A stretch of 62,206 nucleotides of DNA, from the IMG/VR virus record IMGVR_UViG_3300013094_000050, positions 1-62,206 of that record, one strand, 5' to 3'. Shown in pieces: positions 1 to 62,206 of the stretch. The notes under the pieces were generated by a model, which saw only the letters and a list, made by a program, of their open reading frames with translations, was not told the origin of the DNA and ran no database searches. The translations under genes and the position numbers were made by a program. Numbering within the stretch: position 1 is the stretch's first letter; each line of letters begins with the position of its first letter. Source of the DNA: a virus (taxonomy: Duplodnaviria; Caudoviricetes).

Positions 1-507
1 TGTTAATTTATCAACTAATGATTCATGCATTGGATGTTGTAAAGCATTTGTTCCTGGAGCACGAGCTAAAGGACTTACTTTGCCTTTGCTATTCATATCA
101 TCACCAGTAAATGTAACAGAATCAACTCCGCCTACATGATGACCAGACCCGCCTTCTGCACTGTTACCCCAATCTTCGTGATCGTCTTCAAATGTTTCGC
201 CCATTGATTCTTCGGGTTGCACATAACATTCTTCTTCCTCTTCTGCATGTGCCATTGCATCGACCATGTCTCCCATAATAGGTTCTTCTGGTCCATGATC
301 GTGCCCAACATCTGTTGCAGGGCCGTCTTCGATGTCTTTAAGAATTTTCATTAAATCTTTGACACCACCGGCACCTGTACCGTTGATGTTAACACTCATT
401 GTAACGTTATCAGGTTGCTCTTGGTGACCAGGCATCGGTCCGCCTATAACTTCGATACCTTCTTCGATGTTATTTAATTTTGTCATTAAATCTTTGAAAT
501 TCATCAT
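1..507 (-). CDS. Acidic hypothetical protein, truncated by the window edge; possible prohead core/scaffold-type protein
   Basis: Hand-translated open frame MMNFKDLMTKLNNIEEG... running off position 1; GGAG RBS overlaps the stop of the upstream gene; Glu/Asp-rich. Confidence 0.7.
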   Translation of the reverse strand, partial: MMNFKDLMTKLNNIEEGIEVIGGPMPGHQEQPDNVTMSVNINGTGAGGVKDLMKILKDIEDGPATDVGHDHGPEEPIMGDMVDAMAHAEEEEECYVQPEESMGETFEDDHEDWGNSAEGGSGHHVGGVDSVTFTGDDMNSKGKVSPLARAPGTNALQHPMHESLVDKLT

Positions 508-508
508 T

Positions 509-1129
509 TTACTCCTTGATTGGATCTGCTGGACGTTTAGCAACAGGGCTACGATGAGCTTTTTCTACTGTGCTTTCTTTTGTGGATTTACGATATTCTT
601 TAGCAGCACCTGGTACACTTGGTGCTAGTATTTCATCATTGTAACCTTTAACTTGGGTACCTTGATGTTTTTCTTTGTTTAATTCTTGTAAAAAATTCAT
701 CTTATGTTTTTCGCCAACTAGATGGCTATTATCACTAGGTGTTTGAATTGTACCTACAAGAGCTTTACCTGTACGTGTATCATGTTCATGATTAATTTCA
801 TGCTCAAGTTCTTCCGCCATATTTTTTACTTTAATGCAATTCGACGGCATACCTAATCCGGATGCTACCATATCGTGTATTTGTTTGTTAGTTGCTGGAT
901 AATCTGTAGTAACATCAAAGATTGTCATATTGACATTTTTATGTTCAGGAAATTCTGAATGACGTTCTTGTATTGGAGTACGCTTTCCTGCGCTTACACT
1001 AGACACATGGAATTGTGCTAATGCTGCTTTAATTTGTGAGCTACAATCAGTTGGACAATCTCCGGCAATTTTTACCTTAAATTCGTATATCTTTTTGCTC
1101 TCAGTTAAGTATTCTTTGAATGATTTCAT
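509..1129 (-). CDS. Hypothetical protein with a T4 capsid-targeting-like N-terminus (probable head-internal protein)
   Basis: N-terminus MKSFKEYLTE resembles the T4 internal-protein leader MKTYQEFIAE; AATAAATA late-promoter-like site upstream. Confidence 0.6.
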   Translation of the reverse strand: MKSFKEYLTESKKIYEFKVKIAGDCPTDCSSQIKAALAQFHVSSVSAGKRTPIQERHSEFPEHKNVNMTIFDVTTDYPATNKQIHDMVASGLGMPSNCIKVKNMAEELEHEINHEHDTRTGKALVGTIQTPSDNSHLVGEKHKMNFLQELNKEKHQGTQVKGYNDEILAPSVPGAAKEYRKSTKESTVEKAHRSPVAKRPADPIKE

Positions 1130-1150
1130 ATTAGTATCCCAGTACTGTAT

Positions 1151-1633
1151 TTATTTCATTTGCTTGAGTTTTTCTAACAGGCTGTTGCGATCCGTAATAA
1201 TTACACCATCACCTTGTAAAGTCACTCCTTCGTCTGCGCTATTAGCATCATTATCTAGCTTCTGTTTTTTAAGTTGAAGGTCAATCATTTTTAATTTTTT
1301 ATCAAGTTTAGCTGTTTTAGCTTGAATGGCATTCCCTAGCATACTTGCAGCAACTTCAAACAACCGTCCGCTATATCTAGCTTCTACGTTCATACCCAAA
1401 TCCATGATATCTTCGTATGCATCAGTAGCTTTTTTTGCTAGTTCATCTAATTCGGCATCACCTAAATCACCGAGACCTTTTACTTGTGGTAATGCAGCAC
1501 TAATTTTATCATATTCGCTCATGTCGCGAATAAATGGTTGTGCTATTTCGGCTTTTTTAGCTTCTTTTTCTTCCTGCTTAACAATTTTCTTGCTTTCAGG
1601 TAAATTGAGTAGTTCTTCGAGTTTCTTAGTCAT
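1151..1633 (-). CDS. Probable terminase small subunit (gp16-like)
   Basis: 160-aa helical protein; the RLFEVAASML...LDKKLKMIDLQLKK...TDRNSLLEKLK pattern resembles T4-like gp16; adjacent to gp4-like gene. Confidence 0.5.
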   Translation of the reverse strand: MTKKLEELLNLPESKKIVKQEEKEAKKAEIAQPFIRDMSEYDKISAALPQVKGLGDLGDAELDELAKKATDAYEDIMDLGMNVEARYSGRLFEVAASMLGNAIQAKTAKLDKKLKMIDLQLKKQKLDNDANSADEGVTLQGDGVIITDRNSLLEKLKQMK

Positions 1634-1638
1634 AACAT

Positions 1639-1646
1639 TACTTATA
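1639..1646 (-). promoter_or_regulatory. Late-promoter variant TATAAGTA, 5 nt before the ATG at 1633
   Basis: One mismatch to T4 TATAAATA; no SD in the spacer. Confidence 0.55.
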
Positions 1647-2070
1647 CCTGGCTGAAAATATCGTTTTCATTTAAGATTCTGAATTTTAATCCTTGTTGTT
1701 TGCACCATAACTGAGCCGCAGCCCATTTGGCTTGATTTTTAACAAACTGTGCTTGATTATATTTGTTTTTGCCAACACGTTCAAGGATAGTTTGGCTAGC
1801 AGGTTTAATCTCAATTAATTCAGTAAGCATCCGACCTTTTTTATCAACATATTGAATAAAAAAATCTGGAACATAAACTGTTTGTCTATCAGTTAATGGA
1901 TCTCTATATGGTATTTGTATTGCTTCGCTTGCCCATTTTACAATACTGGTATTGTTGTCGCAAAAATTCATAAAAGTTAACTCCCAACTCGATCTATATG
2001 TAGGAACTTTTGTACCTACATATTTTTCAGGGTGTTTCATATTGAATTTGCCACGTGCAAATTTTGCCAT
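1642..2070 (-). CDS. gp4: Head completion nuclease (T4 gp4-like, TnsA-type fold)
   Basis: Motifs YRSSWE, KWASE, YVPDF, IEIKP, NQAKWAAA. Confidence 0.88.
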   Translation of the reverse strand: MAKFARGKFNMKHPEKYVGTKVPTYRSSWELTFMNFCDNNTSIVKWASEAIQIPYRDPLTDRQTVYVPDFFIQYVDKKGRMLTELIEIKPASQTILERVGKNKYNQAQFVKNQAKWAAAQLWCKQQGLKFRILNENDIFSQV

Positions 2071-2071
2071 A

Positions 2072-2422
2072 TTATACTAAAATGTTACGTGCATCGTATG
2101 CACTTGTAGTTGGTTGTATTCTATAACCTAAATAGCTTGTACTTTCTCTGTAAGCATTTAATATCTGTGCTACAACTTGACTTAACTGTAAATCAGTTAA
2201 ACTTTTTAATGTGTCTAGTAATGTGAATACACTTACATTTTCTGTACGTGCTTGATTTAAGATTACAATAGCAACACTTTTTGCGCTTGTAACATCAAAT
2301 CCACGTTTCTGAAAAAATGCTACAGTTGTATCTATTTGATCTGCCGGAAAACTAACTGGTTTTATAAAATATTTGTCAAAGAATGTCTTAGTACTAACCG
2401 GGCCTGTTTGTTGTGTTGCCAT
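2072..2422 (-). CDS. Hypothetical protein
   Basis: 116-aa ORF tightly packed between co-oriented structural genes. Confidence 0.75.
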   Translation of the reverse strand: MATQQTGPVSTKTFFDKYFIKPVSFPADQIDTTVAFFQKRGFDVTSAKSVAIVILNQARTENVSVFTLLDTLKSLTDLQLSQVVAQILNAYRESTSYLGYRIQPTTSAYDARNILV

Positions 2423-2423
2423 A

Positions 2424-3770
2424 TTAAGGTCCTAATGAAAAATCTTCTGCGCCGCCACCGGATGCGTCATAATTAGGTGCATCAGTACTGCTTAGGTTAC
2501 CTTCTGAATCAGTTACTAATGTACTTCCATCATCGAAAGTTTGTATACTACTACCATCGTCAAAAGTTTGTACATTAGATGTATTATTTCCTGACAAATC
2601 ATTGTTGGGAACGTTATCTGGAGCGTCTGTACTAGTTACATTACCTTCTGAATCAGTTACTAATGTACTTCCATCATCGAAAGTTTGTATACTACTACCA
2701 TCATCGAAAGTTTGTACACCCGGTGTGCCCGATGTTGTATTTTCAACTTCGCTAGTCGAATCTTGTGTAATACCGCTAGATGTTGCGGTAGTACCAGCTG
2801 GACTTGCACCCGACCCGCTTCCTGGAAATGATATGTTAGATAATCCGGAAGCAATCCCACCAACTAGACTTCCTACTGCTCCGGCAATTGCACCACCTAG
2901 TAGTCCTCCAGCAACTGTCGACAACCCAGGGCCTGAAGTATTTTGATAAGTGTTAATCGAAGCCAACGCACTTCCGATAATTCCTCCAGCTATCGCACTA
3001 GATAATCCAGATGAAATACTAGTACCACCTGGCAAATTTCCCAATAATGGACTTGGTGTTTTATCGTAATGTGTATCTCCGAATCCTTCAGGATCGTCTT
3101 CTGATACTTCTCCGGACCCATATGCAACTGCTTCATACATAATTTTCATATCATTGTCATGCAGACCATAATCTGAATAGGAGAGCTTATTATGATTCCA
3201 ATTAGCAATAATAGGATTTATAAATTTATAACTTACATATTCATGACGAGCCATTTGATAAACTGTAATGTAATTAAAAAACGGTTCAGTACTACCATTA
3301 TCTAACCCATAAGGTTGAGTAATATGGCTTGCACTTTGCGTAGCATTTCGTGTGTATGCTCCAAATATTTCTGCACTTAAAGGATCAGCATAGTAGTAGT
3401 TATAGTAATTTTGCCATAACTGATTTATTAATCCCATATTGTCGTCGTGAAATTTAATGCCGACTTCACCTGGTGTGTGTTTAGTTTGCATTACTTTTTT
3501 TCTGTTGTACTGATTAAGCATAACAGTTTCAACTTTGTAGCTAGGCAAATCGACACTTTTAACTAACATATTAATTTCTTGCCCTTGTGCTCCTACCAAA
3601 TTAAGATTTTGCAACGCATTAGGATTAATACTAAATGCAACATGGAATAAAAAATTATGTTTAGGTGCAAGTCTAAATTGATCAGAATTAAACATGTGGT
3701 CAGCATGTTGCTGATCACGCAAGATTAATTTTGAGTGAGAATGTAAATTACTGTTAGATGTAAAGGCCAT
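2424..3770 (-). CDS. Tail-tube-related baseplate/tube initiator protein (gp48/gp54-like) with a repetitive acidic C-terminus
   Basis: N-terminal tube-like fold motifs (LVKSVDLPSY, IKFHDDN); follows the tail tube gene; G/S-rich linker then QTFDDGS repeats. Confidence 0.65.
   Translation of the reverse strand: MAFTSNSNLHSHSKLILRDQQHADHMFNSDQFRLAPKHNFLFHVAFSINPNALQNLNLVGAQGQEINMLVKSVDLPSYKVETVMLNQYNRKKVMQTKHTPGEVGIKFHDDNMGLINQLWQNYYNYYYADPLSAEIFGAYTRNATQSASHITQPYGLDNGSTEPFFNYITVYQMARHEYVSYKFINPIIANWNHNKLSYSDYGLHDNDMKIMYEAVAYGSGEVSEDDPEGFGDTHYDKTPSPLLGNLPGGTSISSGLSSAIAGGIIGSALASINTYQNTSGPGLSTVAGGLLGGAIAGAVGSLVGGIASGLSNISFPGSGSGASPAGTTATSSGITQDSTSEVENTTSGTPGVQTFDDGSSIQTFDDGSTLVTDSEGNVTSTDAPDNVPNNDLSGNNTSNVQTFDDGSSIQTFDDGSTLVTDSEGNLSSTDAPNYDASGGGAEDFSLGP
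2497..2718. repeat. 78-bp direct repeat, two copies (2497-2574 and 2641-2718), encoding VQTFDDGSSIQTFDDGSTLVTDSEGN
   Basis: Near-identical DNA copies 144 bp apart with about 2 synonymous mismatches. Confidence 0.92.
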
Positions 3771-3775
3771 ACTAT

Positions 3776-3783
3776 TATTTATA
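3776..3783 (-). promoter_or_regulatory. T4-type late promoter TATAAATA, 5 nt before the ATG at 3770
   Basis: Exact gp55 consensus located just downstream of a terminator. Confidence 0.75.
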
Positions 3784-3817
3784 GATTAAATAATATACGC
3801 ATATTATGAATACTCAT

Positions 3818-3841
3818 AAAAAAGCCTACCGGAGTAGGCTT
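3818..3841 (-). terminator. Rho-independent terminator after the tail tube gene
   Basis: Minus strand AAGCCTAC-TCCG-GTAGGCTT followed by a T run. Confidence 0.85.
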
Positions 3842-3846
3842 AATTA

Positions 3847-4479
3847 TTAAGAACCTAAAGCGTTATTTGTAGAATTAGCGCCTTTTAATATAACAGGAGT
3901 ACTAGATCCAATATCTCCGCCTGATATCTGTGCTGCGTTATCGTAACGAATAGTCAAATCAATCATAACAGGACCATTTTCTTTGTAGTCTAAGTTTTGC
4001 CAATTTGTTTTTTCTAGATAACAACCGTAAACTTCCCATGACTCAAGTACTTGCGGACCGTCTGCACCATTGCCGCCATCTAACATTTCGATACGCATTG
4101 TGAATTTATAATCACCTGCTGAAGCTGCAGAGCTTTGTTCAAAAAAGTCAAATTGTCTTTGATTTTGTTCTCCAACAAGTTTACTAACGTTACCGTTAAC
4201 ATCGTCACGCAATTTAACTGTAATATTTTCCCATGATGGTTTTCCTGCATAGTTAATTTTGCTATTGTAGATATCAATAACGTTGTTAGCAAACGTTAAG
4301 TTAGGACGAGTAATGTCCGAAACTTGTTTGGTCATTTCTGTTGTGCTACCACTATTGCCAAAGTTTTCAAAGTTTACGCGGAAACGATATTTCAACTTGG
4401 GCATTAACATGCCCTGTGAACCTGCACTTTGATCAGATGCTAGTGGTACTGTAAAGTTTGATAATGCTGCGATTGCCAT
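3847..4479 (-). CDS. gp19: Tail tube protein (gp19-like)
   Basis: Immediately downstream of the sheath; motifs PKLKYRFRV, YAGKPSWENITVKLRDD, LTIRYDNA. Confidence 0.88.
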   Translation of the reverse strand: MAIAALSNFTVPLASDQSAGSQGMLMPKLKYRFRVNFENFGNSGSTTEMTKQVSDITRPNLTFANNVIDIYNSKINYAGKPSWENITVKLRDDVNGNVSKLVGEQNQRQFDFFEQSSAASAGDYKFTMRIEMLDGGNGADGPQVLESWEVYGCYLEKTNWQNLDYKENGPVMIDLTIRYDNAAQISGGDIGSSTPVILKGANSTNNALGS

Positions 4480-4491
4480 ATGATTCTCCTA

Positions 4492-7400
4492 TTATGCGCC
4501 GCTTAAACCAGCGATAGCGCCAGTGTTTTCTAGACGTAATGGAATGTAAATAAATTCCACTGATTTAACTGGTTCAATTGCAATGTCAACATGTAACTCA
4601 TTGGCATCGATACGAGCCGGTGTGTTGTTTGATTTATCGCATACTACAATATAATCATACAGAGCACGTTCACCTGTTAACTGTAACAATAATTTCTCAA
4701 TTTGTTGTTTAATTTCGTTACGTGTAATTGTATCGTTTGGTTCAAATATGAATGGTTTAGCAATCACATTTAACTGATAACGCAAGTAAATTACTAAACG
4801 AGCAACGTTGATACGATCCAAACTGCTAGCTGCTAATTGACGTGTGTATTGACCATAACAAACTAAACCAGTTCCAGCAAGATATGTAATTGGATTAACA
4901 TGCACACTTGCTAATGTATCTCGTTGACCTTGATTCAATGCAACTGTTTGGTATTCACCAGTTTGTGCATTAACATATCCAACTGAGCTAGCATTTGTAA
5001 CACCACCACGACGTACACCAGCTGGTGCAAACCATGGATAAGAAACATTATCGCTTAGTGCAATTGTACGTAACATAATATAGCTTGGTGGAACAACAAT
5101 GTCGTTACCTAACAAATCTGTTGTAAATCCCCATGGATAGTAAACAGCACTATATGGATCAGTTGTAACTAAACCTTGCCAGTTATCTTGAACTGCGCCG
5201 GCTGTGTTATTACCCCAATTGCTTAATGCTGTTGCAGTTGGATTCAAATGTATTGGACTATCTGCAACGATGAATGCTGATAAACCGTTATCATTATTCA
5301 ATCCAACTAACGAACTTAGTGTTTCAATATAACCTGGGCAACTTAACAAGTTGAAAATAACTGTGTCCGGTTGACGGATTTGTTGATTACTTTGAATTGT
5401 TGCTTCTAATGCTTGTAAAACAACCTGACGTTGAGCATGTGATCCAAATCGTCCAACACCATTAGTATCGTTGGCTGCATCACTTACCCAGCGATCTGCA
5501 AAATATCCAGACATTGATTCGCCACCAGCATTTGCATTGTGGCCATTTGCAGTGTTGATATAACCTGATACATATTTCTTAACATTAAATCCTGAACGAC
5601 GTAAATTGTATAACAAAGTTCCTCTTGGATATAATGCATATGAAGGAGCATCTGGATCTAAGAAATTGCTAGCTAACAAAGCTGCAATAGTAGCAGGTGT
5701 GCCACTTGATGCACCAGAAGTCGACCAACGTGCGTCGGCAAACACAATACCATTACCACTTGTATGATCTGCATTATTAACTAATACCCATACCTGCTTT
5801 GACAAATTATAAACATAAATTTGTGGGAACAATTCCAAGTTAGCTGTACTAACCCAAATGTCGCCATTAGCTAATTGAGTACCATCGCTTTGTGCTGTAG
5901 GTTGTGTTGCACTTACAATTGGACCATTAGGATCTGTTGAAGTACTAGTACCATTTAATGTTTGATCATAATTTGAATATCCAACCCATGCGCTACCATT
6001 ATTAATCATAATGTCAACATCTGTAATGCTAGAATCATACCATAATGTTCCATTTGCAGGTGTTGTTGTTGGCGGTGTGCTACTTGCAGCAGCAATACTT
6101 GTTGGTGAGCTTGTCCATAAACTTGCTACATATGTGTAAGCTGGATTTGGATCTGCATAGAAGTTTGTAGTAGTACTTGTTGAGAATAGTTTACCAATAG
6201 GTGTAGCTGTACCATCTGCAAAGTGAATATCTCCGCCTTGTGTATGAGTGATTGTAATAGTATTGTTACTATTAACAACAGCATTAATTGGATAGCCAGC
6301 CGAAGCTGTTAAAATTGTTGCCGCAATTGTTGCAGCATCAGAAGATAGACCGGCACCTGTAAATGATACAGAAATTGTTGACAATGCAATACTACCTGCT
6401 GTACTTACTCCCATTGTAAATGTATTTGATCCAGAAGTAATTGTACCAGTAGTAATTGTGTTACTTGTAATATTTAATGCACCTGAACTTAATCTTTCAT
6501 GAATCTTAAAATTGCCCAATTGCGGACTCACTTCAGTTTCATTGTACTTAACATAAACAGCACCTGCTGCAATATTGTAACCGCCACCTGTTGGGTCAAG
6601 AGTTGCTAGTGCACTTTGTCCATTAGGGAACATTTGTACTGGCAATGTGACCCATGTATTAGCTGCTGCGCTATATTCTTTAACAAACCAATTTGCACCT
6701 TGATTAACAGGACTTGCTTTAACCCATACACTACCAGTTGGTGCGCCTTGAACAGTGCCACCATTTTGATACATTCCATATGTTGGAATACCTGTATAAG
6801 GACTAATAGTAAATTGTGGAGCCATCCAAATTCCGCCAATGCCTGAATTTGTTAATCCGTTATGTGTTAAGCCTGCTGTAATTGTAACTTGAACACCAGT
6901 TGAATAAATGTATAATACATTATTAGACGATGATGCAGTAATACCTAACGCTGTTAATGCACTTGATGCATTAATAGCAGTTGCCATTGATGCTTGAGTT
7001 GTACCAGTAGTAGTAACGGTATTACCATTAATTTGAATAGTATCGGCTGAGCCTACTACATACGGTGAACTTGTTCCGCTTGTAGCTGTTGGCCAGCTTG
7101 CTGCCCACGCACCTGTTCCAACTTGTACCCATGTACCAGCTGGTGTCGATGTTGCATATTTTTTCAACCACAATGTAATTAAAGTTGTAGTAGCAACAAT
7201 AGCGTATTGACCAACAGTACCAATGCTTGCAATCGGAGCACCGGTATTAACTTGTGCTGGATTTGTAATTACTAATGGTGTTTGATTAGTAAATGTTTGT
7301 CCAGTAGCCGTTGACCCTGAACTTGAATTCCATTGGAAAACACCAAATGTTGTATCAGTTGTGTCGAACCAATATGTGCCATCTGCTGGATTACCGGTCG

Positions 7401-7779
7401 GAATAGTTGATGTTCCGATCAACTGACTTGTATCTAAGTTTGCACGTACAACATATGCACGATTGCTTACTCCTAAGAAGCTGTAAGCTGCTTGTAAACC
7501 ATATTCGTTTATTTCACTTCCATTGATTGGATTATTACTTGCGTCAGTTTGGAAATAAGGAATACCAAATGTGGCTCCTAAATCTGCTTGACTTGTTAAT
7601 AAGTAAGGTATACCAGCATTTGCTGCTAGTGTTCCTGGTGCAATACCAGTACCTGCTGAATTCTGTTTGTTTGCTTGACTAGCAACAACGATCAAAGGTA
7701 CAGTACCAGGTGCGCCCGGTGTGTAAAACGATTCATCAACTACTGTTACGCTTACGCCTGGTGAATTTAATTGAGCCAT
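4492..7779 (-). CDS. gp18: Contractile tail sheath protein (gp18-like) with large inserted domains
   Basis: N-terminal SPGVSVTVVDES; C-terminal PWFAPAG.RRG, LDRINVARL, FIFEPND, IEPVKSVEFIYI. Confidence 0.96.
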   Translation of the reverse strand: MAQLNSPGVSVTVVDESFYTPGAPGTVPLIVVASQANKQNSAGTGIAPGTLAANAGIPYLLTSQADLGATFGIPYFQTDASNNPINGSEINEYGLQAAYSFLGVSNRAYVVRANLDTSQLIGTSTIPTGNPADGTYWFDTTDTTFGVFQWNSSSGSTATGQTFTNQTPLVITNPAQVNTGAPIASIGTVGQYAIVATTTLITLWLKKYATSTPAGTWVQVGTGAWAASWPTATSGTSSPYVVGSADTIQINGNTVTTTGTTQASMATAINASSALTALGITASSSNNVLYIYSTGVQVTITAGLTHNGLTNSGIGGIWMAPQFTISPYTGIPTYGMYQNGGTVQGAPTGSVWVKASPVNQGANWFVKEYSAAANTWVTLPVQMFPNGQSALATLDPTGGGYNIAAGAVYVKYNETEVSPQLGNFKIHERLSSGALNITSNTITTGTITSGSNTFTMGVSTAGSIALSTISVSFTGAGLSSDAATIAATILTASAGYPINAVVNSNNTITITHTQGGDIHFADGTATPIGKLFSTSTTTNFYADPNPAYTYVASLWTSSPTSIAAASSTPPTTTPANGTLWYDSSITDVDIMINNGSAWVGYSNYDQTLNGTSTSTDPNGPIVSATQPTAQSDGTQLANGDIWVSTANLELFPQIYVYNLSKQVWVLVNNADHTSGNGIVFADARWSTSGASSGTPATIAALLASNFLDPDAPSYALYPRGTLLYNLRRSGFNVKKYVSGYINTANGHNANAGGESMSGYFADRWVSDAANDTNGVGRFGSHAQRQVVLQALEATIQSNQQIRQPDTVIFNLLSCPGYIETLSSLVGLNNDNGLSAFIVADSPIHLNPTATALSNWGNNTAGAVQDNWQGLVTTDPYSAVYYPWGFTTDLLGNDIVVPPSYIMLRTIALSDNVSYPWFAPAGVRRGGVTNASSVGYVNAQTGEYQTVALNQGQRDTLASVHVNPITYLAGTGLVCYGQYTRQLAASSLDRINVARLVIYLRYQLNVIAKPFIFEPNDTITRNEIKQQIEKLLLQLTGERALYDYIVVCDKSNNTPARIDANELHVDIAIEPVKSVEFIYIPLRLENTGAIAGLSGA

Positions 7780-7814
7780 TTTGTTATCTCCATGAATACA
7801 TGTTCTGCTGTATG

Positions 7815-7822
7815 TATTTATG
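7815..7822 (-). promoter_or_regulatory. Late promoter CATAAATA for the sheath-tube operon
   Basis: TAAATA core about 35 nt upstream of the ATG; GGAG RBS in the leader. Confidence 0.65.
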
Positions 7823-7874
7823 GCAATTTGATTTTTTATAGCACTTAAGGTACTGTAAAAAGGTTCAAAAAAGG

Positions 7875-7882
7875 CTTAAATA
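7875..7882 (+). promoter_or_regulatory. Late-promoter-like CTTAAATA, 4 nt before the ATG at 7887
   Basis: TAAATA core; divergent from the sheath promoter. Confidence 0.5.
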
Positions 7883-7886
7883 AAAT

Positions 7887-8213
7887 ATGAGACCGTTATG
7901 TTCGTGCGGATTACGCCCTGTAGCTATTAATTACTATAAAGAAGGTAAGCCTTTTTATAGGAGTCAGTGTGGTTCTTGTATGCGCGGAGTAAAATTACCC
8001 CGGTGGTTTACTAGCGGATATAAACTAAAGAATTCTTGCGACAAATGTGGTTTCAAAAGTCCACATAAAGAAATATTCTCTGTATTTCATGTAGATGGCG
8101 ATCTCAATAACTGCCGTCCACAAAACTTAAAAAGTATCTGTGCTAACTGCGCTCGGATTCTTCATAAAGAAGGGATTCGTTGGAAACAAGGAGATTTGAT
8201 TCCTGACCTATAA
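7887..8213 (+). CDS. Zinc-finger/HNH-like protein
   Basis: CxC, CxxC, CDKC...HVDGDLNNC..NL..ICANC. Confidence 0.8.
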   Translation: MRPLCSCGLRPVAINYYKEGKPFYRSQCGSCMRGVKLPRWFTSGYKLKNSCDKCGFKSPHKEIFSVFHVDGDLNNCRPQNLKSICANCARILHKEGIRWKQGDLIPDL

Positions 8214-8835
8214 CTCTTAATACTTGTTTATATAAATCATCTAAAGTACCGTTGTTCTCAAGTACATGATCAAATTTTGTGCCTACCCAGGCAGTTTCTG
8301 AACTATGAATTCCAGCTTTTTCTAATTTAGCTTTACTTAGTGCCCATGAACTATTACCGTCTGGACCACGATTTACACTAACTGCGGCATTATACCATTT
8401 AGGTTCAGGGCCGCGAACAACACGAATAACTTTCCCACCGGCATTTTTGATTGATTTAATTTCATTAGGGAAACGGCAATCACTGATAACAATATCGTCT
8501 TTGATGTTACGTAGTTTGTTTTCTAAACTAGCAATCCAAATGTCGTCATGAAATCCTTTACGACAAACTTCAGTCCCCCAGTATTGTAATACCCAACGTG
8601 GAGTTAGATTAGGCATATCTAAACGTTCTGCCCACCAAGGATCAACTTCTTCTCGCCATTCTCTGGCACTTTTTGTTCTACCTTCTAGCATAGTGCGATC
8701 CCACCCGAACACTTGTGCTACCGCATCTTTTAAGCTATTGGCAAATGATTCTCTTCGGAATCCGTAAAAATTGGTAAGATAATCGGCAATAGTATCTTTG
8801 CCAGAACCGATAAAACCGCACACACCTATGATCAT
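8143..8835 (-). CDS. Deoxynucleoside monophosphate kinase (T4 gp1-like)
   Basis: Likely start MIIGVCGFIGSGKDT (P-loop); LQYWGTE.CR, ISDCRFPNE, H.SE motifs; start reassigned from 8901 to 8835 because a promoter lies at 8857-8885. Confidence 0.92.
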   Translation of the reverse strand: MIIGVCGFIGSGKDTIADYLTNFYGFRRESFANSLKDAVAQVFGWDRTMLEGRTKSAREWREEVDPWWAERLDMPNLTPRWVLQYWGTEVCRKGFHDDIWIASLENKLRNIKDDIVISDCRFPNEIKSIKNAGGKVIRVVRGPEPKWYNAAVSVNRGPDGNSSWALSKAKLEKAGIHSSETAWVGTKFDHVLENNGTLDDLYKQVLRVIGQESNLLVSNESLLYEESERS

Positions 8836-8856
8836 AGAGCCCCCTGAAGTAACTCT

Positions 8857-8885
8857 AGTATATAACAGTTTTGTTACAAGGTCAA
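8857..8885 (-). promoter_or_regulatory. Sigma70-type promoter TTGACC-17-TATACT for dNMP kinase
   Basis: Near-consensus boxes with 17-nt spacing; preceded by AAATTTC, as in the promoter at 19857-19885. Confidence 0.75.
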
Positions 8886-8891
8886 GAAATT

Positions 8892-9407
8892 TTAGATCCA
8901 ATTAAAATTAATTACACATCTGTATGGTTGATCTGTGCACGATGTTCCGCTGTGAGATTCCGATGCCGGAAATATTACTATTCGATTAGCAACACTTTCA
9001 ACCTTTTGGCCATCGTTTTCAAAAATAGTATAACCATCATTTGTGTTTACATAAAAAACTGCGGTTTTGACTAGCGGTAATACATGATCGTTAGGTGGAT
9101 CGATATGATATGAATGTAATACAATGTTCTCAGTTCTTGGATTTAGATTTGCTTTAATTCGTATTAAAATATTTGGAGTTAATCTACGTATAATTGGATC
9201 TATTAAATCTAAAGGTTTTCTAGCACCAGCATGTACTTCGAAAAAAGTATGACCTAATTGCCAATTATCTAGTGGATTACATTCTATTTGATCTTCTGGA
9301 GGTACTATATATGACGTAAACCATGGAAATTTACCGTCTATTCCCATAGTGCGTTGTATTACTTCTAGCTCGTATGGATCTAAGAAATTATCAATTATTT
9401 GTCTCAT
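8892..9407 (-). CDS. 2OG-Fe(II) oxygenase
   Basis: MRQIIDNFL start; H-x-D (YHID), TAVFYVNTNDGYT, distal H (HSG) and R (YRCVINFN). Confidence 0.85.
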   Translation of the reverse strand: MRQIIDNFLDPYELEVIQRTMGIDGKFPWFTSYIVPPEDQIECNPLDNWQLGHTFFEVHAGARKPLDLIDPIIRRLTPNILIRIKANLNPRTENIVLHSYHIDPPNDHVLPLVKTAVFYVNTNDGYTIFENDGQKVESVANRIVIFPASESHSGTSCTDQPYRCVINFNWI

Positions 9408-9435
9408 ATTGTAGTTATACAATATGAAATTTTTC

Positions 9436-10224
9436 TTAGCCAGTTATCAAATAATAACCAGTGCCGCCTGCGGTATTATCCATTATTTCTTTATCTAACT
9501 TTTCAATTTCTTCTTTTGCTTCGGATAACAATGCTGTACCATTCAATGTTATAGGAGACCCAGGTCCTGCAATTGATCCAAATTTACTACGTGCTTGCCC
9601 TAACATTTGTTTTGCTACTGCCAGTGTATAATCTCTTAACCATTGTTTAGCATATATGTCTTGCAACAGCACCCAATCAGGACGGAAATTGTAACTTTGC
9701 ACAAGAATTTGTTCGCCTTGAGCAAACGGACGTTGCAAGATATTCAAAATATGAGTAGTAGGTTTCCATAAAAATTCAATATAACTACCGAACATACGTC
9801 CAACTAATTTTTGATAACCAGCAAATGCATCATAGGTTGCTAATCCACCCATCATACTACCTGACATCAAATAAGTGTTAGTATATGCTAAGTTAAATGG
9901 TTCAAATAAAGTGCCGCCAGCGCCTATTCCGCTTCTTGAACCGATAGCTCTACGAAATACTTGTCGAACTGAAATAACTTCATCGGGCAATCTGTATTCG
10001 TTTTGATCTTGAATTAATTCTAAAAATAAGTAACTTTCTTCGACTGCATTGCTACTACGCTGACGATATTTTGTAAGAGCACGATCCAATGCAACTTCAT
10101 AGTGTTTAGGATCAAGCTCAACGTCTACCATGCCATCTGCAAGCATAGTTTTTACATAGTCAAACACAGCATTACGCTCTATAGTTGCGTTTGACTGGGT
10201 TGTTGCTGGTTGTGAATCGGCCAT
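9436..10224 (-). CDS. gp13: Neck protein (gp13-like)
   Basis: LADGMVDVEL, WLRDYTLAVAK.MLG.ARSKF, TLNG..L..EA motifs. Confidence 0.82.
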   Translation of the reverse strand: MADSQPATTQSNATIERNAVFDYVKTMLADGMVDVELDPKHYEVALDRALTKYRQRSSNAVEESYLFLELIQDQNEYRLPDEVISVRQVFRRAIGSRSGIGAGGTLFEPFNLAYTNTYLMSGSMMGGLATYDAFAGYQKLVGRMFGSYIEFLWKPTTHILNILQRPFAQGEQILVQSYNFRPDWVLLQDIYAKQWLRDYTLAVAKQMLGQARSKFGSIAGPGSPITLNGTALLSEAKEEIEKLDKEIMDNTAGGTGYYLITG

Positions 10225-10242
10225 ATTTTTACTCTCTTACTA

Positions 10243-10262
10243 TATTTAGCTAACGATAAATA
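10243..10262. promoter_or_regulatory. Back-to-back late promoters (GCTAAATA on minus, GATAAATA on plus)
   Basis: TATTTAGC-TAAC-GATAAATA within a 45-bp divergent gap. Confidence 0.7.
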
Positions 10263-10269
10263 TGTTACT

Positions 10270-11748
10270 ATGCCAAGATTAAGTCTCTATAAACCAGAAA
10301 AAGGTAACGATTACAAGTTTGTTGATCGCCAAGCATCTGAAATGTTCACTGTGGGCGGTACGGACGTTTATATCCATAAATTGTTGGGTGCAAATACCAG
10401 CTCTGAAAACGCCACCGCAGATCAACCTTCTTATGCTAGCACACAGCTAACAAATATTCAAGATTTACTATTTTTAGAAAATCGTGATAGAAAATATGAC
10501 CAGGAAATATATAGAATTCGTGGCATTTATAATGTACAAAACATCGATTTTAATTTAAGTCAATTTGGTTTATTCATTGACAACGACACATTATACATGA
10601 CTGTACATATTAACGATATTATACAAATTCTAGGTCGTAAACCTATTAGCGGCGATGTACTAGAATTGCCACATTTAAGAGACGATTACGCCTTAAATGA
10701 TTTTGATATTGGACTGCCTAGATACTATGTAATTGAAGATGTAGGTCGTGCTAGCGAAGGTTTTAGTCAAACTTGGTTCCCGCATTTGTACAGGTTAAAA
10801 CTTAAACGTGTAAATGATTCACAACAATTTGCAGATATTTTTAATCAGCCAGCAACTGATGCAAATGGCGATCCGACTAATAATACATTACGTGATTTAT
10901 TAAGTACTTACAATCAAGAATTAACAATAAATGATCAAGTTATAGCACAAGCTGAAGCAGATGCTCCTAAGAGCGGATATGAAACTAGACAATTTTATAC
11001 ATTGGCAGTTGATCCTACAAATGGTAAACCTGTACTGCAAACTGCCGATGAAACTTCTGTTAATGCGAGTAACGTAGGACAGTTGGCTAGTGGAACATAC
11101 GGTATACCATTACGAACAGGCTACACTGGATACTTAGTAGGTGATGGTTATCCAGCTAACGGATATTCATTTGGGTTCGGTGTATTATTTCCAGAAAGTC
11201 CAGAAGACAATGATTTTTATCTGCGTGTTGATTTTTTTCCAAACCGATTATTTAGATTTAGTTCAGTACAAAATGGATGGATTGCTGTAGAAGATGCAGT
11301 TAGAATGACTATGACTCAAACTGATACTCGTAGAACATTGAAGACCGGATTTATTAATAATGACTATTATACGTACACTGATGCGCAAGTTTCAGATTAT
11401 ATAAACTTAACTGTAGGTCAATATGTTATTAACACATCGATGCCATTTGCTGGAAATAGTACGGCACCTTATATTGTATTAAAATATGAAACAGCTATAC
11501 CTGGAGTTACATTATTACAGTATGCTCAAAGCGATTACCCTGCTATAATAAGTTCATATGTTGAAACTATAACAAGTAACACCGGTGTAGTTACTACTCA
11601 AAATTCTATAAGGATTACATTACCAGTCGTCGATGGTGTACAACAGACTATCACGTTTGCCGGGCAATGGAATATTACTTTATATAATTCACAAGAAGCA
11701 CAAAAACAAAGCCTTAGCAAGGCACTTAGACCAAAGGCGGATTTATAA
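10270..11748 (+). CDS. gp14: Neck/head-closure protein (gp14-like) with a C-terminal extension
   Basis: GGTDVYIHK, IQDLLFLENRDRKY, LSQFGLF, GDVLELPH motifs; flanked by gp13- and gp15-like genes. Confidence 0.7.
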   Translation: MPRLSLYKPEKGNDYKFVDRQASEMFTVGGTDVYIHKLLGANTSSENATADQPSYASTQLTNIQDLLFLENRDRKYDQEIYRIRGIYNVQNIDFNLSQFGLFIDNDTLYMTVHINDIIQILGRKPISGDVLELPHLRDDYALNDFDIGLPRYYVIEDVGRASEGFSQTWFPHLYRLKLKRVNDSQQFADIFNQPATDANGDPTNNTLRDLLSTYNQELTINDQVIAQAEADAPKSGYETRQFYTLAVDPTNGKPVLQTADETSVNASNVGQLASGTYGIPLRTGYTGYLVGDGYPANGYSFGFGVLFPESPEDNDFYLRVDFFPNRLFRFSSVQNGWIAVEDAVRMTMTQTDTRRTLKTGFINNDYYTYTDAQVSDYINLTVGQYVINTSMPFAGNSTAPYIVLKYETAIPGVTLLQYAQSDYPAIISSYVETITSNTGVVTTQNSIRITLPVVDGVQQTITFAGQWNITLYNSQEAQKQSLSKALRPKADL

Positions 11749-13247
11749 TGGAATGGTTCTATGACGGTCAAGTAAGACGATATATCACACAAACAGTCCG
11801 AGCTATGAGCAACTTTGTTGTTAAGTATGGTGACGGAACTTTACACAGAGTACCTGTTATGTATGGCGATGCTGATAGACAAGTCGCAAGTATTATTCGT
11901 AATAATAGCGAAAATAAAGTTAATAGTGTTCCTCGAATTAGTGTTTATGTTAGCTCATTAGCATTGGATAGAGATCGTACAAGCGATCAAACTTTTGTAG
12001 GTAAAGTTAATATAAGAGAACGCGGAACGTATTTTGATCCTTCAACAGGAGTCGAATCGTACAACCAAATGCAAGGTAAAAACTATACTGTAGAAAGATT
12101 AATGCCAACACCATTTAGTCTAAAAATGAAAATAGACATATGGAGTGCTAACACTGATCAAAAATTACAAATTTTAGAACAAATTTTAGTGTTGTTTAAC
12201 CCTAGTTTAGAATTACAAACTACTGATAACTATATTGATTGGACTAGTCTAAGTGTATTAAATTTAGAAGATATTACATGGGATGGCAAACAAGTGCCAG
12301 TAGGTAATGACACACCTATAAGCATTGCAACATTAACTGTGCAAGCTCCTATATGGATCAGTCCTCCAGTTAAAGTAAAACATCTTGGAGTTATTACAAA
12401 AATTATTACAAGTATGTATGCTAATTCATCATCTAATGGCACTTACATAGAAGGGCTAGGATCGGCGGCAGATCCAATGGCTGCAACTACTACTTTAACT
12501 GATTTGCTAAGTCAGACAGTTACTACTATTAGCGGGTATCAAATACAAGTTTATAACGGGCAAGCAAGATTATTAGGACCGAATGAAAGTGTAGTTCCAG
12601 TAGAACCTACTTTAGATATTACAGTTAAACAAGGTCCCGGAATTAGCTGGTTAGACTTGTTCGAACAATACCCAGGTGAATATGTTGCAGGTTCTAGTCA
12701 AATATATCTAATACAACCTAATGGTAGCTATGTTGTCGGAACTATTGCACTTAATCCGTTAGATTATACAATATTACAAGTTAATTGGAATAAAGATACG
12801 TTAACTTCTAATACGGGGATCGATAGTCAAGGTAGCATCGAGTATAAGGACACAAGTTATATGACTAATCCAACTCAGTATCGATCAAATAGTCCAGGAA
12901 CATTTGATGCTATTATTAATCCATTAACATATAATCCTTATCGTCCTACTGGCAACGAGATTACAGATCAAACAATAATAGTGGGATTAAGATTTTTAAT
13001 AATAGAAGATATAGGAACAGAAGGTATCACAACACCTGTATGGGGATCATTAGTTGCGGTTGCTAATGACATTATAGAATGGACTGGAACACAATGGAAT
13101 GTAGTGTTTAATTCTATTCAAGAAACAACTACGATGGTGTGGCAAACTAATATATACACTGGAGTTCAATACTTGTGGAACGGAGTTTCCTGGGTTAAGA
13201 GCTTTGAAGGTGAATATTCAGCCGCACAATGGAAAATAATACTGTAA
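11748..13247 (+). CDS. gp15: Tail sheath stabilizer/terminator (gp15-like) with a C-terminal extension
   Basis: FYDGQVRRY, VPVMYG, PRIS, MPTPF, QILEQILVLFNP motifs. Confidence 0.82.
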   Translation: MEWFYDGQVRRYITQTVRAMSNFVVKYGDGTLHRVPVMYGDADRQVASIIRNNSENKVNSVPRISVYVSSLALDRDRTSDQTFVGKVNIRERGTYFDPSTGVESYNQMQGKNYTVERLMPTPFSLKMKIDIWSANTDQKLQILEQILVLFNPSLELQTTDNYIDWTSLSVLNLEDITWDGKQVPVGNDTPISIATLTVQAPIWISPPVKVKHLGVITKIITSMYANSSSNGTYIEGLGSAADPMAATTTLTDLLSQTVTTISGYQIQVYNGQARLLGPNESVVPVEPTLDITVKQGPGISWLDLFEQYPGEYVAGSSQIYLIQPNGSYVVGTIALNPLDYTILQVNWNKDTLTSNTGIDSQGSIEYKDTSYMTNPTQYRSNSPGTFDAIINPLTYNPYRPTGNEITDQTIIVGLRFLIIEDIGTEGITTPVWGSLVAVANDIIEWTGTQWNVVFNSIQETTTMVWQTNIYTGVQYLWNGVSWVKSFEGEYSAAQWKIIL

Positions 13248-13678
13248 AAGAACAAATTGTTTGTAGTGGAGCATTATTTTATGCAAAATCTACACGACGT
13301 TTTTTATTATTACAAAAGGCGCACGGCAAACATGAAGGAACTTGGGGGCTAGTAGGCGGAACTACTATTTCTGGAGAAACTCCTTGGCAGGGATTACAGC
13401 GTGAAATTACCGAAGAGATCGGTAGCGTTCCTGATATAATTAAAACAATTCCATTAGAAACATTTGTCAGCAATGACAAAGTATTTAATTTTCACACATA
13501 CTTATGTGTAATCGATAAAGAATTTGTTCCAGAATTAAGTAACGAACATCAAGGTTGGGCGTGGGCAACTATCGATCGTGCTCCTAAACCTTTGCACCAA
13601 GGATTACGTAATAGTTTTGGTAGTAAGACAATACGTAATAAACTTCAAACAGTATTCGATCTAGTAGATCTTATTTGA
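13229..13678 (+). CDS. NUDIX hydrolase
   Basis: WGLVGG....GETPWQGLQREITEEIG Nudix box. Confidence 0.9.
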   Translation: MENNTVKEQIVCSGALFYAKSTRRFLLLQKAHGKHEGTWGLVGGTTISGETPWQGLQREITEEIGSVPDIIKTIPLETFVSNDKVFNFHTYLCVIDKEFVPELSNEHQGWAWATIDRAPKPLHQGLRNSFGSKTIRNKLQTVFDLVDLI

Positions 13679-13711
13679 TATCACAAATACTCGGTGTTCA
13701 CATAATATATT

Positions 13712-13719
13712 GATAAGTA
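13712..13719 (+). promoter_or_regulatory. Late-promoter variant GATAAGTA upstream of the plus-strand accessory genes
   Basis: Same TAAGTA variant as at 1639; about 20 nt before the ATG. Confidence 0.4.
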
Positions 13720-13738
13720 TTGTCAAGGATGGATAACC

Positions 13739-14458
13739 ATGATGTTTTTTAATAAACAAATCAATTTAACGGCATACACATCAGACCCAAGTTATTATGC
13801 TTCTTGTAAACCTGTATATAAATCAAATGTAAAACCTGATTGGATTACTAGAGTAGGTGCATATATAAAAACATGGGATGATAGATCCGGTTTATATAAT
13901 AAAGCAGGAACAGTGGCAACTTGTCCAGGAATTAAAGATTTTTTATCAAAACCTATACAAATTCCAATGTGGGGAGATATAGATATTCGAATTAATCCCG
14001 ACGGAACGTGGACTAGTAATGGAAGGCCAGATTATGATTTACATATAGGACAGCATTACCCTGCACAATACGGAGATGCATATAAAGATAGAGTTGCATT
14101 AAAACTATCATCTCCTTGGCAATTTGTAAGTGAGAGTAAAATAAATTACTTGTTTACGGAATCTCATTATAGTACTTCATATTTTAGAGAATTAGGAATA
14201 TTATTTCCTCCTGGAGTTATTAATTTTAAGTATCAGCACTCTACTAATATTCATTTTAATTGTCCGATCAGATCAGAACCATATGTTATTAGTTTGAAAC
14301 ATGGTATGCCGTTAGTATCTATATTTCCGATGACTGAACGCTCGATCAATTTTGAAGTAAAGAAAATCGGTAGAGATGAATTTAATGAAATTAATCAGCA
14401 TATGCCAAAAATGGTAGTTGGAAGATATTTTAAGCAAGAAGGTTACAAAAATGACTAA
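13739..14458 (+). CDS. Conserved phage hypothetical protein (TCPGI...IPMW...KL.SPW...PGVI type)
   Basis: Enzyme-like composition; located among oxygenase genes; function unknown. Confidence 0.7.
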   Translation: MMFFNKQINLTAYTSDPSYYASCKPVYKSNVKPDWITRVGAYIKTWDDRSGLYNKAGTVATCPGIKDFLSKPIQIPMWGDIDIRINPDGTWTSNGRPDYDLHIGQHYPAQYGDAYKDRVALKLSSPWQFVSESKINYLFTESHYSTSYFRELGILFPPGVINFKYQHSTNIHFNCPIRSEPYVISLKHGMPLVSIFPMTERSINFEVKKIGRDEFNEINQHMPKMVVGRYFKQEGYKND

Positions 14459-15173
14459 AATAGTATATTGGGCTCCTTGGGCATTTCCGGAAGTATATCC
14501 TGAACAATATCTTAGTTATGCCGATCCTGTTTTGTTGAATGAAGATTTACGACCAGATGTTAACAATGAAAATAAAACAGATAATTTTTTCATGTGTCCG
14601 GCATATGTTAATACACTTCGAAATATATTTACAATAAAAAGTCCGTCTAATTGCGATGTAGAATTTACAAATACGCATGTAGTAAATCATTTGCCAGATA
14701 CTATACCATTTAATAAAAATATGTTACAGTTAAAAATGCCTTCAGTTAAGGATTCATTCACTGTAAAATTTAGTGTAGGTTGGATATTTTTTGCGGAGGA
14801 AGAGCTCGAACTCGAGTCACTACCTCCTTATTTGCATAATACAAAACTATCTCAACAAGGTTATTATGTTCCAGGAAGTTACGATATTTCATCATGGTTT
14901 AGACCATTGGAGTATGCGTTTCAACTGCATAAAGGTACAAATCGATTTTCAGTGAGGCAGGATGATCCATTGCTATACGTGAAATTCAAAACAAAAAGTC
15001 CTATTGAACTAAAAAAATTCTATCTTACCGAAACCTTGTACAAATATTCAATGAGTTGTGTTAAATTAAAAATGTACAGAAAAGAAAAAAATCTTAAAAA
15101 TTTATACGGTATATTCCATGAAACTAAGTTTAGAGATATGGTTCTTAAAGAAATTAAAAAAAATTTAGTATAA
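14451..15173 (+). CDS. Conserved phage hypothetical protein (CPAY...PG.YDIS.WFRP type)
   Basis: ATG at 14451 overlaps the upstream stop; CP and PG motifs parallel those of the previous ORF. Confidence 0.7.
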   Translation: MTKIVYWAPWAFPEVYPEQYLSYADPVLLNEDLRPDVNNENKTDNFFMCPAYVNTLRNIFTIKSPSNCDVEFTNTHVVNHLPDTIPFNKNMLQLKMPSVKDSFTVKFSVGWIFFAEEELELESLPPYLHNTKLSQQGYYVPGSYDISSWFRPLEYAFQLHKGTNRFSVRQDDPLLYVKFKTKSPIELKKFYLTETLYKYSMSCVKLKMYRKEKNLKNLYGIFHETKFRDMVLKEIKKNLV

Positions 15174-15183
15174 GGAAAATATT

Positions 15184-15786
15184 ATGGAATTTTTTGATTT
15201 GTTTCCTACAACAATTTTTAAGGGGTATAATAAAGTTTTAGCAGAATCATTATTACCTCTTTGTAACAAATATACAAGTGAAGAGACTATAAAAAATTGC
15301 CTCGACTGTGACAATTTCCCGTCAACATTGTCTGCAGGGTATTTGGAATTTCAAGTTAATAACAACGAACCATTAGTCACAGAAGCCTTACAATATATAA
15401 GTGATCACTGCTTAAAGCCATTTTTAGCGCATCGGGGTATAGGGTTGCCAGGCCCTATTCGACCTTTTGGATTTTTTAGTTCTATGGAAAAAGGCGGATA
15501 TCTAAGAAAACATCACCACCTTGATTGTTATTTTTCTGGAATTGTATATTTAGAAGTAGGCGAAGATGTTCCTGAGCTAATTTTACATCATCCAGGCAAT
15601 CATATTAAATTTTTACACTATCCTTCGGACCACCAACACATAGATAATTATTTGAATAGGACTTGCAATGTCTTCAAAATTAAGCCTGAAACTGGTATGA
15701 TATTACTATGGGATGCGTCGATTGAGCACGAATTAAACCTTAAGACAAACGATAATCCGAGAAAAACTTTTGTATTTAATTTATGA
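15184..15786 (+). CDS. Putative 2OG-Fe(II) oxygenase (TIGR02466-like)
   Basis: LFPT start, HHH..CYFSGIVYL, P..G..LLW.ASIEH, R..FVFN. Confidence 0.82.
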   Translation: MEFFDLFPTTIFKGYNKVLAESLLPLCNKYTSEETIKNCLDCDNFPSTLSAGYLEFQVNNNEPLVTEALQYISDHCLKPFLAHRGIGLPGPIRPFGFFSSMEKGGYLRKHHHLDCYFSGIVYLEVGEDVPELILHHPGNHIKFLHYPSDHQHIDNYLNRTCNVFKIKPETGMILLWDASIEHELNLKTNDNPRKTFVFNL

Positions 15787-16406
15787 ATGATATTATTATA
15801 ATCGATGATGTAGTTGATCGACATTATCAAAATCAAATAGAACAACACACATTAGCTGATCATAATGCCACTCCTTGGTTTTTCCAATCGGATCTAACAT
15901 TTCCTGATATATATTTCGATGATTTATTACAAAAAGATCCTACATCTAAAATAGTAAAACGACCTGGTTTTAGTCATATGGTGTACGATACTAATTTACA
16001 TATAGGATCTTCATATAATTTTTATTCGCCATTGTTATATTCAGCTTGCAATGGTATTTGTAGCATTAAGAATCTTACACAAATAAGAATGTTTCTTTCA
16101 ATACCGGTACATGGGGATATTCATAAGATAGATAACCCGCATGTTGATAAATTCGAACCTCACATGGTCGGATTATACTATATAAATGATTCCGACGGGG
16201 ATACTGTTATTTTTGATAAACAATTTAACTATGGTATTGACGAGCCATGGCCATGCAAAACACCTGCAACTGAAATTCCTATTCTAAAAACAATCACTCC
16301 TAAAAAAGGAAGATTTGTATTATTCAATGGAAATAGATATCATGCAAGTTCACAGCCCTTAAAATCTCCAAGGGCTGTGATTAATTTTAATTTTCTATCT
16401 GTTTGA
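15783..16406 (+). CDS. 2OG-Fe(II) oxygenase
   Basis: PHVD, LYYINDSDGDT, PKKGR.VLFNG..YHAS, RAVINFN. Confidence 0.85.
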   Translation: MNDIIIIDDVVDRHYQNQIEQHTLADHNATPWFFQSDLTFPDIYFDDLLQKDPTSKIVKRPGFSHMVYDTNLHIGSSYNFYSPLLYSACNGICSIKNLTQIRMFLSIPVHGDIHKIDNPHVDKFEPHMVGLYYINDSDGDTVIFDKQFNYGIDEPWPCKTPATEIPILKTITPKKGRFVLFNGNRYHASSQPLKSPRAVINFNFLSV

Positions 16407-18207
16407 TATCATTATTAATTTTTGATAATAGTTTGCCATATTCAGGCAAATACAAATAATTCATCTCGCTTTTTGCAATAGTATCCGCAGCATCTTCCAA
16501 TGTTTCGACTAACGGATCTCCGCCTAAATTAAAGCTAGTATTGAATAATACAGGAACACCTGTTTTTTCATAAAATGCATTAATCAAACTATAAAAATGT
16601 TTGTTTTGTTCGTTAGTTACAGTTTGTATACGACAAGTTCCGTCTACATGTATAATGCTAGGAATTTTTTCTGCAACACCAGGTTGACAATTTACAGCGT
16701 ACATCATGTAAGGACTGTCCTTCATACCACGTAAATCAAACCATTCATGGACATATTCTTGCATTATAGTACCTGCAAATGGTCTAAAATATTCACGATG
16801 TTTTACACTATTAACAAAATCTTTACCATCTTCGTACATCGGATTAAACAAAATACTACGATTACCTAATGCTCGTGGGCCGTTTTCACTTCGTCCTTGA
16901 AACATTGTAACGATATTTTTATCTAATAATAAAGAAACAATATCTTCATATTCTACATTACTTACTGCTAAATTATATTCAGATGCAATGTCATTTATAT
17001 CATCTGTAGAATAATTATATTCGAATCCTAAATATAATCCGTCTTTCGAATAATCAATTTTTTGCTCTTTAGATACGTCCATGTATATTAACATTGCAGC
17101 ACCCATTGCTGTACCGGCGTCATTACTAATAGGTTCTACATAAATTTCGATACCTTCGTCTCTCAAATGCTCTAAATAATAATAATTAGCTACGCAATTC
17201 AATCCATAACCTCCACTAATAACTACTTTATTATGTCCGGTCATTTCTACAGCTTTGCGAATTAAAGCCAATACTTGATCTTGTGTCTGAGTTTGGACAG
17301 CATATGCTAAATCTCGTCTATTATCAAGCAATGTTATATCAGTGGCATCATGCTCGTCTAAGTATGGAAACAAAGTGCTATTAATCAATGCACCGTTTGG
17401 ATATGTAGGTATGACTATATTTCTATTAGCAACCGGAAATGCTCCATTTTTGTTGAATAGTTCTGGAAATTTATCAGTTTCTTTACCGTATGGAAATAAT
17501 CCCATAGTTTTTCCTGCTTCGATAGATGGCCACCCACAATATTGTGTAACTGCTTCATAAACTTTAACAATTCCTGCAGTTTCGGATACTACAAGGTAGT
17601 GTGAGTCAGACTCTGGTTCATTATATCTTTCACTTGGAAATTTATCTAATACAGTAACAGGAGATGGACCACTTACTGCAAGATGTTTATAAATGGTTTT
17701 GAAATTAAACGGGTAAGAGCAATCAAAAATACTTTCAGTTTCAAACGCTGTAGTTGGAGCACCACTTGCTGTATTTAATTGAACAAAAGTTCCTGCACCA
17801 TCAACTACTAATGCTGCCGCACTATCAAAACCTGATCTATAAAATGCACAAGCGGCATGTAACTTATGATGAATGTTACTTAAATCGATGACTTGAGGGT
17901 GGGGACCAGGTTCGGGTTGTCGTCTTGCAATCAACCCTAATTTTCTTGCAAGACCTGTGTATATATCTTCGTAAGTGAAGTCTATCTTGCCTGCGGTTTC
18001 TTGAAGAGATTGAGTATGTGCAATTGCAATAAAATCTAGCTTATCTGTGTATTCTTTAATTTTTAGCATTGTTGCCAATGGGCCGCCGTCATATTTTTGT
18101 CTGCTAAGACGTTCTTCTTCTATATTAAAAATTACTTTGCCATTTTTTAATAGACACACTCCGCCGTTATGTCCTCTGGTAATTCCTGCAATCCAAATAT
18201 CTTTCAT
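16387..18207 (-). CDS. O-carbamoyltransferase (NodU/CmcH/TobZ family)
   Basis: EEERLSRQK, HH.LHA, VVDGAG, GKTMGL.PYG, SGG.GLNCVAN, E.GPRALGNRS, RE.FRPFA, HVDGTCRIQTV, NTSFN..G.P. Confidence 0.95.
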   Translation of the reverse strand: MKDIWIAGITRGHNGGVCLLKNGKVIFNIEEERLSRQKYDGGPLATMLKIKEYTDKLDFIAIAHTQSLQETAGKIDFTYEDIYTGLARKLGLIARRQPEPGPHPQVIDLSNIHHKLHAACAFYRSGFDSAAALVVDGAGTFVQLNTASGAPTTAFETESIFDCSYPFNFKTIYKHLAVSGPSPVTVLDKFPSERYNEPESDSHYLVVSETAGIVKVYEAVTQYCGWPSIEAGKTMGLFPYGKETDKFPELFNKNGAFPVANRNIVIPTYPNGALINSTLFPYLDEHDATDITLLDNRRDLAYAVQTQTQDQVLALIRKAVEMTGHNKVVISGGYGLNCVANYYYLEHLRDEGIEIYVEPISNDAGTAMGAAMLIYMDVSKEQKIDYSKDGLYLGFEYNYSTDDINDIASEYNLAVSNVEYEDIVSLLLDKNIVTMFQGRSENGPRALGNRSILFNPMYEDGKDFVNSVKHREYFRPFAGTIMQEYVHEWFDLRGMKDSPYMMYAVNCQPGVAEKIPSIIHVDGTCRIQTVTNEQNKHFYSLINAFYEKTGVPVLFNTSFNLGGDPLVETLEDAADTIAKSEMNYLYLPEYGKLLSKINNDIKQIEN

Positions 18208-18216
18208 ACTGTTCCT

Positions 18217-18906
18217 TTATATTTTAGTTTTAACGTAATGTGTACTGCGTTCAATGGGCCATAACCCATTAATTGGTTTTATTTTTGCAAAAAATACTTG
18301 TGTCAATCTTGAATTTGTTGGATCTGTACCGAACATTTTACTTTCTCTATGACAATATTCTCCTGGATATACTACCAATCGATTAAAAACATTACCAACA
18401 TCTATTGTTTTATTAAATCGATTATTATGTTCATCCCTTGTTTTTCTGTAAACATCTATATCAACATCTTTATCATTATAGAAATTCATTTTTTGCTGGA
18501 GTTCAAATCCTTGAGGATGCGGTTTCAAATGTTTAATTTTTGGATCGGGATCGTTATCTTCATATATAGAAGTTCCTGCATTTGTTGGAGCTCCAGGTGT
18601 TAGATACACAACTCCGGCAAAAGAAACACCAGTATCTACATGTACCCAACCTTCTTCATATTTTTCTGGTATTAGTTGAAATTCAATAAGAAAATCTGAT
18701 TCAATCGTGTCAGTTTTGAGGTTAAAAAATAGATTCAATATTTTTTGTTCAAATGTTGAATGCATTTCTGGATTAATAGTACTTAACGGATCTGTTCTAG
18801 TTCCAGGCCATGGCATATTTTTTCTAGAAAATGTTTGTGTCAACGCATACTCTCTAACTGACATCGGATCTTCATAGAAATTATCAACAATTGTAATTGG
18901 TATCAT
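18217..18906 (-). CDS. 2OG-Fe(II) oxygenase (DUF6445-like)
   Basis: IVDNFY.DP..VR..AL, WPG.RT, WVHVD, AGVVYL.P, NVFNRLV.Y....H, RLTQVFF. Confidence 0.85.
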   Translation of the reverse strand: MIPITIVDNFYEDPMSVREYALTQTFSRKNMPWPGTRTDPLSTINPEMHSTFEQKILNLFFNLKTDTIESDFLIEFQLIPEKYEEGWVHVDTGVSFAGVVYLTPGAPTNAGTSIYEDNDPDPKIKHLKPHPQGFELQQKMNFYNDKDVDIDVYRKTRDEHNNRFNKTIDVGNVFNRLVVYPGEYCHRESKMFGTDPTNSRLTQVFFAKIKPINGLWPIERSTHYVKTKI

Positions 18907-19826
18907 GTTTTTTTCTTAATGTCTACTCTAATTTTTTCAATAATATCTTTGACTTCTTTATCGGTAAAATCCATGCAAGAGTCATTATAACGATTAGCTA
19001 AATCTCCGTCCATACCGTTTTCAGCAAATCGTATTGGAAAATATTTAATGTCAACTGGTGTTTTTTGCAAAATTTGAAAATGTTTACTATAACTGATATT
19101 TTCAGCAAATGTACTACCTAATATTACAGTTCCAGGTTTGTTAAACGCATATGCCATATGTTGACCTACACTATCACATCCAACAAAATAATCGGACGCT
19201 TCGATGATACCTGCCCATGCTCGCAGTGGTGCTTGTATTTTGAAAGTGATATCATCTACATCATTATTCTCTCCAAAGAAAATTAAATTATAATCTTTGG
19301 CTAATGATTGAATAATTTTAAGATATACTGATTTTGTTAAAGACCGGCTTAAAGGGTCGATCAACTCATTTGTTGGCACAGATTGAATAGATCGTCCAAA
19401 CGGTTGAATGACAATTGTTTTTTGTTTTTTCATTGCTTTAGCCGCGTTTGCAACTGCATCTAAAGCATGAATCTCTTCCTGTTTAGTTAGAAAGATTTTT
19501 GGTCTTTCTAGATCACTATGATCGGTAGTTCCGTTAATTAAAAAATCAAAAGATTCTGTTAAACTTCTTTTTTGATTATAATACCCATGTTCTCTGTAGG
19601 GTTCCGGAGTAATGACTATATTTGGTTTAATTATATTTTCAAATACATCTCGACCGTCTAATCCGTACGAGATATTTTGCAAATCTTTATTTCCAGCAAA
19701 CCAATCTATACCGCCTTCACACAGTATATAAAAATCGTTGCCATTTATTTTAAGATATTTTTGTAAGGCAGGTAAGGCGCATAAAACCCGACCGGCTCCT
19801 CCGCCGATTGCAAATACTTTTTTCAT
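18903..19826 (-). CDS. GT-B glycosyltransferase, GT9 (heptosyltransferase)-like
   Basis: GGGAGRVLCALPAL N-terminus, VIQPFG, FVGCDSVGQHMAYAFNKPGTVILGST. Confidence 0.8.
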   Translation of the reverse strand: MKKVFAIGGGAGRVLCALPALQKYLKINGNDFYILCEGGIDWFAGNKDLQNISYGLDGRDVFENIIKPNIVITPEPYREHGYYNQKRSLTESFDFLINGTTDHSDLERPKIFLTKQEEIHALDAVANAAKAMKKQKTIVIQPFGRSIQSVPTNELIDPLSRSLTKSVYLKIIQSLAKDYNLIFFGENNDVDDITFKIQAPLRAWAGIIEASDYFVGCDSVGQHMAYAFNKPGTVILGSTFAENISYSKHFQILQKTPVDIKYFPIRFAENGMDGDLANRYNDSCMDFTDKEVKDIIEKIRVDIKKKT

Positions 19827-19836
19827 AATTTCCTTA

Positions 19837-19880
19837 AGTTGGTAAATCTATACTACATTATATATGTAGATTTACCAACT
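19837..19880. repeat. Perfect 14-bp inverted repeat AGTTGGTAAATCTA / TAGATTTACCAACT
   Basis: Arms at 19837-19850 and 19867-19880; the 16-nt spacer contains the -10 box. Confidence 0.9.
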
Positions 19881-19885
19881 GTCAA
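19857..19885 (-). promoter_or_regulatory. Perfect sigma70 promoter TTGACA-17-TATAAT driving the GT-oxygenase-carbamoyltransferase operon
   Basis: Exact consensus boxes and spacing; AAGGA RBS downstream. Confidence 0.85.
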
Positions 19886-19890
19886 GAAAT

Positions 19891-20616
19891 TTATTGACTT
19901 AAATCGTGTTGAATTTTAGCAATAACAGCATTCAAATCGTCAATGACTGTTTGAATATGCGTTTCGTATTCGGCAATCGTACCATGTGGCAATGGAGACT
20001 GAGAGCATACAGATTCCCCACCTTCCGATGTGGAATAAGTAAATGGAGGATTAAATGTAATTACACCGTTATCTAGCGTAGCATTAACTAACGCCGATTT
20101 TAATGTTGTCATATGCGTGAGTCGTTTTTGGAATTTCAAAAGATTCTCAGGGTTTGAAGAAATATTAGCCACTTGTGTGACACCAGTTAATCCATCATTA
20201 CCTGCTAATTCAACATCACCTAAATATGAATGATGTATCGGCTTTGGAGAGAAGTTACCAATTCTTTGTTTTTCTTCAATAGTTGCAGGTTTTGACCTAA
20301 ATGGATTAGGATCCTCTTGTAGTGCTCCGATTCTTTCTCTTTCTGCTTCACGAGCTGCCATCTCTGCTTGTACCGCAGCAACAAAGTCAGCTGTTTCTTT
20401 TGCATGATATGCTTCAATAATAGCAGCAATAGGATCATATGCTGGATGATCTCCAGGTTTAATTACTTGGCCATTAAACCAATAATTGCCGGCTACTACT
20501 GGTTGATCAGTAGATTGCCAGTTATTACTCGGTGTTAAACTTACTTCCTCTGCATTGTCAGTGACAGCTATAATTATTTCTAAATTATATTTGTCTGTAT
20601 GTGTTCTAAAAAACAT
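19891..20616 (-). CDS. Hypothetical protein, possible fibre assembly/chaperone
   Basis: ATG at 20616 with GAGGGA RBS; directly downstream of the Cys-rich fibre gene. Confidence 0.65.
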   Translation of the reverse strand: MFFRTHTDKYNLEIIIAVTDNAEEVSLTPSNNWQSTDQPVVAGNYWFNGQVIKPGDHPAYDPIAAIIEAYHAKETADFVAAVQAEMAAREAERERIGALQEDPNPFRSKPATIEEKQRIGNFSPKPIHHSYLGDVELAGNDGLTGVTQVANISSNPENLLKFQKRLTHMTTLKSALVNATLDNGVITFNPPFTYSTSEGGESVCSQSPLPHGTIAEYETHIQTVIDDLNAVIAKIQHDLSQ

Positions 20617-20627
20617 TATTTTTTCCC

Positions 20628-22202
20628 TCAATACACTACAATTACTGCGCCGTTACCGCCGGCTGTGTTTAATCTGTTACCACCACCGCCGTAACCTGCT
20701 GCCAAAGTTGTTGCACCATATCCAAATTTGAAATCATTAATGTTTATACACCCTGGAGCTTTTAATGTTGATAATGGTATTACACCCGGAACAACTGGTT
20801 TGTAGAGTGTTTCGTCTTTGTAATAACCGATGTTATAACAATTAATTTGGACTGGTTGCCCAGTACCTGTTCCAGGTGCTCCTCCTGTTCCACTGTTATA
20901 TGCATAACATGTGCATCCACAATTATATCCGAACACAAAATAAAATGCATCACATGGCCAATATTGATAACATACTAAGTTTGTACTGCCGCCGCTACCA
21001 CCACTACTAGTAGAGTAAGTAGGTGTACATAATGCTGGAGTATTTTGTTTGTAAATTTGTACTTCACTTTGTCCATTATTACCATTTGCACCGCTATTAC
21101 CGGCTTCTGCACCTACTCCTACTGGTAACGAAGTTGTTTGCCAGCCTTGATTTTGTCCCCAATCTCCACCATTGCCACCTATACAGCAACGCATTGCATT
21201 TCCTGCAAACGCATATACATCGCCTACATAGCAATTATAAACAGTTAACGTAGCACTACTTCCGCTACTTAAACATAAGTATGTACCGCATAAGCAATAA
21301 GGAACATAATAATTCAAACAATTTTGCCATGTACCGTTAGAGCATTGGGATCCAAATGTAGTATGATAAGTTAAATGACAATAACAATTCAAAGAAGATC
21401 CATAATTTGGACTCCAGCAATATCCGCAACAAGAATTAGCATAACTCCATGGATGTAATACAGTGTTGATACACATACACGTATATCTATTACCGCCAAA
21501 ACCATAATCGTAACTGTTACCAGTCCATGATTGATTTGTACAAGAGCATAAGTAGCCGCCGCCGCTGCCTGTAATTGTTGTAGTTGGTTGGATTGTAACA
21601 CATCCATCAACGCAAGATTCACAATTAAAATAAGGAATAAGAACTCCACGCCCACCGGTTCTATTAACATCACCACCAGTTGCTGTTCCTCCAAAATTCC
21701 AATATCCGCTAATACAATTTACATAACCACATACAGGTAATGCAAACCCCATACTTACCGGATTATCACTTGCATTGCTACGTGCGGTAGAATTATTAAC
21801 ACATGCCCAGCTATATGATACTTCAGTTGCGTTATTGGCAACAACATTATATGAACCTATTGAAACTGAACTTGCGCTACTACCTCCAATTGCACCGACG
21901 GTAATTGTCATTGTTGCGCCTGGTTGCAAATCAACCATTGTTTTTTCAGCATAGCCGCCACCGGCGCCAGTTAGTTGTCCTGCAAAATTAAAACAATAAT
22001 TACAAACTGGAGTAACAACTCCTGAACAACAACCAATACCTTGCATACATACACAAGTGTTTCTAAAACATGATCCTGCGCCAATTACATATACTTTTGC
22101 AACATTAACGCCTGAGGGAACTGTCCAGGTAGTTGAGTTTGTGAATACTTGCGCATTCGAAAAACTCGGATTTCCTGCTGTTGAATTAACAAATCTTCCC
22201 AT
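20628..22202 (-). CDS. Cys/Gly-rich tail-fibre tip protein (glycine-rich domain type)
   Basis: VFT.STTWTVPSGV...V.VIGAG...GAGGGYAEK N-terminus and GG.GAVIV.Y C-terminus; about 38 Cys in 524 aa. Confidence 0.72.
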   Translation of the reverse strand: MGRFVNSTAGNPSFSNAQVFTNSTTWTVPSGVNVAKVYVIGAGSCFRNTCVCMQGIGCCSGVVTPVCNYCFNFAGQLTGAGGGYAEKTMVDLQPGATMTITVGAIGGSSASSVSIGSYNVVANNATEVSYSWACVNNSTARSNASDNPVSMGFALPVCGYVNCISGYWNFGGTATGGDVNRTGGRGVLIPYFNCESCVDGCVTIQPTTTITGSGGGYLCSCTNQSWTGNSYDYGFGGNRYTCMCINTVLHPWSYANSCCGYCWSPNYGSSLNCYCHLTYHTTFGSQCSNGTWQNCLNYYVPYCLCGTYLCLSSGSSATLTVYNCYVGDVYAFAGNAMRCCIGGNGGDWGQNQGWQTTSLPVGVGAEAGNSGANGNNGQSEVQIYKQNTPALCTPTYSTSSGGSGGSTNLVCYQYWPCDAFYFVFGYNCGCTCYAYNSGTGGAPGTGTGQPVQINCYNIGYYKDETLYKPVVPGVIPLSTLKAPGCININDFKFGYGATTLAAGYGGGGNRLNTAGGNGAVIVVY

Positions 22203-22234
22203 TAATAACTCCTTGACTTTTTATTATCTATGTA

Positions 22235-22242
22235 TATTTAGC
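22235..22242 (-). promoter_or_regulatory. Late promoter GCTAAATA for the Cys-rich gene
   Basis: TAAATA core; AAGGAG RBS downstream. Confidence 0.62.
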
Positions 22243-22243
22243 A

Positions 22244-22912
22244 TTATGCTGTACTATCGATACACCATGCGACTGCATTTACACCTGTACCAGTTGCTGT
22301 GGCGCCTAATGAATAATTATTACTTAATACAAGTCCAGTTCTGGAAAGTGTACCGTATGCTGGTAATGAAAACGCATATTCTATATAGTCGCTAGTCGAC
22401 GGCGCAGTAGGTGTTGTTGAAATAAACAAATAAATCGTAACAGCAGATGATGTAGAATTTGTTAATTGCACAGTTGTAGTTGCCATTCTTCCAGATGCGG
22501 GACCACTCCAAATACTTGTTCCGCTACCTAATGTTTGTGAAGTAAGAGCAACTGCACCGACTCTGCCAATTGCTGTAGAACCATTACCACCTTCTAATCC
22601 GTGTACTGTGAAAGAAAAATTTCCAGTAGAAGCCCAGCCTAAAAGTTGATATCCGTATGCCAATACAATCACTTTTTGTTCAAACACTCCGCCAGGTGGT
22701 AGTGGATTTTGATATAGTAAATAATCGGACGATGCAGGAGTTGTTCCAGCTGAAGTCAAACTCATTGCCAATGATATAGTTGCTGTGGCTGCTCCTCTAT
22801 TAACTACAGAAACAGTTAACACTTGTGCAGTTGCACTAGAAGCTGGGCCTGCGGCAATTTGTGTCCAAGTTGTTGCTGATAAAGATGCGTGATATTGTAT
22901 TCCTGATGCCAT
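22244..22912 (-). CDS. Small virion protein with two tandem ~110-aa beta domains
   Basis: Both halves resemble 23407..23745 (V...N.....TI.L...DY..Y...L..G..E..G.VL). Confidence 0.75.
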   Translation of the reverse strand: MASGIQYHASLSATTWTQIAAGPASSATAQVLTVSVVNRGAATATISLAMSLTSAGTTPASSDYLLYQNPLPPGGVFEQKVIVLAYGYQLLGWASTGNFSFTVHGLEGGNGSTAIGRVGAVALTSQTLGSGTSIWSGPASGRMATTTVQLTNSTSSAVTIYLFISTTPTAPSTSDYIEYAFSLPAYGTLSRTGLVLSNNYSLGATATGTGVNAVAWCIDSTA

Positions 22913-22928
22913 GTCGTATTAATCCTTT

Positions 22929-23381
22929 TTATGATCCGTAGTACATACCAAATGCACTTACTTTGGTGGCATTATCAACATACGATTTATTAGTTATATC
23001 AGTAGAATTTGCAGGAGCATTAGTAACTTGCCCACTAGTAATTGTTGCACCCGTAAGTGTTACATGTCCGCCACTACTAACTGCTGGGATATAATTTGTA
23101 CCATCATTTTGTAATACTACTAAATCTCCAGAAGATAATGTAAAATTAACAGAAGCTGTTGATGTAAAAATTCCAGTCGGAGTGCTTAGTGTTACAGTAT
23201 TACTACTTGCATTATAAAAAGTTTGTGCTGTACCTGCATAACTTGCTGGTGTTGCTAGTGTAATAGTAATACCAGCAGATGCTCCTGCTGGGATTTCTGT
23301 AAATAGCCCCGAAGACGGTGATCCGGTGCCTACCGAAGTCGAAACGGTTGTGCTAGATAATACTGTATTATAACGTGCCAT
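22929..23381 (-). CDS. Short fibre-like virion protein
   Basis: ITLATPASYAG.AQTFYN and AP.NSTDITNKSYVD fibre motifs. Confidence 0.7.
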   Translation of the reverse strand: MARYNTVLSSTTVSTSVGTGSPSSGLFTEIPAGASAGITITLATPASYAGTAQTFYNASSNTVTLSTPTGIFTSTASVNFTLSSGDLVVLQNDGTNYIPAVSSGGHVTLTGATITSGQVTNAPANSTDITNKSYVDNATKVSAFGMYYGS

Positions 23382-23400
23382 AATATTCCTGCTGTTGTCT

Positions 23401-23408
23401 TATTTATC
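23401..23408 (-). promoter_or_regulatory. Late promoter GATAAATA
   Basis: TAAATA core 20 nt upstream of the ATG at 23381; AGGA RBS. Confidence 0.6.
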
Positions 23409-23745
23409 AACTTGTAGATGTCTCAATTCCGTATATATTTACGTTTACCGCACTTCCGTTGCTGCTAACAACAAAGTTAGATGTAGCTTGCGCAACTAAC
23501 CCGGTACGTTCAAATACTCCATACCCAATTATTGTAGTTTGATATTCAAATGCCTCACTTGCAACAGGCGAGCCTGTTGTACTTGTACCTATATACAAAC
23601 GAATAGCTACAGGTGTAGATGCTGTATTTGTAAATGATATATTATAAACTCCATAATACCCTACTGGTACAGTATACAATAATGTATACGATGTAAGGCT
23701 TGCTGCAGTTAATTGATTCGTTGCTTTTATTCCTGATCCTGCCAT
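23407..23745 (-). CDS. Small virion beta-sandwich protein
   Basis: TLLYTVP...ISFTN...IRLYI...FERTGLV...VN.YG.E; paralogs elsewhere in the window. Confidence 0.75.
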   Translation of the reverse strand: MAGSGIKATNQLTAASLTSYTLLYTVPVGYYGVYNISFTNTASTPVAIRLYIGTSTTGSPVASEAFEYQTTIIGYGVFERTGLVAQATSNFVVSSNGSAVNVNIYGIETSTS

Positions 23746-23767
23746 TTTATTTCTCCGTTTTTATTGT

Positions 23768-26700
23768 TTATCTTTGTCCAAAGAATTGTAGTGCAACCGG
23801 TGCGCCATCAATACCGCCTGTGAACAACATTTTACTACTTACATAAATTTGATTTCCTGTAGTAGTACTTATTGAATTTCCTGCAATATATACCTGGCCA
23901 GCAGTGATTGTATTTACGTTCAACGAACTTTGTCCACCACCAATTTGCGATGTAATGTATGCTTTAACTGCTTTTTGTGTTGGTACAATAGAATCGCTGT
24001 TAGCTGTGAAATATTGATCCGTACTAAATTGAGTAATTGTAGCAGAATTAACTCCTAAACTAACTGATCCAAGTGTCAAACTCTGCAATCCTGACAAATT
24101 AAACGCACTAGCGTTCAAACTAGCAGTACCAGTTGACTGTTGAACTCCGAACAAGTTACCAACGTTGAAGTTACCATCTTGGTCAGTACTTGTAAAGAAC
24201 ACACGACCGCCACCTGTAGCCAATGTTTGGTTGGCTGTTACAGCCTTAGTCGGGTCAACATTTGGATAATTTGTACTTGTAAATCCGCCAGTACCAATAT
24301 ACAAGAAGTCATGTCCTGTTAAACGTGAATTACTATACAATAATCTTGTTGTAATTAACGTATTATGTATCGGAGCTAGTAATGTACTCATCGAAGGATT
24401 AATTTGGAATGTTGCGGTATAATTACCCGCTGATCCTAATACGTTTGTAACTTGAACAAGTTTATACCATTGATTAGATCCAGTGATTGATGAGAAAGTT
24501 ACATTACATCCAGCTGTAGGTATTTGATATAATCCAGAAACATTAATATATGAACCTGTCTGATAAAAATCTCCATAGCCATCACCCGTTACACTTGCAG
24601 TTGCTGTAGTATTTCCAACACCACGATTAGTAAATGTAGGATTACCAAGTACACCATTACCAATTCTAGGTACTAGTGCTGCACTATTAACGTGGTTTGG
24701 ATCAGTAATTGTAGCAATTGGACTTGCAAAATATGTTATTCCTGTAATATTTGCTGTAGTTAATGGAATTGCCACTCCACCATACGATGTTGATACTTGG
24801 AAAGAAGTACTAGTAATACTGCCATTTACTACATAATAGTATACATTAGTAGATAAACCTCCTGCGCTTGTACCATTAAATACAATTTGTTGATTTGCAT
24901 ATAAATTAACAGTATTGTCAACAGTAATAACATTTGTTGATAATGTTGTAGCAGACACATTACCGCGAGCAAAACCACTTCCAGGTTCAATCATACGTAC
25001 TTCTGCAATAGCATTGCTTGTAACTTTTACACGACCTAATGGTGTTGCTCCAGTTTGAATTAAAGCTGCTGTAGTACTGTTAGTTTTAGATACAACAACC
25101 CATGTAGGATTAGATCCTAATGTTGTATTTGTTGGATTACCAAACGCAACAGCTTGCCAAGCAGATGTAGCTGGCATTACTTGCATTGCCCAATCCACCC
25201 CACTCCAGCTAGTTGCACAATAATTATAAGCACTTCCAGCAGAACCCGCAATTGCTGTCCATGAACCAGTAGCTGTTGTTAACGAAATAAGATTAGTATT
25301 AGCAATAGCATGTTGTTGTGTGTCTGCAATTGTTATAACGCCTGTTCCAGAATTAACACTAGCAATGTAATATGTTGTTCCAGAAACTAATCCACCTAAG
25401 TAACTACCAGCAGTTACTGATGCAGGAGGAGTTCCTAAATTAGTCAATGTTAAATTACTAGTTGAATTAGGTGTTGTAGCGATACTAATTGTAGTAGAAT
25501 TAACAATTCTGCTAATATAGTAAACTGTATTAGCAGTAATACCTCCACCTGTCGTTCCTGCAAACACAATTGATTCGTTAACAGCCATTCCAGAGCTACT
25601 ACCAATTTGTACTTGATCTAAAGTACCAGTAAGTGTTGCACTAGTAGTCACTTGACTAACTGATACAGAATAACTTGTTCCAGTAGTAGGTGTTCCTGTT
25701 GCACTTTGATTTAATGTGTAAGATCCGGCACCCCCTGACCCCGATCCAAAAGCAACAATATAAGTACCTGCTGTTACACTTGTACCAGTAATTGCCATAC
25801 CAATGCTGATTACACCAGTAGGAGTTCCGGTTACTGTTAGTGTTGTTGTACTAATAGTACCTGTAAATGTAACACTGTTTACTCCTAAGATAGTAGTACC
25901 AGCAGTAATTGTTCCGCTACTTGTTAAAATCATACCTATTTGGAATGATCCAGTTATTGTACCAGTTGGCGTAAACACTACACCTGCACCTGGACTTGCA
26001 GCACCATTGCCAATAATACCAGTTGTACTTGCAGTTGCATGTGATGTGGCACTTGCAGTTGTAGTTTGAGTAACAGCAGTCGGAGTAAACGCAGCTCCTA
26101 CTGCCAATCCAGTTGTACTACTTAATGTTGCTCCACTTGAACTTGTAGCTGTTACAGTCATAGAAGGTGCACTTGAAATTGCAGTGAACAATCCTTCACC
26201 GTAACTAATATTTTTCCAAGTTGTAATACCGATAGCATTTAACGGGTTGTTATTAGCTGCTACCCATGTATTATTTGTAATATTAGGACTACTTGTCCAT
26301 GCACTAGGTTGCCAGTTGACTGTATAGTACACTGTTCCGTCAGATGCCAATGCTATAAATCTTCCATTACCATAAGTTAAACTTACCCAAGTTTTACTTG
26401 GTAAAGTTCCGCCAACATACCATGTAGTAGGATCTGATCTCATCCACGATGTTAATGTACCGCCAATTGCACAGAACACACCACCGCCATATGCAACTGC
26501 GGTATATCCTGATGAATTAGAAGGAATATAACTTGATTGATTGACCCAAGATGCACTAGCTAATGAAGTTGCATTATACAACGATATTGCTACAGCAGAT
26601 CCGCTTCCACCTACTGCAATATAATAATTGTTTCCGTATGCAACAGAATTTAATGTAGTTTGACCAGTTGATGTACCAGATGACCATGCATTACCTAATG

Positions 26701-29700
26701 TAGAAGATACTGAATATGTAGCACTTATACTCGATACTGGGTTGTATGCTGTAGCATTTGTTGAAGTAGAAATTGCTAAAAATGCCGCGTATTGGTCAAT
26801 AATAGTTACAGTTGGAACTGAAGTATATCCAAAACCTGCTTGTGTTACAGTGAAACTGCTTATACCATTATTGGTTAAATTAGCAGTTGCTGCTGGTAAA
26901 CTACCTGCATATACTAATGTAACTCCGTATGTTCCGCTAGCACCTATACCGGTTGCAGATGAACCTGATTTTCCATAATATTGATTAGTGAAAGTAGGTG
27001 CAGTTGTACTAAATGTACCAGCAGATTGCGCTTGATAATAGTTAGTAACATTAGGAACAACTGTGACATCAACGTAATAATAGTACGCATTTGCTGTTGC
27101 TGTTCCAGATGACGTCCATGCTGTTGATGCAACAGGTGGACTAATAACTACTGTAGGATTTGTAAAATAATTTTGTCCCCATGTTACTGGAGTAATACTA
27201 CTTAATTCGCTTGTAATAGCGGTAACAGTTGGACTAGTATACAAACTTCCTGTAATGTTCATGTAAACATTAGTAACGCTTCCGTTTAATATTTCAGCAA
27301 CTGCTTGAGCACCTTGTCCGGTGCTATCAGTAATTACAATAGTAGGGGGTGATGAATAATTATTACCGCCCTGTACTACTGTAATTCCAACAATTTGTCC
27401 ATAATTAGCACCAGTGCCAATAATTGGTTGTAAGACGCAACCAGATCCGTTAAGGCCGCCGATTACCGCTGTAGCTGTAGCACCTTGGCCGCCACCATAC
27501 ACTACATTCCAATTTGTTGAGCTTGGTAGTACTCCGCCAGCTGTCCATGTTGTTCCATTAGTGCTATAAGAAGTTACTGTACCTGGATTTGCAGCTGTTA
27601 CAAAATTACCTGCGCCGTATGCAACAGATCCGTACTGGGCCGATGGTATTGTTGTAGCAGTGCTTGTAAATCCTGGAGAAGTATATGTTATTAATGGTTC
27701 AATAATATAAGTAGTTGTTGCGTCTAATACATTAGCTATTGTAGCACCTGGCACAGCTGCATCCCACCCTGCTTCATATACTTGAACTGATATAGTTCCT
27801 GTAATTGTTGTATTTGAAATATTTTGACTTACAGTAACAGTCCATGTAGAACCATTACTAGAACCGGAAATATTTGCACTAATATATGTATTAGCTGCAA
27901 CACCATTTCCAGTTAGCAACATACCAACATAAATTGTTCCAGAAGCTAAAGTTCCAACAGTTAATGTTGTACCAATAATAGTCGATGTAGACATAACAGC
28001 AGGTGTAGCACTTGTCGCACTCAACGTTGAGGCTGCTCCGCCACTTGAAGTTGACACTGAGAATGTTGTGCCGTTTGCTGACAAACTAGAACCAACTACA
28101 TAGTACACTGTCGAATATGTTAAATTGCCAATATTTGCACTAAGATAAATTGGTTGATTTGCATACATTGTATTAGTACTTGAAACAGTGAATACACTTG
28201 TTGTATTTGTAGTAATTGTTAACGGTACAAAGTTAGAGCGATACACATTAACAATTTTAGATGAAGCAGTATAGTTTAGAATATTTGCGTACTGGCCAAC
28301 GCCTGTTCCGCCTGTTAAGAAAATTCTCATTCCAATATAGGCACTACTCAAATTAGTATCAGAGTTAGCAATAGTAATTTGCCCAACTGTACCACTTTGT
28401 GCTGTGTTGCTAATAGTCAAATAATTACTACCGCCAACACCTTGGCCATTATTCATGTCAACTAAACGTGTTTCAAAGACAGCAAAATCACGAATTTCGT
28501 CTCCTATAGCGAATGCGTTATATCCAGCGCCGCTAATACTAGGATTATAGTTACTATATGCAGATCCTGCATTTTCGTATTCAATACGTAAAATTGCGTT
28601 TGTACCATCTGTAACTACATTAGTAATGTAAGCTGGATTAGCACGATTATTCAAGTTAGCATAGATAGGTGTTTCATATGAATCTACACCTTCAGCGATA
28701 ACCCCATATGTACCATACGAACTATTACCGTTAGTAGCACGAATACGACCACCGTATTCTGCCATATACCCGGAATAACCATAGTAAGAGAATACAGATA
28801 CACACTCAGTTAACGCTCCGTGTCCTGTACACCATATACCGATACCGTCTGATAACACTTGTGTATAGTCATTTGCAAGCATAGAACGATTACCGCCGTT
28901 ATGCAAAGCAGCATCAATCTTCATACCTACGCAGCCATTACCAAAAGTTGTAACGTTTTGTACGTAGCATGAACGAATGAATTCCCAAACGCTTGAATCG
29001 TTTGGTCCAAATCCTGGATCCAATGATGTGTATGTACCGCCTGTTGGTCGTTTTGTACCTAGCGCATTTGGAATTGTCAATGCACCTTGCATACCATTCA
29101 ATGTCATATTACGGATACCGGTACCATTTCTGACATGTATTAAATTAGTATACTGTGATCCGGTAACTGCCGACAAGTAAACTTGTGCATATCGAGTAGA
29201 TTTATAATTACCAGTTAATGATACATCGTGATGCAACGCATCGATATGATAACTAGCATCTCTTGTTGCTTTAGATACGATGATATAATAGTTAACACTC
29301 ATTGAACCAGATCCGCCTACTAATCCTAGTGTACTTTGAGTACCAGATCCAGGCTGAACAACTGAAACTGTAAATGTTGTAGAAGTAGGTGTAGTTAGTA
29401 CCCAATACACTGTATTAGTTAAAATGTTACTATCAAATATTGTACCGGTTAATCCAAACTGTACAGGATCTCCTACTAATAGATTATGAGGAGTGCTCGT
29501 TGTAATAGTACCATTACTATTAGTAGTTGTTACTACAGAACCGTAATTAGTTTGTGGCCACACAGCTGCTTCGGTAGCTAAGAAAGTTTTGTTAATACGT
29601 AATAATTCTGCACCAGTAATAGTAGATAATGTATTATTATAACCAGGATAGCTTTGATAAGAGTTTGTAGGATTACCCCAGACTTGACTCATTCCGTTTA

Positions 29701-32700
29701 CAATCTTGTAAGCAATACCTTGATTTGTATATAAACCAACAGATGCGTATGCTGTTAGGCCTGTTAAACTATTAGTAATAGTAAATGCTGTACCGCTCTT
29801 ATAGCTATTAGTTATAGTAATAGTAGTACCTGAAGCAGGGTATGTACCTTGCGTTACTGAATTAACCCAATACGTATCTCCATTTACTAAACCGCCTGCG
29901 GCATTAACAAACACATTCATAGCAGCATTAAGATTAAATGTTGCTCCAGTTATTGTTGAGCCTGTGGTAGTTGTTACAATTGGCAGGCCGCCCACTGTGG
30001 CAGATAATTGGAAAGCTGTTGTCGTTGGGCTACCAATTATATAAAAAGTCTGATTTACTATAGCACTTCCGTTAATTGTTCCAGTAGATAACGTACCATT
30101 AATTGTAACAGCTTGTCCAACTTTAGGAATAGAACCTAATGCTGTACATGCAAACACTCCAGATGTTGATGTAATAGTTACACCTGTAATTTGTGTAGTA
30201 GATGTTAGTGATACTGCTGATCCGCCCAATGTATTACTAATTTGAATAGTATTACTTGTTGGATTAATTACATAATAAATTTGATTAAACACTACAGTGC
30301 CTAACATAACTCCAGTAAAATAAACTTGTTGTCCTGCAACAATACCTAAACTGCTTGCTGTTGCTGCAAGAGTGATAGTATTAGTTGTTGAACCTGTAGT
30401 TGCAATAGCTGTAGTATTAATTGGGCTTGGTAACCCCGTGAATACTATTGGCATATTAATGTAAATTCCTGCATCACTACTTAGAGTAATCAAGTTAGTA
30501 CTTGTTGTAACTGCTGTGACAGGAATATTTGTACTTAATCCAGTAACATTAGTTGTTAATGCCAATCCGCCATAAATTCCGTATACCGTTGCTATCATAG
30601 CTCCAGTGTAACCAACTTTAATTGTCCATCCACTTGGTGTACCAGCTGTAGTTGTTATCGGTGACCCGTTAATACTTGCTGATAATACAAATGAAGTAGC
30701 TGTCGGAGTTCCTACAATGTAGTAAGTTGTAGGATTTGAATAACCTACAATCGAACCTGTTCCTACATTTGAACCTGATATTGTAACAGGTTGACCTACT
30801 CCTAATGCAACGCTAACAGCATTGAACGAAAATTGTCCATTAATACCAGTTATAGACACATTACTTAACGTATTTGCAGCTGTAATTGAAAGTACAGGAC
30901 CATTGTATGATGTGCTTAAGGTTAGTTGTGTTGTACTTAACACTTGTTTAATGTAATAAGTTCCAGCTATCAAATTACCAATTGAAGCTCCAGAGATAGT
31001 TACTGATAATCCAGGAACCATTCCGGTAGTTGTACCAAGTGTAATATAATTTGTAGTAGGAATTGCATTTTGTATAGATGTAGTTGTTGAACTAACAGAC
31101 GCACTATAATTTAACAACCATTGTGTCGGGCTAGCTGTTATAGTAATTCCAGTAATAGGACTGCCGCTTGATCCTCCAGTTGTAGTTGTAACTGGTGTCC
31201 CGTTTTGAGTTGTGGATAACTGAAATGTTGAAGTTGTTGGGTTACCAATTACATAATATATTGTTCCAGAAACATATCCAACGATGCTACCAGCAGAGAA
31301 TGTGCCAGAAATTGTAATTTGTTGACCAACAACAGGTGCAGTTATTAATGGCGTTGCTAAAGAAAATACTCCAGTATTACTAGAAATATATGCACCAGTA
31401 ATAGTTGTAGTTGCGCCTGAAATTATCGAAGTACCTGTTTGTATACCAGTACCACTCAATACCATACCAGGTATAATTATACCTGCAGATATACTATTAA
31501 TAGTTAATTGAGTTCCATTAATAGATCCTACAAATAAAGTATTATTAGTTGGTTGTCCTAAAATTTGTGCAACCATATCATCAATTGTAGTCTGGGTTTG
31601 CGCAACAAATCCTGCAGCTGCAATTACTTTTATTTTTTGTCCAATGAACCCAATAGCACCATATGTACTATCTGCATAATTTTGTTGTAGAGCTGCAACT
31701 AATGGGATTAATCTGTTATATGCACGACCATTTATAATACTATAGAAATTACTTCCAAATAGTACATCATAACTTAATGCTGTAACAACATATCCTGCGT
31801 CGCGATTTGTCAATGATAAACTTGGTCCTTCGTTCTGGAAGAAACGTGTTACCCAGGCTTGTGCATCGTTTTGTATTAAAGTTGCCTGTGCCTGAATAGC
31901 ATTAAATGATAATTGATTTAATGGTGTTGCAAAATTAAACGCACCTGATACAACAGGAGTAATTATAAACGTACCTGTAATTGTAGTGGTTGTTACAATA
32001 GTTTGGCTTACACTTACGGTCCAACTTGTTCCAGACCCAGCTGTAATATATGTGCCAGGCGCCACTCCAGCTGTAACAGTCATCTGTCCAGTGGCGGTTG
32101 TTAATGACGGTGCAGTTGTTGTGCCATACTGGTATAATGTCACAGTATTACCTGAGACTGCGTTAATGGTGTATGTTGTAGTTGTTAACCCACCAAATGC
32201 CGATTGTCCGCTGTATCCATAAGCTGTTGTAAATGTAATAGCCATTCCAGATGCGAGGCCAGTTGTTTGTAATAATGTTACTGCGCCAGTGCTGCCGTTG
32301 ACTGCGGTTGCCGTAGTTGTCAATGTTGTACCAGTGATACATTGTCCAATAGCAAGGCCAGTACCGCTAGCAACTGTTAACGTTGATCCGCTAATTGTAC
32401 CTGTCGTAGTACCGGTTGTTGGATTAGGAATGCCGTATGTTAACCAATAAATTATATCTGATACACGAGCTTGAACAAATGCTGACGCATTAGCACCTGC
32501 ATCTGTACCAATACCATTTTGTGTAGTAGAGTTTCCAACGCTGGCTGAAACTGCTGATCCTCTTACAATACTACCAATAATTGCTAATAATCTGTTTAAT
32601 GCAGATTGCACTCCTGTTAAGTAAGGAGCAACAATTAATGGAGAATTTAAGCTATAATATGCGCGACCGCAAATTAATGATTGATCGTTACATCCATATG

Positions 32701-35700
32701 TTAAGTCATATTGTAATGCATCAAGTATGTTGCTCAAATCGCGAACAGTTTCAGCTTGATTTGTAACTCCATACGATTGCCAAGTTGTACCACTTAACGT
32801 ATCATTCAGATAATTAATAATTTCGTCTTTAATAAACTGATAATTATTTTGAATTTGTGTTACCGCAGTACCAAATCCAACCAAATAATATGTATTATAT
32901 CCTGTAACTCGAGGAATATTAAATGCAGGTTCTTGTACAATACCAAGAGTAGTACCATAATTTGTATTATTTTGCACACCAGGAGTAATTGTCAATCCAT
33001 TTGCAAACATATTTTGTATGATTGCTGTATTATTAATTACTAAGTTTACTGCTGCTGGGTTACCAAAATCTCCAGTTTGTGCCGGTAATGTTCCTGCTTG
33101 TGTTGCTAATGCAGAAATATAATATGCAATATATTGAGTTGCACTTTGAGTTGCACTTAACTCAGTAGGAGATACTAAATGTTGTGCACTAGTTACATAC
33201 TTATAAAATGATCTGCCTGATACTAGCGTAAAATAATTAGAACCCAATAACATATCATAACTCAATGCATCAATTACTGTTCCAGCATCTCGATATGTTA
33301 ATGCAAGATTAGTAACATTATTAGGATATTGGGTAGCTACAAATGTTTGTATTTGTGTTTGTAAATAAGATCTTTGAGCTTGAATAGCGTTAAATGCAGT
33401 TAATACTGGTGCGGACACCCAAGTTGTACATGGTAAAACTGTTCCTGATAACCCAATACCGGTACTCAGGCTAGAACCGGTACCATTTGTACCGTTTACC
33501 CAGTTTATAATATTTCCAATCAATGCTTGTGTATAAGTTGCTGCATTTGTATATGTTCCAGATGTAACAACTGTTTGAGTTGCATTATTACCTGATGTTT
33601 TACTCCATGTAGTATTGCCATTTACAATATTAGGAATAATTGTTTGTAGTCGTGTCAATGCTGCAACAGATGCTGCTAATGTAGAAGCAGGAGTTAATGA
33701 TGCTACTCCTAACGAATAATATCCAATACCTTGTATTTGGCTTTGAGTATTACCGCCATAAATTATGTCGTATTGAATAGATTGTAGAATATATCCAAGA
33801 TCACGCAATGATTTCCCTTGATATTCAGCAGTTAACCCATTCCAACTAAATCCTGAACCAGTGTATCCGTTTAGATAATTTGCAATTTCAGTTTGCAAGA
33901 ATGTAATATTGGCAGCAATATTTGCCGCACCGTATCCGTATCCAGTAGTATCGCCAGTGGTATTACCTGTATAACCAGAAACTCCTAGTCCTGTAATTGA
34001 ATAGGCAGTATTTGTTAATGATGAGGTGTTATAGCCTGTTGGAGTTGTTGTAGTAAATGTTCCAATATTTGGAGTTGTTATACCGATAGTAAATGTTGCA
34101 CCTGTAGTAGTTGTTCCACCGATAGTCAATGGATTAGTGCTACTAAGAGCGTTTTGATAGGAAGCATATAACGTTGCAGTTGTTGCTGTACTAGTTGCTC
34201 CGGTGTAATAAATTGCATTAATTGTAGAACCAATTGCGGATATAGCTGTCCCGCCAATAGTCAGATTACCTGTAATTGCTGTACCTGAACTTGTTCTTGT
34301 TATAACAATGGCAGTACCTGCAGGTAACGCTACAGTTGTAGTCGAATATGATATACCAGTAGTACTATTGTTAGTAACAGATCCTAACGTTGTTTGAGAA
34401 ATTATTGTAGAATTTGGATTTCCAAATACAGGGCTATATGTTAGCCCGTTAGCTAAAATACCTTGTAATAACGTATTGTTATTAACAATAGATCCTACTG
34501 TTGCAGAATTTGCAATGTTGATAGTTGATCCAGATGCTCCAATTGGAGAACCTGCTGCATACCCTGCAACTTGTGTTCCTATATAGTTAATAGATTGCTG
34601 AGTAACAGCTAATTCAGGACCGCCTACTAAAGTTTCAGCAGAAGAAACAAGTCGATAAAACGCTCTTCCTGAAATCATACTATAATAATTAGATCCTAAT
34701 AATAAATCGTATGATAGTGCATCAACAATTGTTCCTGCATCGCGATAAGTTAACGCTAAATTTGAAACAACACTACCATAATTAGTCGAAACCCAATTTT
34801 TAACCCATGATTGAATTGCAACTTTATTTGCTTGAATATTATTAAATGCTGACAAATTAGAAGAAGGAACCCAAGAATAACAAGGTCGGATAGTACCCAC
34901 TGGATTAGAACTAAAACTATTTCCAGTACCATTTGTACCGTTTACCCAGTTAATAACTAATCCAACTAGAGCAGCTGCGTATACACCTGCGTTTGTTTGT
35001 CCTGCTGTACCTGTTGTAACTTGTGATGCAGTATTACCAGAAGTTTTTGTCCAACCTCCTGTATTAGCAGTAACAATATAAGGTATAATTGTCTGAATAC
35101 GAGTTAACATTCCAACTGTCGCGGCTTGGAATCCTGAAGTAATACTAGCAGAACCTAATGAATAATATGCTAAACCATCAATTTCACTTTGTGTGTTTCC
35201 ACCGTAAGTCATATCATAAATTATAGAATTTAACAAGTATCCAACATCACGCAATGTATAACCTTGATTAGCTGAACTCATTCCACTCCAAACTGATGAA
35301 TAAGCTGATGCCATATAGGCTGCAATTTCAGTTTGAATAAACGCAATATTTTGTGTAATTTGTGCAACGCCGGCGTCATAACCAACTGTTGATCCTGTTA
35401 CATTTCCTGAACAAGCATACGCAATATTTGATAATGTAGTTCCAAATCCTGTTGGAGTAGTTAAAGTGTATGTTCCTGTATTAGGAACTGTTACACTACC
35501 TCCGGTATACGTGATTGTAGATGTGCCTGCTCCTGGTAGTGCACTTAAACCGTTTGCTAAAATTGTTTGTATTAATGTTACATTAGTAGAAACAGTTTGT
35601 GTAAATGAAGAAAAAGGATTAGTTCCTAAATATTCTTGTACGACACTATTTGTTGATGTTGATATTACCGGAACATTGCTTGCGATTGCAGGCAATAACC

Positions 35701-38578
35701 ACTGTATACGTTGTAGTGCAGACACTGTTCTTGTTCTATCATTAGCTAAGTACGGTTGTGCAGTTGCTGCTTGAATAATAGTACTACGTAATTCATCTCC
35801 AACTAGTGCCGTATCTTGAGGAAGCACCATAGGGCCGTACTCGTTATATGTTCCAGTTTTTACATAAATGCTAGTATGCGGACGTTGTAACTGGGGTATA
35901 CCAGAATATGTACCTGCTGTTAATGCATTTGTAATTATAGCTAAAAGATTTTGTGCAATTGATATTGTTCCTACTTCTATATTTGCAGTAGGAACTTCAG
36001 TAATATTTTGTACTGCTTGTTGGTTAACTGGCAACCCTTGAATTGATTGATATATCACTCCAGGAACTGTATTTGATAACACAAGCGGTAATAGTGTATT
36101 TTGTAAGTATTGCAAACTAGCAATCCATACTGTCATTTCATAGCCAGCATTTGTTGTAATATAACTTGTTAATGTTGCAAAAAATGCCTCAGTAGCGGTA
36201 GTACAATATAAATTACCACCGTGCGTTAAATCAAATACTATAGCATCTACAATAGTACCTGCATCTCTTTCTGCTTTGAATTGATTGTAAACAAACGATG
36301 CTGTTCCGGTACTTATACTGTTAGCAGTTATAGGTAAAATTGACCCAGATTTATAGCTAGTACTAATAGTAAAGGAATTAGCAGAGAATGTATTAACATA
36401 ATATGTTGTTCCTGGAACAATTTGTGTTACAATTGCCGTAGAAAACGTAATTGGCATTCCATAGTACATGTTAGCTGTTGTTGTCTGGCTAGTTGTACTA
36501 GATCCGCCAACAATAAATGTGTTTCCTGATGCGCCAGTTCCGATAACATTGAAAGAATATTGTGTTAAAATCCAGTTATTAACTTCTTTTAACATAAATT
36601 GCTTGTTAACTTTTAATGCAAGTCCGGCATTAGTGTTCAAATATCCGTCTTCAATTTGTTTACAAGCAAATAATACGGTAGCCCATGGTTTATCTAAACT
36701 TAAACCTTGGCTATTACCTGTTACATCGGATCCAGATGGGGATACATATACAACATTTTGCAATAATCCATAATAAGACCAAGATGGAATAGATCCGTTT
36801 ACACGAAGAATTTGGCCGTCTGTACCAATAGGTAACCTTGTGGCACCACTATTACCGTAGTATACAATATCTCCAGTAGTAGTTAATACACCACTATCTG
36901 CACCGCTAGCTAATAAATTCCAGAAACTACCAGTCGAATCACTAATAGGATCGTTTGTTCCTGCTAATCCTATGTGCAATGATACACAAATATAACTGCT
37001 ATTACCATAATATACAGCATCTCCAACTAAGTAACTCATTCCAGATTGCCATGTAACAGCATAACCAGATACAATTGTAACTGTTGAGATTACTCCACCA
37101 GAATTTGACGCTACTTTAACGGTAAGGTCATTTGCAGGACTAATTCCTCCTAAATTTGTACCTAATATTTTTAATGTATCGTTATTAGAATAACCAGCAC
37201 CTCCGGCACCTGCATGAACTACGACTGAATACGATGTGCCAGTTAATGTGACATCAAATAATGCTGTACCATTTCCTGCACCACTTACTAAGTTTACACT
37301 AGAAACAGCATTATATGTAGTTGAAGGAGCAGCATTCCAACGAATTCCTGCATTTAATTGCCCCCAGTTGACATTTGAGCTGGACGGTTCTGAATTTGTA
37401 TTATCGGCTAGTGCTGTATAAGTAAATCCACCTAATGTTACTATTTGACCAATTCTGTAGGCAGTCGACGATACCCATGCTCCTGCATATACTAAACCAG
37501 TTGTAAAAATTTGCCAATATCCAGTTGAAGTACTTGGAACTTGTCCACTATTGTTTTGTATGGCAGTATATGTATATCCGCCATAGGTAACTAAATCTCC
37601 AACAGCGTAGTTAGTTGTATTTGACCAAGAATTTTCAAACTCTAATCCATTTACAAAAATTGTAAAGTCAGTTGTATTAATTGTTAAACCAGAAGATGTA
37701 TGAGGTGTAGTACAAATCCATAAATCGGGACCATACTTTACAATATCATTTAACTTATAACGTGTTGCAGTTACCCACGCACCTAGATAATTTAATCCAG
37801 GATTAAACGATGACCAAAAACTTTGATTTGCTTCTAATCCTAGTGTAGCGGTGCTTGCTGATACGTGTGCAGTATTACACACATACGTAATGCCACCATA
37901 AGAAATAAAATCATTGGCTTTATATCGTGTACTAGTTGTCCATGCTCCTAACCAATTAAGATTTGAAGCATAAGTTGTCCAATATGTTTGTTCTGCTTCT
38001 AATCCGGATGTTCCAGTAACTGTTCCCAATGTTGAAACAGTATAAGTACCAGTTAATGCAAATGTAAGTTGTGAACTAGTGCAAGTAACAACAGTAAAAG
38101 TTGTATTAACTAAATTCACAGTACCAGATGTCGATGTAGGAGTAAATCCTGATAATGTTATGGTTTCTCCTACAAGGAAAGGAGGATTTCCGTTAAGTGT
38201 TGTAGCATATGTTAATGTTGCTACTCCAGCCGATACTGTAAATCCAGTAGCAGTTATTGTAGTAGACGCTGAACAACTCATGTGTGCAGTGTTACATAGA
38301 TAAACAACATTTCCGTAAAGTACTAAATCATTAATATTATAATATGTGCTTGTAGACCAATTGCCTTTCCATGCCTGACCGTCAGCTAATAAGTTCCATT
38401 TAGTTACACCAGCACCTCCAGCTAAGTCAGTAGCAAATGTTGATGAACTTGTATTGTTTAATACACAAATATAAGCTCTTCCGCCGTTAGTTACTACGTC
38501 ATCGACTACATACGAATATCCAGATTGCCATGCACCTTGATAAACAAACTTAATTCTACCTAATTTGAATTCTGCCAT
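23768..38578 (-). CDS. Giant virion structural/fibre protein (4936 aa)
   Basis: N-terminal Trp/Tyr CBM5/12-like repeats (W...T.Y..ND.V.YGG..Y.C), split beta-helix-like domain, RD..YD..GGN helical repeats, AYG.G propeller-like repeats, conserved C-terminus GHDFLYIGTG...STDQDGNF. Confidence 0.88.
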   Translation of the reverse strand: MAEFKLGRIKFVYQGAWQSGYSYVVDDVVTNGGRAYICVLNNTSSSTFATDLAGGAGVTKWNLLADGQAWKGNWSTSTYYNINDLVLYGNVVYLCNTAHMSCSASTTITATGFTVSAGVATLTYATTLNGNPPFLVGETITLSGFTPTSTSGTVNLVNTTFTVVTCTSSQLTFALTGTYTVSTLGTVTGTSGLEAEQTYWTTYASNLNWLGAWTTSTRYKANDFISYGGITYVCNTAHVSASTATLGLEANQSFWSSFNPGLNYLGAWVTATRYKLNDIVKYGPDLWICTTPHTSSGLTINTTDFTIFVNGLEFENSWSNTTNYAVGDLVTYGGYTYTAIQNNSGQVPSTSTGYWQIFTTGLVYAGAWVSSTAYRIGQIVTLGGFTYTALADNTNSEPSSSNVNWGQLNAGIRWNAAPSTTYNAVSSVNLVSGAGNGTALFDVTLTGTSYSVVVHAGAGGAGYSNNDTLKILGTNLGGISPANDLTVKVASNSGGVISTVTIVSGYAVTWQSGMSYLVGDAVYYGNSSYICVSLHIGLAGTNDPISDSTGSFWNLLASGADSGVLTTTGDIVYYGNSGATRLPIGTDGQILRVNGSIPSWSYYGLLQNVVYVSPSGSDVTGNSQGLSLDKPWATVLFACKQIEDGYLNTNAGLALKVNKQFMLKEVNNWILTQYSFNVIGTGASGNTFIVGGSSTTSQTTTANMYYGMPITFSTAIVTQIVPGTTYYVNTFSANSFTISTSYKSGSILPITANSISTGTASFVYNQFKAERDAGTIVDAIVFDLTHGGNLYCTTATEAFFATLTSYITTNAGYEMTVWIASLQYLQNTLLPLVLSNTVPGVIYQSIQGLPVNQQAVQNITEVPTANIEVGTISIAQNLLAIITNALTAGTYSGIPQLQRPHTSIYVKTGTYNEYGPMVLPQDTALVGDELRSTIIQAATAQPYLANDRTRTVSALQRIQWLLPAIASNVPVISTSTNSVVQEYLGTNPFSSFTQTVSTNVTLIQTILANGLSALPGAGTSTITYTGGSVTVPNTGTYTLTTPTGFGTTLSNIAYACSGNVTGSTVGYDAGVAQITQNIAFIQTEIAAYMASAYSSVWSGMSSANQGYTLRDVGYLLNSIIYDMTYGGNTQSEIDGLAYYSLGSASITSGFQAATVGMLTRIQTIIPYIVTANTGGWTKTSGNTASQVTTGTAGQTNAGVYAAALVGLVINWVNGTNGTGNSFSSNPVGTIRPCYSWVPSSNLSAFNNIQANKVAIQSWVKNWVSTNYGSVVSNLALTYRDAGTIVDALSYDLLLGSNYYSMISGRAFYRLVSSAETLVGGPELAVTQQSINYIGTQVAGYAAGSPIGASGSTINIANSATVGSIVNNNTLLQGILANGLTYSPVFGNPNSTIISQTTLGSVTNNSTTGISYSTTTVALPAGTAIVITRTSSGTAITGNLTIGGTAISAIGSTINAIYYTGATSTATTATLYASYQNALSSTNPLTIGGTTTTGATFTIGITTPNIGTFTTTTPTGYNTSSLTNTAYSITGLGVSGYTGNTTGDTTGYGYGAANIAANITFLQTEIANYLNGYTGSGFSWNGLTAEYQGKSLRDLGYILQSIQYDIIYGGNTQSQIQGIGYYSLGVASLTPASTLAASVAALTRLQTIIPNIVNGNTTWSKTSGNNATQTVVTSGTYTNAATYTQALIGNIINWVNGTNGTGSSLSTGIGLSGTVLPCTTWVSAPVLTAFNAIQAQRSYLQTQIQTFVATQYPNNVTNLALTYRDAGTVIDALSYDMLLGSNYFTLVSGRSFYKYVTSAQHLVSPTELSATQSATQYIAYYISALATQAGTLPAQTGDFGNPAAVNLVINNTAIIQNMFANGLTITPGVQNNTNYGTTLGIVQEPAFNIPRVTGYNTYYLVGFGTAVTQIQNNYQFIKDEIINYLNDTLSGTTWQSYGVTNQAETVRDLSNILDALQYDLTYGCNDQSLICGRAYYSLNSPLIVAPYLTGVQSALNRLLAIIGSIVRGSAVSASVGNSTTQNGIGTDAGANASAFVQARVSDIIYWLTYGIPNPTTGTTTGTISGSTLTVASGTGLAIGQCITGTTLTTTATAVNGSTGAVTLLQTTGLASGMAITFTTAYGYSGQSAFGGLTTTTYTINAVSGNTVTLYQYGTTTAPSLTTATGQMTVTAGVAPGTYITAGSGTSWTVSVSQTIVTTTTITGTFIITPVVSGAFNFATPLNQLSFNAIQAQATLIQNDAQAWVTRFFQNEGPSLSLTNRDAGYVVTALSYDVLFGSNFYSIINGRAYNRLIPLVAALQQNYADSTYGAIGFIGQKIKVIAAAGFVAQTQTTIDDMVAQILGQPTNNTLFVGSINGTQLTINSISAGIIIPGMVLSGTGIQTGTSIISGATTTITGAYISSNTGVFSLATPLITAPVVGQQITISGTFSAGSIVGYVSGTIYYVIGNPTTSTFQLSTTQNGTPVTTTTGGSSGSPITGITITASPTQWLLNYSASVSSTTTSIQNAIPTTNYITLGTTTGMVPGLSVTISGASIGNLIAGTYYIKQVLSTTQLTLSTSYNGPVLSITAANTLSNVSITGINGQFSFNAVSVALGVGQPVTISGSNVGTGSIVGYSNPTTYYIVGTPTATSFVLSASINGSPITTTAGTPSGWTIKVGYTGAMIATVYGIYGGLALTTNVTGLSTNIPVTAVTTSTNLITLSSDAGIYINMPIVFTGLPSPINTTAIATTGSTTNTITLAATASSLGIVAGQQVYFTGVMLGTVVFNQIYYVINPTSNTIQISNTLGGSAVSLTSTTQITGVTITSTSGVFACTALGSIPKVGQAVTINGTLSTGTINGSAIVNQTFYIIGSPTTTAFQLSATVGGLPIVTTTTGSTITGATFNLNAAMNVFVNAAGGLVNGDTYWVNSVTQGTYPASGTTITITNSYKSGTAFTITNSLTGLTAYASVGLYTNQGIAYKIVNGMSQVWGNPTNSYQSYPGYNNTLSTITGAELLRINKTFLATEAAVWPQTNYGSVVTTTNSNGTITTSTPHNLLVGDPVQFGLTGTIFDSNILTNTVYWVLTTPTSTTFTVSVVQPGSGTQSTLGLVGGSGSMSVNYYIIVSKATRDASYHIDALHHDVSLTGNYKSTRYAQVYLSAVTGSQYTNLIHVRNGTGIRNMTLNGMQGALTIPNALGTKRPTGGTYTSLDPGFGPNDSSVWEFIRSCYVQNVTTFGNGCVGMKIDAALHNGGNRSMLANDYTQVLSDGIGIWCTGHGALTECVSVFSYYGYSGYMAEYGGRIRATNGNSSYGTYGVIAEGVDSYETPIYANLNNRANPAYITNVVTDGTNAILRIEYENAGSAYSNYNPSISGAGYNAFAIGDEIRDFAVFETRLVDMNNGQGVGGSNYLTISNTAQSGTVGQITIANSDTNLSSAYIGMRIFLTGGTGVGQYANILNYTASSKIVNVYRSNFVPLTITTNTTSVFTVSSTNTMYANQPIYLSANIGNLTYSTVYYVVGSSLSANGTTFSVSTSSGGAASTLSATSATPAVMSTSTIIGTTLTVGTLASGTIYVGMLLTGNGVAANTYISANISGSSNGSTWTVTVSQNISNTTITGTISVQVYEAGWDAAVPGATIANVLDATTTYIIEPLITYTSPGFTSTATTIPSAQYGSVAYGAGNFVTAANPGTVTSYSTNGTTWTAGGVLPSSTNWNVVYGGGQGATATAVIGGLNGSGCVLQPIIGTGANYGQIVGITVVQGGNNYSSPPTIVITDSTGQGAQAVAEILNGSVTNVYMNITGSLYTSPTVTAITSELSSITPVTWGQNYFTNPTVVISPPVASTAWTSSGTATANAYYYYVDVTVVPNVTNYYQAQSAGTFSTTAPTFTNQYYGKSGSSATGIGASGTYGVTLVYAGSLPAATANLTNNGISSFTVTQAGFGYTSVPTVTIIDQYAAFLAISTSTNATAYNPVSSISATYSVSSTLGNAWSSGTSTGQTTLNSVAYGNNYYIAVGGSGSAVAISLYNATSLASASWVNQSSYIPSNSSGYTAVAYGGGVFCAIGGTLTSWMRSDPTTWYVGGTLPSKTWVSLTYGNGRFIALASDGTVYYTVNWQPSAWTSSPNITNNTWVAANNNPLNAIGITTWKNISYGEGLFTAISSAPSMTVTATSSSGATLSSTTGLAVGAAFTPTAVTQTTTASATSHATASTTGIIGNGAASPGAGVVFTPTGTITGSFQIGMILTSSGTITAGTTILGVNSVTFTGTISTTTLTVTGTPTGVISIGMAITGTSVTAGTYIVAFGSGSGGAGSYTLNQSATGTPTTGTSYSVSVSQVTTSATLTGTLDQVQIGSSSGMAVNESIVFAGTTGGGITANTVYYISRIVNSTTISIATTPNSTSNLTLTNLGTPPASVTAGSYLGGLVSGTTYYIASVNSGTGVITIADTQQHAIANTNLISLTTATGSWTAIAGSAGSAYNYCATSWSGVDWAMQVMPATSAWQAVAFGNPTNTTLGSNPTWVVVSKTNSTTAALIQTGATPLGRVKVTSNAIAEVRMIEPGSGFARGNVSATTLSTNVITVDNTVNLYANQQIVFNGTSAGGLSTNVYYYVVNGSITSTSFQVSTSYGGVAIPLTTANITGITYFASPIATITDPNHVNSAALVPRIGNGVLGNPTFTNRGVGNTTATASVTGDGYGDFYQTGSYINVSGLYQIPTAGCNVTFSSITGSNQWYKLVQVTNVLGSAGNYTATFQINPSMSTLLAPIHNTLITTRLLYSNSRLTGHDFLYIGTGGFTSTNYPNVDPTKAVTANQTLATGGGRVFFTSTDQDGNFNVGNLFGVQQSTGTASLNASAFNLSGLQSLTLGSVSLGVNSATITQFSTDQYFTANSDSIVPTQKAVKAYITSQIGGGQSSLNVNTITAGQVYIAGNSISTTTGNQIYVSSKMLFTGGIDGAPVALQFFGQR

Positions 38579-38598
38579 TTTGTATCATCCTCTGATAA

Positions 38599-38606
38599 TA
38601 TTTATC
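38599..38606 (-). promoter_or_regulatory. Late promoter GATAAATA
   Basis: TAAATA core; GAGGA RBS before the ATG at 38578. Confidence 0.65.
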
Positions 38607-38628
38607 TTATTTTCTTTTCTTGGTTTTA

Positions 38629-41600
38629 TTACCACACCTGAGTCGATGTCTTATTCCACGCATTTCTGCCGAAGAAATCTAATGCTGCCATATTTCCGTC
38701 TACACCTTTCTTATTAATATATACTTTATTTGACATTTTTACCACTGACCCTGAAATTCCATTCGGTATACTTGATGCAATAAGATTTGGATTTCCAACT
38801 TCGACCGTACCTGCAATTAAATTACCAGTAAATGTGTTTGCACCACCTTGGCTTAATCTACTAGTTATGTAAGATTTAATGGCTTTCTGTGTTGGTAAAA
38901 TCGCATCTGAATTAGCTGTAAATGAAGGATCTGTACTAATTTGTGTGACTACTACACTACTACTTCCAACAGCTAATCCGCCTAAACTCAATGTATTCAA
39001 TCCAATCAATCCGAACTGTGTAGCACTAAGTGTAACAGTTCCAGTTGCTTGCTCTACCCCAAATAAACTACCAACTAAAAAGTTACCATTTTCATCTGTA
39101 CTTACATAGAATACGTGACCTTGGTTAACTTCAATTGCTTCGTTTTGAGGTAAAGCAGTTGATTCATCAACATTAGGATAATTTGTTGAATAATAATTAC
39201 CAACACCGATTGATAAGAAATCATGATTTGTTAATCGAACTTGGCTATACAACGCTCTGACTGTAAATTTAGTGCCGTTTGCCGGACTATTTGCATTTGT
39301 CACACTAGGCGATACTTGAATATTTGCTTCAATAAATGGTGCCACTGTTCCATATACTGCATATGCGCTAGTAACTTTGTAAATTTGACTAATACCGTCG
39401 ATGCTAATATTACTACCAACAACTGGTACAGATTGTAAATTATTACAAATAAGAGTATAACCTGTTTGATATGTATCGGCAAAACCATTTCCGCTAATCG
39501 TAACTGCTGTAGATGTTGTATTGTATCCAGTACCTCTATTTACAAAAGTAGGATTACTTAACACACCACTAGCAATTCTAGATTGCACTGAACATGATAT
39601 TTGTGCATTAAAATCGTAAAATGTTACAGTCGGAGACGGAGTTATTGTAACTAGTGTGCCTGATGCTGTTGCAGCTTGTGATATGACGATCGAAGATGCT
39701 CCTGTATTGACTGATAATATTGTAGAATTAATTGGTATACCTGTACCTGCAACTGTTAATCCTGCATACAATGTGCTAATATTTGTAATATGCGTAATTG
39801 TAGTAGAATTTAGAGTTAAGGTTCCTGTTACCGCCGATGGATAATTTGAACCAGTTTCCCATTGTGTAATTCTACTTATAACATTAGATGTTACAGTTGC
39901 TCGACCTTGAGGACGAATACCTTCTGATATTGTTGTAACACTTCCAGTTCCAGTTCCAGTTCCTGATAATGTTGGAAACACACCAACATTATTGGCATTA
40001 AATCCAAATCCTAATACACCTATACTACCATACGATAATGTTCGGTTATACCAGTAAACACCGCTATCACTTGAATACTCAGAAGTTCCTGAACTTTGTA
40101 CTGCAACAAATACTCCCTGACCATATGTTATACTATTAGCTGATAGGTATGTTAATCCTTGATACCAAGTTGCACCATCAAAACTATATGCCGGATACAA
40201 TCCAGTACCACTTTGGATAGCTACAAATCGGCTGTTACCCCAAGTAATACCGGTATAGTTTGGAACACCAGCAATTGCAAAATTTACTCCACTTGTAGTA
40301 CCAGCAACAGTAGTTATTTGTGTGAAAGTTGGATATGTAGATGACAATGTCATTTGTGTTGCGCCGTCTACTGTACTATAAATGTAATAAGTACCATTTG
40401 TTATAGTACCTGCACCGGTATTTTCTCCAGATACAACTACAGCCATTCCAGGCAATAACTGTATAGGACTTGCACTAATTGTAATACCGCCGGCAGAGTT
40501 ATTAATTGTAACTGTTGTGAATATTGTAGATGCTTGAGGCAACTGCCCAGCAACCCATGTATTTCCATCAGGACTTCTTGCAATAGTGCCGTCGCTTGCA
40601 ATCGCTAAGAATTGCTGATCTCCGTACACAAGACCGACCCATGCTTTATTTGTTAATAATCCAGTTGTACTTAAATTCCAACTATATCCAAAATTTGTTG
40701 AATATGCAGCAGGACCAGTAATTGTAACTACTGCCCATGCATTGCTAGTTACGCTATTACCAGAAATTGCAACCCAATTGCTTAATGCAGTGTTATACGC
40801 AGCATCAGCCCATTGTTGTGTGCTAGGCATCGATAATGGTTGCCAGTTAATTCCGTCAATACTAGTTGCTGCTGATTGTGATGGACTTGCTCCTGGATTT
40901 TGTGCTAAGAAATGTCCGTAACCATAACGAATATTTTGCCAATTTAGTACACTTGCGCCAGTTAACACAGTTGATGATGCTGAAATCCAATGAACTCCAT
41001 CTAAACTATATGCAGTATTTCCATTTTGGGCCAGTGCAACAAACACTCCGTTACCAAATGCAACGTTAGTCCAGATTGTAGTAAGAGGCAAAGTAGTTGC
41101 TACCCATGTTTGTGCTCCGTATCCTAGACTATATGCAGCAACATTACTTCCTAGTTGGCTGGTTCCAGTGACTGATCCTAGAACCGAAACTGTGTAAGTA
41201 CCAGTTAACGCAAATGTAAGACCTGCAACTGCGCAAGTTATTACGGTGAATGTTGTATTAACTGTATTCACAGTACCGCTAGTCGATGTGGGAGAAAATC
41301 CCGATAATGTAATAGTAGAACCAGGTGCAAAAGGTGCTATAGTTTGTGTAGCAAACCCTAACGTAGCTGTTCCTCCTGATACAGTGAATGATGTAGCGCT
41401 CAATGTTAACGGTACTTGGCCGCTAGATAATGCTACATATATTCCATTTCCAAAATCAATATCAGTCCATGCAGTAGTAGTAGGTAATGCATATGTTGTC
41501 CAAGATAAACCATTATTTGTACTAACAGATACTAGTGCTGTGTTTGATGCTACAGATACCCATGTACCTTGGCCGTTGTTAGTTACAGCATTAAATAGTC

Positions 41601-44600
41601 CTTTAGTAACTCCCATGCCGCCACCGTTGATCCAAGTCGTGCCGTTAGTAGTATATACACTAATACTTGCACCACTAGCAGCTTGACTAACTGCAACAAA
41701 TGTATTTGCACCGTATGTAATATCTAACCAAGTATAAGATGCACTTAACGATGGTCCAGTATTCCATGTAGTACCGTTGGTACTCCATCCAGTAGTTCCT
41801 GAACCTGAAATTGCAACGTAAATACCGTTGCCATATGCAATAGCTGTCCAATTTACAGTTGCAGGTGCTAGTTGTGCTATTGTACTCGCTTGTGTTACTT
41901 GGGTAGCTATAGTGACAAATCGGCCGTTGCCGTATGCAATCTTATTCCAAGAACCTGGATAATTTGCCGGTAAATTTGTAGTATGCCAACTAGCACCTGC
42001 TGCGTTTGAATATGCCGCGACACTAGTTCCTCCAGCTGTTGATCCTATTGCGATCCAATAAAAGTTTCCAAATGCTATACTGGTCCATGCAGTCACTGTC
42101 GAAGGCAGTGTATAACTAGACCAGGTGTTACCATCAGATGATTGAGCACCTGTTGACCCTGCACTTGGAATTGCTAAGAAATAATTATTTCCATATGCAA
42201 TTCCTTGCCATGTTGGCCCTCCAGTTAATGGTGTAGCCATAGTTCCTGTAACTTGAGACCATGATGGTAAACTATATTGCAATCTTGGTTCAACATAGTA
42301 TACAGATTGAGAATCTAATGCTATTGCAGTCGGGGTTCCTGGATTAAAGTTATCCCATCCGCAAGCACCCATCTGCATTGTTCCAGTTCCAGATATTAAT
42401 GTAATTGGAGTACCTGCAAGCGATGTGCTTACTAACAATGACGGAGTTGTTCCAGGAGTAATAGCTGTAATATAATATGTTGTATATGAATTAACACCAC
42501 CTAATAACGGTAATGAATATGTTCCTGTCATAGAACCAGTTTGTCCTATATTATTTGTTACAACAACTTTAGGTCCTGAAGTAGTAGCTGTCATAGTTCC
42601 GCTACCTCCACCTAGTACATAAGGTGATACACAAGTTCTTACATAAATTAATCCAGACGCATTAACTAATGATACAGGATTAACTCCATCAGACGATACT
42701 GTAATTTGGTTTGTTGCAGTATTAGTTGTTAAAATATAATAAACTGTTTCTCGTTGAAGACCTCCAAAAAATCCCCCTGATGTAAGTCCGCTGAATATAA
42801 TAGGTTGTCCAAGCACAAAATTGTTTACTGATGTTGATATTTGTATCAAATTTGTAGTAATTTGTGTAGATGTTGCTGTCGTCCTAATAATGCCTGCACT
42901 TGAAACAATTTGAAAATCAGTGGTATCGGGTATATTACTAATATAATATACTGTATTTGTTGTAATAGATGCATCAAAAGTTGTTCCTGTAAAAATTATA
43001 GGAGTCATTGGTACTAATGATGTTGTGGAAGTTGTTTGTATTGTGTTTGTTGCACCACCTATACTACCTGTCACAGTAATTGTTACCAAATTAGTAGATA
43101 CAGTAAAATTATTGCTATTTATAATATCGTTAACATAATAATATTGACCTAATGTTATTCCACCAACAGATACTCCAGTAAATTCAATTGGAATATTTGG
43201 AATCATATTTGTAGTCGATGCAATCAAATATCCAGAATAACTTGGGAAAGTTACAGTCATTGTAATACCTGCTGTGCTCAATACATTTGTTAACTGTACA
43301 GCATTACCACTGATGCCTGTTGCTATTTGTATATTATTTCCGGTTATATTAATGATATAATATACAAATCCTGGAGTAAGATTAAAACCTGCGCCTGTTA
43401 ACAATGTAAACACCACTGGCATATTAATAAACAATTGTGCAGCACTATTCACTTGAATAGTATTTGTAATACCACCAACAGTTGCAACAGCTACTACAGT
43501 TGCAACAGATGTTTGCGTAATTGTAGTATTGAAATAAGTAGGAACGAATCGAACTTGTTGGTTAACATATAATCTACTAATGTCAGTACCATTAGCTAAA
43601 AATAATAAATTTGCAGATGGTGTGGAACTATATGTTGTTTGAACAACATTTATTGTATCTACACTTTCTTTTAATACCAGCGCTGTTCTGCCAGGTACAT
43701 TATTTGCATCTTTAGTTGTACTTTTATTATAATATGCAATCCATCCATATTGGCCTGCTCCGGTTCCTGCTTGGATTAATACCCGCATATTTACATAATT
43801 GTAAACACCTGGATCAGATGCTGATAACTGGATCGATGTTGCATTTCCAGATTGTGCATTTCCGCTATTGGTTACATAACCAGATCCGCCAGTGTATCCA
43901 TTACTGTCTGTAATAATTCTAGTATTAAAGATTGATCCACTTCGAATTTCATCTCCTGACAAATTCGCATTATAGCCTGCACCAGTTACTTCATAATTTG
44001 CATATGCGGTATACATACCGTTAGTTGTTTCAAGATAAAAATCCGGAGCAGGTGTAGATCCTGATATTTCTATTTGAGATCCGTATATAACAGAATATGT
44101 ATTAGATATAGGAGCGTTTGCTCCTTGTGCAAAAAACTTATAAGTTAACGAAGTATTAAGTCCAGTTTTATCATTTACAGCAAACCAAACTCTGTACCAT
44201 CCTGCCGCCAAAGTTTTTTCTGCTCCGTAATACAAAGGCAAAGTTCCTGCATTAGTTGAATTTGATATATTTGTTCCTGCATACGGTGTGACTGTATTTG
44301 TGCCAGTATTATAACTGACACCACTTATAACTGTGCTAGAACCAGAAAATATTGCTTGAATATCAATAGTTTGAGAAGTGCCTGGATATACATACAAACT
44401 AAAAGTATAGTTCTGTGAAGTACCAGTAGGAACAATACCAGACGATGTTACAGTCACTAATGTTCCTACTAATATATTAGTAGAACTAGTTGTAGAATAA
44501 GTTCCTATATATTGTAGTGTAACATTACCACTTGTTACATTCTGTGCAAGAGTAGGTGGTGTTATACCAAATGTTCCAGTACTAGTTGCCAAGTAATAAT

Positions 44601-47600
44601 TTGAAGTTCCTGCTACTGGATTATAATAATAATAGTAAGTACCAGATGTTGCAGACCCATTGGATGTCCAAACAGGCATTGTAACTGTTGCTACTACAAG
44701 ACTACAATCATTAGTTCCTGCTTGTCCGCCTAGAGTTGTACCTGAAATTAATAAATTATTTCCAACTTGATAAAGTTGACCGCCTGATGCAACAGCTGGA
44801 ACATATCCAGAAGGTGTAACAGTTATATTAATTGTTGCGCCATTTCCTGCTCCCGTTATAGTTGAGGGAGATAATGCTGAATAATAGTAGCCTGTTGGAT
44901 TTATTCCGACAGTTTGTTGAATATATCCTGTACCTGCCGTGTTAGTTGCACCTGTTATCAACCATGCTTCGGTAAATCCTGTCGGTGCAATTTCGTTTTT
45001 AATAAAAGAAACATTACCGTCATTTGACCAAGGACTTGTAACGAATGAGTTTGATTGCGCAATCATGTTAGTTGCTGGTAAGTAGTAATTTGATCCTGCA
45101 TTAATATAATTTAATTTAATTAACTGATTAGCAGTACCAAACGCATCCGACACACTAGCTTGAACTTGTTGACTTTGATTAAAAATTGTACCAGTTCCAG
45201 GTATTTCAGTAGTGTCGTAACCCCAACTCAGTACACCAAATGTACCGTAAGAACTATTACCGTTTGTAGAACGAATTCGCCCACCGTTTTCTGCAAAGTG
45301 ACCGATATAATTATAGTATGAGAACACCGATACACACTCAGAAAGCGCACCAGGGCCAGTAATATATACACCAATACCGTCACTTAAAACTTGTGTATAA
45401 TCGTTATGCAACATTGATTTATTGCCGCCATTGTGCAATGTTCCATCTACTTTCGTACCAACACATCCTGTTCCAAAATTAGTGACATTTTGCATGTAAG
45501 GGCTACGACGAATTATCCATACAGTAGAATCGTCAGGTCCTGTTCCTGGATTTAGACTTGTATATTTTCCGCCCGTTGGTCTAGATATACCAAATTGATC
45601 TTTTGCTGACAACATGCCTAACAATCCAAAATTAGATAAGTTACGCATTGTTGTACCGTTTGTCATGTACCACATGTCTTTTAAGCAGTCTCCTGCATAA
45701 CATAACATATTACCAGTGCCTCCGGCTAATATTACAACAGTACCAGAAACGCTAAATGATTGTAATATGCCAGATGCTGTCGCAGGAGATGATATTGTAA
45801 CGGTTGATATACTGCTAATAGCTTGAGAAAATGCTGTAATTATGGTGTTAGCGGGAATACCAGGGCCTGTAATTGTTAAACCGACTTTCAAATTAGAAAT
45901 ATTGCTTACATTCGAGAGCGTGGTACTTCCTGATACCGATGTACCTATTATTACCTGTGTAGGTGCATTTAATATTTGAAATCCAGTTGATGTTATAGAT
46001 GAACCTAATATGTAATAAGTTTGTCCTGGTGTTATATTAACTTCAAAAGATGTATTTGCATTATTAACATAAGGAGAAATAAATTGTATCGGCATTTGAT
46101 CTGTTAAACCAACTGTCGTTGTAACTGTAATTGTATTAGACCCTGCAGCGGTTTGTGTTGCATAAAATTGATAGCTTGTAGCAGGTTGTACTGCTACTCC
46201 ACGCAATTCGTCGCCGACTATTGACAAATTTTCTGGGACAACAATAGGTAAAATTTCACTGTATGTTCCAGTTTTAATATATAAAATTGCAGTTAAACCA
46301 GTATTACTTGCAGGTACAAGGTAAGTATTTAGATTTGTTAATGCCGTAAGTGGTATGTTCATTAATGTTGTAATTTCTAAATTAACCCCGTTTTCCGCAG
46401 TTAACGATTGATTAAAATTTTGATTTATAACATTAGTACCAGTTATACCATTCAATGTTTGATAGCTAGCTGGAGGTGCTACTTGATTAACTGCTGCAAT
46501 CATCAGTGATTCCAAATAGGTTAATGATGGAGCAAAATAAGCAATAGAAGATTCAACAATATTATTGACTAATTGAGTGCTACTTCCGTAATAAAACCAG
46601 CGTAAAGTTGCAGCAACAATTTGACTATTTCCTCCGCGTTGCATATCATAAACAATAGCGTCAATTACATATCCAGCATCACGCTGTGTGTAGAATGGAT
46701 CAAATAAACTAGCTGTACTGAACGGAGCAATGTTATTATTGCATTGATACAACATCCATTGATACATTTCTGTAATCATCCACGCTTTATTTGCTTGAAG
46801 TAACGCAGCTGCATTTGAAAAATAAAGACCTTTTGCGACATAATTACAAGAATATTTTATAGTTTTCCAAGGAGTATCCCAGCTAGTACCATGAGAAGCA
46901 TCATCCACACCTAAAAATGTATCTACATAATAGGTAACAGGAATAACATTTAATTTTTTCCAATTTGGTACATTTACATTAACTGCTAAATCGTAAGATG
47001 TTGTTCCGATTGGAATGCGTGTGTATTGGGGACCATTTGCCGCTACGAATGTTTCTAAATCGCCTTTAGTATTCATAGCGTTGTTTAAGTCGTGCGTAAT
47101 ATAAACTGCCCAATAGGTGTGTGTAGTATCGACGGCAGGATCAATATTTGAATTATTTTGAATACATCTATACGTTGTATTTGTACGGATTGCTAAATCG
47201 CCTACTACATATGAAGTACTCGAATTCCAAAAACTTTTCCATTGTTTTCCTAGAATTAATAATGACCATGATGTGGATACTCCTATGAAATTAAGAGTTT
47301 GCCCGTCGACTGGGGTACCGTCTGGTCCCATATCTAAAATTGCTGTTGTACTATTTGAAATACTAGAAACCGTTTGTCCTATCGAAAACCCGACTCCATT
47401 TACAATCATACCAGGTACTAGTTGTAATGCACTTACTAACACTAATGTAGTTCCTGAACTACCTGCTGCTGAATAGATTGCAGATACATCACCGGTTGAT
47501 GGGTCTGTAGTATTATTAGCGGTAGCTTCATAAAGACGTCCATTACGATTAACAACATCACCTGTTAAATAAGTTGTACCTGGAAACCAATTTCCTTTAA

Positions 47601-48435
47601 TTCTAAATCCAATATTAAATTGAGACCAATCTGTAGAATCTACACTAGGAATATTTCCAGTATTATTTGCAGATCTGCTCACGTATGCGGTGCCGCCGTA
47701 AACAACTGCATCACCTATTTGATAATTTATTGAAACAGACCAAATCAAATCAGTGCTTTCACCTGGCAAATACAACGCCCAATTTGATGTATTAAATGTA
47801 AGTCCGCTGGTAAATCCAGCGGAATTAGTAGCAATATAAATGTTAGCATCTAATTTTACAAGATCATTAAGTTTATATCTATAATTTTGTTGCCATGCTC
47901 CTAAATATTGAACACCATTAAAGTAAACTTGCCATGCTGATTGATTTGCCTCTAACCCTAATGCAGATGTTGTAGCAGATGTATGTGCAACTTGACATTT
48001 ATAAGTTATGCCACCATAAGTTGCCAATTGACCTGGAGAATATATTGTATTTGGTAGCCATGGGCCTGCCCATGTTTCGTTACTTAAATATATTGCCCAA
48101 TCACCGTTATTAAAATCAGTCAAGAACACTGAGCTAGTATTAGGACTAGTACAAATATAAATACTGCCATTATATGTAACTAAATTATTTAGGCTGTACA
48201 CAGTCCCAGTTGTCCATGTTCCTGCCCAAGATTTTCCTGAAGTAATTTGAATCCAATAAGGGTTCGGTGTAGCATATAAATCGGTATAAAAATTTGAACT
48301 CGATGTATTTCCTACTAAACAAGCAAATGCTTGTCCTTGATACTCTACCACACTATCTTGAATAAAAACAGTATTAGGAGCCCAGTTACCGGCCCAACTA
48401 TATCGTAATTTACTAATCTTAAATTCTGCTGACAT
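38629..48435 (-). CDS. Giant virion structural/fibre protein (3268 aa), paralog of 23768..38578
   Basis: Shares the AEFK start, CBM-like repeats, LHNGGN.SM..NDYTQVLSDGIG, TNGNSSYGT.G and HDFL.IG...STDENGNF. Confidence 0.88.
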   Translation of the reverse strand: MSAEFKISKLRYSWAGNWAPNTVFIQDSVVEYQGQAFACLVGNTSSSNFYTDLYATPNPYWIQITSGKSWAGTWTTGTVYSLNNLVTYNGSIYICTSPNTSSVFLTDFNNGDWAIYLSNETWAGPWLPNTIYSPGQLATYGGITYKCQVAHTSATTSALGLEANQSAWQVYFNGVQYLGAWQQNYRYKLNDLVKLDANIYIATNSAGFTSGLTFNTSNWALYLPGESTDLIWSVSINYQIGDAVVYGGTAYVSRSANNTGNIPSVDSTDWSQFNIGFRIKGNWFPGTTYLTGDVVNRNGRLYEATANNTTDPSTGDVSAIYSAAGSSGTTLVLVSALQLVPGMIVNGVGFSIGQTVSSISNSTTAILDMGPDGTPVDGQTLNFIGVSTSWSLLILGKQWKSFWNSSTSYVVGDLAIRTNTTYRCIQNNSNIDPAVDTTHTYWAVYITHDLNNAMNTKGDLETFVAANGPQYTRIPIGTTSYDLAVNVNVPNWKKLNVIPVTYYVDTFLGVDDASHGTSWDTPWKTIKYSCNYVAKGLYFSNAAALLQANKAWMITEMYQWMLYQCNNNIAPFSTASLFDPFYTQRDAGYVIDAIVYDMQRGGNSQIVAATLRWFYYGSSTQLVNNIVESSIAYFAPSLTYLESLMIAAVNQVAPPASYQTLNGITGTNVINQNFNQSLTAENGVNLEITTLMNIPLTALTNLNTYLVPASNTGLTAILYIKTGTYSEILPIVVPENLSIVGDELRGVAVQPATSYQFYATQTAAGSNTITVTTTVGLTDQMPIQFISPYVNNANTSFEVNITPGQTYYILGSSITSTGFQILNAPTQVIIGTSVSGSTTLSNVSNISNLKVGLTITGPGIPANTIITAFSQAISSISTVTISSPATASGILQSFSVSGTVVILAGGTGNMLCYAGDCLKDMWYMTNGTTMRNLSNFGLLGMLSAKDQFGISRPTGGKYTSLNPGTGPDDSTVWIIRRSPYMQNVTNFGTGCVGTKVDGTLHNGGNKSMLHNDYTQVLSDGIGVYITGPGALSECVSVFSYYNYIGHFAENGGRIRSTNGNSSYGTFGVLSWGYDTTEIPGTGTIFNQSQQVQASVSDAFGTANQLIKLNYINAGSNYYLPATNMIAQSNSFVTSPWSNDGNVSFIKNEIAPTGFTEAWLITGATNTAGTGYIQQTVGINPTGYYYSALSPSTITGAGNGATINITVTPSGYVPAVASGGQLYQVGNNLLISGTTLGGQAGTNDCSLVVATVTMPVWTSNGSATSGTYYYYYNPVAGTSNYYLATSTGTFGITPPTLAQNVTSGNVTLQYIGTYSTTSSTNILVGTLVTVTSSGIVPTGTSQNYTFSLYVYPGTSQTIDIQAIFSGSSTVISGVSYNTGTNTVTPYAGTNISNSTNAGTLPLYYGAEKTLAAGWYRVWFAVNDKTGLNTSLTYKFFAQGANAPISNTYSVIYGSQIEISGSTPAPDFYLETTNGMYTAYANYEVTGAGYNANLSGDEIRSGSIFNTRIITDSNGYTGGSGYVTNSGNAQSGNATSIQLSASDPGVYNYVNMRVLIQAGTGAGQYGWIAYYNKSTTKDANNVPGRTALVLKESVDTINVVQTTYSSTPSANLLFLANGTDISRLYVNQQVRFVPTYFNTTITQTSVATVVAVATVGGITNTIQVNSAAQLFINMPVVFTLLTGAGFNLTPGFVYYIINITGNNIQIATGISGNAVQLTNVLSTAGITMTVTFPSYSGYLIASTTNMIPNIPIEFTGVSVGGITLGQYYYVNDIINSNNFTVSTNLVTITVTGSIGGATNTIQTTSTTSLVPMTPIIFTGTTFDASITTNTVYYISNIPDTTDFQIVSSAGIIRTTATSTQITTNLIQISTSVNNFVLGQPIIFSGLTSGGFFGGLQRETVYYILTTNTATNQITVSSDGVNPVSLVNASGLIYVRTCVSPYVLGGGSGTMTATTSGPKVVVTNNIGQTGSMTGTYSLPLLGGVNSYTTYYITAITPGTTPSLLVSTSLAGTPITLISGTGTMQMGACGWDNFNPGTPTAIALDSQSVYYVEPRLQYSLPSWSQVTGTMATPLTGGPTWQGIAYGNNYFLAIPSAGSTGAQSSDGNTWSSYTLPSTVTAWTSIAFGNFYWIAIGSTAGGTSVAAYSNAAGASWHTTNLPANYPGSWNKIAYGNGRFVTIATQVTQASTIAQLAPATVNWTAIAYGNGIYVAISGSGTTGWSTNGTTWNTGPSLSASYTWLDITYGANTFVAVSQAASGASISVYTTNGTTWINGGGMGVTKGLFNAVTNNGQGTWVSVASNTALVSVSTNNGLSWTTYALPTTTAWTDIDFGNGIYVALSSGQVPLTLSATSFTVSGGTATLGFATQTIAPFAPGSTITLSGFSPTSTSGTVNTVNTTFTVITCAVAGLTFALTGTYTVSVLGSVTGTSQLGSNVAAYSLGYGAQTWVATTLPLTTIWTNVAFGNGVFVALAQNGNTAYSLDGVHWISASSTVLTGASVLNWQNIRYGYGHFLAQNPGASPSQSAATSIDGINWQPLSMPSTQQWADAAYNTALSNWVAISGNSVTSNAWAVVTITGPAAYSTNFGYSWNLSTTGLLTNKAWVGLVYGDQQFLAIASDGTIARSPDGNTWVAGQLPQASTIFTTVTINNSAGGITISASPIQLLPGMAVVVSGENTGAGTITNGTYYIYSTVDGATQMTLSSTYPTFTQITTVAGTTSGVNFAIAGVPNYTGITWGNSRFVAIQSGTGLYPAYSFDGATWYQGLTYLSANSITYGQGVFVAVQSSGTSEYSSDSGVYWYNRTLSYGSIGVLGFGFNANNVGVFPTLSGTGTGTGSVTTISEGIRPQGRATVTSNVISRITQWETGSNYPSAVTGTLTLNSTTITHITNISTLYAGLTVAGTGIPINSTILSVNTGASSIVISQAATASGTLVTITPSPTVTFYDFNAQISCSVQSRIASGVLSNPTFVNRGTGYNTTSTAVTISGNGFADTYQTGYTLICNNLQSVPVVGSNISIDGISQIYKVTSAYAVYGTVAPFIEANIQVSPSVTNANSPANGTKFTVRALYSQVRLTNHDFLSIGVGNYYSTNYPNVDESTALPQNEAIEVNQGHVFYVSTDENGNFLVGSLFGVEQATGTVTLSATQFGLIGLNTLSLGGLAVGSSSVVVTQISTDPSFTANSDAILPTQKAIKSYITSRLSQGGANTFTGNLIAGTVEVGNPNLIASSIPNGISGSVVKMSNKVYINKKGVDGNMAALDFFGRNAWNKTSTQVW

Positions 48436-48447
48436 TTTTTATTCCTA

Positions 48448-48831
48448 TTAAGTTGTTGAGATAATTTGTGACGCACTATAAATGTATGTTTGATTAATAC
48501 GTACAGTTAATTCACCTTGCGAATCTATGTAATAAAAACAGTTTTTATTATCCCAACGATATTGGTCAAATACTAAATTTGGGTATGGACGACTGTGGTC
48601 TGTCGCAAGTCTTCCGTCGAAGAAATCAACACCATATTCAAAACTTTCAAAGTTATTTGCACCTGCACCTGGATTATTTATAGTTAATGTTCCTGTGCTA
48701 GTTAATTGATCTGTTTTATAAAAGTATAAAGTGCCGTCAGGATCAGATCTTGATAATGCGTAAAAATATCTCGGATTACCTTCACCTAACAAGTCATTCA
48801 AATTAAATTCATTACCAGCATAATATGACAT
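48448..48831 (-). CDS. Hypothetical virion-associated protein
   Basis: 127-aa ORF in the structural operon with AGGA RBS. Confidence 0.75.
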   Translation of the reverse strand: MSYYAGNEFNLNDLLGEGNPRYFYALSRSDPDGTLYFYKTDQLTSTGTLTINNPGAGANNFESFEYGVDFFDGRLATDHSRPYPNLVFDQYRWDNKNCFYYIDSQGELTVRINQTYIYSASQIISTT

Positions 48832-48842
48832 AATATATTTCC

Positions 48843-49175
48843 TTAACTAATTTCAACCCAACTCATTACTAAATCCATACTAGTAGATACATTTGAATAA
48901 ATTATTACATTAGTACTAGGAGTTAAAATTAACTTTTCTCCCCCTGATACAATACGTAAACTAGTATTTGATGGAATAGTAATATTTTGAATGTAGTATG
49001 CAGTTGTTCCTGCAATAGTATCTTGTAATTGGATACTAGCTTGAATAATACCAGTTGTAGTATTTGTAATACTTAATCCAATTACTGTAGTTGTTGCAGA
49101 AGAATTAGTTTGGAACAACGGCGATGACGATGTTCCAATTCCTGTTCCTAAATAATTTTTGAATACGGTTGCCAT
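48843..49175 (-). CDS. Small virion beta-sandwich protein
   Basis: MATVFKN...TTVIGLSITN...IP..TSL....GEKLIL...S..EIS. Confidence 0.75.
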   Translation of the reverse strand: MATVFKNYLGTGIGTSSSPLFQTNSSATTTVIGLSITNTTTGIIQASIQLQDTIAGTTAYYIQNITIPSNTSLRIVSGGEKLILTPSTNVIIYSNVSTSMDLVMSWVEIS

Positions 49176-49178
49176 TTA

Positions 49179-52100
49179 TTATCCTAATGATAGCACTATA
49201 CCAAGTGCAATATCTGTTGCTTGTGATGTTGTTACACCACTTGCGGCTCCTGCCACACTGGCCCAACTAGTGCCATTATAAATTTCCACATACATGTAGT
49301 TTGGATCATTATTAAAACGCATCATTCCTGTTTCTGTATACTGAAACGCTGGATAATTTGTTGTATTTCCTACTGGTATTACAACACCGTATGATCCTCC
49401 AATTTGAACATATCCTGATCCTGCTGCCTCTGTAACAACAGTAGAATATGGTACATTCTGCGGTGGAGTAACATAGTATGTTCCTAAACCATTTGTAGTT
49501 CCTGAAACTTGTGCTGTTATAATTGTACCGGTTGTTATACCAGATCCACTAATTGTATTTCCAATTGTTACTGATCCAGAAATAACCGATGTCACTGTTA
49601 ATAATACAGGAGTACTAGTAACAGTTTCGTTAGTTATTGCTGAAACATAGTTAATATTTATAGTCCACGAACTTGACGAACTTGTTCCAGTGCCTGAAAT
49701 ATTTGATACAATATAAGTACCTGGAGTAATTCCTGATCCACTTAATGAATCGCCTACTGCTAAACCAGTACCGCTGGTACCAAATGGTGACAAATTACTG
49801 TATGAAACATTTCCGCTACCGGCTTGAGATACTGTTTCATTGTTACTAGTATCAATTAAATCGTTAGCACTATTACTTGCTAATAACAATATTGCTGTTC
49901 CAGTAACAGCAGTCAATGGGCCTGTAGGAACAGTTATTGTTGTAGTTGTAGGATCATACACTGACGTTCCTATAACTATTCGTAAGTTAGTTAATTCTCC
50001 TGAAAATAAATTTGTTCCAGATAAAGATGCGCCGATAGTAGTTGTGTTGCTACCATAATTTAGATTATTAGTAATTGCACCCGACGTTGAACGAACTCCA
50101 TTGATGAATACAGTTTCAATTAACGAACTATTACGTACAATCACTAAGTGATTCCAAGTATTTGTAGCAAACGACACTGCGTAACTGTTTGTTGTACCAC
50201 CGACATATTGCACATCTACTGAAGACGAAGATATTGATAAAGAATACCCGCCAGCTCCGGCTCCTAGAATAGTTTGAGTACCAGTTGAAGATGTGTAGAA
50301 GAAAAATTCAATAGTGTAAGCAATACCGCCGACACCGAATCCAGGAGACATATTCAAATAGTTTGTTGAACCATCAAATGAAATACTTCCTCCGAATAAA
50401 CTTCCAGGAGGGCTGCTAACAGTTAATATATTTCCAGAAATTGATCCTGTAAATGTATTTGAAGGTTGTGATGCAATTGTACCTTGAAAAGAAGAATTAC
50501 TTGCACTAGTATTTGTAAACAATGTTACAGCGTTGGTTGCTGTATTTGTAATACTGTTACCGTTGAATAACAAATTACCAACTTGCACACCTCCACTTCC
50601 AGATGTTGTAAAATTGATATCAGTATTTGAAGACAATGCACTGATGTTGTTACCGGTAATACTTAGTTGGCTAGTTTCAAAATTTGTTGCATACAATTTT
50701 GTACTATCAATAGTTGCTGTTAATGTATTTCCAGCATAAAAACTAAGAACGTTGTTTCCAGCTCCGGGAGAACTTTCTGGAGTAATATATGTCTGTCCGT
50801 TTACACTTTGTACTCCACCTAAGTTTGTCCAGTATCCGTTAGAATATCCTTCATAACGATTATGATCGGTATTATAGCGAATCATACCATTTGCCGGTGA
50901 ACTTGGTTCTTGCAAAGTAGTTCCCGCTGGCACTTGTAAACTTTGATTACTATTAATTATAACACTTCCGGTACCTTGTGGAGTTAATGTAATATCGGAA
51001 TTAGTAATTGTCGACGCAATGGTATTACTTGTGACACTTAATCCTTCTATCACAACACTTCCTGTACCATTACCAGTTAAAATTAAATTGCTATTTGTAG
51101 TACTTGTAGTAATAGTGCTGGGACTACCTGGAGGTGCTATTATAATATTACCAATAGTCCATTCGCCGGATACACTTAAATCACCGTTTACAGTAACATT
51201 TCCGCTAGTGCTGAAATTTCCAGTTTGTGTAAAATCACCAGTCTGTGTCAGTGCACCGGTAATACCAACTGCATGTAACGTGCTAGTTCCGGTAACACTT
51301 AATGTGCCACCAACAGTGGCATTTCCATCTAATGTAGCATTACTAGTAATCTCGACTTGCTGACCGCTGTATGCAGCTATTTGTAAGTTAGTTCCAGATT
51401 GTGTTCCAGTAATTGTACTACCACTAATAGTTACATCAGGTAATGTTAATGTACCTGTGCTAGTGATAGCACCAGAATTAATTGTACCAGTTGTACTGAA
51501 ATTACCACTTGTTTGTGTGAAATCTCCAGTTTGTGTCAGTGCCCCAGTAATACCAACTGCATGCAATGTACTAGTTCCAGTGACACTTAATGTACCACCA
51601 ACAGTAGTATTTCCATCTAATGTAGCATCGCTAGTAATCTCAACTTGTTGACCACTATACGGAGTTAATGTTAAATTAGTAGCAGTGGTAGTCCCAGTAA
51701 TTGTACTACCGCTAATAGTTACATCAGGTAATGTTAATGTACCTGTACTAGTGATAGCACCAGAATTAATTGTACCAGTTGTACTGAAATTACCACTTGT
51801 TTGTGTGAAATCACCAGTTTGTGTTAATGTACCAGTGATGCCAACTGCGTGTAATGTACTAGTTCCAGTGACACTTAATGTACCACCAACAGTAGTATTT
51901 CCATCTAACGTAGCATCACTAGTAATTTCAACAGCTTTTCCGCTATACGGAGTTAATGTTAAATTAGTAGCAGTGGTAGTTCCAGTAATTGTACTACCAC
52001 TAATAGTTACATCAGGTAATGTTAGTGTACCAGTCGATGTAATCGCACCAGAATTAATTGTACCGGTTGTACTGAAATTACCACTTGTTTGTGTGAAATC

Positions 52101-55100
52101 TCCAGTTTGTGTTAATGTACCAGTAATACCAACTGCTTGTAATGATGTTGTACCAGATGTAACTGTTAAATTATTACTAATTGTTACATTTTGATCGACT
52201 TGAACATTGTTGCTAGGAATATATACACGACCTGTTCCATTTGGTACTAATTGTAAATCTGAATTGCTAGATGCGGTACTTATAGTGTTACTATTAACTG
52301 TAACATTTCCGATATAAGCAGAATTAAAATATGCATTATTCCAATTTAGTGAACTTGTACCTAAATCATACGCTGAAGTCGTTGCAGGAATTAAATCACT
52401 GTTAATACCAGCAACAAAGTTAACAGTATCGGAAGTTTGATTACCAATAGTAATATTTCCGCCGATAGTAGTGTCTCCAGTTACACTTAAATTACCGGTT
52501 ATATATGTATTATTTTGTAAATTAATATGGCCACTTGCGGCAGTAACATTTATATCTCCTGTTACGCTTTGTATTGTATTACCGCTAATTTTAATATTGC
52601 CAGTATCTATTTCTCCTGGTAATATACTAGTTGTATGTACACCATCTGTAAATGTTACTGCTGTAGCAGTAGTAATCGAAAGAGCTTGGCCGTTGAAAGT
52701 AACTATTCCAGTTTTTTGATTTACTGAAAAATATTGACCTACGTTAAATTGTCCAGCATTGTCAACAGCCGTATAATAAATTTCAGCACCATTGACTTGA
52801 GTGATTTCGTTAGCAACAATTTGAGTCGACGGATCATCTGTAGATAATAGTCCAGATCCAATATAAGAAAAATTATGGCTAACTAGATATGCTTTAACGC
52901 CTTGGCCGTCGCCCCATATACCATAATTGCCAAAACTAAATGCAGACCCAATGATACGCATTTCGACACCGAAATCGCTATAGTCGGCAAAATTAATAAT
53001 GCTTGCAGTACCACCTGCACTTGTTCTTAAATTTTGCTGAGTATATCCGTCGTCTACAAATACAGTTGATCCGTTGGTGCCATCAAAATGCAACATTAAT
53101 ACTGTATTGGTATCTGAAGTTAATGCAACCGAAGACGGAGTAAAGTTTGTAGTATATTTTGCAACACCTTTTTCAATTCTTAAATCGTCGATGTATCCGC
53201 CCAACGGAAGAGTTGCGTTATAACGTGCACCGATAACTAACGGACCTTGAATATATGTATTATTGTCAGTATACGTACTACCGCTTTGTGTTCCATTAAC
53301 AAACATTTTGGTGCTTGTGCCAGATTTGGCTATAGCAATATGTGTCCAAGTGTTCAGAGGGACAGCGGCAGAACCAGTAACCATTGTATTGCCCGCACCC
53401 CACGCTATAATTGGAACATACGTAGCAGACAAATAAACTACTAAACCTACATCGGTACTAGTGTTTCTTAAATCAGCAAGATATTGAATAGCGCCGGCGT
53501 TGCCAGTTCTGTAGACCCACATTTCAATAGTCCAAGCACTTGAACCAAACGCAAAATCTACATTAGTTGGAATTGTAGCGTAATCAGTTGTGCCATTCAA
53601 TGCTAAACTTGCTGTTCCAAATTTCTTAACACTAGCTGATAGGTTGGCACCGCCCTGTGCGTATACAGTTTTGCCAGGGCGATCTGTAATTGTTTGGAAG
53701 CCTAGATGTCTTCCATTTATGTATACGTATTGTCCGCTGATACTGCTAATAGTACCAGATGCTAAAACAGTCACACCGTCTGTATCGTAGTATGTTAATG
53801 TATTACCTACTGCCCATGTTCCAATTTGAGAATTAATTCTTAATTTTGTTCGGCCTGCTCCTGCAAACCCAGGTGTACTTGAATAAAGATAAACAGCTCT
53901 GTTAGCAAAGTATGTAAAACTATTAACCCATTCCATACGAACACCGTTAGTTGCTGTTATAGCATCTTGATTAGGTATAAAAAATGTAACGCCATGGAAT
54001 AACATACTAGCACGTAGACTAGCTGAATTAACTACACTACCATCAGCAAACACACCTTTACCAGCATCACCTTGATTAAATCCGTAAGGATCTCCTGAAC
54101 TGGTTACACTACCTCTAGTGATAATTGTTAGATTTCTAATGTAGGGGCTGCGTGTTGTTGTTAAAAAGTTATTAGCAAATCTGAATCCATAACCAGTATT
54201 TGCACCGCTATTGTATAAAAATCCTGTTAATGTGAAATCTTCAAGAGTAGTTTCTCCGTTTAATAAAAACGCATCATTAGATTTAGTACCGGCAGTTGGT
54301 TGAATAATAACTGCTCGAATTCCAGTTCCACGTAATGTAACACCTTCGGGAACTGTTAATGGGAATATTTCTGAATAAGTTCCTGGATACACATAAACAG
54401 TAGTTCCGCTAGTAGCAACACTCAATGCATGTGCAATAGTTAAAAATGGATTATTTTCATGCACTCCAGCATTACTATCACTACCAGTAGTTGATACGTA
54501 TATAATATTACCTTGAGGCAATACCAAATTAATACCATTAGCAGTAATAGTAGATGTTGTAAGACTACTGGTGTTTACTGTGTTTACATAAGCATTTGCC
54601 CATGCTAAACTGTTTGATCCTAAATCATAGTGGTTGTTTTGATTTGGAATGATACTGCTAGCAACTTCTGCATCAAAAGTAACTGTGTCGGTACTAGCAT
54701 TACCTAATGTTATATTACCATCTGCGGTAATATTGCCAGTAGCATGTAAATCTCCAGTTACTAGAACATTGCTGTTTAAGTTAATTACACCAGAACCGTT
54801 AGCGGTAATATTAATAGCACCATTAGTGTTAGTTGCACTAATTGTATTTCCAGTTAAACTAAGATTGCCAATGTCAGCAGTGCCTTGATACACTACAGCG
54901 CTTGAACCATTGGGTGTTAAATTAATTGTTGAATTTGTACTGGAAATTGTACTACCAGAAATTGTAAAAGTTCCGATAGTTGAAGATGTACTTGCGTATA
55001 AATTGGTAGTACGAGTAGTGCCGTTTATATCTAAATCATATTGTGGTGATGCATTTTTAATGCCCACGCGGCTGTTTACAACATCTAAGTAAAGTAAGTT

Positions 55101-55178
55101 CGTCTCAAAGGCTAAATCAACCCCATTGCGAAGGAGGTTATCCTTTAAGAGCGGACCCGAAATTCGACCAACAGCCAT
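49179..55178 (-). CDS. Large tail-fibre-like protein (1999 aa) with a beta-helix-like domain, two LamG/ConA-like domains and 96-aa repeats
   Basis: GRISGPLL start; YVS..GSD.N.G motif; WTIEMWVY...WTHIAIAKSG...GYIDDLRIEKG LamG-like domain; G.IRYN...EGY C-terminal motifs. Confidence 0.85.
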   Translation of the reverse strand: MAVGRISGPLLKDNLLRNGVDLAFETNLLYLDVVNSRVGIKNASPQYDLDINGTTRTTNLYASTSSTIGTFTISGSTISSTNSTINLTPNGSSAVVYQGTADIGNLSLTGNTISATNTNGAINITANGSGVINLNSNVLVTGDLHATGNITADGNITLGNASTDTVTFDAEVASSIIPNQNNHYDLGSNSLAWANAYVNTVNTSSLTTSTITANGINLVLPQGNIIYVSTTGSDSNAGVHENNPFLTIAHALSVATSGTTVYVYPGTYSEIFPLTVPEGVTLRGTGIRAVIIQPTAGTKSNDAFLLNGETTLEDFTLTGFLYNSGANTGYGFRFANNFLTTTRSPYIRNLTIITRGSVTSSGDPYGFNQGDAGKGVFADGSVVNSASLRASMLFHGVTFFIPNQDAITATNGVRMEWVNSFTYFANRAVYLYSSTPGFAGAGRTKLRINSQIGTWAVGNTLTYYDTDGVTVLASGTISSISGQYVYINGRHLGFQTITDRPGKTVYAQGGANLSASVKKFGTASLALNGTTDYATIPTNVDFAFGSSAWTIEMWVYRTGNAGAIQYLADLRNTSTDVGLVVYLSATYVPIIAWGAGNTMVTGSAAVPLNTWTHIAIAKSGTSTKMFVNGTQSGSTYTDNNTYIQGPLVIGARYNATLPLGGYIDDLRIEKGVAKYTTNFTPSSVALTSDTNTVLMLHFDGTNGSTVFVDDGYTQQNLRTSAGGTASIINFADYSDFGVEMRIIGSAFSFGNYGIWGDGQGVKAYLVSHNFSYIGSGLLSTDDPSTQIVANEITQVNGAEIYYTAVDNAGQFNVGQYFSVNQKTGIVTFNGQALSITTATAVTFTDGVHTTSILPGEIDTGNIKISGNTIQSVTGDINVTAASGHINLQNNTYITGNLSVTGDTTIGGNITIGNQTSDTVNFVAGINSDLIPATTSAYDLGTSSLNWNNAYFNSAYIGNVTVNSNTISTASSNSDLQLVPNGTGRVYIPSNNVQVDQNVTISNNLTVTSGTTSLQAVGITGTLTQTGDFTQTSGNFSTTGTINSGAITSTGTLTLPDVTISGSTITGTTTATNLTLTPYSGKAVEITSDATLDGNTTVGGTLSVTGTSTLHAVGITGTLTQTGDFTQTSGNFSTTGTINSGAITSTGTLTLPDVTISGSTITGTTTATNLTLTPYSGQQVEITSDATLDGNTTVGGTLSVTGTSTLHAVGITGALTQTGDFTQTSGNFSTTGTINSGAITSTGTLTLPDVTISGSTITGTQSGTNLQIAAYSGQQVEITSNATLDGNATVGGTLSVTGTSTLHAVGITGALTQTGDFTQTGNFSTSGNVTVNGDLSVSGEWTIGNIIIAPPGSPSTITTSTTNSNLILTGNGTGSVVIEGLSVTSNTIASTITNSDITLTPQGTGSVIINSNQSLQVPAGTTLQEPSSPANGMIRYNTDHNRYEGYSNGYWTNLGGVQSVNGQTYITPESSPGAGNNVLSFYAGNTLTATIDSTKLYATNFETSQLSITGNNISALSSNTDINFTTSGSGGVQVGNLLFNGNSITNTATNAVTLFTNTSASNSSFQGTIASQPSNTFTGSISGNILTVSSPPGSLFGGSISFDGSTNYLNMSPGFGVGGIAYTIEFFFYTSSTGTQTILGAGAGGYSLSISSSSVDVQYVGGTTNSYAVSFATNTWNHLVIVRNSSLIETVFINGVRSTSGAITNNLNYGSNTTTIGASLSGTNLFSGELTNLRIVIGTSVYDPTTTTITVPTGPLTAVTGTAILLLASNSANDLIDTSNNETVSQAGSGNVSYSNLSPFGTSGTGLAVGDSLSGSGITPGTYIVSNISGTGTSSSSSWTININYVSAITNETVTSTPVLLTVTSVISGSVTIGNTISGSGITTGTIITAQVSGTTNGLGTYYVTPPQNVPYSTVVTEAAGSGYVQIGGSYGVVIPVGNTTNYPAFQYTETGMMRFNNDPNYMYVEIYNGTSWASVAGAASGVTTSQATDIALGIVLSLG
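51210..52145. repeat. 288-bp (96-aa) tandem repeat, about 3.2 copies
   Basis: TTACATCAGGTAATGTTA recurs at 51431, 51719 and 52007. Confidence 0.93.
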
Positions 55179-55304
55179 TTACGCTCCCGTATACCCCGTG
55201 TTTCACGGTTAACCTAGTTTGGGATTGCCCCGCATCCTTTCGGCTCTTTGTCGGTTTACCACAGTTTAATATCGTAAAAACTTGGTCAGTCTTTACAGTA
55301 TTAG
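55179..55304 (-). ncRNA. Candidate structured cis-regulatory 5' leader RNA
   Basis: About 54% GC over 55181-55260 in an AT-rich genome; short stems CC-GAAA-GG, GGG-GCAA-UCC and CCGUG-AAA-CACGG next to the GGGAG RBS. Confidence 0.5.
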
Positions 55305-55312
55305 TATTTAGC
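55305..55312 (-). promoter_or_regulatory. Late promoter GCTAAATA
   Basis: TAAATA core immediately after the upstream stop, defining a leader of about 120 nt. Confidence 0.62.
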
Positions 55313-55320
55313 TGTTTTGG

Positions 55321-58300
55321 TTAGAACCCTAATATGATACTATATATTTCGACTATTGATGCAACTTCGTCTGATGAAATTGAACTACTTGTGCCGTATG
55401 CTTCTACCCATGCTGATCCTGTAAATACTTCAAGAGTAGCTAGTGTCGTGTTGAATCGAGTAGTTCCTGCTGGTGGATTATACGGTCGGTTAACTGAACT
55501 TCCGCTAGGAATAGTTATACCGTATGTACCTCCAAATTTTACATGTCCTTGGCCGGTGCTATTAATTGATAATGCGCCCGATGAAGGAACATATATATTA
55601 TTAACTTGCATACCAGTTCCGTTAAAATAAACAGTTCCAGACGTATTAATATTTGTATTTGTAGATGTATTAAGATTTTCAATTGTATTACCAGATATAC
55701 TTATATTTCCGGCATACATTGTATTATTAGTTAATGCCGTAGAAGTAATTGTTGTGGTGACTGTTCCGTTAATACCAAATCTTAATGTGTTATCCGCTGA
55801 ACCACGTGTTAATTCTGGAGTTATATAAGTTAATTGATTTTGGCTATACAGATTAATAAAATTTACGTATCCAGTATTGTTATAACCTTCTATGTTGTAA
55901 GTTAAATCGTTAAATCTAATTTGTCCGTTAGTTGTTAATACATCTAAACTATCGTCGCTGACTGGTATTTTTAAGCTAGTCGTTGCATTTATTGTAACAT
56001 TGCCAGTTCCCGACGGCGATAAAATAATGCTTTTTTGTAAAGTTGTTGGAGTAGGGTGAGTAGTTTGACTAACTGAATATGACTGCCCAGGTTGAAATAC
56101 AGCGCCCCCACTAGCTGTTATACTTACATTATTTCCTGCAATAGAAGTCGAAGTAACATAGGTATTAGCAGACATTCCTGGACCTGTAATATACCAAGTA
56201 CCGATACTGTAGTTTGCTGCGTAATAATCCCAACCTGTTTGGCTATGATTCAATACTTGAGAAAATATACTTGTATTTGATGCAATAAGATTAGAATTTA
56301 ATTCACTAGAAGTGGTGTTAAGTCCACTTAATGTTCGGGCAAATGTATTTGTTATAGAGCTATTATTAAAACTTAAATCTTCAATAAGAACATTACCGGT
56401 TCCGTTACCATTGAAGGTAATATTGTGTCCAGTTATTGAATTAGTAATCGTACTATTGTCAAAATTAAATTCGCCAATATTAGTGTATGTACCATATACA
56501 TACAAATTACCACCTGTAGTAGTTAACTTACCATTAATAATACTGTTGCCAGTTTGATTAAAATCCCCAGTCTGTGTTATGGCGACGGATGTGACATCAT
56601 TTGAAAATGTTGTTAATCCAGAAGTAACTGCTAATGTTCCACTAATAGAAACATTATCATTAAATTTTGCACTAGTTATTTCTACATTATTGCCAGCCGG
56701 AGATGTCAATTTTAAGTTTGTATTAGTAATTCCAGAAATTACACTACTATTAATTTCAATTGTTGGTAATATTAACGGATTGGCAGCAGTTATGTTGCCT
56801 ACATTAGTTATTGCTCCTAATGTAGCATTACCGGTAATATTATAACTACCACTTTGTGTAATCGCTCCGGATGTGACATCATTTGAAAATGTTGTTAATC
56901 CAGAAGTAACTGCTAATGTTCCACTAATAGAAACATTGTGATCAAATTTAGTAGCTCCAGTAACTTCGACATTTTTTCCGGTATACGGAGTTAACTTTAA
57001 GTTACTTCCGGACACTAGCCCTAATATTGTACTGTTATTAATTTCAACTGTTGGTAATATTAACGGATTGGCAGCAGTTATGTTGCCTACGTTAGTTATT
57101 GCTCCTAGTGTAGCATTGCCGGTAATATTATAACTACCACTTTGTGTAATTGCTCCGCTAGTAACATCACTTGAAAATGTTGTTAGTCCAGATGTAACAC
57201 CTAATGTTCCGCTAATAGAAACATTGTGATCAAATTTAGTAGCTCCAGTAACTTCGACATTTTTTCCAGTATATGGCGTTAATTTTAAGTTACTGCCGGA
57301 CACAAGTCCAGTAATTACAGTGCCGTTAATTTCAATTGTTGGTAATATTAACGGATTGGCAGCAGTTATGTTGCTTGCATTAGTTATTGCTCCTAATGTA
57401 GCATTACCGGTAATATTATAACTACCACTTTGTGTAATTGCATTAGAAGTTGTATTTTTTAGACTAGTTGTACCATTTGTAGTTAGCGCTTGCCCAATTG
57501 TTAAATTGTTATTAATTTGTACATTTGCATTAGGTACATAAATTTTGCCTGAGCCATTTGCCGTTAAACGCAGATCGGTATTGGTAGTAAGGGTGGAAAT
57601 TGTACTGCCAGTAATCTGTGTAGTACCTGTAATATCGATTAGCTGTGCATATAAATTTCTCCAAATATATGAACTAGATCCTAAATTAAACGCATTATTT
57701 GCATCAGGTTTTATTGTCTGTGTAAGATAATCGACAATTGTTACTGTATCGTATGCTTGTCCGCCTAATGTAAGATTTCCATCGATAATAACATTTTCAG
57801 TTATTGCTAAATTTCCAGTTATTGCTACATTAGTATTCAATGTAGTAGTACCACTATATGCTAAGAAATTAGTATTACCTGCTAACGAATCTATATTGTT
57901 ATCATGTATACGAATATTAGCAATTATAATATCAGCTGCTTCTATTAAAGTTTGTCCGTTTAACCCTTCAAGTGAAATACTTCCGTTTGCAGCAAAATTA
58001 AGTGTCTGTGCATTGAATGTAACTGTACCATTTTGTTGATTAACGTAAAAAATATCACCTATTCGATAATCACCAATTTGATCAACACTGTCATAGTATA
58101 TTGTTCCACCGTTTATAGCAACAACTTCATTAGCTTGAATTACTAAAGATTCGTCGTCGCTAGTATCTGCACCAGTGCCAACATATCCAAAATTATGTCC
58201 TACAATATGCCCTAATGTATTGGCACCGTCGGCTACAACTCCATATGTTCCAAACACATTGGCGCTGTTTATAGTTCTTAACTCGGCGCCAAATTTAACT

Positions 58301-59649
58301 CCTAGATTTGCATAACCGGCTGTACCTTGTGTTAAGTAAATTCCTCGTTTTGCAAAATATGTAAAACTATTAACACTTTCAGATCTTGCACCATTTGTTA
58401 CAGTTATTGCATTTTGATTTGGTGTAAAGAATGTTGCACCGTAAAATAATATTGATGCTTGAATACTCGATGAATTGACTACACTACCATCGATATATGC
58501 TCCGCCACCTGCATCACCTGTATTAAATCCTCGGGGATCCGCGCTACTTGTCACACTGCCAGAAGTTAAAACAGTAACTTGATAGATATAAGGACTTTTT
58601 GCAGTTGCTAGATAGTTATTAGCAAACTTAAATGCATACCCTGTATTGTTTGTTGCATTGTAGTAGAAATTTGAGATTGTTAAAAATGATACAGTAGTTT
58701 CACCATTTAATAAAAATGCATCTTTGGAATTAGTACCGACTGTTGGTTGAATTGTAACTGATCTTATTCCTGCGCCGCGAACAGATACACCTTGTGGTAT
58801 AGTTAATGGAAATATTTCTGTATATGTACCTGGAAATATTACAACTTCAGTACCAGTAGTTGCTACTGATAATGCTTGTTTAACTGTTCTAAATGGTGCG
58901 TGTTGATGAATTCCGCTGTTCGTATCACTACCATTCACTGAAACATAAATTGTATTACCTGGCGATAATGTTAAATTTATATTGTTTGCAGTAATATTAT
59001 TAGTGATAATATTAGTAGCATTAACATTAGTTGTATATAATGTTTTCCAATTTGATGATAAGGTTCCTAAATTATTATACACCAAGCCTGAAGGAATAAT
59101 ACTACTACTAATTTCTGCATCGAAAGTAATTGTATCAGTGTTAGCATTGCCTAATGTAATATTACCGTCCCAAGTAATATTACCGGTTGCATGCAAGTCG
59201 CCTGAAACAGTTGTTGTTACACTTCCATTTCCATTTGCAAAACTTATTATGCCTGATCCGTTTGGAGTAATGTTAATACTATCATTAGTAACAGTATCTG
59301 AAATTGTATTAGCAAGTATGTTTAAGTTATCAGTTGCTAATCCAGATATTACAATCGTAGGATTACTTGATTGATTTGGACTGATAGTAATACCACTAGT
59401 TACTTGTTGAATAGTGTTGCCACTAATAACCCAATTGCCGATATCAGCAGTAGTTGTAACTAATAAGTTTGTTGTGTTTACAGCAGTAGGTGCATAAACT
59501 TCTGTAACTGGTGCGTTTGAATTAAAGCCAACGCGACCATTGTTTACGTCAATATATAATACTTGTGTATCAAAGGCAAGATTTACACCGTTACGCTTTA
59601 AGTTATCTGCTAGTAACGGGCCACTGATTCTACCTAGTTCGCGCCCCAT
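55321..59649 (-). CDS. Large tail-fibre-like protein (1442 aa), paralog of 49179..55178
   Basis: GRISGPLLADNLKRNG start; colinear PGTY.EIFPLT.P.GV, DAFLLNGETT and TYITPE motifs. Confidence 0.85.
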   Translation of the reverse strand: MGRELGRISGPLLADNLKRNGVNLAFDTQVLYIDVNNGRVGFNSNAPVTEVYAPTAVNTTNLLVTTTADIGNWVISGNTIQQVTSGITISPNQSSNPTIVISGLATDNLNILANTISDTVTNDSINITPNGSGIISFANGNGSVTTTVSGDLHATGNITWDGNITLGNANTDTITFDAEISSSIIPSGLVYNNLGTLSSNWKTLYTTNVNATNIITNNITANNINLTLSPGNTIYVSVNGSDTNSGIHQHAPFRTVKQALSVATTGTEVVIFPGTYTEIFPLTIPQGVSVRGAGIRSVTIQPTVGTNSKDAFLLNGETTVSFLTISNFYYNATNNTGYAFKFANNYLATAKSPYIYQVTVLTSGSVTSSADPRGFNTGDAGGGAYIDGSVVNSSSIQASILFYGATFFTPNQNAITVTNGARSESVNSFTYFAKRGIYLTQGTAGYANLGVKFGAELRTINSANVFGTYGVVADGANTLGHIVGHNFGYVGTGADTSDDESLVIQANEVVAINGGTIYYDSVDQIGDYRIGDIFYVNQQNGTVTFNAQTLNFAANGSISLEGLNGQTLIEAADIIIANIRIHDNNIDSLAGNTNFLAYSGTTTLNTNVAITGNLAITENVIIDGNLTLGGQAYDTVTIVDYLTQTIKPDANNAFNLGSSSYIWRNLYAQLIDITGTTQITGSTISTLTTNTDLRLTANGSGKIYVPNANVQINNNLTIGQALTTNGTTSLKNTTSNAITQSGSYNITGNATLGAITNASNITAANPLILPTIEINGTVITGLVSGSNLKLTPYTGKNVEVTGATKFDHNVSISGTLGVTSGLTTFSSDVTSGAITQSGSYNITGNATLGAITNVGNITAANPLILPTVEINNSTILGLVSGSNLKLTPYTGKNVEVTGATKFDHNVSISGTLAVTSGLTTFSNDVTSGAITQSGSYNITGNATLGAITNVGNITAANPLILPTIEINSSVISGITNTNLKLTSPAGNNVEITSAKFNDNVSISGTLAVTSGLTTFSNDVTSVAITQTGDFNQTGNSIINGKLTTTGGNLYVYGTYTNIGEFNFDNSTITNSITGHNITFNGNGTGNVLIEDLSFNNSSITNTFARTLSGLNTTSSELNSNLIASNTSIFSQVLNHSQTGWDYYAANYSIGTWYITGPGMSANTYVTSTSIAGNNVSITASGGAVFQPGQSYSVSQTTHPTPTTLQKSIILSPSGTGNVTINATTSLKIPVSDDSLDVLTTNGQIRFNDLTYNIEGYNNTGYVNFINLYSQNQLTYITPELTRGSADNTLRFGINGTVTTTITSTALTNNTMYAGNISISGNTIENLNTSTNTNINTSGTVYFNGTGMQVNNIYVPSSGALSINSTGQGHVKFGGTYGITIPSGSSVNRPYNPPAGTTRFNTTLATLEVFTGSAWVEAYGTSSSISSDEVASIVEIYSIILGF
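56575..57450. repeat. 288-bp (96-aa) tandem repeat, about 3 copies
   Basis: CCGGTAATATTATAACTACCACTTTGTGTAAT recurs at 56831, 57119 and 57407. Confidence 0.93.
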
Positions 59650-59663
59650 GATTGTGATTTACC

Positions 59664-60737
59664 TTATGCGTCAAAGCCCAACAAGGCTATGACAACTTTG
59701 CCGTAGGGCACTGGAGTGGTGAAGTTTAAGAAATATCCCGTACCGCTGGCACTTGTTTTTACGATAGTGTATGTGGTATTAACTGCCACTGTACTGGTTA
59801 TAGTGCCTGGGCTGAATGTAACACTGACCAGTGCATCAGTGTTAGGATCAGTAACATAACTAGAAATAGTTGAACCAGCCAAGTTGGTTCCTGAAATTGT
59901 TGCACCCACCAAATTCACAGTTGGATATACTGCGCCAACAGCATCAATTTCTCCGCCATTGTTATAAGTAGCGGTAGCTGTACTGGTGTAACTGACACTA
60001 TTTACTGCACTAGCTGTAACTGTAAACGAACCGTTGTAAGTACCAGGACCAGTTGAGTTGATTCCTGTTACACTAATAGTTGCTCCAACTGCAAACGGAA
60101 TTTGTGTTTGCGTGGTAAAAGTCAATGTAACCGTACTACCATTTCCACTTGCTCCTGTAACAAACAAACTGGTATTAAAATATAAAGTTGTGGAACCTAC
60201 AGTGGCATTATAACTTAATTTTGGACTATAAGTTTCTGCTGGCAATGTGGGATTTTGTACTATTGTATAGTTGATACCACTGACCTGTATTACGTTTTCC
60301 ACAATTACTAAAACATTTTGTGCTCCAACAGTTGCACCGTTAGCATTGTTGCCAGGATTATAATATGTACTATTCAACGGGCCAAAAAATAAATTTTGAC
60401 TGTCGCCTGCGCCTAAATTTTGTTGGATGATTGTACCTTGTTCTGTAAATCTCAATGCTCTCCAACGACCAGCACTATATACTTCTACCTGACCACCTGA
60501 AATAGCATCTGTATTATAACGAATCATGCCATTAACAGGTCCGCCGCTTCGCGCAAGAGTATTACCAGTAGGCAATATCAAACTACCAGTATTATTATTC
60601 ATGTAAACAGTATTTGTTGAATTAATATATGTACTAGTACCAACATTTACATAAAAATTCTGCTGGTTGGCATCGACATATACTGTATTGTCGTTAGCTG
60701 TTCTACGATTTAAGGTTTGACGATTAAGGTATCTCAT
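59664..60737 (-). CDS. Virion structural protein
   Basis: LP.G.T..R...NGMIRYNT motif shared with the fibre proteins; IIQQNLGAGD, VIVENVIQ. Confidence 0.78.
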   Translation of the reverse strand: MRYLNRQTLNRRTANDNTVYVDANQQNFYVNVGTSTYINSTNTVYMNNNTGSLILPTGNTLARSGGPVNGMIRYNTDAISGGQVEVYSAGRWRALRFTEQGTIIQQNLGAGDSQNLFFGPLNSTYYNPGNNANGATVGAQNVLVIVENVIQVSGINYTIVQNPTLPAETYSPKLSYNATVGSTTLYFNTSLFVTGASGNGSTVTLTFTTQTQIPFAVGATISVTGINSTGPGTYNGSFTVTASAVNSVSYTSTATATYNNGGEIDAVGAVYPTVNLVGATISGTNLAGSTISSYVTDPNTDALVSVTFSPGTITSTVAVNTTYTIVKTSASGTGYFLNFTTPVPYGKVVIALLGFDA

Positions 60738-61090
60738 TATACAGGTAATGTGCTTATTGTAATTGTTAGTGTAGATGCTGCACTAGAAACTGCTACGATT
60801 GAATCATACGGACCTAATACTAATTTTTCTTGATCTAAACTTACAGTTTCGTATGGTGGAACTGGAATGGCATTTATAACCATATTTGCTACACCCGGTG
60901 TGCCTAATGCCAATCCTGCACCACTTGAACTCGGTACAACATAAAGTGTAAGAGTTGCATTTGTACTGCTAGTTGTATTACAAATCATTATGCATGTAAT
61001 TGCATTACCTACTTGAGGTGAAGTAACTGAACTGGTATAAACTAACCCTGCTCCAGTTGTTGTTGCTACTACGGATGATGTAATTGCCAT
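60737..61090 (-). CDS. Small virion beta-sandwich protein
   Basis: AITCIMICN...LTLYVVP...ETVSLDQEKLVL; resembles 48843..49175. Confidence 0.75.
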   Translation of the reverse strand: MAITSSVVATTTGAGLVYTSSVTSPQVGNAITCIMICNTTSSTNATLTLYVVPSSSGAGLALGTPGVANMVINAIPVPPYETVSLDQEKLVLGPYDSIVAVSSAASTLTITISTLPV

Positions 61091-61099
61091 TGTAAATCC

Positions 61100-62110
61100 T
61101 TATAATAATATGCTGTAAAGAACTGCTTTATGTCTACTTATTAATTCATCTGGAACTGGCGCAACTGTAGTACTTGTAAAATATACTCCTGAACCACCAG
61201 GGCCAACTGTTGAGCTTGAATAAATTTTTGTAGTTCCCGAAATAGCACCAGGTGTCGATTGATTAGTTAAACCTAACACACTATTAATAGAAACATTGCC
61301 GTTATTAGCTTGAATAGTAAGTGTACTAGATCCGCTAGTATCTTGTATGGTATTTCCTGATATTACAATATTACCTGCTGATAAACCTGCACTGCTTATT
61401 TGTACTTCTAATGACCCGCCAATTGTAAAATCAATAGTAGTAGCTGTAGTGGCAATTGAAGTATCGGCACTAGATATTGGACTAGTTACTGGAAATTGTA
61501 CTGTTGAAACAGTAGCTGTTCCTTGTGCACCTGGATTTAGTGCGCTCCATGTACTAGCAATATATGTTTGAATAAATCCTAAAGTTGCAATATCATTTAC
61601 GTTTGATATCAAACTTGAATAATTTGGGCTATTCACAACTTTTAATACCGCTGTAGAAGAACTTTGTAAATCAAATCCTAAATCTGACACTCCATCATTT
61701 GTGATTGTCCTCAAAGACAAACCAGATAGTGCTGTACTATTAGTGGAAGTATTTCTTGTTTGTAATACAAATGTTCCTTGAACTTCTGAATTTGTCGAAG
61801 TATCATAATGGAAAATTTGTTCGCTGAATAATATTTGTGCAGATGGAGCTGAACCTCGTTCAATTTCAATACCTGATTGGTAACCTAAAGCACTACTAAT
61901 ACCACTTCCGGTAGCACCATAATTCAATTGAATTATATTATCTGCGACTGTGGTATTGGTAGACTCTACCGTTGTAGTAGTACCTTTAACGTCAAGATTA
62001 CCTGTGATAGTAACTAACCCAGCGTTAGTTCCAGTGTCGAGATAAATGTTACCTCCACTTTGAACTTGTATTCTGTAATCACCGTTACTTACTTTGAGTA
62101 CTCTTGACAT
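61100..62110 (-). CDS. Fibre-like virion protein
   Basis: TITGNLDVKGTTTTVESTNTTVADNIIQLN and SGIEIERG fibre motifs. Confidence 0.78.
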   Translation of the reverse strand: MSRVLKVSNGDYRIQVQSGGNIYLDTGTNAGLVTITGNLDVKGTTTTVESTNTTVADNIIQLNYGATGSGISSALGYQSGIEIERGSAPSAQILFSEQIFHYDTSTNSEVQGTFVLQTRNTSTNSTALSGLSLRTITNDGVSDLGFDLQSSSTAVLKVVNSPNYSSLISNVNDIATLGFIQTYIASTWSALNPGAQGTATVSTVQFPVTSPISSADTSIATTATTIDFTIGGSLEVQISSAGLSAGNIVISGNTIQDTSGSSTLTIQANNGNVSINSVLGLTNQSTPGAISGTTKIYSSSTVGPGGSGVYFTSTTVAPVPDELISRHKAVLYSILL

Positions 62111-62128
62111 TTAAGGTCCTTGTGTTAA

Positions 62129-62206
62129 TTAACTGTTATCAATAGTAACAGTTGAGTTCAATGTTGGAGATGTTAAATTCCAAGGAACTGCTTGCTCGTT
62201 AGCAAA
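62129..62206 (-). CDS. C-terminus of an upstream structural gene (partial)
   Basis: Open frame FANEQAVPWNLTSPTLNSTVTIDNS* running from the window edge. Confidence 0.55.
   Translation of the reverse strand, partial: FANEQAVPWNLTSPTLNSTVTIDNS

What the first reader, a model, noticed from the sequence alone, without database searches (positions are those of the whole stretch)
13739..22202. Tailoring-enzyme cassette beside a hyper-Cys-rich fibre: candidate virion post-translational modification system
Seen: a GT9-like glycosyltransferase, a NodU/CmcH carbamoyltransferase, three distinct 2OG-Fe(II) oxygenases and two unknown enzyme-like ORFs sit inside the tail gene cluster, one gene away from a fibre protein with about 7% Cys. 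Established: NodU/TobZ enzymes O-carbamoylate sugar or hydroxymethyl hydroxyls, 2OG oxygenases hydroxylate, and GT-B enzymes glycosylate. Inference: a hydroxylate/glycosylate/carbamoylate pathway decorates the fibre, possibly on Cys, Ser or Thr, like a RiPP-style cluster acting on a virion protein. Alternative: DNA base hypermodification, since phage 5hmC carbamoyltransferases are known, although no dCMP hydroxymethylase or C5-methylase is visible in this window.
Basis: partly seen in the sequence, partly recalled or inferred. Interest (0 to 1): 0.85.

Follow-up and report, generated by a model that had tools for sequence, protein, structure and literature searches.

The report
Phage fibre sugar-tailoring gene module
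A giant freshwater phage carries a conserved pair of sugar-adding and carbamoyl-adding enzymes next to an unusually cysteine- and glycine-rich tail-fibre protein; the enzymes probably decorate that fibre, and the same uncharacterised module occurs in well-known ocean cyanophages.

Summary
Window 13739-22202 encodes a GT9-fold glycosyltransferase, a NodU/TobZ-type O-carbamoyltransferase (CT) and three proteins with the HxD...H oxygenase triad. It also encodes two DUF6065-like unknowns, a fast-evolving 241-aa protein and a 524-aa fibre-type protein with 38 Cys (7.3%).

- CT directly follows the GT in 79 of 80 IMG/VR loci.
- Of 102 Cys-rich ORFs (>=4.5% Cys) in those loci, 99 lie upstream of the GT on the same strand.
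- Cyanophages P-SSM2, S-SSM7 and S-CAM1 share the arrangement, there followed by NDP-heptose synthesis genes.
- One contig binned as an archaeon carries only Cys/Gly-rich protein, GT, CT and a HAD phosphatase, between housekeeping genes.

Best reading (about 0.5): the enzymes glycosylate the virion fibre protein, probably with heptose, and carbamoylate the sugar.

DNA hypermodification is weakened: no ThyA-family hydroxymethylase was found in 5 of 5 related genomes. Host LPS remodelling is weakened too: the catalytic Asp of the LPS heptosyltransferases is Arg here, and the GT family is almost absent from cellular genomes.

Nothing shows the modification directly. The GT-CT unit has its own sigma-70-type promoter, and the donor sugar in this phage is unknown.

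The parts
13739..14458 (+). Unknown 239-aa protein (unkA), a conserved companion of the GT-CT pair
   Evidence: phrog_7084, E 1.4e-18. No Pfam or NCBIfam hit. Protein atlas lead to DUF6065 clusters. Orthologues follow CT in the closest loci and lie between CT and the heptose genes in L012/13/15/18; unkA or unkB is present in 14 of 80 loci.
14451..15173 (+). Unknown 240-aa protein (unkB), probably a distant paralogue of unkA; likely start is the ATG at 14451
   Evidence: phrog_17480, E 9.8e-16. The atlas holds the sequence from residue 12 and points to DUF6065. hhalign of unkA against unkB: 148 columns, E 0.0027, weak. A Pfam scan of 13 family members gave no DUF6065 hit.
15184..15786 (+). 2OG-Fe(II) oxygenase, PF13759 type
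   Evidence: Pfam 2OG-FeII_Oxy_5, E 6e-14, 52.7 bits against a cut-off of 27. TIGR02466, E 8.7e-9. HxD...H visible in the sequence.
15783..16406 (+). 2OG-Fe(II) oxygenase-like protein; its phrog_274 family is labelled 'DNA endonuclease V' in cyanophage records
   Evidence: phrog_274, E 1.3e-31; phrog_61 (2OG oxygenase), E 1.8e-5. Pfam 2OG-FeII_Oxy_3, E 5.5e-4, below the cut-off. H-V-D ... H triad in the sequence. Homologous to S-SSM7 'denV', which lies in the same cluster.
16387..18207 (-). NodU/CmcH/TobZ-family O-carbamoyltransferase (CT), 606 aa
   Evidence: Pfam N and C domains. phrog_1601, E 3.8e-166. 58-60% identical to the S-SSM7 and Sf-FS3 CTs. PDB relatives 7xb6, GdmN, TobZ.
18217..18906 (-). 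DUF6445 protein with an HxD...H triad, inserted between GT and CT
   Evidence: Pfam DUF6445, E 3.3e-14. Triad H89-x-D91...H186. The S-SSM7 orthologue directly upstream of the GT hits DUF6445 (E 8e-9) and 2OG-FeII_Oxy_3 (E 6.6e-4).
18903..19826 (-). GT9-fold glycosyltransferase (P0002), 307 aa; Arg stands where LPS heptosyltransferases have the catalytic Asp
   Evidence: Model pLDDT 91. Z 22.0 to 3tov, 20.8 to TibC, 19.6 to WaaF, 18.6 to WaaC. hhalign to E. coli WaaC/F/Q/U: probability 91%, E 9.5e-7, over the nucleotide-sugar domain. D218/H223 align with WaaC D261/H266, and R13 with D13. 2099 homologues.
19857..19885 (-). Sigma-70-type promoter TTGACA-17-TATAAT in the 64-bp gap upstream of the GT, overlapping a palindrome
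   Evidence: The only 12/12 match in 7500-24500. Sequence read. In the 150 nt upstream of the GT, 38 of 81 related loci have >=10/12 and 20 have >=11/12.
19891..20616 (-). Fast-evolving, nearly Cys-free 241-aa protein (P3) between the fibre protein and the GT; possible fibre partner or chaperone
   Evidence: No Pfam, PHROG or NCBIfam hit. Only one homologue, 98% identical, in the large database. 25-27% identity to proteins at the same position in L007/8/9/17. A Cys-poor protein of 170-350 aa occupies this position in most lineages.
20628..22202 (-). Cys/Gly-rich fibre-type protein (P0001), 524 aa: glycine-rich-domain core with Cys-rich insertions
   Evidence: 38 Cys, 7.3%; Gly 15.6%. 75 homologues, all 4.1-7.8% Cys. 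The core (residues 12-200, 360-385, 460-524) is modelled confidently; the inserts are below pLDDT 50. Z 11.2 and 10.9 to the cyanophage Pam3 fibre, 9.2 to the Bxb1 tail tip, 6-8.9 to the ALK/LTK glycine-rich domain.
22244..23745 (-). Three small fibre-module proteins (222, 150 and 112 aa) that precede the Cys-rich protein
   Evidence: phrog_11338 'tail fiber', E 7.6e-6, for 22244-22912. 22244-22912 and 23407-23745 are homologous to PSSM2_302 and SXBG_228, which follow the long fibre gene in P-SSM2 and S-CAM1. A 105-111-aa orthologue precedes the Cys-rich gene in related loci.

Best explanation
The region is the enzyme half of a conserved phage module that post-translationally decorates a virion fibre protein with a tailored sugar.

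Proposed steps, all inferred:
1. The Cys/Gly-rich glycine-rich-domain protein (20628-22202) is made in the cytoplasm as a tail-fibre or tail-tip component.
2. The soluble GT9-fold enzyme (18903-19826) transfers a sugar to it from a nucleotide sugar, most likely an NDP-heptose.
3. The TobZ/NodU-type enzyme (16387-18207) O-carbamoylates a hydroxyl of that sugar, using carbamoyl phosphate and ATP.
4. The HxD...H oxygenases and DUF6065-like proteins add lineage-specific tailoring, such as hydroxylation of protein or sugar.

Shown here: gene identities, protein folds, and the tight, widely conserved linkage of Cys-rich protein, GT and CT.

Inferred: the substrate, the sugar, the modified residue and the order of steps.
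For: 1. GT-CT is a unit.
- CT starts 912-1149 bp after the GT start in 79 of 80 IMG/VR loci.
- GT and CT distances co-vary: r 0.83, Mantel 0 of 999 permutations.

2. Positional linkage to Cys/Gly-rich proteins.
- Of 1130 ORFs, 102 have >=4.5% Cys. 99 of these are upstream on the GT strand and 3 are downstream, with 588 kb and 626 kb examined on the two sides.
- 61 of 71 loci with >=3 kb of upstream sequence have such an ORF, at a median gap of 772 bp.
- The same holds in S-SSM7 (three proteins, 10.6-11.5% Cys), P-SSM2 (two, 10.1%) and S-CAM1 (three, 8.4-11.6%), and in 6 of 6 MAG contigs.

3. Independent context.
- In a 34-kb contig binned as an archaeon, the island is a Cys/Gly-rich protein with an N-terminal hydrophobic segment, then GT, CT and a HAD phosphatase.
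- It lies between enolase/Cbf5 and EndoIII/MCM/L10e genes. Neither LPS nor phage DNA is available there as a substrate.

4. The Cys-rich protein is fibre-like: Z 11.2 (167 residues aligned, 26% identity) to the solved cyanophage Pam3 fibre, and Z 9.2 to the Bxb1 tail tip.

5. The GT's best-matching solved structures include TibC, a protein O-heptosyltransferase (Foldseek top hit E 1.1e-9; Z 20.8). It keeps the nucleotide-sugar motif D-S-x-G-x-H, aligned to WaaC D261/H266.

6. NDP-heptose genes follow CT in 20 of 80 loci (27 of 80 have any of the five cluster genes) and in the three cyanophages. Cyanobacterial LPS lacks heptose and Kdo (PMC4515613, abstract as shown in the search listing).

7. 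Other tailoring genes fill the space around GT-CT in other lineages: three 2OG oxygenases in L053, two sulfotransferases in L061.

8. Distant GT homologues in 78-kb Vibrio and Aeromonas phages also sit among virion structural genes.

9. Carbamoyl-heptose has a precedent: WapO carbamoylates HepII of the Pseudomonas core (PMC8005017, passages).
Against: - No direct evidence that any protein is glycosylated.
- The loci share ancestry (73 distinct GT/CT pairs). The counts are therefore not independent events, and conserved synteny of a fibre module could produce them.
- 10 of 71 loci with enough upstream sequence lack a Cys-rich ORF there. S-SSM5 has a related CT, without the GT, beside a Cys-poor fibre protein (0.5% Cys, 33.5% Gly).
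- The GT-CT unit has its own consensus sigma-70-type promoter. That suggests expression separate from, and possibly earlier than, the fibre genes.
- The window holds no heptose-synthesis gene, and gmhA was found in 0 of 5 large related contigs, one of them 100% complete. The donor sugar in this phage is therefore unknown.
- The residue that is the catalytic Asp in WaaC and TibC is Arg in all 9 phage proteins aligned. The enzyme may work differently, act on another acceptor, or not be a transferase.
- The archaeal island is a single MAG contig: 1 of 201 genomes of that order has a strong GT match.
Confidence: 0.5

Rival explanations
1. Virion glycosylation, but of a different virion protein. 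The GT-CT pair modifies the giant fibres, the fast-evolving P3-like protein or another structural protein. The Cys/Gly-rich protein is only a syntenic neighbour.
For: - GT homologues in Vibrio K479 and Aeromonas HJ05 lie between large virion proteins that are not strongly Cys-rich (0.5-4.1% Cys).
- 10 of 71 loci lack a Cys-rich ORF upstream.
- A Cys-poor protein of 170-350 aa is almost always interleaved between the Cys-rich gene and the GT.
Against: - The archaeal-binned island keeps the Cys/Gly-rich protein directly upstream of the GT (180-bp gap), with no P3-like gene between them and no giant fibres.
- The orientation bias of 99 of 102 Cys-rich ORFs is very strong.
Confidence: 0.17
2. Host envelope remodelling. 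The enzymes are auxiliary 'LPS genes' that add carbamoyl-heptose to host LPS or another surface glycan during infection, for example to block superinfection.
For: - Solved GT9 members are mostly LPS heptosyltransferases.
- Pseudomonas core HepII is carbamoylated by WapO, encoded beside heptosyltransferase genes (PMC8005017, passages).
- Sullivan et al. 2010 list the adjacent heptose genes among cyanophage 'LPS genes' of unknown function (PMC3037559, passages).
- A consensus sigma-70-type promoter fits early, host-directed expression.
Against: - Cyanobacterial LPS lacks heptose and Kdo, the acceptor of WaaC-type enzymes (PMC4515613, abstract in listing).
- The Asp invariant in E. coli WaaC/F/Q/U is Arg in all phage members aligned, and the N-domain is shorter.
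- The family is nearly absent from cellular genomes: 6 loci in a scan of one genome for each of 185,579 species, five of them on phage-like contigs.
- The archaeal-binned island has no LPS to modify.
- This reading does not explain the constant neighbourhood of Cys/Gly-rich fibre genes.
Confidence: 0.15
3. DNA hypermodification. The GT and CT decorate a hydroxylated base in phage DNA, for example heptosyl- or carbamoyl-5hmC, to evade restriction.
For: - A phage carbamoyltransferase converts 5hmC to 5-carbamoyloxymethylcytosine (PMC8670742, section 12 read).
- A phage gene cluster makes mono- and di-heptosyl-5hmC (bioRxiv 10.1101/2023.12.21.572611, passages).
- An early-type promoter would suit a DNA-modifying enzyme.
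- A dNMP kinase homologue lies nearby at 8143-8901.
Against: - The known hydroxyl handles (5hmC, 5hmU, 5hoC) are made by ThyA homologues (PMC8670742; PMC13326640 abstract). PF00303 was found in 0 of 5 related genomes (S-SSM7, P-SSM2, S-CAM1, a 372-kb complete genome and a 280-kb contig), while the control rang in 10 of 14 reference genomes. It was also not found in the window.
- The Tet_JBP search was also negative but is uninformative, because the control was silent.
- The known heptosyl-DNA transferase is described as T4 beta-GT-like, not GT9-like.
- The archaeal island and the fibre linkage are unexplained by this reading.
- The window covers only 17% of its genome, so absence there is weak evidence.
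Confidence: 0.07

Closest known systems
BAHT protein O-heptosyltransferases (TibC, AAH) acting on autotransporter adhesins
   Same: GT9-like GT-B catalytic domain: Foldseek top hit E 1.1e-9; Z 20.8, rmsd 2.9 A, 264 residues aligned. Both are soluble cytoplasmic enzymes encoded next to a repetitive beta-rich surface protein, which in TibC's case is the substrate (PMC4358343, passages).
   Different: The phage enzyme lacks the N-terminal beta-barrel: its model aligns only from TibC residue 97. It has no four-Cys iron finger; it holds 4 Cys in all, none in CxxC pairs. Arg stands near the position of catalytic Asp-110 (residue role from PMC4358343). Sequence identity is 11-12%.
LPS heptosyltransferases WaaC/WaaF/WaaQ (CAZy GT9) with the core carbamoyltransferase WapO of Pseudomonas
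   Same: Same fold (Z 18.6-19.6). Conserved D-[ST]-x-G-x-H nucleotide-sugar motif. A heptosyltransferase and a NodU-family carbamoyltransferase share one gene cluster and yield 7-O-carbamoyl-heptose (PMC8005017, passages).
   Different: No Pfam Glyco_transf_9 hit. The invariant G-D of the E. coli enzymes is G-R here, and about 40 residues of the N-domain are missing. The family is viral, not part of bacterial core-OS clusters. The neighbours are fibre genes, not waa genes.
Virus-encoded virion glycosylation systems: chlorovirus capsid glycans and mimivirus fibrils (review PMC9614988, seen only as a search listing); mycobacteriophage capsid and tail glycosylation (recalled, not from a call)
   Same: A virus carries its own glycosyltransferases, and sometimes sugar-nucleotide synthesis genes, to decorate its own structural proteins.
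   Different: Those systems use other GT families and other sugars. No GT9-fold enzyme, heptose or carbamoylation, and no Cys/Gly-rich glycine-rich-domain substrate, turned up in my searches.
Phage 5hmC carbamoyltransferase / DNA sugar hypermodification clusters
   Same: Same carbamoyltransferase superfamily. Phage clusters that combine sugar activation, a GT-B enzyme and tailoring are known.
   Different: Those are paired with a thymidylate-synthase homologue or with MT+TET. None was found in 5 of 5 genomes carrying this module. Here the partner is a GT9-fold enzyme beside fibre genes.
Glycine-rich domain of ALK/LTK receptors and phage fibres (Pam3 fibre, Bxb1 tail tip)
   Same: The confident core of P0001 aligns to them: Z 11.2/10.9 for Pam3, 9.2 for Bxb1, 6-8.9 for ALK/LTK.
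   Different: P0001 and its relatives carry long Cys-rich insertions (residues 202-352 and 387-452) that are modelled poorly. Only 10 of the 38 Cys positions are conserved in >=80% of 40 homologues.

Membership tests
CAZy GT9 / Pfam Glyco_transf_9 heptosyltransferases | GT-B fold closest to GT9 members | tested here: met
   Z 22.0 (3tov), 19.6 (WaaF) and 18.6 (WaaC), against <=11.5 for all other GT-B rows.
CAZy GT9 / Pfam Glyco_transf_9 heptosyltransferases | Match to the family's sequence model | tested here: not met
   No Pfam hit at E<=5. NCBIfam heptosyltransferase III: 20.2 bits against a cut-off of 170. A profile search of PDB sequences found no GT9 chain. Only hhalign against four E. 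coli enzymes reaches it: probability 91%, C-domain only.
CAZy GT9 / Pfam Glyco_transf_9 heptosyltransferases | C-domain nucleotide-sugar motif (WaaC D261...H266) | tested here: met
   P0002 D218 and H223 are invariant in 34 family members and align with WaaC D261/H266.
CAZy GT9 / Pfam Glyco_transf_9 heptosyltransferases | N-terminal Gly-Asp with the catalytic Asp (WaaC D13) | tested here: not met
   G12 aligns in all 12 sequences. The next residue is D in the 3 E. coli enzymes aligned (and in all 4, including WaaU), but R in all 9 phage proteins. R13 is invariant in 34 members. The catalytic role of D13 is recalled, and is supported indirectly by PMC4358343.
CAZy GT9 / Pfam Glyco_transf_9 heptosyltransferases | NDP-heptose as donor | not testable with these tools
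   Context only. Heptose kinase/nucleotidyltransferase genes are found in 20 of 80 loci and in 3 cyanophages. None is in the window, and gmhA is found in 0 of 5 large contigs.
BAHT family (TibC/AAH) | N-terminal beta-barrel (TibC residues 1-97) | tested here: not met
   Model residues 1-307 align to TibC 97-395. The protein has no residues before the catalytic domain. Domain limits from PMC4358343.
BAHT family (TibC/AAH) | Four-Cys iron finger needed for the dodecamer | tested here: not met
   P0002 has 4 Cys (positions 16, 36, 216, 284), not arranged as CxxC pairs. Only C16 and C284 are nearly invariant.
BAHT family (TibC/AAH) | Catalytic Asp-110 | tested here: inconclusive
   The offset puts TibC 110 near model residue 13-14, which is Arg-Val. 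No residue-level alignment to TibC was available.
NodU/CmcH/TobZ O-carbamoyltransferases | Kae1-like N domain plus YrdC-like C domain | tested here: met
   Carbam_trans_N, E 5.3e-24, and Carbam_trans_C, E 3.3e-58, both above cut-off. PDB hits 7xb6 (E 1.4e-56), GdmN and TobZ.
Phage 5hmC carbamoyltransferase system | Co-occurrence with a thymidylate-synthase-family hydroxymethylase | tested here: not met
   PF00303 found in 0 of 5 related genomes, with the control positive in 10 of 14. It was not found in the window, but the window is only 17% of its genome.
2OG-Fe(II) oxygenase superfamily | HxD/E...H iron triad and a family model match | tested here: met
   15184-15786: PF13759 above cut-off, with the triad. 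For 15783-16406 and 18217-18906 the triad is visible, but the 2OG models are sub-threshold or indirect.
Glycine-rich-domain fibre proteins (Pam3 fibre type) | Fold of the glycine-rich core | tested here: met
   Z 11.2, rmsd 4.3 A, 167 aligned, 26% identity (7ypx_A). Z 10.9, rmsd 3.3 A, 156 aligned, 28% identity (7yfw_a). The Foldseek E-values are weak, 3.7e-3 to 1e-2.

The most novel reading that the evidence does not exclude
The cysteines themselves are the acceptors. On this reading a GT9-fold enzyme that has swapped its catalytic Asp for Arg S-glycosylates the Cys-rich inserts of a fibre protein with heptose, which is then carbamoylated. That would be a new kind of virion post-translational modification, widespread in aquatic giant phages and T4-like cyanophages, that tunes adsorption or shields the fibre.
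Probability: 0.1. Interest if true: 0.9.

Novelty: new variant of a known kind. Interest (0 to 1): 0.7.

Why it matters
The GT family is large: 2099 homologues, mostly from aquatic metagenomes. It occurs in model cyanophages (P-SSM2, S-SSM7, S-CAM1) whose neighbouring 'LPS genes' have had no assigned role since 2010 (PMC3037559, passages).

If the enzymes decorate fibre proteins, several things follow:
- Phage-encoded glycosylation would become a factor in host recognition, particle stability and resistance to grazing or proteolysis in lakes and oceans.
- It would explain why cyanophages import a heptose pathway that their hosts lack.
- It would add protein-linked carbamoyl-heptose to known glycobiology.

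The hypothesis can be tested directly in phages that are already in culture.

Tried and rejected
- Nucleotide search of the region against 50,697 phage records: no match.
- tblastn of the Cys-rich protein against the same records: no match. An S-CAM1 Cys-rich protein found only S-CAM1 and S-CAM3. These proteins diverge too fast for a census by sequence.
- Profile search of PDB sequences with the GT family: only chance hits.
- hhalign among the unkA, unkB, oxygenase, DUF6445 and P3 families: nothing convincing.
- Pfam scan of 13 unkA/unkB relatives: no DUF6065 hit. The DUF6065 link rests on the protein atlas alone.
- T4-type late promoter TATAAATA: 5 sites in the window against 14.3 expected, none in the region.
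- Tet_JBP search: negative, but the control was silent too.
- Complex prediction of the fibre protein with the GT: no verdict, score 0.00, controls not run.
- The look-up of sequencing runs: no RNA holder listed. Expression timing could not be examined, and read laying was not used.
- Homology search for P3: one near-identical protein only.
- Supplementary tables were closed. Table S8 and File S1 of PMC3037559 (virion proteomes of S-SM1, S-PM2 and Syn9) could not be seen and may bear on whether orthologues are virion proteins.
S-RIM44's split CT lies beside ThyX, not ThyA.

Full report
**What is there**

The window is a 62-kb fragment of a viral record; CheckV estimates it at 17% of a genome. 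Its tail sheath is closest to those of jumbo phages such as PA5oct and Atu_ph07. Its DNA is held by lake-water metagenomes from many studies.

Neck and tail-completion genes lie at 9436-13247. A run of fibre genes, including ORFs of 4936, 3268, 1999 and 1442 aa, lies at 22244-62110. Between them sit two convergent gene sets.

On the + strand:
- NUDIX hydrolase, 13229-13678.
- Two unknown proteins, 13739-14458 and 14451-15173.
- Two oxygenase-like proteins, 15184-15786 and 15783-16406.

On the - strand, in order of transcription:
- The Cys-rich protein P0001, 20628-22202.
- A 241-aa protein P3, 19891-20616.
- A 64-bp gap.
- The glycosyltransferase (GT), 18903-19826.
- A DUF6445 protein, 18217-18906.
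- The carbamoyltransferase (CT), 16387-18207.

**Checking the gene identities**

- The CT is unambiguous: both Pfam domains match, and TobZ, GdmN and 7xb6 are its solved relatives.
- The GT has no Pfam hit. Its family is large, 2099 homologues.
- Its model is confident, pLDDT 91. GT9 structures stand far above all other GT-B folds: Z 22.0 for 3tov, 20.8 for TibC, 19.6 for WaaF and 18.6 for WaaC, with the next row at 11.5.
- An hhalign comparison with E. coli WaaC/F/Q/U aligns the nucleotide-sugar domain at probability 91%. P0002 D218 and H223 fall on WaaC D261 and H266.
- In a global alignment the invariant Gly-12 is followed by Asp in the E. coli enzymes but by Arg in all nine phage proteins. 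This Asp is the catalytic base in TibC (Asp-110) and, by superposition, in WaaC (PMC4358343, passages).
- The phage enzyme also lacks TibC's N-terminal beta-barrel and its iron finger.
- It is therefore GT9-like in fold and donor site, but not a regular member of either known branch.
- One oxygenase is firm (PF13759). The other two carry an HxD...H triad with only sub-threshold or indirect family support.
- The two unknowns are conserved families with a DUF6065 lead from the protein atlas only.

**The Cys-rich protein**

- It has 38 Cys in 524 aa and 15.6% Gly. K, R, D and E are each under 2% of residues.
- All 75 detectable homologues have 4.1-7.8% Cys. Only 10 of the 38 Cys positions are conserved in at least 80% of 40 aligned homologues.
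- The model is confident for a core made of residues 12-200, 360-385 and 460-524. It is poor for the Cys-rich inserts.
- The core matches the solved fibre of cyanophage Pam3 (Z 11.2 and 10.9, 26-28% identity). It also matches the Bxb1 tail tip (Z 9.2) and the ALK/LTK glycine-rich domain (Z 6-8.9).
- Calling it a fibre-type virion protein is reasonable. No proteome confirms it.

**The linkage test**

I took 80 IMG/VR loci holding a GT homologue (44-66% identity).
- CT follows directly in 79 of them.
- Among 1130 non-overlapping ORFs of at least 100 aa, the Cys content is bimodal.
- 102 ORFs have at least 4.5% Cys; their mean Gly is 15%, against 6.9% for the other ORFs.
- 99 of the 102 lie upstream of the GT on its strand and 3 lie downstream. 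Nearly equal sequence was examined on the two sides.
- 61 of 71 loci with at least 3 kb of upstream sequence have such an ORF, at a median distance of 772 bp, about one small gene.
- Ten loci lack one: L038, L043, L052, L056, L058, L059, L063, L076, L081 and L083.

The loci are relatives, not independent draws; there are 73 distinct GT/CT pairs. Even so, the linkage survives large changes in the number of Cys-rich genes (1-3), in their length (about 230-1460 aa), and in the genes around them.

- Cultured cyanophages show the same order. S-SSM7, P-SSM2 and S-CAM1 have two or three proteins of 8-12% Cys, a Cys-poor protein, GT and CT. These are followed by a heptose kinase/nucleotidyltransferase, GmhA, a cupin and an epimerase, the whole set bracketed by fibre genes.
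- In a second lineage, three 2OG oxygenases lie between the Cys-rich genes and the GT. In a third, two sulfotransferases flank GT-CT.

**An independent context**

A scan of one genome for each of 185,579 prokaryote species found six loci, all on MAG contigs. All six have a Cys-rich ORF, then GT, then CT. Five look like phage contigs.

The sixth is a 34-kb contig binned as a Woesearchaeota archaeon. There a 591-aa protein (8.8% Cys, 19.8% Gly) with an N-terminal hydrophobic segment is followed by GT, CT and a HAD phosphatase.
- The four genes lie between phosphoglycerate mutase-like, enolase and Cbf5 genes on one side and EndoIII, MCM, L10e and CBS genes on the other.
- Only this genome, of 201 in its order, has a strong GT match.
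- Its CT nests within the viral CTs.
- It therefore looks like a recent acquisition of just these genes.

If the contig is sound, the transferred unit is protein plus enzymes, in a cell with neither LPS nor phage DNA to modify. This is the strongest single argument that the Cys/Gly-rich protein is the substrate. It rests on one contig.

**Rivals**

DNA hypermodification had to be taken seriously. A phage CT makes 5-carbamoyloxymethylcytosine (PMC8670742, section 12), and heptosyl-5hmC exists (bioRxiv 10.1101/2023.12.21.572611, passages).
- The known hydroxyl handles come from ThyA homologues (PMC13326640 abstract).
- None was found in S-SSM7, P-SSM2, S-CAM1, a complete 372-kb relative or a 280-kb relative, while the control search worked. 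None is in the window.

Host LPS remodelling fits the canonical role of GT9 and the Pseudomonas WapO precedent. Against it:
- Cyanobacterial LPS lacks heptose and Kdo.
- The catalytic Asp is replaced by Arg.
- The family is essentially viral.
- This reading does not explain the fibre linkage.

A third rival keeps virion glycosylation but changes the target protein. Distant GT homologues in Vibrio and Aeromonas phages sit among large virion genes, with no CT and no strongly Cys-rich neighbour.

**What argues for caution**

- The only perfect sigma-70 consensus promoter in 17 kb sits in the gap before the GT.
- Strong matches recur there in related loci: at least 10/12 in 38 of 81, and at least 11/12 in 20 of 81. 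The background rate is about ten such sites in the 17-kb stretch counted on both strands. Many of those loci also show an ATAAATA late-type motif there.
- The enzymes are therefore a transcription unit of their own, possibly expressed early.
- The window has no heptose-synthesis gene. gmhA was not found in five large related contigs. Only 20 of 80 loci have heptose kinase/nucleotidyltransferase genes nearby. Heptose is the best guess for the sugar, not a finding.
- A related CT in S-SSM5 lies, without the GT, beside a Cys-poor fibre protein with 33.5% Gly.

**Verdict**

- I found no description of this module in the literature searches I ran. Sullivan et al. 2010 left the adjacent genes as 'LPS genes' of unknown function.
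- I rate it a new variant of a known kind (virus-encoded virion glycosylation). It is testable at once in cultured cyanophages.

Noticed in passing
window 23768-38578, 38629-48435, 49179-55178, 55321-59649 (all - strand): Four very large ORFs (4936, 3268, 1999 and 1442 aa) in a row. The N-terminus of the 4936-aa protein resembles that of the P-SSM2 and S-CAM1 'tail fiber protein' (PSSM2_301, SXBG_229) as printed. They are probably giant fibres and were not analysed.
   Followed up: no
window 19830-19890: The consensus promoter upstream of the GT overlaps an imperfect palindrome (GGTAAATCTA...TAGATTTACC). It could be an operator or a transcript-end hairpin.
   Followed up: partly
window 7887-8213 (+): A 108-aa ORF with 9 Cys (8.3%) and a weak HNH_3 hit (E 0.006), lying between the tail sheath gene and the dNMP kinase gene and overlapping the latter. 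Possibly a small HNH/zinc-finger homing endonuclease.
   Followed up: no
window 8892-9422 (-): A second member of phrog_274 ('DNA endonuclease V' in phage records), E 8.9e-48, with a weak 2OG-FeII_Oxy_3 hit. It lies outside the cassette, next to the neck gene. The 'denV' label of this cyanophage family looks like a misnomer for a 2OG oxygenase-like protein.
   Followed up: partly
L087 (MAG contig binned as Woesearchaeota), 6046-11317: An island of Cys/Gly-rich exported-looking protein, GT, CT and HAD phosphatase, embedded among archaeal housekeeping genes. It is unique among 201 genomes of its order.
   Followed up: partly
L083 (372-kb IMG/VR record with terminal repeats, 100% complete): This close relative in its neck genes has the GT but no CT. 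The ORFs just upstream read like a P-loop kinase and other small enzymes, and an 856-aa protein with 17% Gly lies further upstream. They were not scanned against Pfam.
   Followed up: no
L092 (Synechococcus phage S-SSM5), 1486-7742: A related CT, without the GT9-fold gene, lies convergent to a fibre cluster that ends in a protein with 33.5% Gly and 0.5% Cys. Beside it are a 2OG oxygenase and a gene annotated 'leprecan-like' (prolyl hydroxylase-like).
   Followed up: partly
L094 (Pelagibacter phage HTVC008M), 1122-9511: A distant CT (27% identity) sits in a different glycan-type cluster: glycosyltransferase, methyltransferase, UDP-glucose dehydrogenase, 'NAD synthetase' and a 2OG oxygenase.
   Followed up: no
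window 16387-23800: Lake-water and freshwater metagenomes from many studies hold this stretch; 9 runs hold at least half of its sampled words. The cultured phages that share the module are marine cyanophages.
   Followed up: no

Follow-up and report, generated by a model that had tools for sequence, protein, structure and literature searches.

The gap of 142 nt between two paralogous baseplate-wedge genes on the minus strand of an uncultured freshwater T4-like myovirus carries a conserved, structured, cis-acting leader RNA which, as the earlier note on this DNA had supposed, is an undescribed one: homologous leaders show both conservation and covariation, and the leader matches no Rfam family. 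Its centre is an H-type pseudoknot with strands interleaving in the order S1-5', S2-5', S1-3', S2-3', and covariation backs both helices. From the comparison of relatives it is close to certain that a folded RNA structure exists. All coordinates (Table 1) refer to the window, i.e., the whole stretch of 62,206 nt that was analysed.

Table 1. Features of the leader and its neighbouring genes, in the order in which the minus strand is read.
Feature	Position	Strand	Remarks
Upstream paralog, 1442 aa	55321-59649	-	N-terminal GRISGPLL domain in common with the 1999-aa product; without a leader of its own
Gap with leader	55179-55320	-	142 nt; between the stop of the 1442-aa ORF and the ATG of the 1999-aa ORF
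T4-type late-promoter-like box CTAAATAC, core TAAATA	55304-55311	-	read from the sequence; putative promoter
P1, 5'-terminal hairpin	55274-55296	-	arms 55289-55296 and 55274-55281; loop UGACCAA 55282-55288
S1 5' strand UGU	55261-55263	-	pairs with 55249-55251
Loop 1, GG	55259-55260	-	unchanged in alignments A1, A3 and all A4 rows
S2 5' strand UAAACCG	55252-55258	-	pairs with 55209-55214 and 55216
S1 3' strand ACA	55249-55251	-	partner of UGU
Loop 3, 32 nt in the window	55217-55248	-	two inserted capped hairpins
Loop-3 insert hairpins	~55232-55246 (GAAA loop); 55221-55231 (GCAA-type loop)	-	covary among relatives
S2 3' strand U-(A bulge)-GGUUAA	55209-55216	-	S2 of 6-7 bp with one bulge
P3 hairpin CCGUG-AAA-CACGG	55196-55208	-	abuts S2 on the 3' side
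Shine-Dalgarno GGGAG	55184-55188	-	strong; GGAG-type motif 5-7 nt past P3 in 115/137 cores
Start codon	55176-55178	-	followed by codon 3-5 segment UUGGUCG, 55165-55171 (+8 to +14)
Leader-served gene, 1999 aa	49179-55178	-	gp7/VrlC-type baseplate wedge protein, Laminin_G_3 domain (Pfam)

Among the ORFs taken as genes the gap is the longest intergenic one, followed by gaps of 107 and 76 nt, and the transcript quoted in the earlier note is the exact minus strand of 55179-55312. A core of about 54% GC had been claimed; the core (pseudoknot to P3, 55188-55263) is indeed richer in GC, but at 51%, compared with 43% for the gap and 36.4% for the whole window. The phage possesses T4-like structural genes. 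The 1999-aa ORF had been labelled a fibre gene, yet a gp7/VrlC-type baseplate wedge protein fits its product better, which matches phrog_13163 'baseplate wedge subunit' with an E of 7e-202 and three further PHROGs of the same annotation, while residues 144-898 are about 40% identical to a cyanophage 'baseplate wedge initiator' (tblastn). The two giant genes behind it match a tail-fibre PHROG. The leader heads a co-directional baseplate/tail-fibre cluster of about 31 kb, running from 55178 down to 23768 with internal gaps of at most 50 nt and including huge genes (1999, 3268 and 4936 aa). Two small proteins of 110 and 127 aa are encoded downstream as well. The products of leader-served orthologs start with M-A-V/I-G-R-I-S/T-G; AF2 modelling of the first 150 aa of the 1999-aa product on a 9-sequence alignment reached only low confidence (pLDDT 54.5).

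T4-type late promoters consist of a TATAAATA-like -10 box, which is read by gp55, and transcripts start a few nucleotides downstream of it. The late-promoter-like box reported upstream of the leader is present, and its TAAATA core is unchanged in 17/17 leaders from the first protein search and lies at most 90 nt upstream in 118/118 pattern-found loci with enough flanking sequence. The distance of TAAATA depends on P1, with 39-41 nt in 89 loci and 10 nt where P1 is missing. Promoters of the sigma-70 type were not predicted in the gap (55179-55320). P1 starts about 8 nt past the box, so that a T4-type late start, judged by its usual distance, is expected at the foot of P1 or within a few nucleotides of it. 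The stem of P1 differs in sequence among relatives with retained pairing, and the hairpin is missing in a few of them (L133, L143, L150 and L156).

Folding of the leader gave a minimum free energy of -42.4 kcal/mol versus -30.0 +/- 3.3 kcal/mol for 200 shuffled sequences (z = -3.74), none of which was as good. Pairing in the core was assessed in the protein-derived alignment A4 with 81 distinct rows. All 3 bp of S1 are paired in 79/79 distinct sequences, the outer pair being U-A in 67, A-U in 8 and C-G in 4, and the inner pair U.G in 71, C-G in 4 and U-A in 4; U.G pairs as in these 71 of 79 sequences are possible on the mRNA strand only. S2 comprises four covarying pairs. Its N:N' pair is C-G in 49 sequences, A-U in 16, G.U in 8, G-C in 4, U-A in 1 and another combination in 1, another pair is A-U (70), G-C (7) or U.G (1), and a further one A.A (56), U-A (14) or C-G (9). 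The covariation score in A4 is 0.262 versus 0.114 +/- 0.006 in shuffled controls, which ignore phylogeny and of which 0/500 reach the observed value, and at most 0.144 is obtained when the partners are slid. A MAFFT alignment fitted to no structure (A3) gives a picture in agreement with A4, and in a blind MI/APC scan the S2 pair ranks first and the S1 pair second. A tree built from 780 nt of the coding DNA downstream requires at least 11 state changes for the outer pair of S1 and at least 22 for the N:N' pair of S2, counts which phage mosaicism may inflate. RNAalifold on the raw MAFFT alignment A1 returned only fragments with a hint of S1, because P1 and the loop-3 inserts are misaligned there. 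The earlier note had named a lack of conservation or covariation in homologous leaders as the result that would speak against such an RNA; both are strongly present.

Loop 3 has 7 nt (AUGYAAG type) in 86/137 distinct cores and 16-45 nt in the others, and without inserts the element measures about 65 nt. The GNRA-capped stems described before do exist in the window. However, they are not the core of the element but optional inserts of loop 3, which those 86 cores lack. A leader peptide was considered and rejected, as the candidate ORF in loop 3 (AUGUAA or AUGCAAGG) is not conserved and lacks a Shine-Dalgarno sequence. An alternative helix of CUGUG (5') with CACGG (3' side of P3) was discarded as well, since it can form in the main clade but is disrupted in L003/L181.

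The CCGUG/CACGG hairpin noticed near the Shine-Dalgarno sequence was found again as P3, and it occurs in relatives as CGGUG/CACCG, GGGA/UCCC or GGCA/UGCC with retained pairing. In 102/137 cores its 3' end lies 16-17 nt ahead of the start codon, a nearly fixed spacing, whereas the distance from promoter to pseudoknot is loose (10-43 nt). A conserved partner complementary to the Shine-Dalgarno sequence was not seen in the leader in alignments A3 and A4; neither this sequence nor the AUG is sequestered by any conserved helix, and the spacing between the two is normal.

The loop of P1 (GACCAA) is complementary to codons 3-5 (UUGGUC) of the 1999-aa gene. A complementary run of at least 6 nt between the P1 loop and the codon 3-5 segment is present in 94/135 leaders versus 3.4% of 7179 control windows. 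Where codons 4-5 read GGTC, 104/137 leaders have GACC in the P1 loop region, and the remaining 33, including the whole clade with UGCC...GGCA hairpins, do not. None of the 8 leaders with a non-GGTC codon has a GACC loop, and GGAC is paired with a GUCC loop in 3 of 4 cases (L205, L107 and L216), which amounts to a switch from GACC to GUCC in about two independent lineages, L205/L107 and L216. The association of loop and codon is significant in a Fisher test that ignores phylogeny (p = 2.4e-5). The Gly4 codon is GGT in 137 and GGA in 8 genes; for Gly8 of the same genes the counts are GGT 121, GGG 14, GGC 7 and GGA 3. Since Gly4 is GGT also in clades without a GACC loop, codon bias accounts for part of the Gly4 invariance. 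Pairing of the P1 loop with GGUU of S2 was rejected, because the loop covaries with codon 4 and not with S2. As GACC or P1 itself is missing in some leaders, this kissing helix is not universal, whereas the pseudoknot and P3 are.

The distribution of the leader was followed by protein and DNA searches. In a second protein-profile search at least 584 relatives were found among the 600 pattern matches listed, and the covariance model detected the leader motif in all of the best 80 of these at least 584 protein-similar IMG/VR relatives. Overall the model matches 93 of 100 sources, the 7 misses being L242-L248. The first protein search yielded 17 distinct leaders, which can be aligned all the way from promoter box to ATG. 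A DNA pattern search matched at least 120 IMG/VR stretches; among the matches listed, 119 of 120 loci continue into a gene for G-R/Q-I-S/T/P-G and the remaining one is cut off. The pattern used for these loci (L037-L156) fixes part of S1 and S2, so that invariance there is by construction, and the protein-derived loci form the unbiased set. Counts on 137 cores leave out the mis-registered L158, L163 and L238 and the paralog L086; the model does detect the motif in the first three. Over 908 kb from 100 loci (both strands, E <= 1) it finds one match per locus and none elsewhere, and in the window a single match (55.7 bits, E 4e-13) with no second copy. The leader has no counterpart at 16 paralog gene starts that bear the same N-terminal peptide.

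Among 50,697 phage records, neither the leader (blastn) nor the N-terminal 150 aa (tblastn) gave a match in cultured phages, and the N-terminus of a marine homologue gave only 4 weak partial matches to phage records. Isolate cyanophages have a simple hairpin at the equivalent place.

Near-identical DNA occurs in lake and freshwater metagenome runs. The contigs inspected stem from three RNA-labelled runs, of which one is on record as RNA and two are probably DNA, and from one DNA run. Many related genotypes among the metagenome contigs have 55044-55322, i.e., leader and N-terminus, in common and differ in their flanks. In the recorded RNA run a contig of 315 nt covers 55044-55274 of a relative, where DNA carry-over is possible, and two contig ends joined to adapter fall inside P1, though contig ends do not show transcript starts. 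Some phages of the clade have contigs of up to 356 kb.

We propose that the leader may control translation in cis, perhaps as an operator bound by a protein, a reading of the sequence comparisons to which we give an even chance. The stack of pseudoknot and P3 appears to be placed where structured operators dock on the platform of the 30S subunit, and a helix between P1 loop and codons 3-5 would close the Shine-Dalgarno sequence and the AUG into a loop, a topology that would resemble the 'entrapment' operator of rpsO/S15. Initiation would be throttled by a trans-factor that stabilises the closed form. Candidates are a late or assembly protein of the phage, possibly the product of the gene itself, or the ribosome, and the outcome would be a tuned production of the baseplate initiator at the head of the 31-kb cluster. 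At the 5' end P1 probably also shields the long mRNA from 5'-end-dependent decay. A more far-reaching version, possible but clearly doubtful, sees in the leader a true molecular switch of a large uncultured T4-like clade, in which the pseudoknot would bind a trans-signal (an assembly intermediate, free baseplate protein, or a small molecule of host or phage) and the 'kiss' of P1 loop and codons 3-5 would provide the long-range route by which ribosome entry is gated. Gated entry would couple the synthesis of the baseplate initiator and the host-recognition module to the state of virion assembly or of the infected cell.

Protection of the transcript could also be the whole function. P1 and the compact pseudoknot would then block 5'-end-dependent RNase attack on the long late transcript with no regulatory switching, and the position of P1 directly behind the box, near the expected late start, the pseudoknot itself lying about 10 nt from the box where P1 is missing, and the size of the downstream genes are consistent with this. 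Such a stabiliser has no need, however, of invariant loop nucleotides, of a spacing of 16-17 nt between pseudoknot/P3 and AUG or of a loop complementary to codons 3-5, and the isolate cyanophages manage with their simple hairpin at the same place, which makes pure stabilisation an unlikely explanation.

A riboswitch for a small molecule or second messenger, in which the pseudoknot core serves as aptamer and its ligand-bound state alters initiation at the nearby RBS, would explain the compact and highly conserved core with its invariant unpaired nucleotides (GG of loop 1 and the A-rich loop 3) as well as the tolerance for variable hairpin inserts, which is seen in many aptamers. H-type pseudoknot aptamers are known, among them preQ1 and SAM-II. 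An aptamer-like core with covariation is what the alignments contain, but an expression platform was not found: there are 0 terminator-like sites in 54900-55700, and without terminator and without a conserved anti-Shine-Dalgarno helix there is no classical expression platform. The alignments hold no other conserved alternative helix, the Shine-Dalgarno sequence lies outside the pseudoknot, and CUGUG with CACGG, the sole candidate for alternative pairing, cannot pair in L003/L181. Rfam 15 (4227 models) yielded no family at gathering score in the window and none even at E <= 10 on 55100-55400; in five related loci the scan returned two matches only, one to a glutamine riboswitch at another place in L242 and one by chance to a snoRNA (E 8). 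The likeness to c-di-GMP-I (GEMM-I, RF01051) suggested in the earlier note did not hold up in these scans, and RF01051 gave no match in the leaders of L177, L249, L239 and L217 either. It amounts to loose short words only (GGUAAACC, GAAA and GCAA), and whereas c-di-GMP-I is built from two helices docked by tetraloop and receptor, the leader is an H-type pseudoknot whose GNRA-capped stems are dispensable. Related phage groups do carry riboswitches: the one in L242 precedes the homologous gene by about 350 nt, and glutamine riboswitches are described in Melnitz-like phages (PMC9004378). With a virion structural gene as target, though, a ligand would have no metabolic logic, and a riboswitch appears improbable.

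The cluster is co-directional, and the leader directly follows the only promoter-like box at its head, a position that would equally suit a role at the level of transcription, namely an RNA like HK022 put or Bacillus EAR that modifies RNA polymerase for processive antitermination over the 31 kb. The known RNA antiterminators are likewise promoter-proximal structured leaders of very long operons. However, the tight spacing of the leader runs to the start codon and not to the promoter, codons 3-5 are part of the structure, which ribosomes would melt, and terminators for read-through were not predicted in 54900-55700, the part that was scanned, so that we regard antitermination as very unlikely.

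Cassettes of promoter and stem-loop that mediate shuffling (PeSLs) are known in T4-type phages. A patch of DNA homology of this kind, i.e., promoter/stem-loop cassette plus N-terminal coding block for swapping host-recognition modules without any RNA function, would account for genotypes that have just 55044-55322 in common and for the neighbourhood of hypervariable fibre genes (PMC7029224), but it predicts neither compensatory double substitutions by which crossing helices stay paired nor G.U pairs valid on a single strand nor the joint switch of loop and codon, and is highly improbable as the sole explanation; it could be an added function rather than an alternative.

As a putative translational control element the leader can be compared with several RNAs in the literature, namely the pseudoknot operators of T4 gene 32 and of rpsO and the RNA structures at the initiation regions of T4 genes 25, 38 and e (PMC3014915). 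The operator of gene 32 in T4, T2 and RB69 shares with it the T4-type phage, the pseudoknot and translation initiation as proposed target (PMC3014915). That pseudoknot lies 67 nt upstream and gp32 binds cooperatively along an A+U-rich tract (PMC3014915), whereas the leader has the end of P3 16-17 nt ahead of the AUG and contains neither an A+U-rich tract nor UUAAA repeats. Measured by the description of the operator in PMC3014915, the leader is not of the gene-32 type, with 16-17 nt including GGAG between P3 and AUG in 102/137 cores. In addition, gene 32 encodes a ssDNA-binding protein and not a late structural baseplate protein, and the two RNAs have no sequence similarity; Rfam 15, whether or not it covers that operator, gave no match here.

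In rpsO of E. coli a hairpin loop pairs just inside the coding region, so that the connecting loop contains the Shine-Dalgarno sequence and the AUG, and the ribosome is held by 'entrapment'. Pairing of the P1 loop with codons 3-5 would match this topology, including the place of both initiation signals. In difference to rpsO (S15), the helix would span about 110 nt and enclose a second, independent pseudoknot and P3, and it is missing in some clades. The split RBS of T4 genes 25 and 38 and the hairpins of gene e and I-TevI are likewise conserved RNA structures at initiation regions of T4-type late or baseplate genes, associated with late promoters (PMC3014915). However, these are single hairpins located between Shine-Dalgarno sequence and AUG or sequestering the RBS in early transcripts, whereas in the leader the spacing is normal and the RBS unsequestered. 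The manA and wcaG motifs are candidate cis-regulatory RNAs mainly from aquatic metagenomes and T4-like phages (PMC2864571). They differ in preceding metabolic, exopolysaccharide or high-light genes, while the motif described here is bound to one structural gene. Both have Rfam models, and neither matched in the window, on 55100-55400 or in related loci.

The element was not found in full-text literature searched with motif words and with baseplate, pseudoknot, leader and riboswitch, and the main texts of PMC2864571, PMC5737381 and the 2026 Minerva preprint contain no baseplate-linked motif, although their supplementary motif lists could hold it. The gene 32 pseudoknot has been called possibly the only viral pseudoknot used for translational autoregulation (PMC3014915). 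The leader adds a new RNA family from hundreds of uncultured aquatic T4-like phages, with a covarying pseudoknot of textbook quality and, which is rarer, a pairing partner within the coding sequence whose covariation runs via a synonymous codon change. To our knowledge structured cis-regulatory RNAs are rare in phages, with almost none known for virion structural genes. In metagenomes the leader can serve as a nucleotide marker specific to this phage clade, and it is small and directly testable. As it heads a cluster for baseplate and tail fibres, and hence for host recognition, its mechanism bears on the balance and timing of giant structural proteins in large phages. If it is indeed a switch, it would be the first RNA operator over a structural/host-recognition operon of a phage, and T4-type phages would then have just two known translational operators of the pseudoknot kind.

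The leader upstream of the 1999-aa baseplate wedge gene is a real, widespread and previously undescribed RNA. The gap that encodes it, 142 nt on the - strand from the end of the 1442-aa ORF (55321) to the start of the 1999-aa ORF (55178), is the longest in the window among the ORFs taken as genes. The transcript quoted in the earlier note is identical to the window sequence, and the GC-enriched core described there was borne out (51% vs 36% for the window). The single-sequence fold beats 200/200 shuffles (z = -3.74).

Using the first 300 aa of the protein as query, 35 IMG/VR loci were obtained, whose upstream regions are strikingly similar from the TAAATA box through the ATG and show compensatory changes. 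A DNA pattern taken from the core matched at least 120 IMG/VR stretches; an ORF with the G-R/Q-I-S/T/P-G peptide follows within 110 nt downstream in 119 of the 120 listed matches (the remaining one is cut off), and the TAAATA box is present in 118/118 listed matches with enough flank. A profile of nine N-termini identified at least 584 relatives among at least 600 pattern matches, and in GTDB genomes 13 loci, every one on MAG contigs. The covariance model of the leader core (R1), trained on 87 short-form cores, detects a single copy in the window (55176-55268, 55.7 bits, E 4e-13) and likewise one copy per locus in the 80 viral loci retrieved by protein similarity, the best 80 of at least 584. 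Overall 93/100 sources contain a match, and the misses (L242-L248) belong to a divergent marine lineage and to paralogs of it, apart from one truncated locus; 100 pattern-derived loci (908 kb) contain one match each and none other at E <= 1. No such leader is present at sixteen starts of paralogous genes that encode the same N-terminal peptide; each of these starts lies directly behind the preceding gene. Among cultured phages (50,697 records) neither the leader nor the N-terminal domain was found; in the isolate cyanophage ACG-2014f, nothing beyond a late-promoter-like box and a plain hairpin precedes the homologous gene. Metagenome runs from lakes and fresh water contain DNA near-identical to that of the window, and marine-type contigs also carry relatives. 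Contig depth, summed over four runs, is highest at 55044-55322 (leader and N-terminal coding block), where many variant contigs diverge to either side; this segment is common to many co-occurring phage genotypes and is therefore a possible recombination patch.

Features of the leader and of the neighbouring baseplate and tail-fibre genes
Feature	Position	Strand	Remark
Upstream paralog, 1442 aa	55321-59649	-	'baseplate wedge subunit' PHROG match
Late-promoter-like box	55311-55304	-	CTAAATAC
P1 hairpin	55296-55274	-	loop UGACCAA at 55288-55282
Linker P1 to S1	55273-55264	-	
S1 5' strand	55263-55261	-	UGU
Loop 1	55260-55259	-	GG
S2 5' strand	55258-55252	-	UAAACCG
S1 3' strand	55251-55249	-	ACA
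Loop 3	55248-55217	-	two capped hairpins in window
S2 3' strand	55216-55209	-	U-(A)-GGUUAA
P3	55208-55196	-	CCGUG-AAA-CACGG
Shine-Dalgarno	55188-55184	-	GGGAG, inside 17-nt spacer
AUG of 1999-aa gene	55178-55176	-	
Leader-served gene, 1999 aa	49179-55178	-	'baseplate wedge subunit' PHROG, E 7e-202
3268-aa ORF	38629-48435	-	tail-fibre PHROG 9851, N-terminal few hundred residues only
4936-aa ORF	23768-38578	-	tail-fibre PHROG 9851, N-terminal few hundred residues only

The strands of S1 and S2 interleave, which makes the fold an H-type pseudoknot. The S2 5' strand runs straight into the S1 3' strand, and S2 likewise into P3, with no intervening nucleotide; these gapless junctions would favour coaxial stacking. 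In A4, an alignment of 81 distinct rows from protein-derived loci that was fitted to S2 and P3 and not to S1, all three S1 pairs are formed in 79/79 rows (outer pair U-A 67, A-U 8, C-G 4; middle pair G-C 79; inner pair U.G 71, C-G 4, U-A 4). The S2 closing pair changes likewise (C-G 49, A-U 16, G.U 8, G-C 4, U-A 1, unpaired 1), two more S2 pairs have G-C, U.G, U-A and C-G as alternatives, and P3 stays paired in the variants CCGUG/CACGG, CGGUG/CACCG, GGGA/UCCC and GGCA/UGCC. The covariation score of A4 is 0.262 vs 0.114 +/- 0.006 after shuffling (0/500 as high) and at most 0.144 with the partners slid; A3, a MAFFT alignment that has no gaps in the core and was made without reference to any structure, gave the same result. 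A blind, APC-corrected mutual-information scan put the closing pair of S2 at the top and the outer pair of S1 next, ahead of further pairs in S2 and P3. Mapped on a FastTree phylogeny built from 780 nt of the coding DNA that follows the leader, the state changes, at least 11 for the S1 outer pair and at least 22 for the S2 closing pair, are clearly multiple, though mosaicism may inflate the counts. The frequent U.G pairs are valid on the mRNA strand only. This conservation and the compensatory changes in relatives support the general reading of the earlier note, a structured cis-acting leader.

Loop 1 is GG in all sequences aligned, and loop 3 is 7 nt long in 86/137 distinct cores and 16-45 nt in the others, with one or two capped hairpins added. 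The GNRA-capped stems highlighted earlier are thus real but dispensable decorations. Short-form loop 3 often reads AUGUAAG, a start-stop pair (variants ACGUAAG, AUGCAAG), which was rejected as an ORF, lacking a Shine-Dalgarno sequence and conservation. The marine MAG contig L242 carries a glutamine riboswitch (RF01739, 9-54 (+), 50 bits, E 5e-9) ahead of a 77-aa ORF, the end of which lies immediately upstream of the late-promoter-like box that precedes the homologous baseplate gene; the divergent leader of that gene, undetected by R1, keeps UGU...GCA, and another S2-like pairing is possible.

The P1 loop (U)GACCAA is complementary to UUGGUC(G) at nt +8 to +14, in codons 3-5, which encode Val/Ile-Gly-Arg. 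Of 145 different combinations of leader and CDS, 137 read GGTC (Gly4 plus one nt), and in 104 of them GACC is present in the region of the P1 loop. Four have GGAC, three of these with a GUCC loop (L205, L107, L216; about two lineages), and four have GGAA with neither loop motif. GACC was never combined with a non-GGTC codon (0/8), nor GUCC with GGTC (0/137), and the flanks co-vary (GACCG/CGGUC, GACCUA/UAGGUC, GCGACC/GGUCGC). Six or more consecutive nt of the loop are complementary to the 14-nt segment in 94/135 cases vs 3.4% of 7179 same-gene control windows, kinship being ignored. Since GGT is kept even in the 33 GGTC leaders without terminal-loop GACC, including a UGCC...GGCA-hairpin clade and a few without P1, codon bias contributes to Gly4 GGT.

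Judged by sequence, the window has the gene set of a T4-like myovirus, with tail sheath, tail tube, sheath stabiliser and head closure genes besides a deoxynucleoside monophosphate kinase, a carbamoyltransferase, a 2OG-Fe(II) oxygenase and two separate endonuclease V genes (PHROG 274; 8892-9422 (-) and 15783-16406 (+)). The record of 62,206 b (GC 36.4%) is only 17% complete (CheckV) and the related records L185 and L025 are contigs of up to 356 kb and 266 kb, which suggests that the clade includes jumbo-sized genomes. The adjacent giant 1442-aa and 1999-aa genes are paralogs, with an N-terminal GRISGPLL domain and the PHROG baseplate-wedge region in common; only the downstream one has a promoter-like box and leader. 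As many as three such paralogs occur in related phages. Elsewhere in the window a late-promoter-like box falls within an intergenic gap only once, a perfect TATAAATA at 3783 (-), 13 nt upstream of a 448-aa tail-tube-like gene (start 3770). The 1999-aa protein contains a Laminin_G_3 domain, and its residues 144-898 share ~40% identity with the cyanomyovirus 'baseplate wedge initiator', described in a section of PMC7029224 as a VrlC-type substitute for T4 gp7 with a tail-fibre/host-recognition cluster downstream of its gene. The idea of 'fibre choice' found no support.

The distance from promoter-like box to pseudoknot varies (10-43 nt, set by P1), P3 lies 16-17 nt from the start codon in 102/137 cores, and a GGAG-type Shine-Dalgarno sequence follows P3 by 5-7 nt in 115/137. 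In the leader alignments neither this sequence nor the AUG has a conserved pairing partner. The rpsO/S15 pseudoknot operator has this same topology, with Shine-Dalgarno and AUG unpaired between structures; there the ribosome binds and then stays held until the structure opens. Structured operators on the 30S platform are located around -18 and beyond.

That the leader is purely an mRNA stabiliser is unlikely. A ligand riboswitch is rather improbable: Rfam 15 gave no family at gathering score for the window nor at E <= 10 for the leader region, so that the echo of c-di-GMP-I proposed earlier is attributed to chance. The 1999-aa gene is followed by ORFs of 110, 127, 3268 and 4936 aa and forms with them a cluster of ~31 kb without a gap >50 nt; a put/EAR-like antiterminator serving this cluster is improbable indeed. 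A DNA-level recombination cassette would leave the compensatory changes unexplained and is hardly credible.

No Rfam model matched the leader in the window or in five related loci, full-text searches on its core words and topic gave no account of it, and the main texts of two large RNA-motif catalogues (PMC2864571, PMC5737381) and a 2026 Minerva preprint contain no baseplate-linked motif. The leader is new as an RNA family, differing from T4 gene 32 and rpsO in position, partner gene and double-knot topology. The kind of element is not new, since both precede it as pseudoknotted 5' leaders acting on initiation; a passage of PMC3014915 mentions the two pseudoknots side by side. Translational control is favoured because of the fixed P3-AUG spacing, the loop:codon clamp and the rpsO/S15-like topology. 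At and upstream of about -18, the stack of pseudoknot and P3 would occupy the operator position of the 30S platform, and the loop:codon helix would clamp the initiation region at its opposite end. A trans-factor could lock the leader and so control translation, and P1 would double as a 5'-end protector. We infer these steps from structure to function, and consider it an even call that the leader is such a lockable translational control element.
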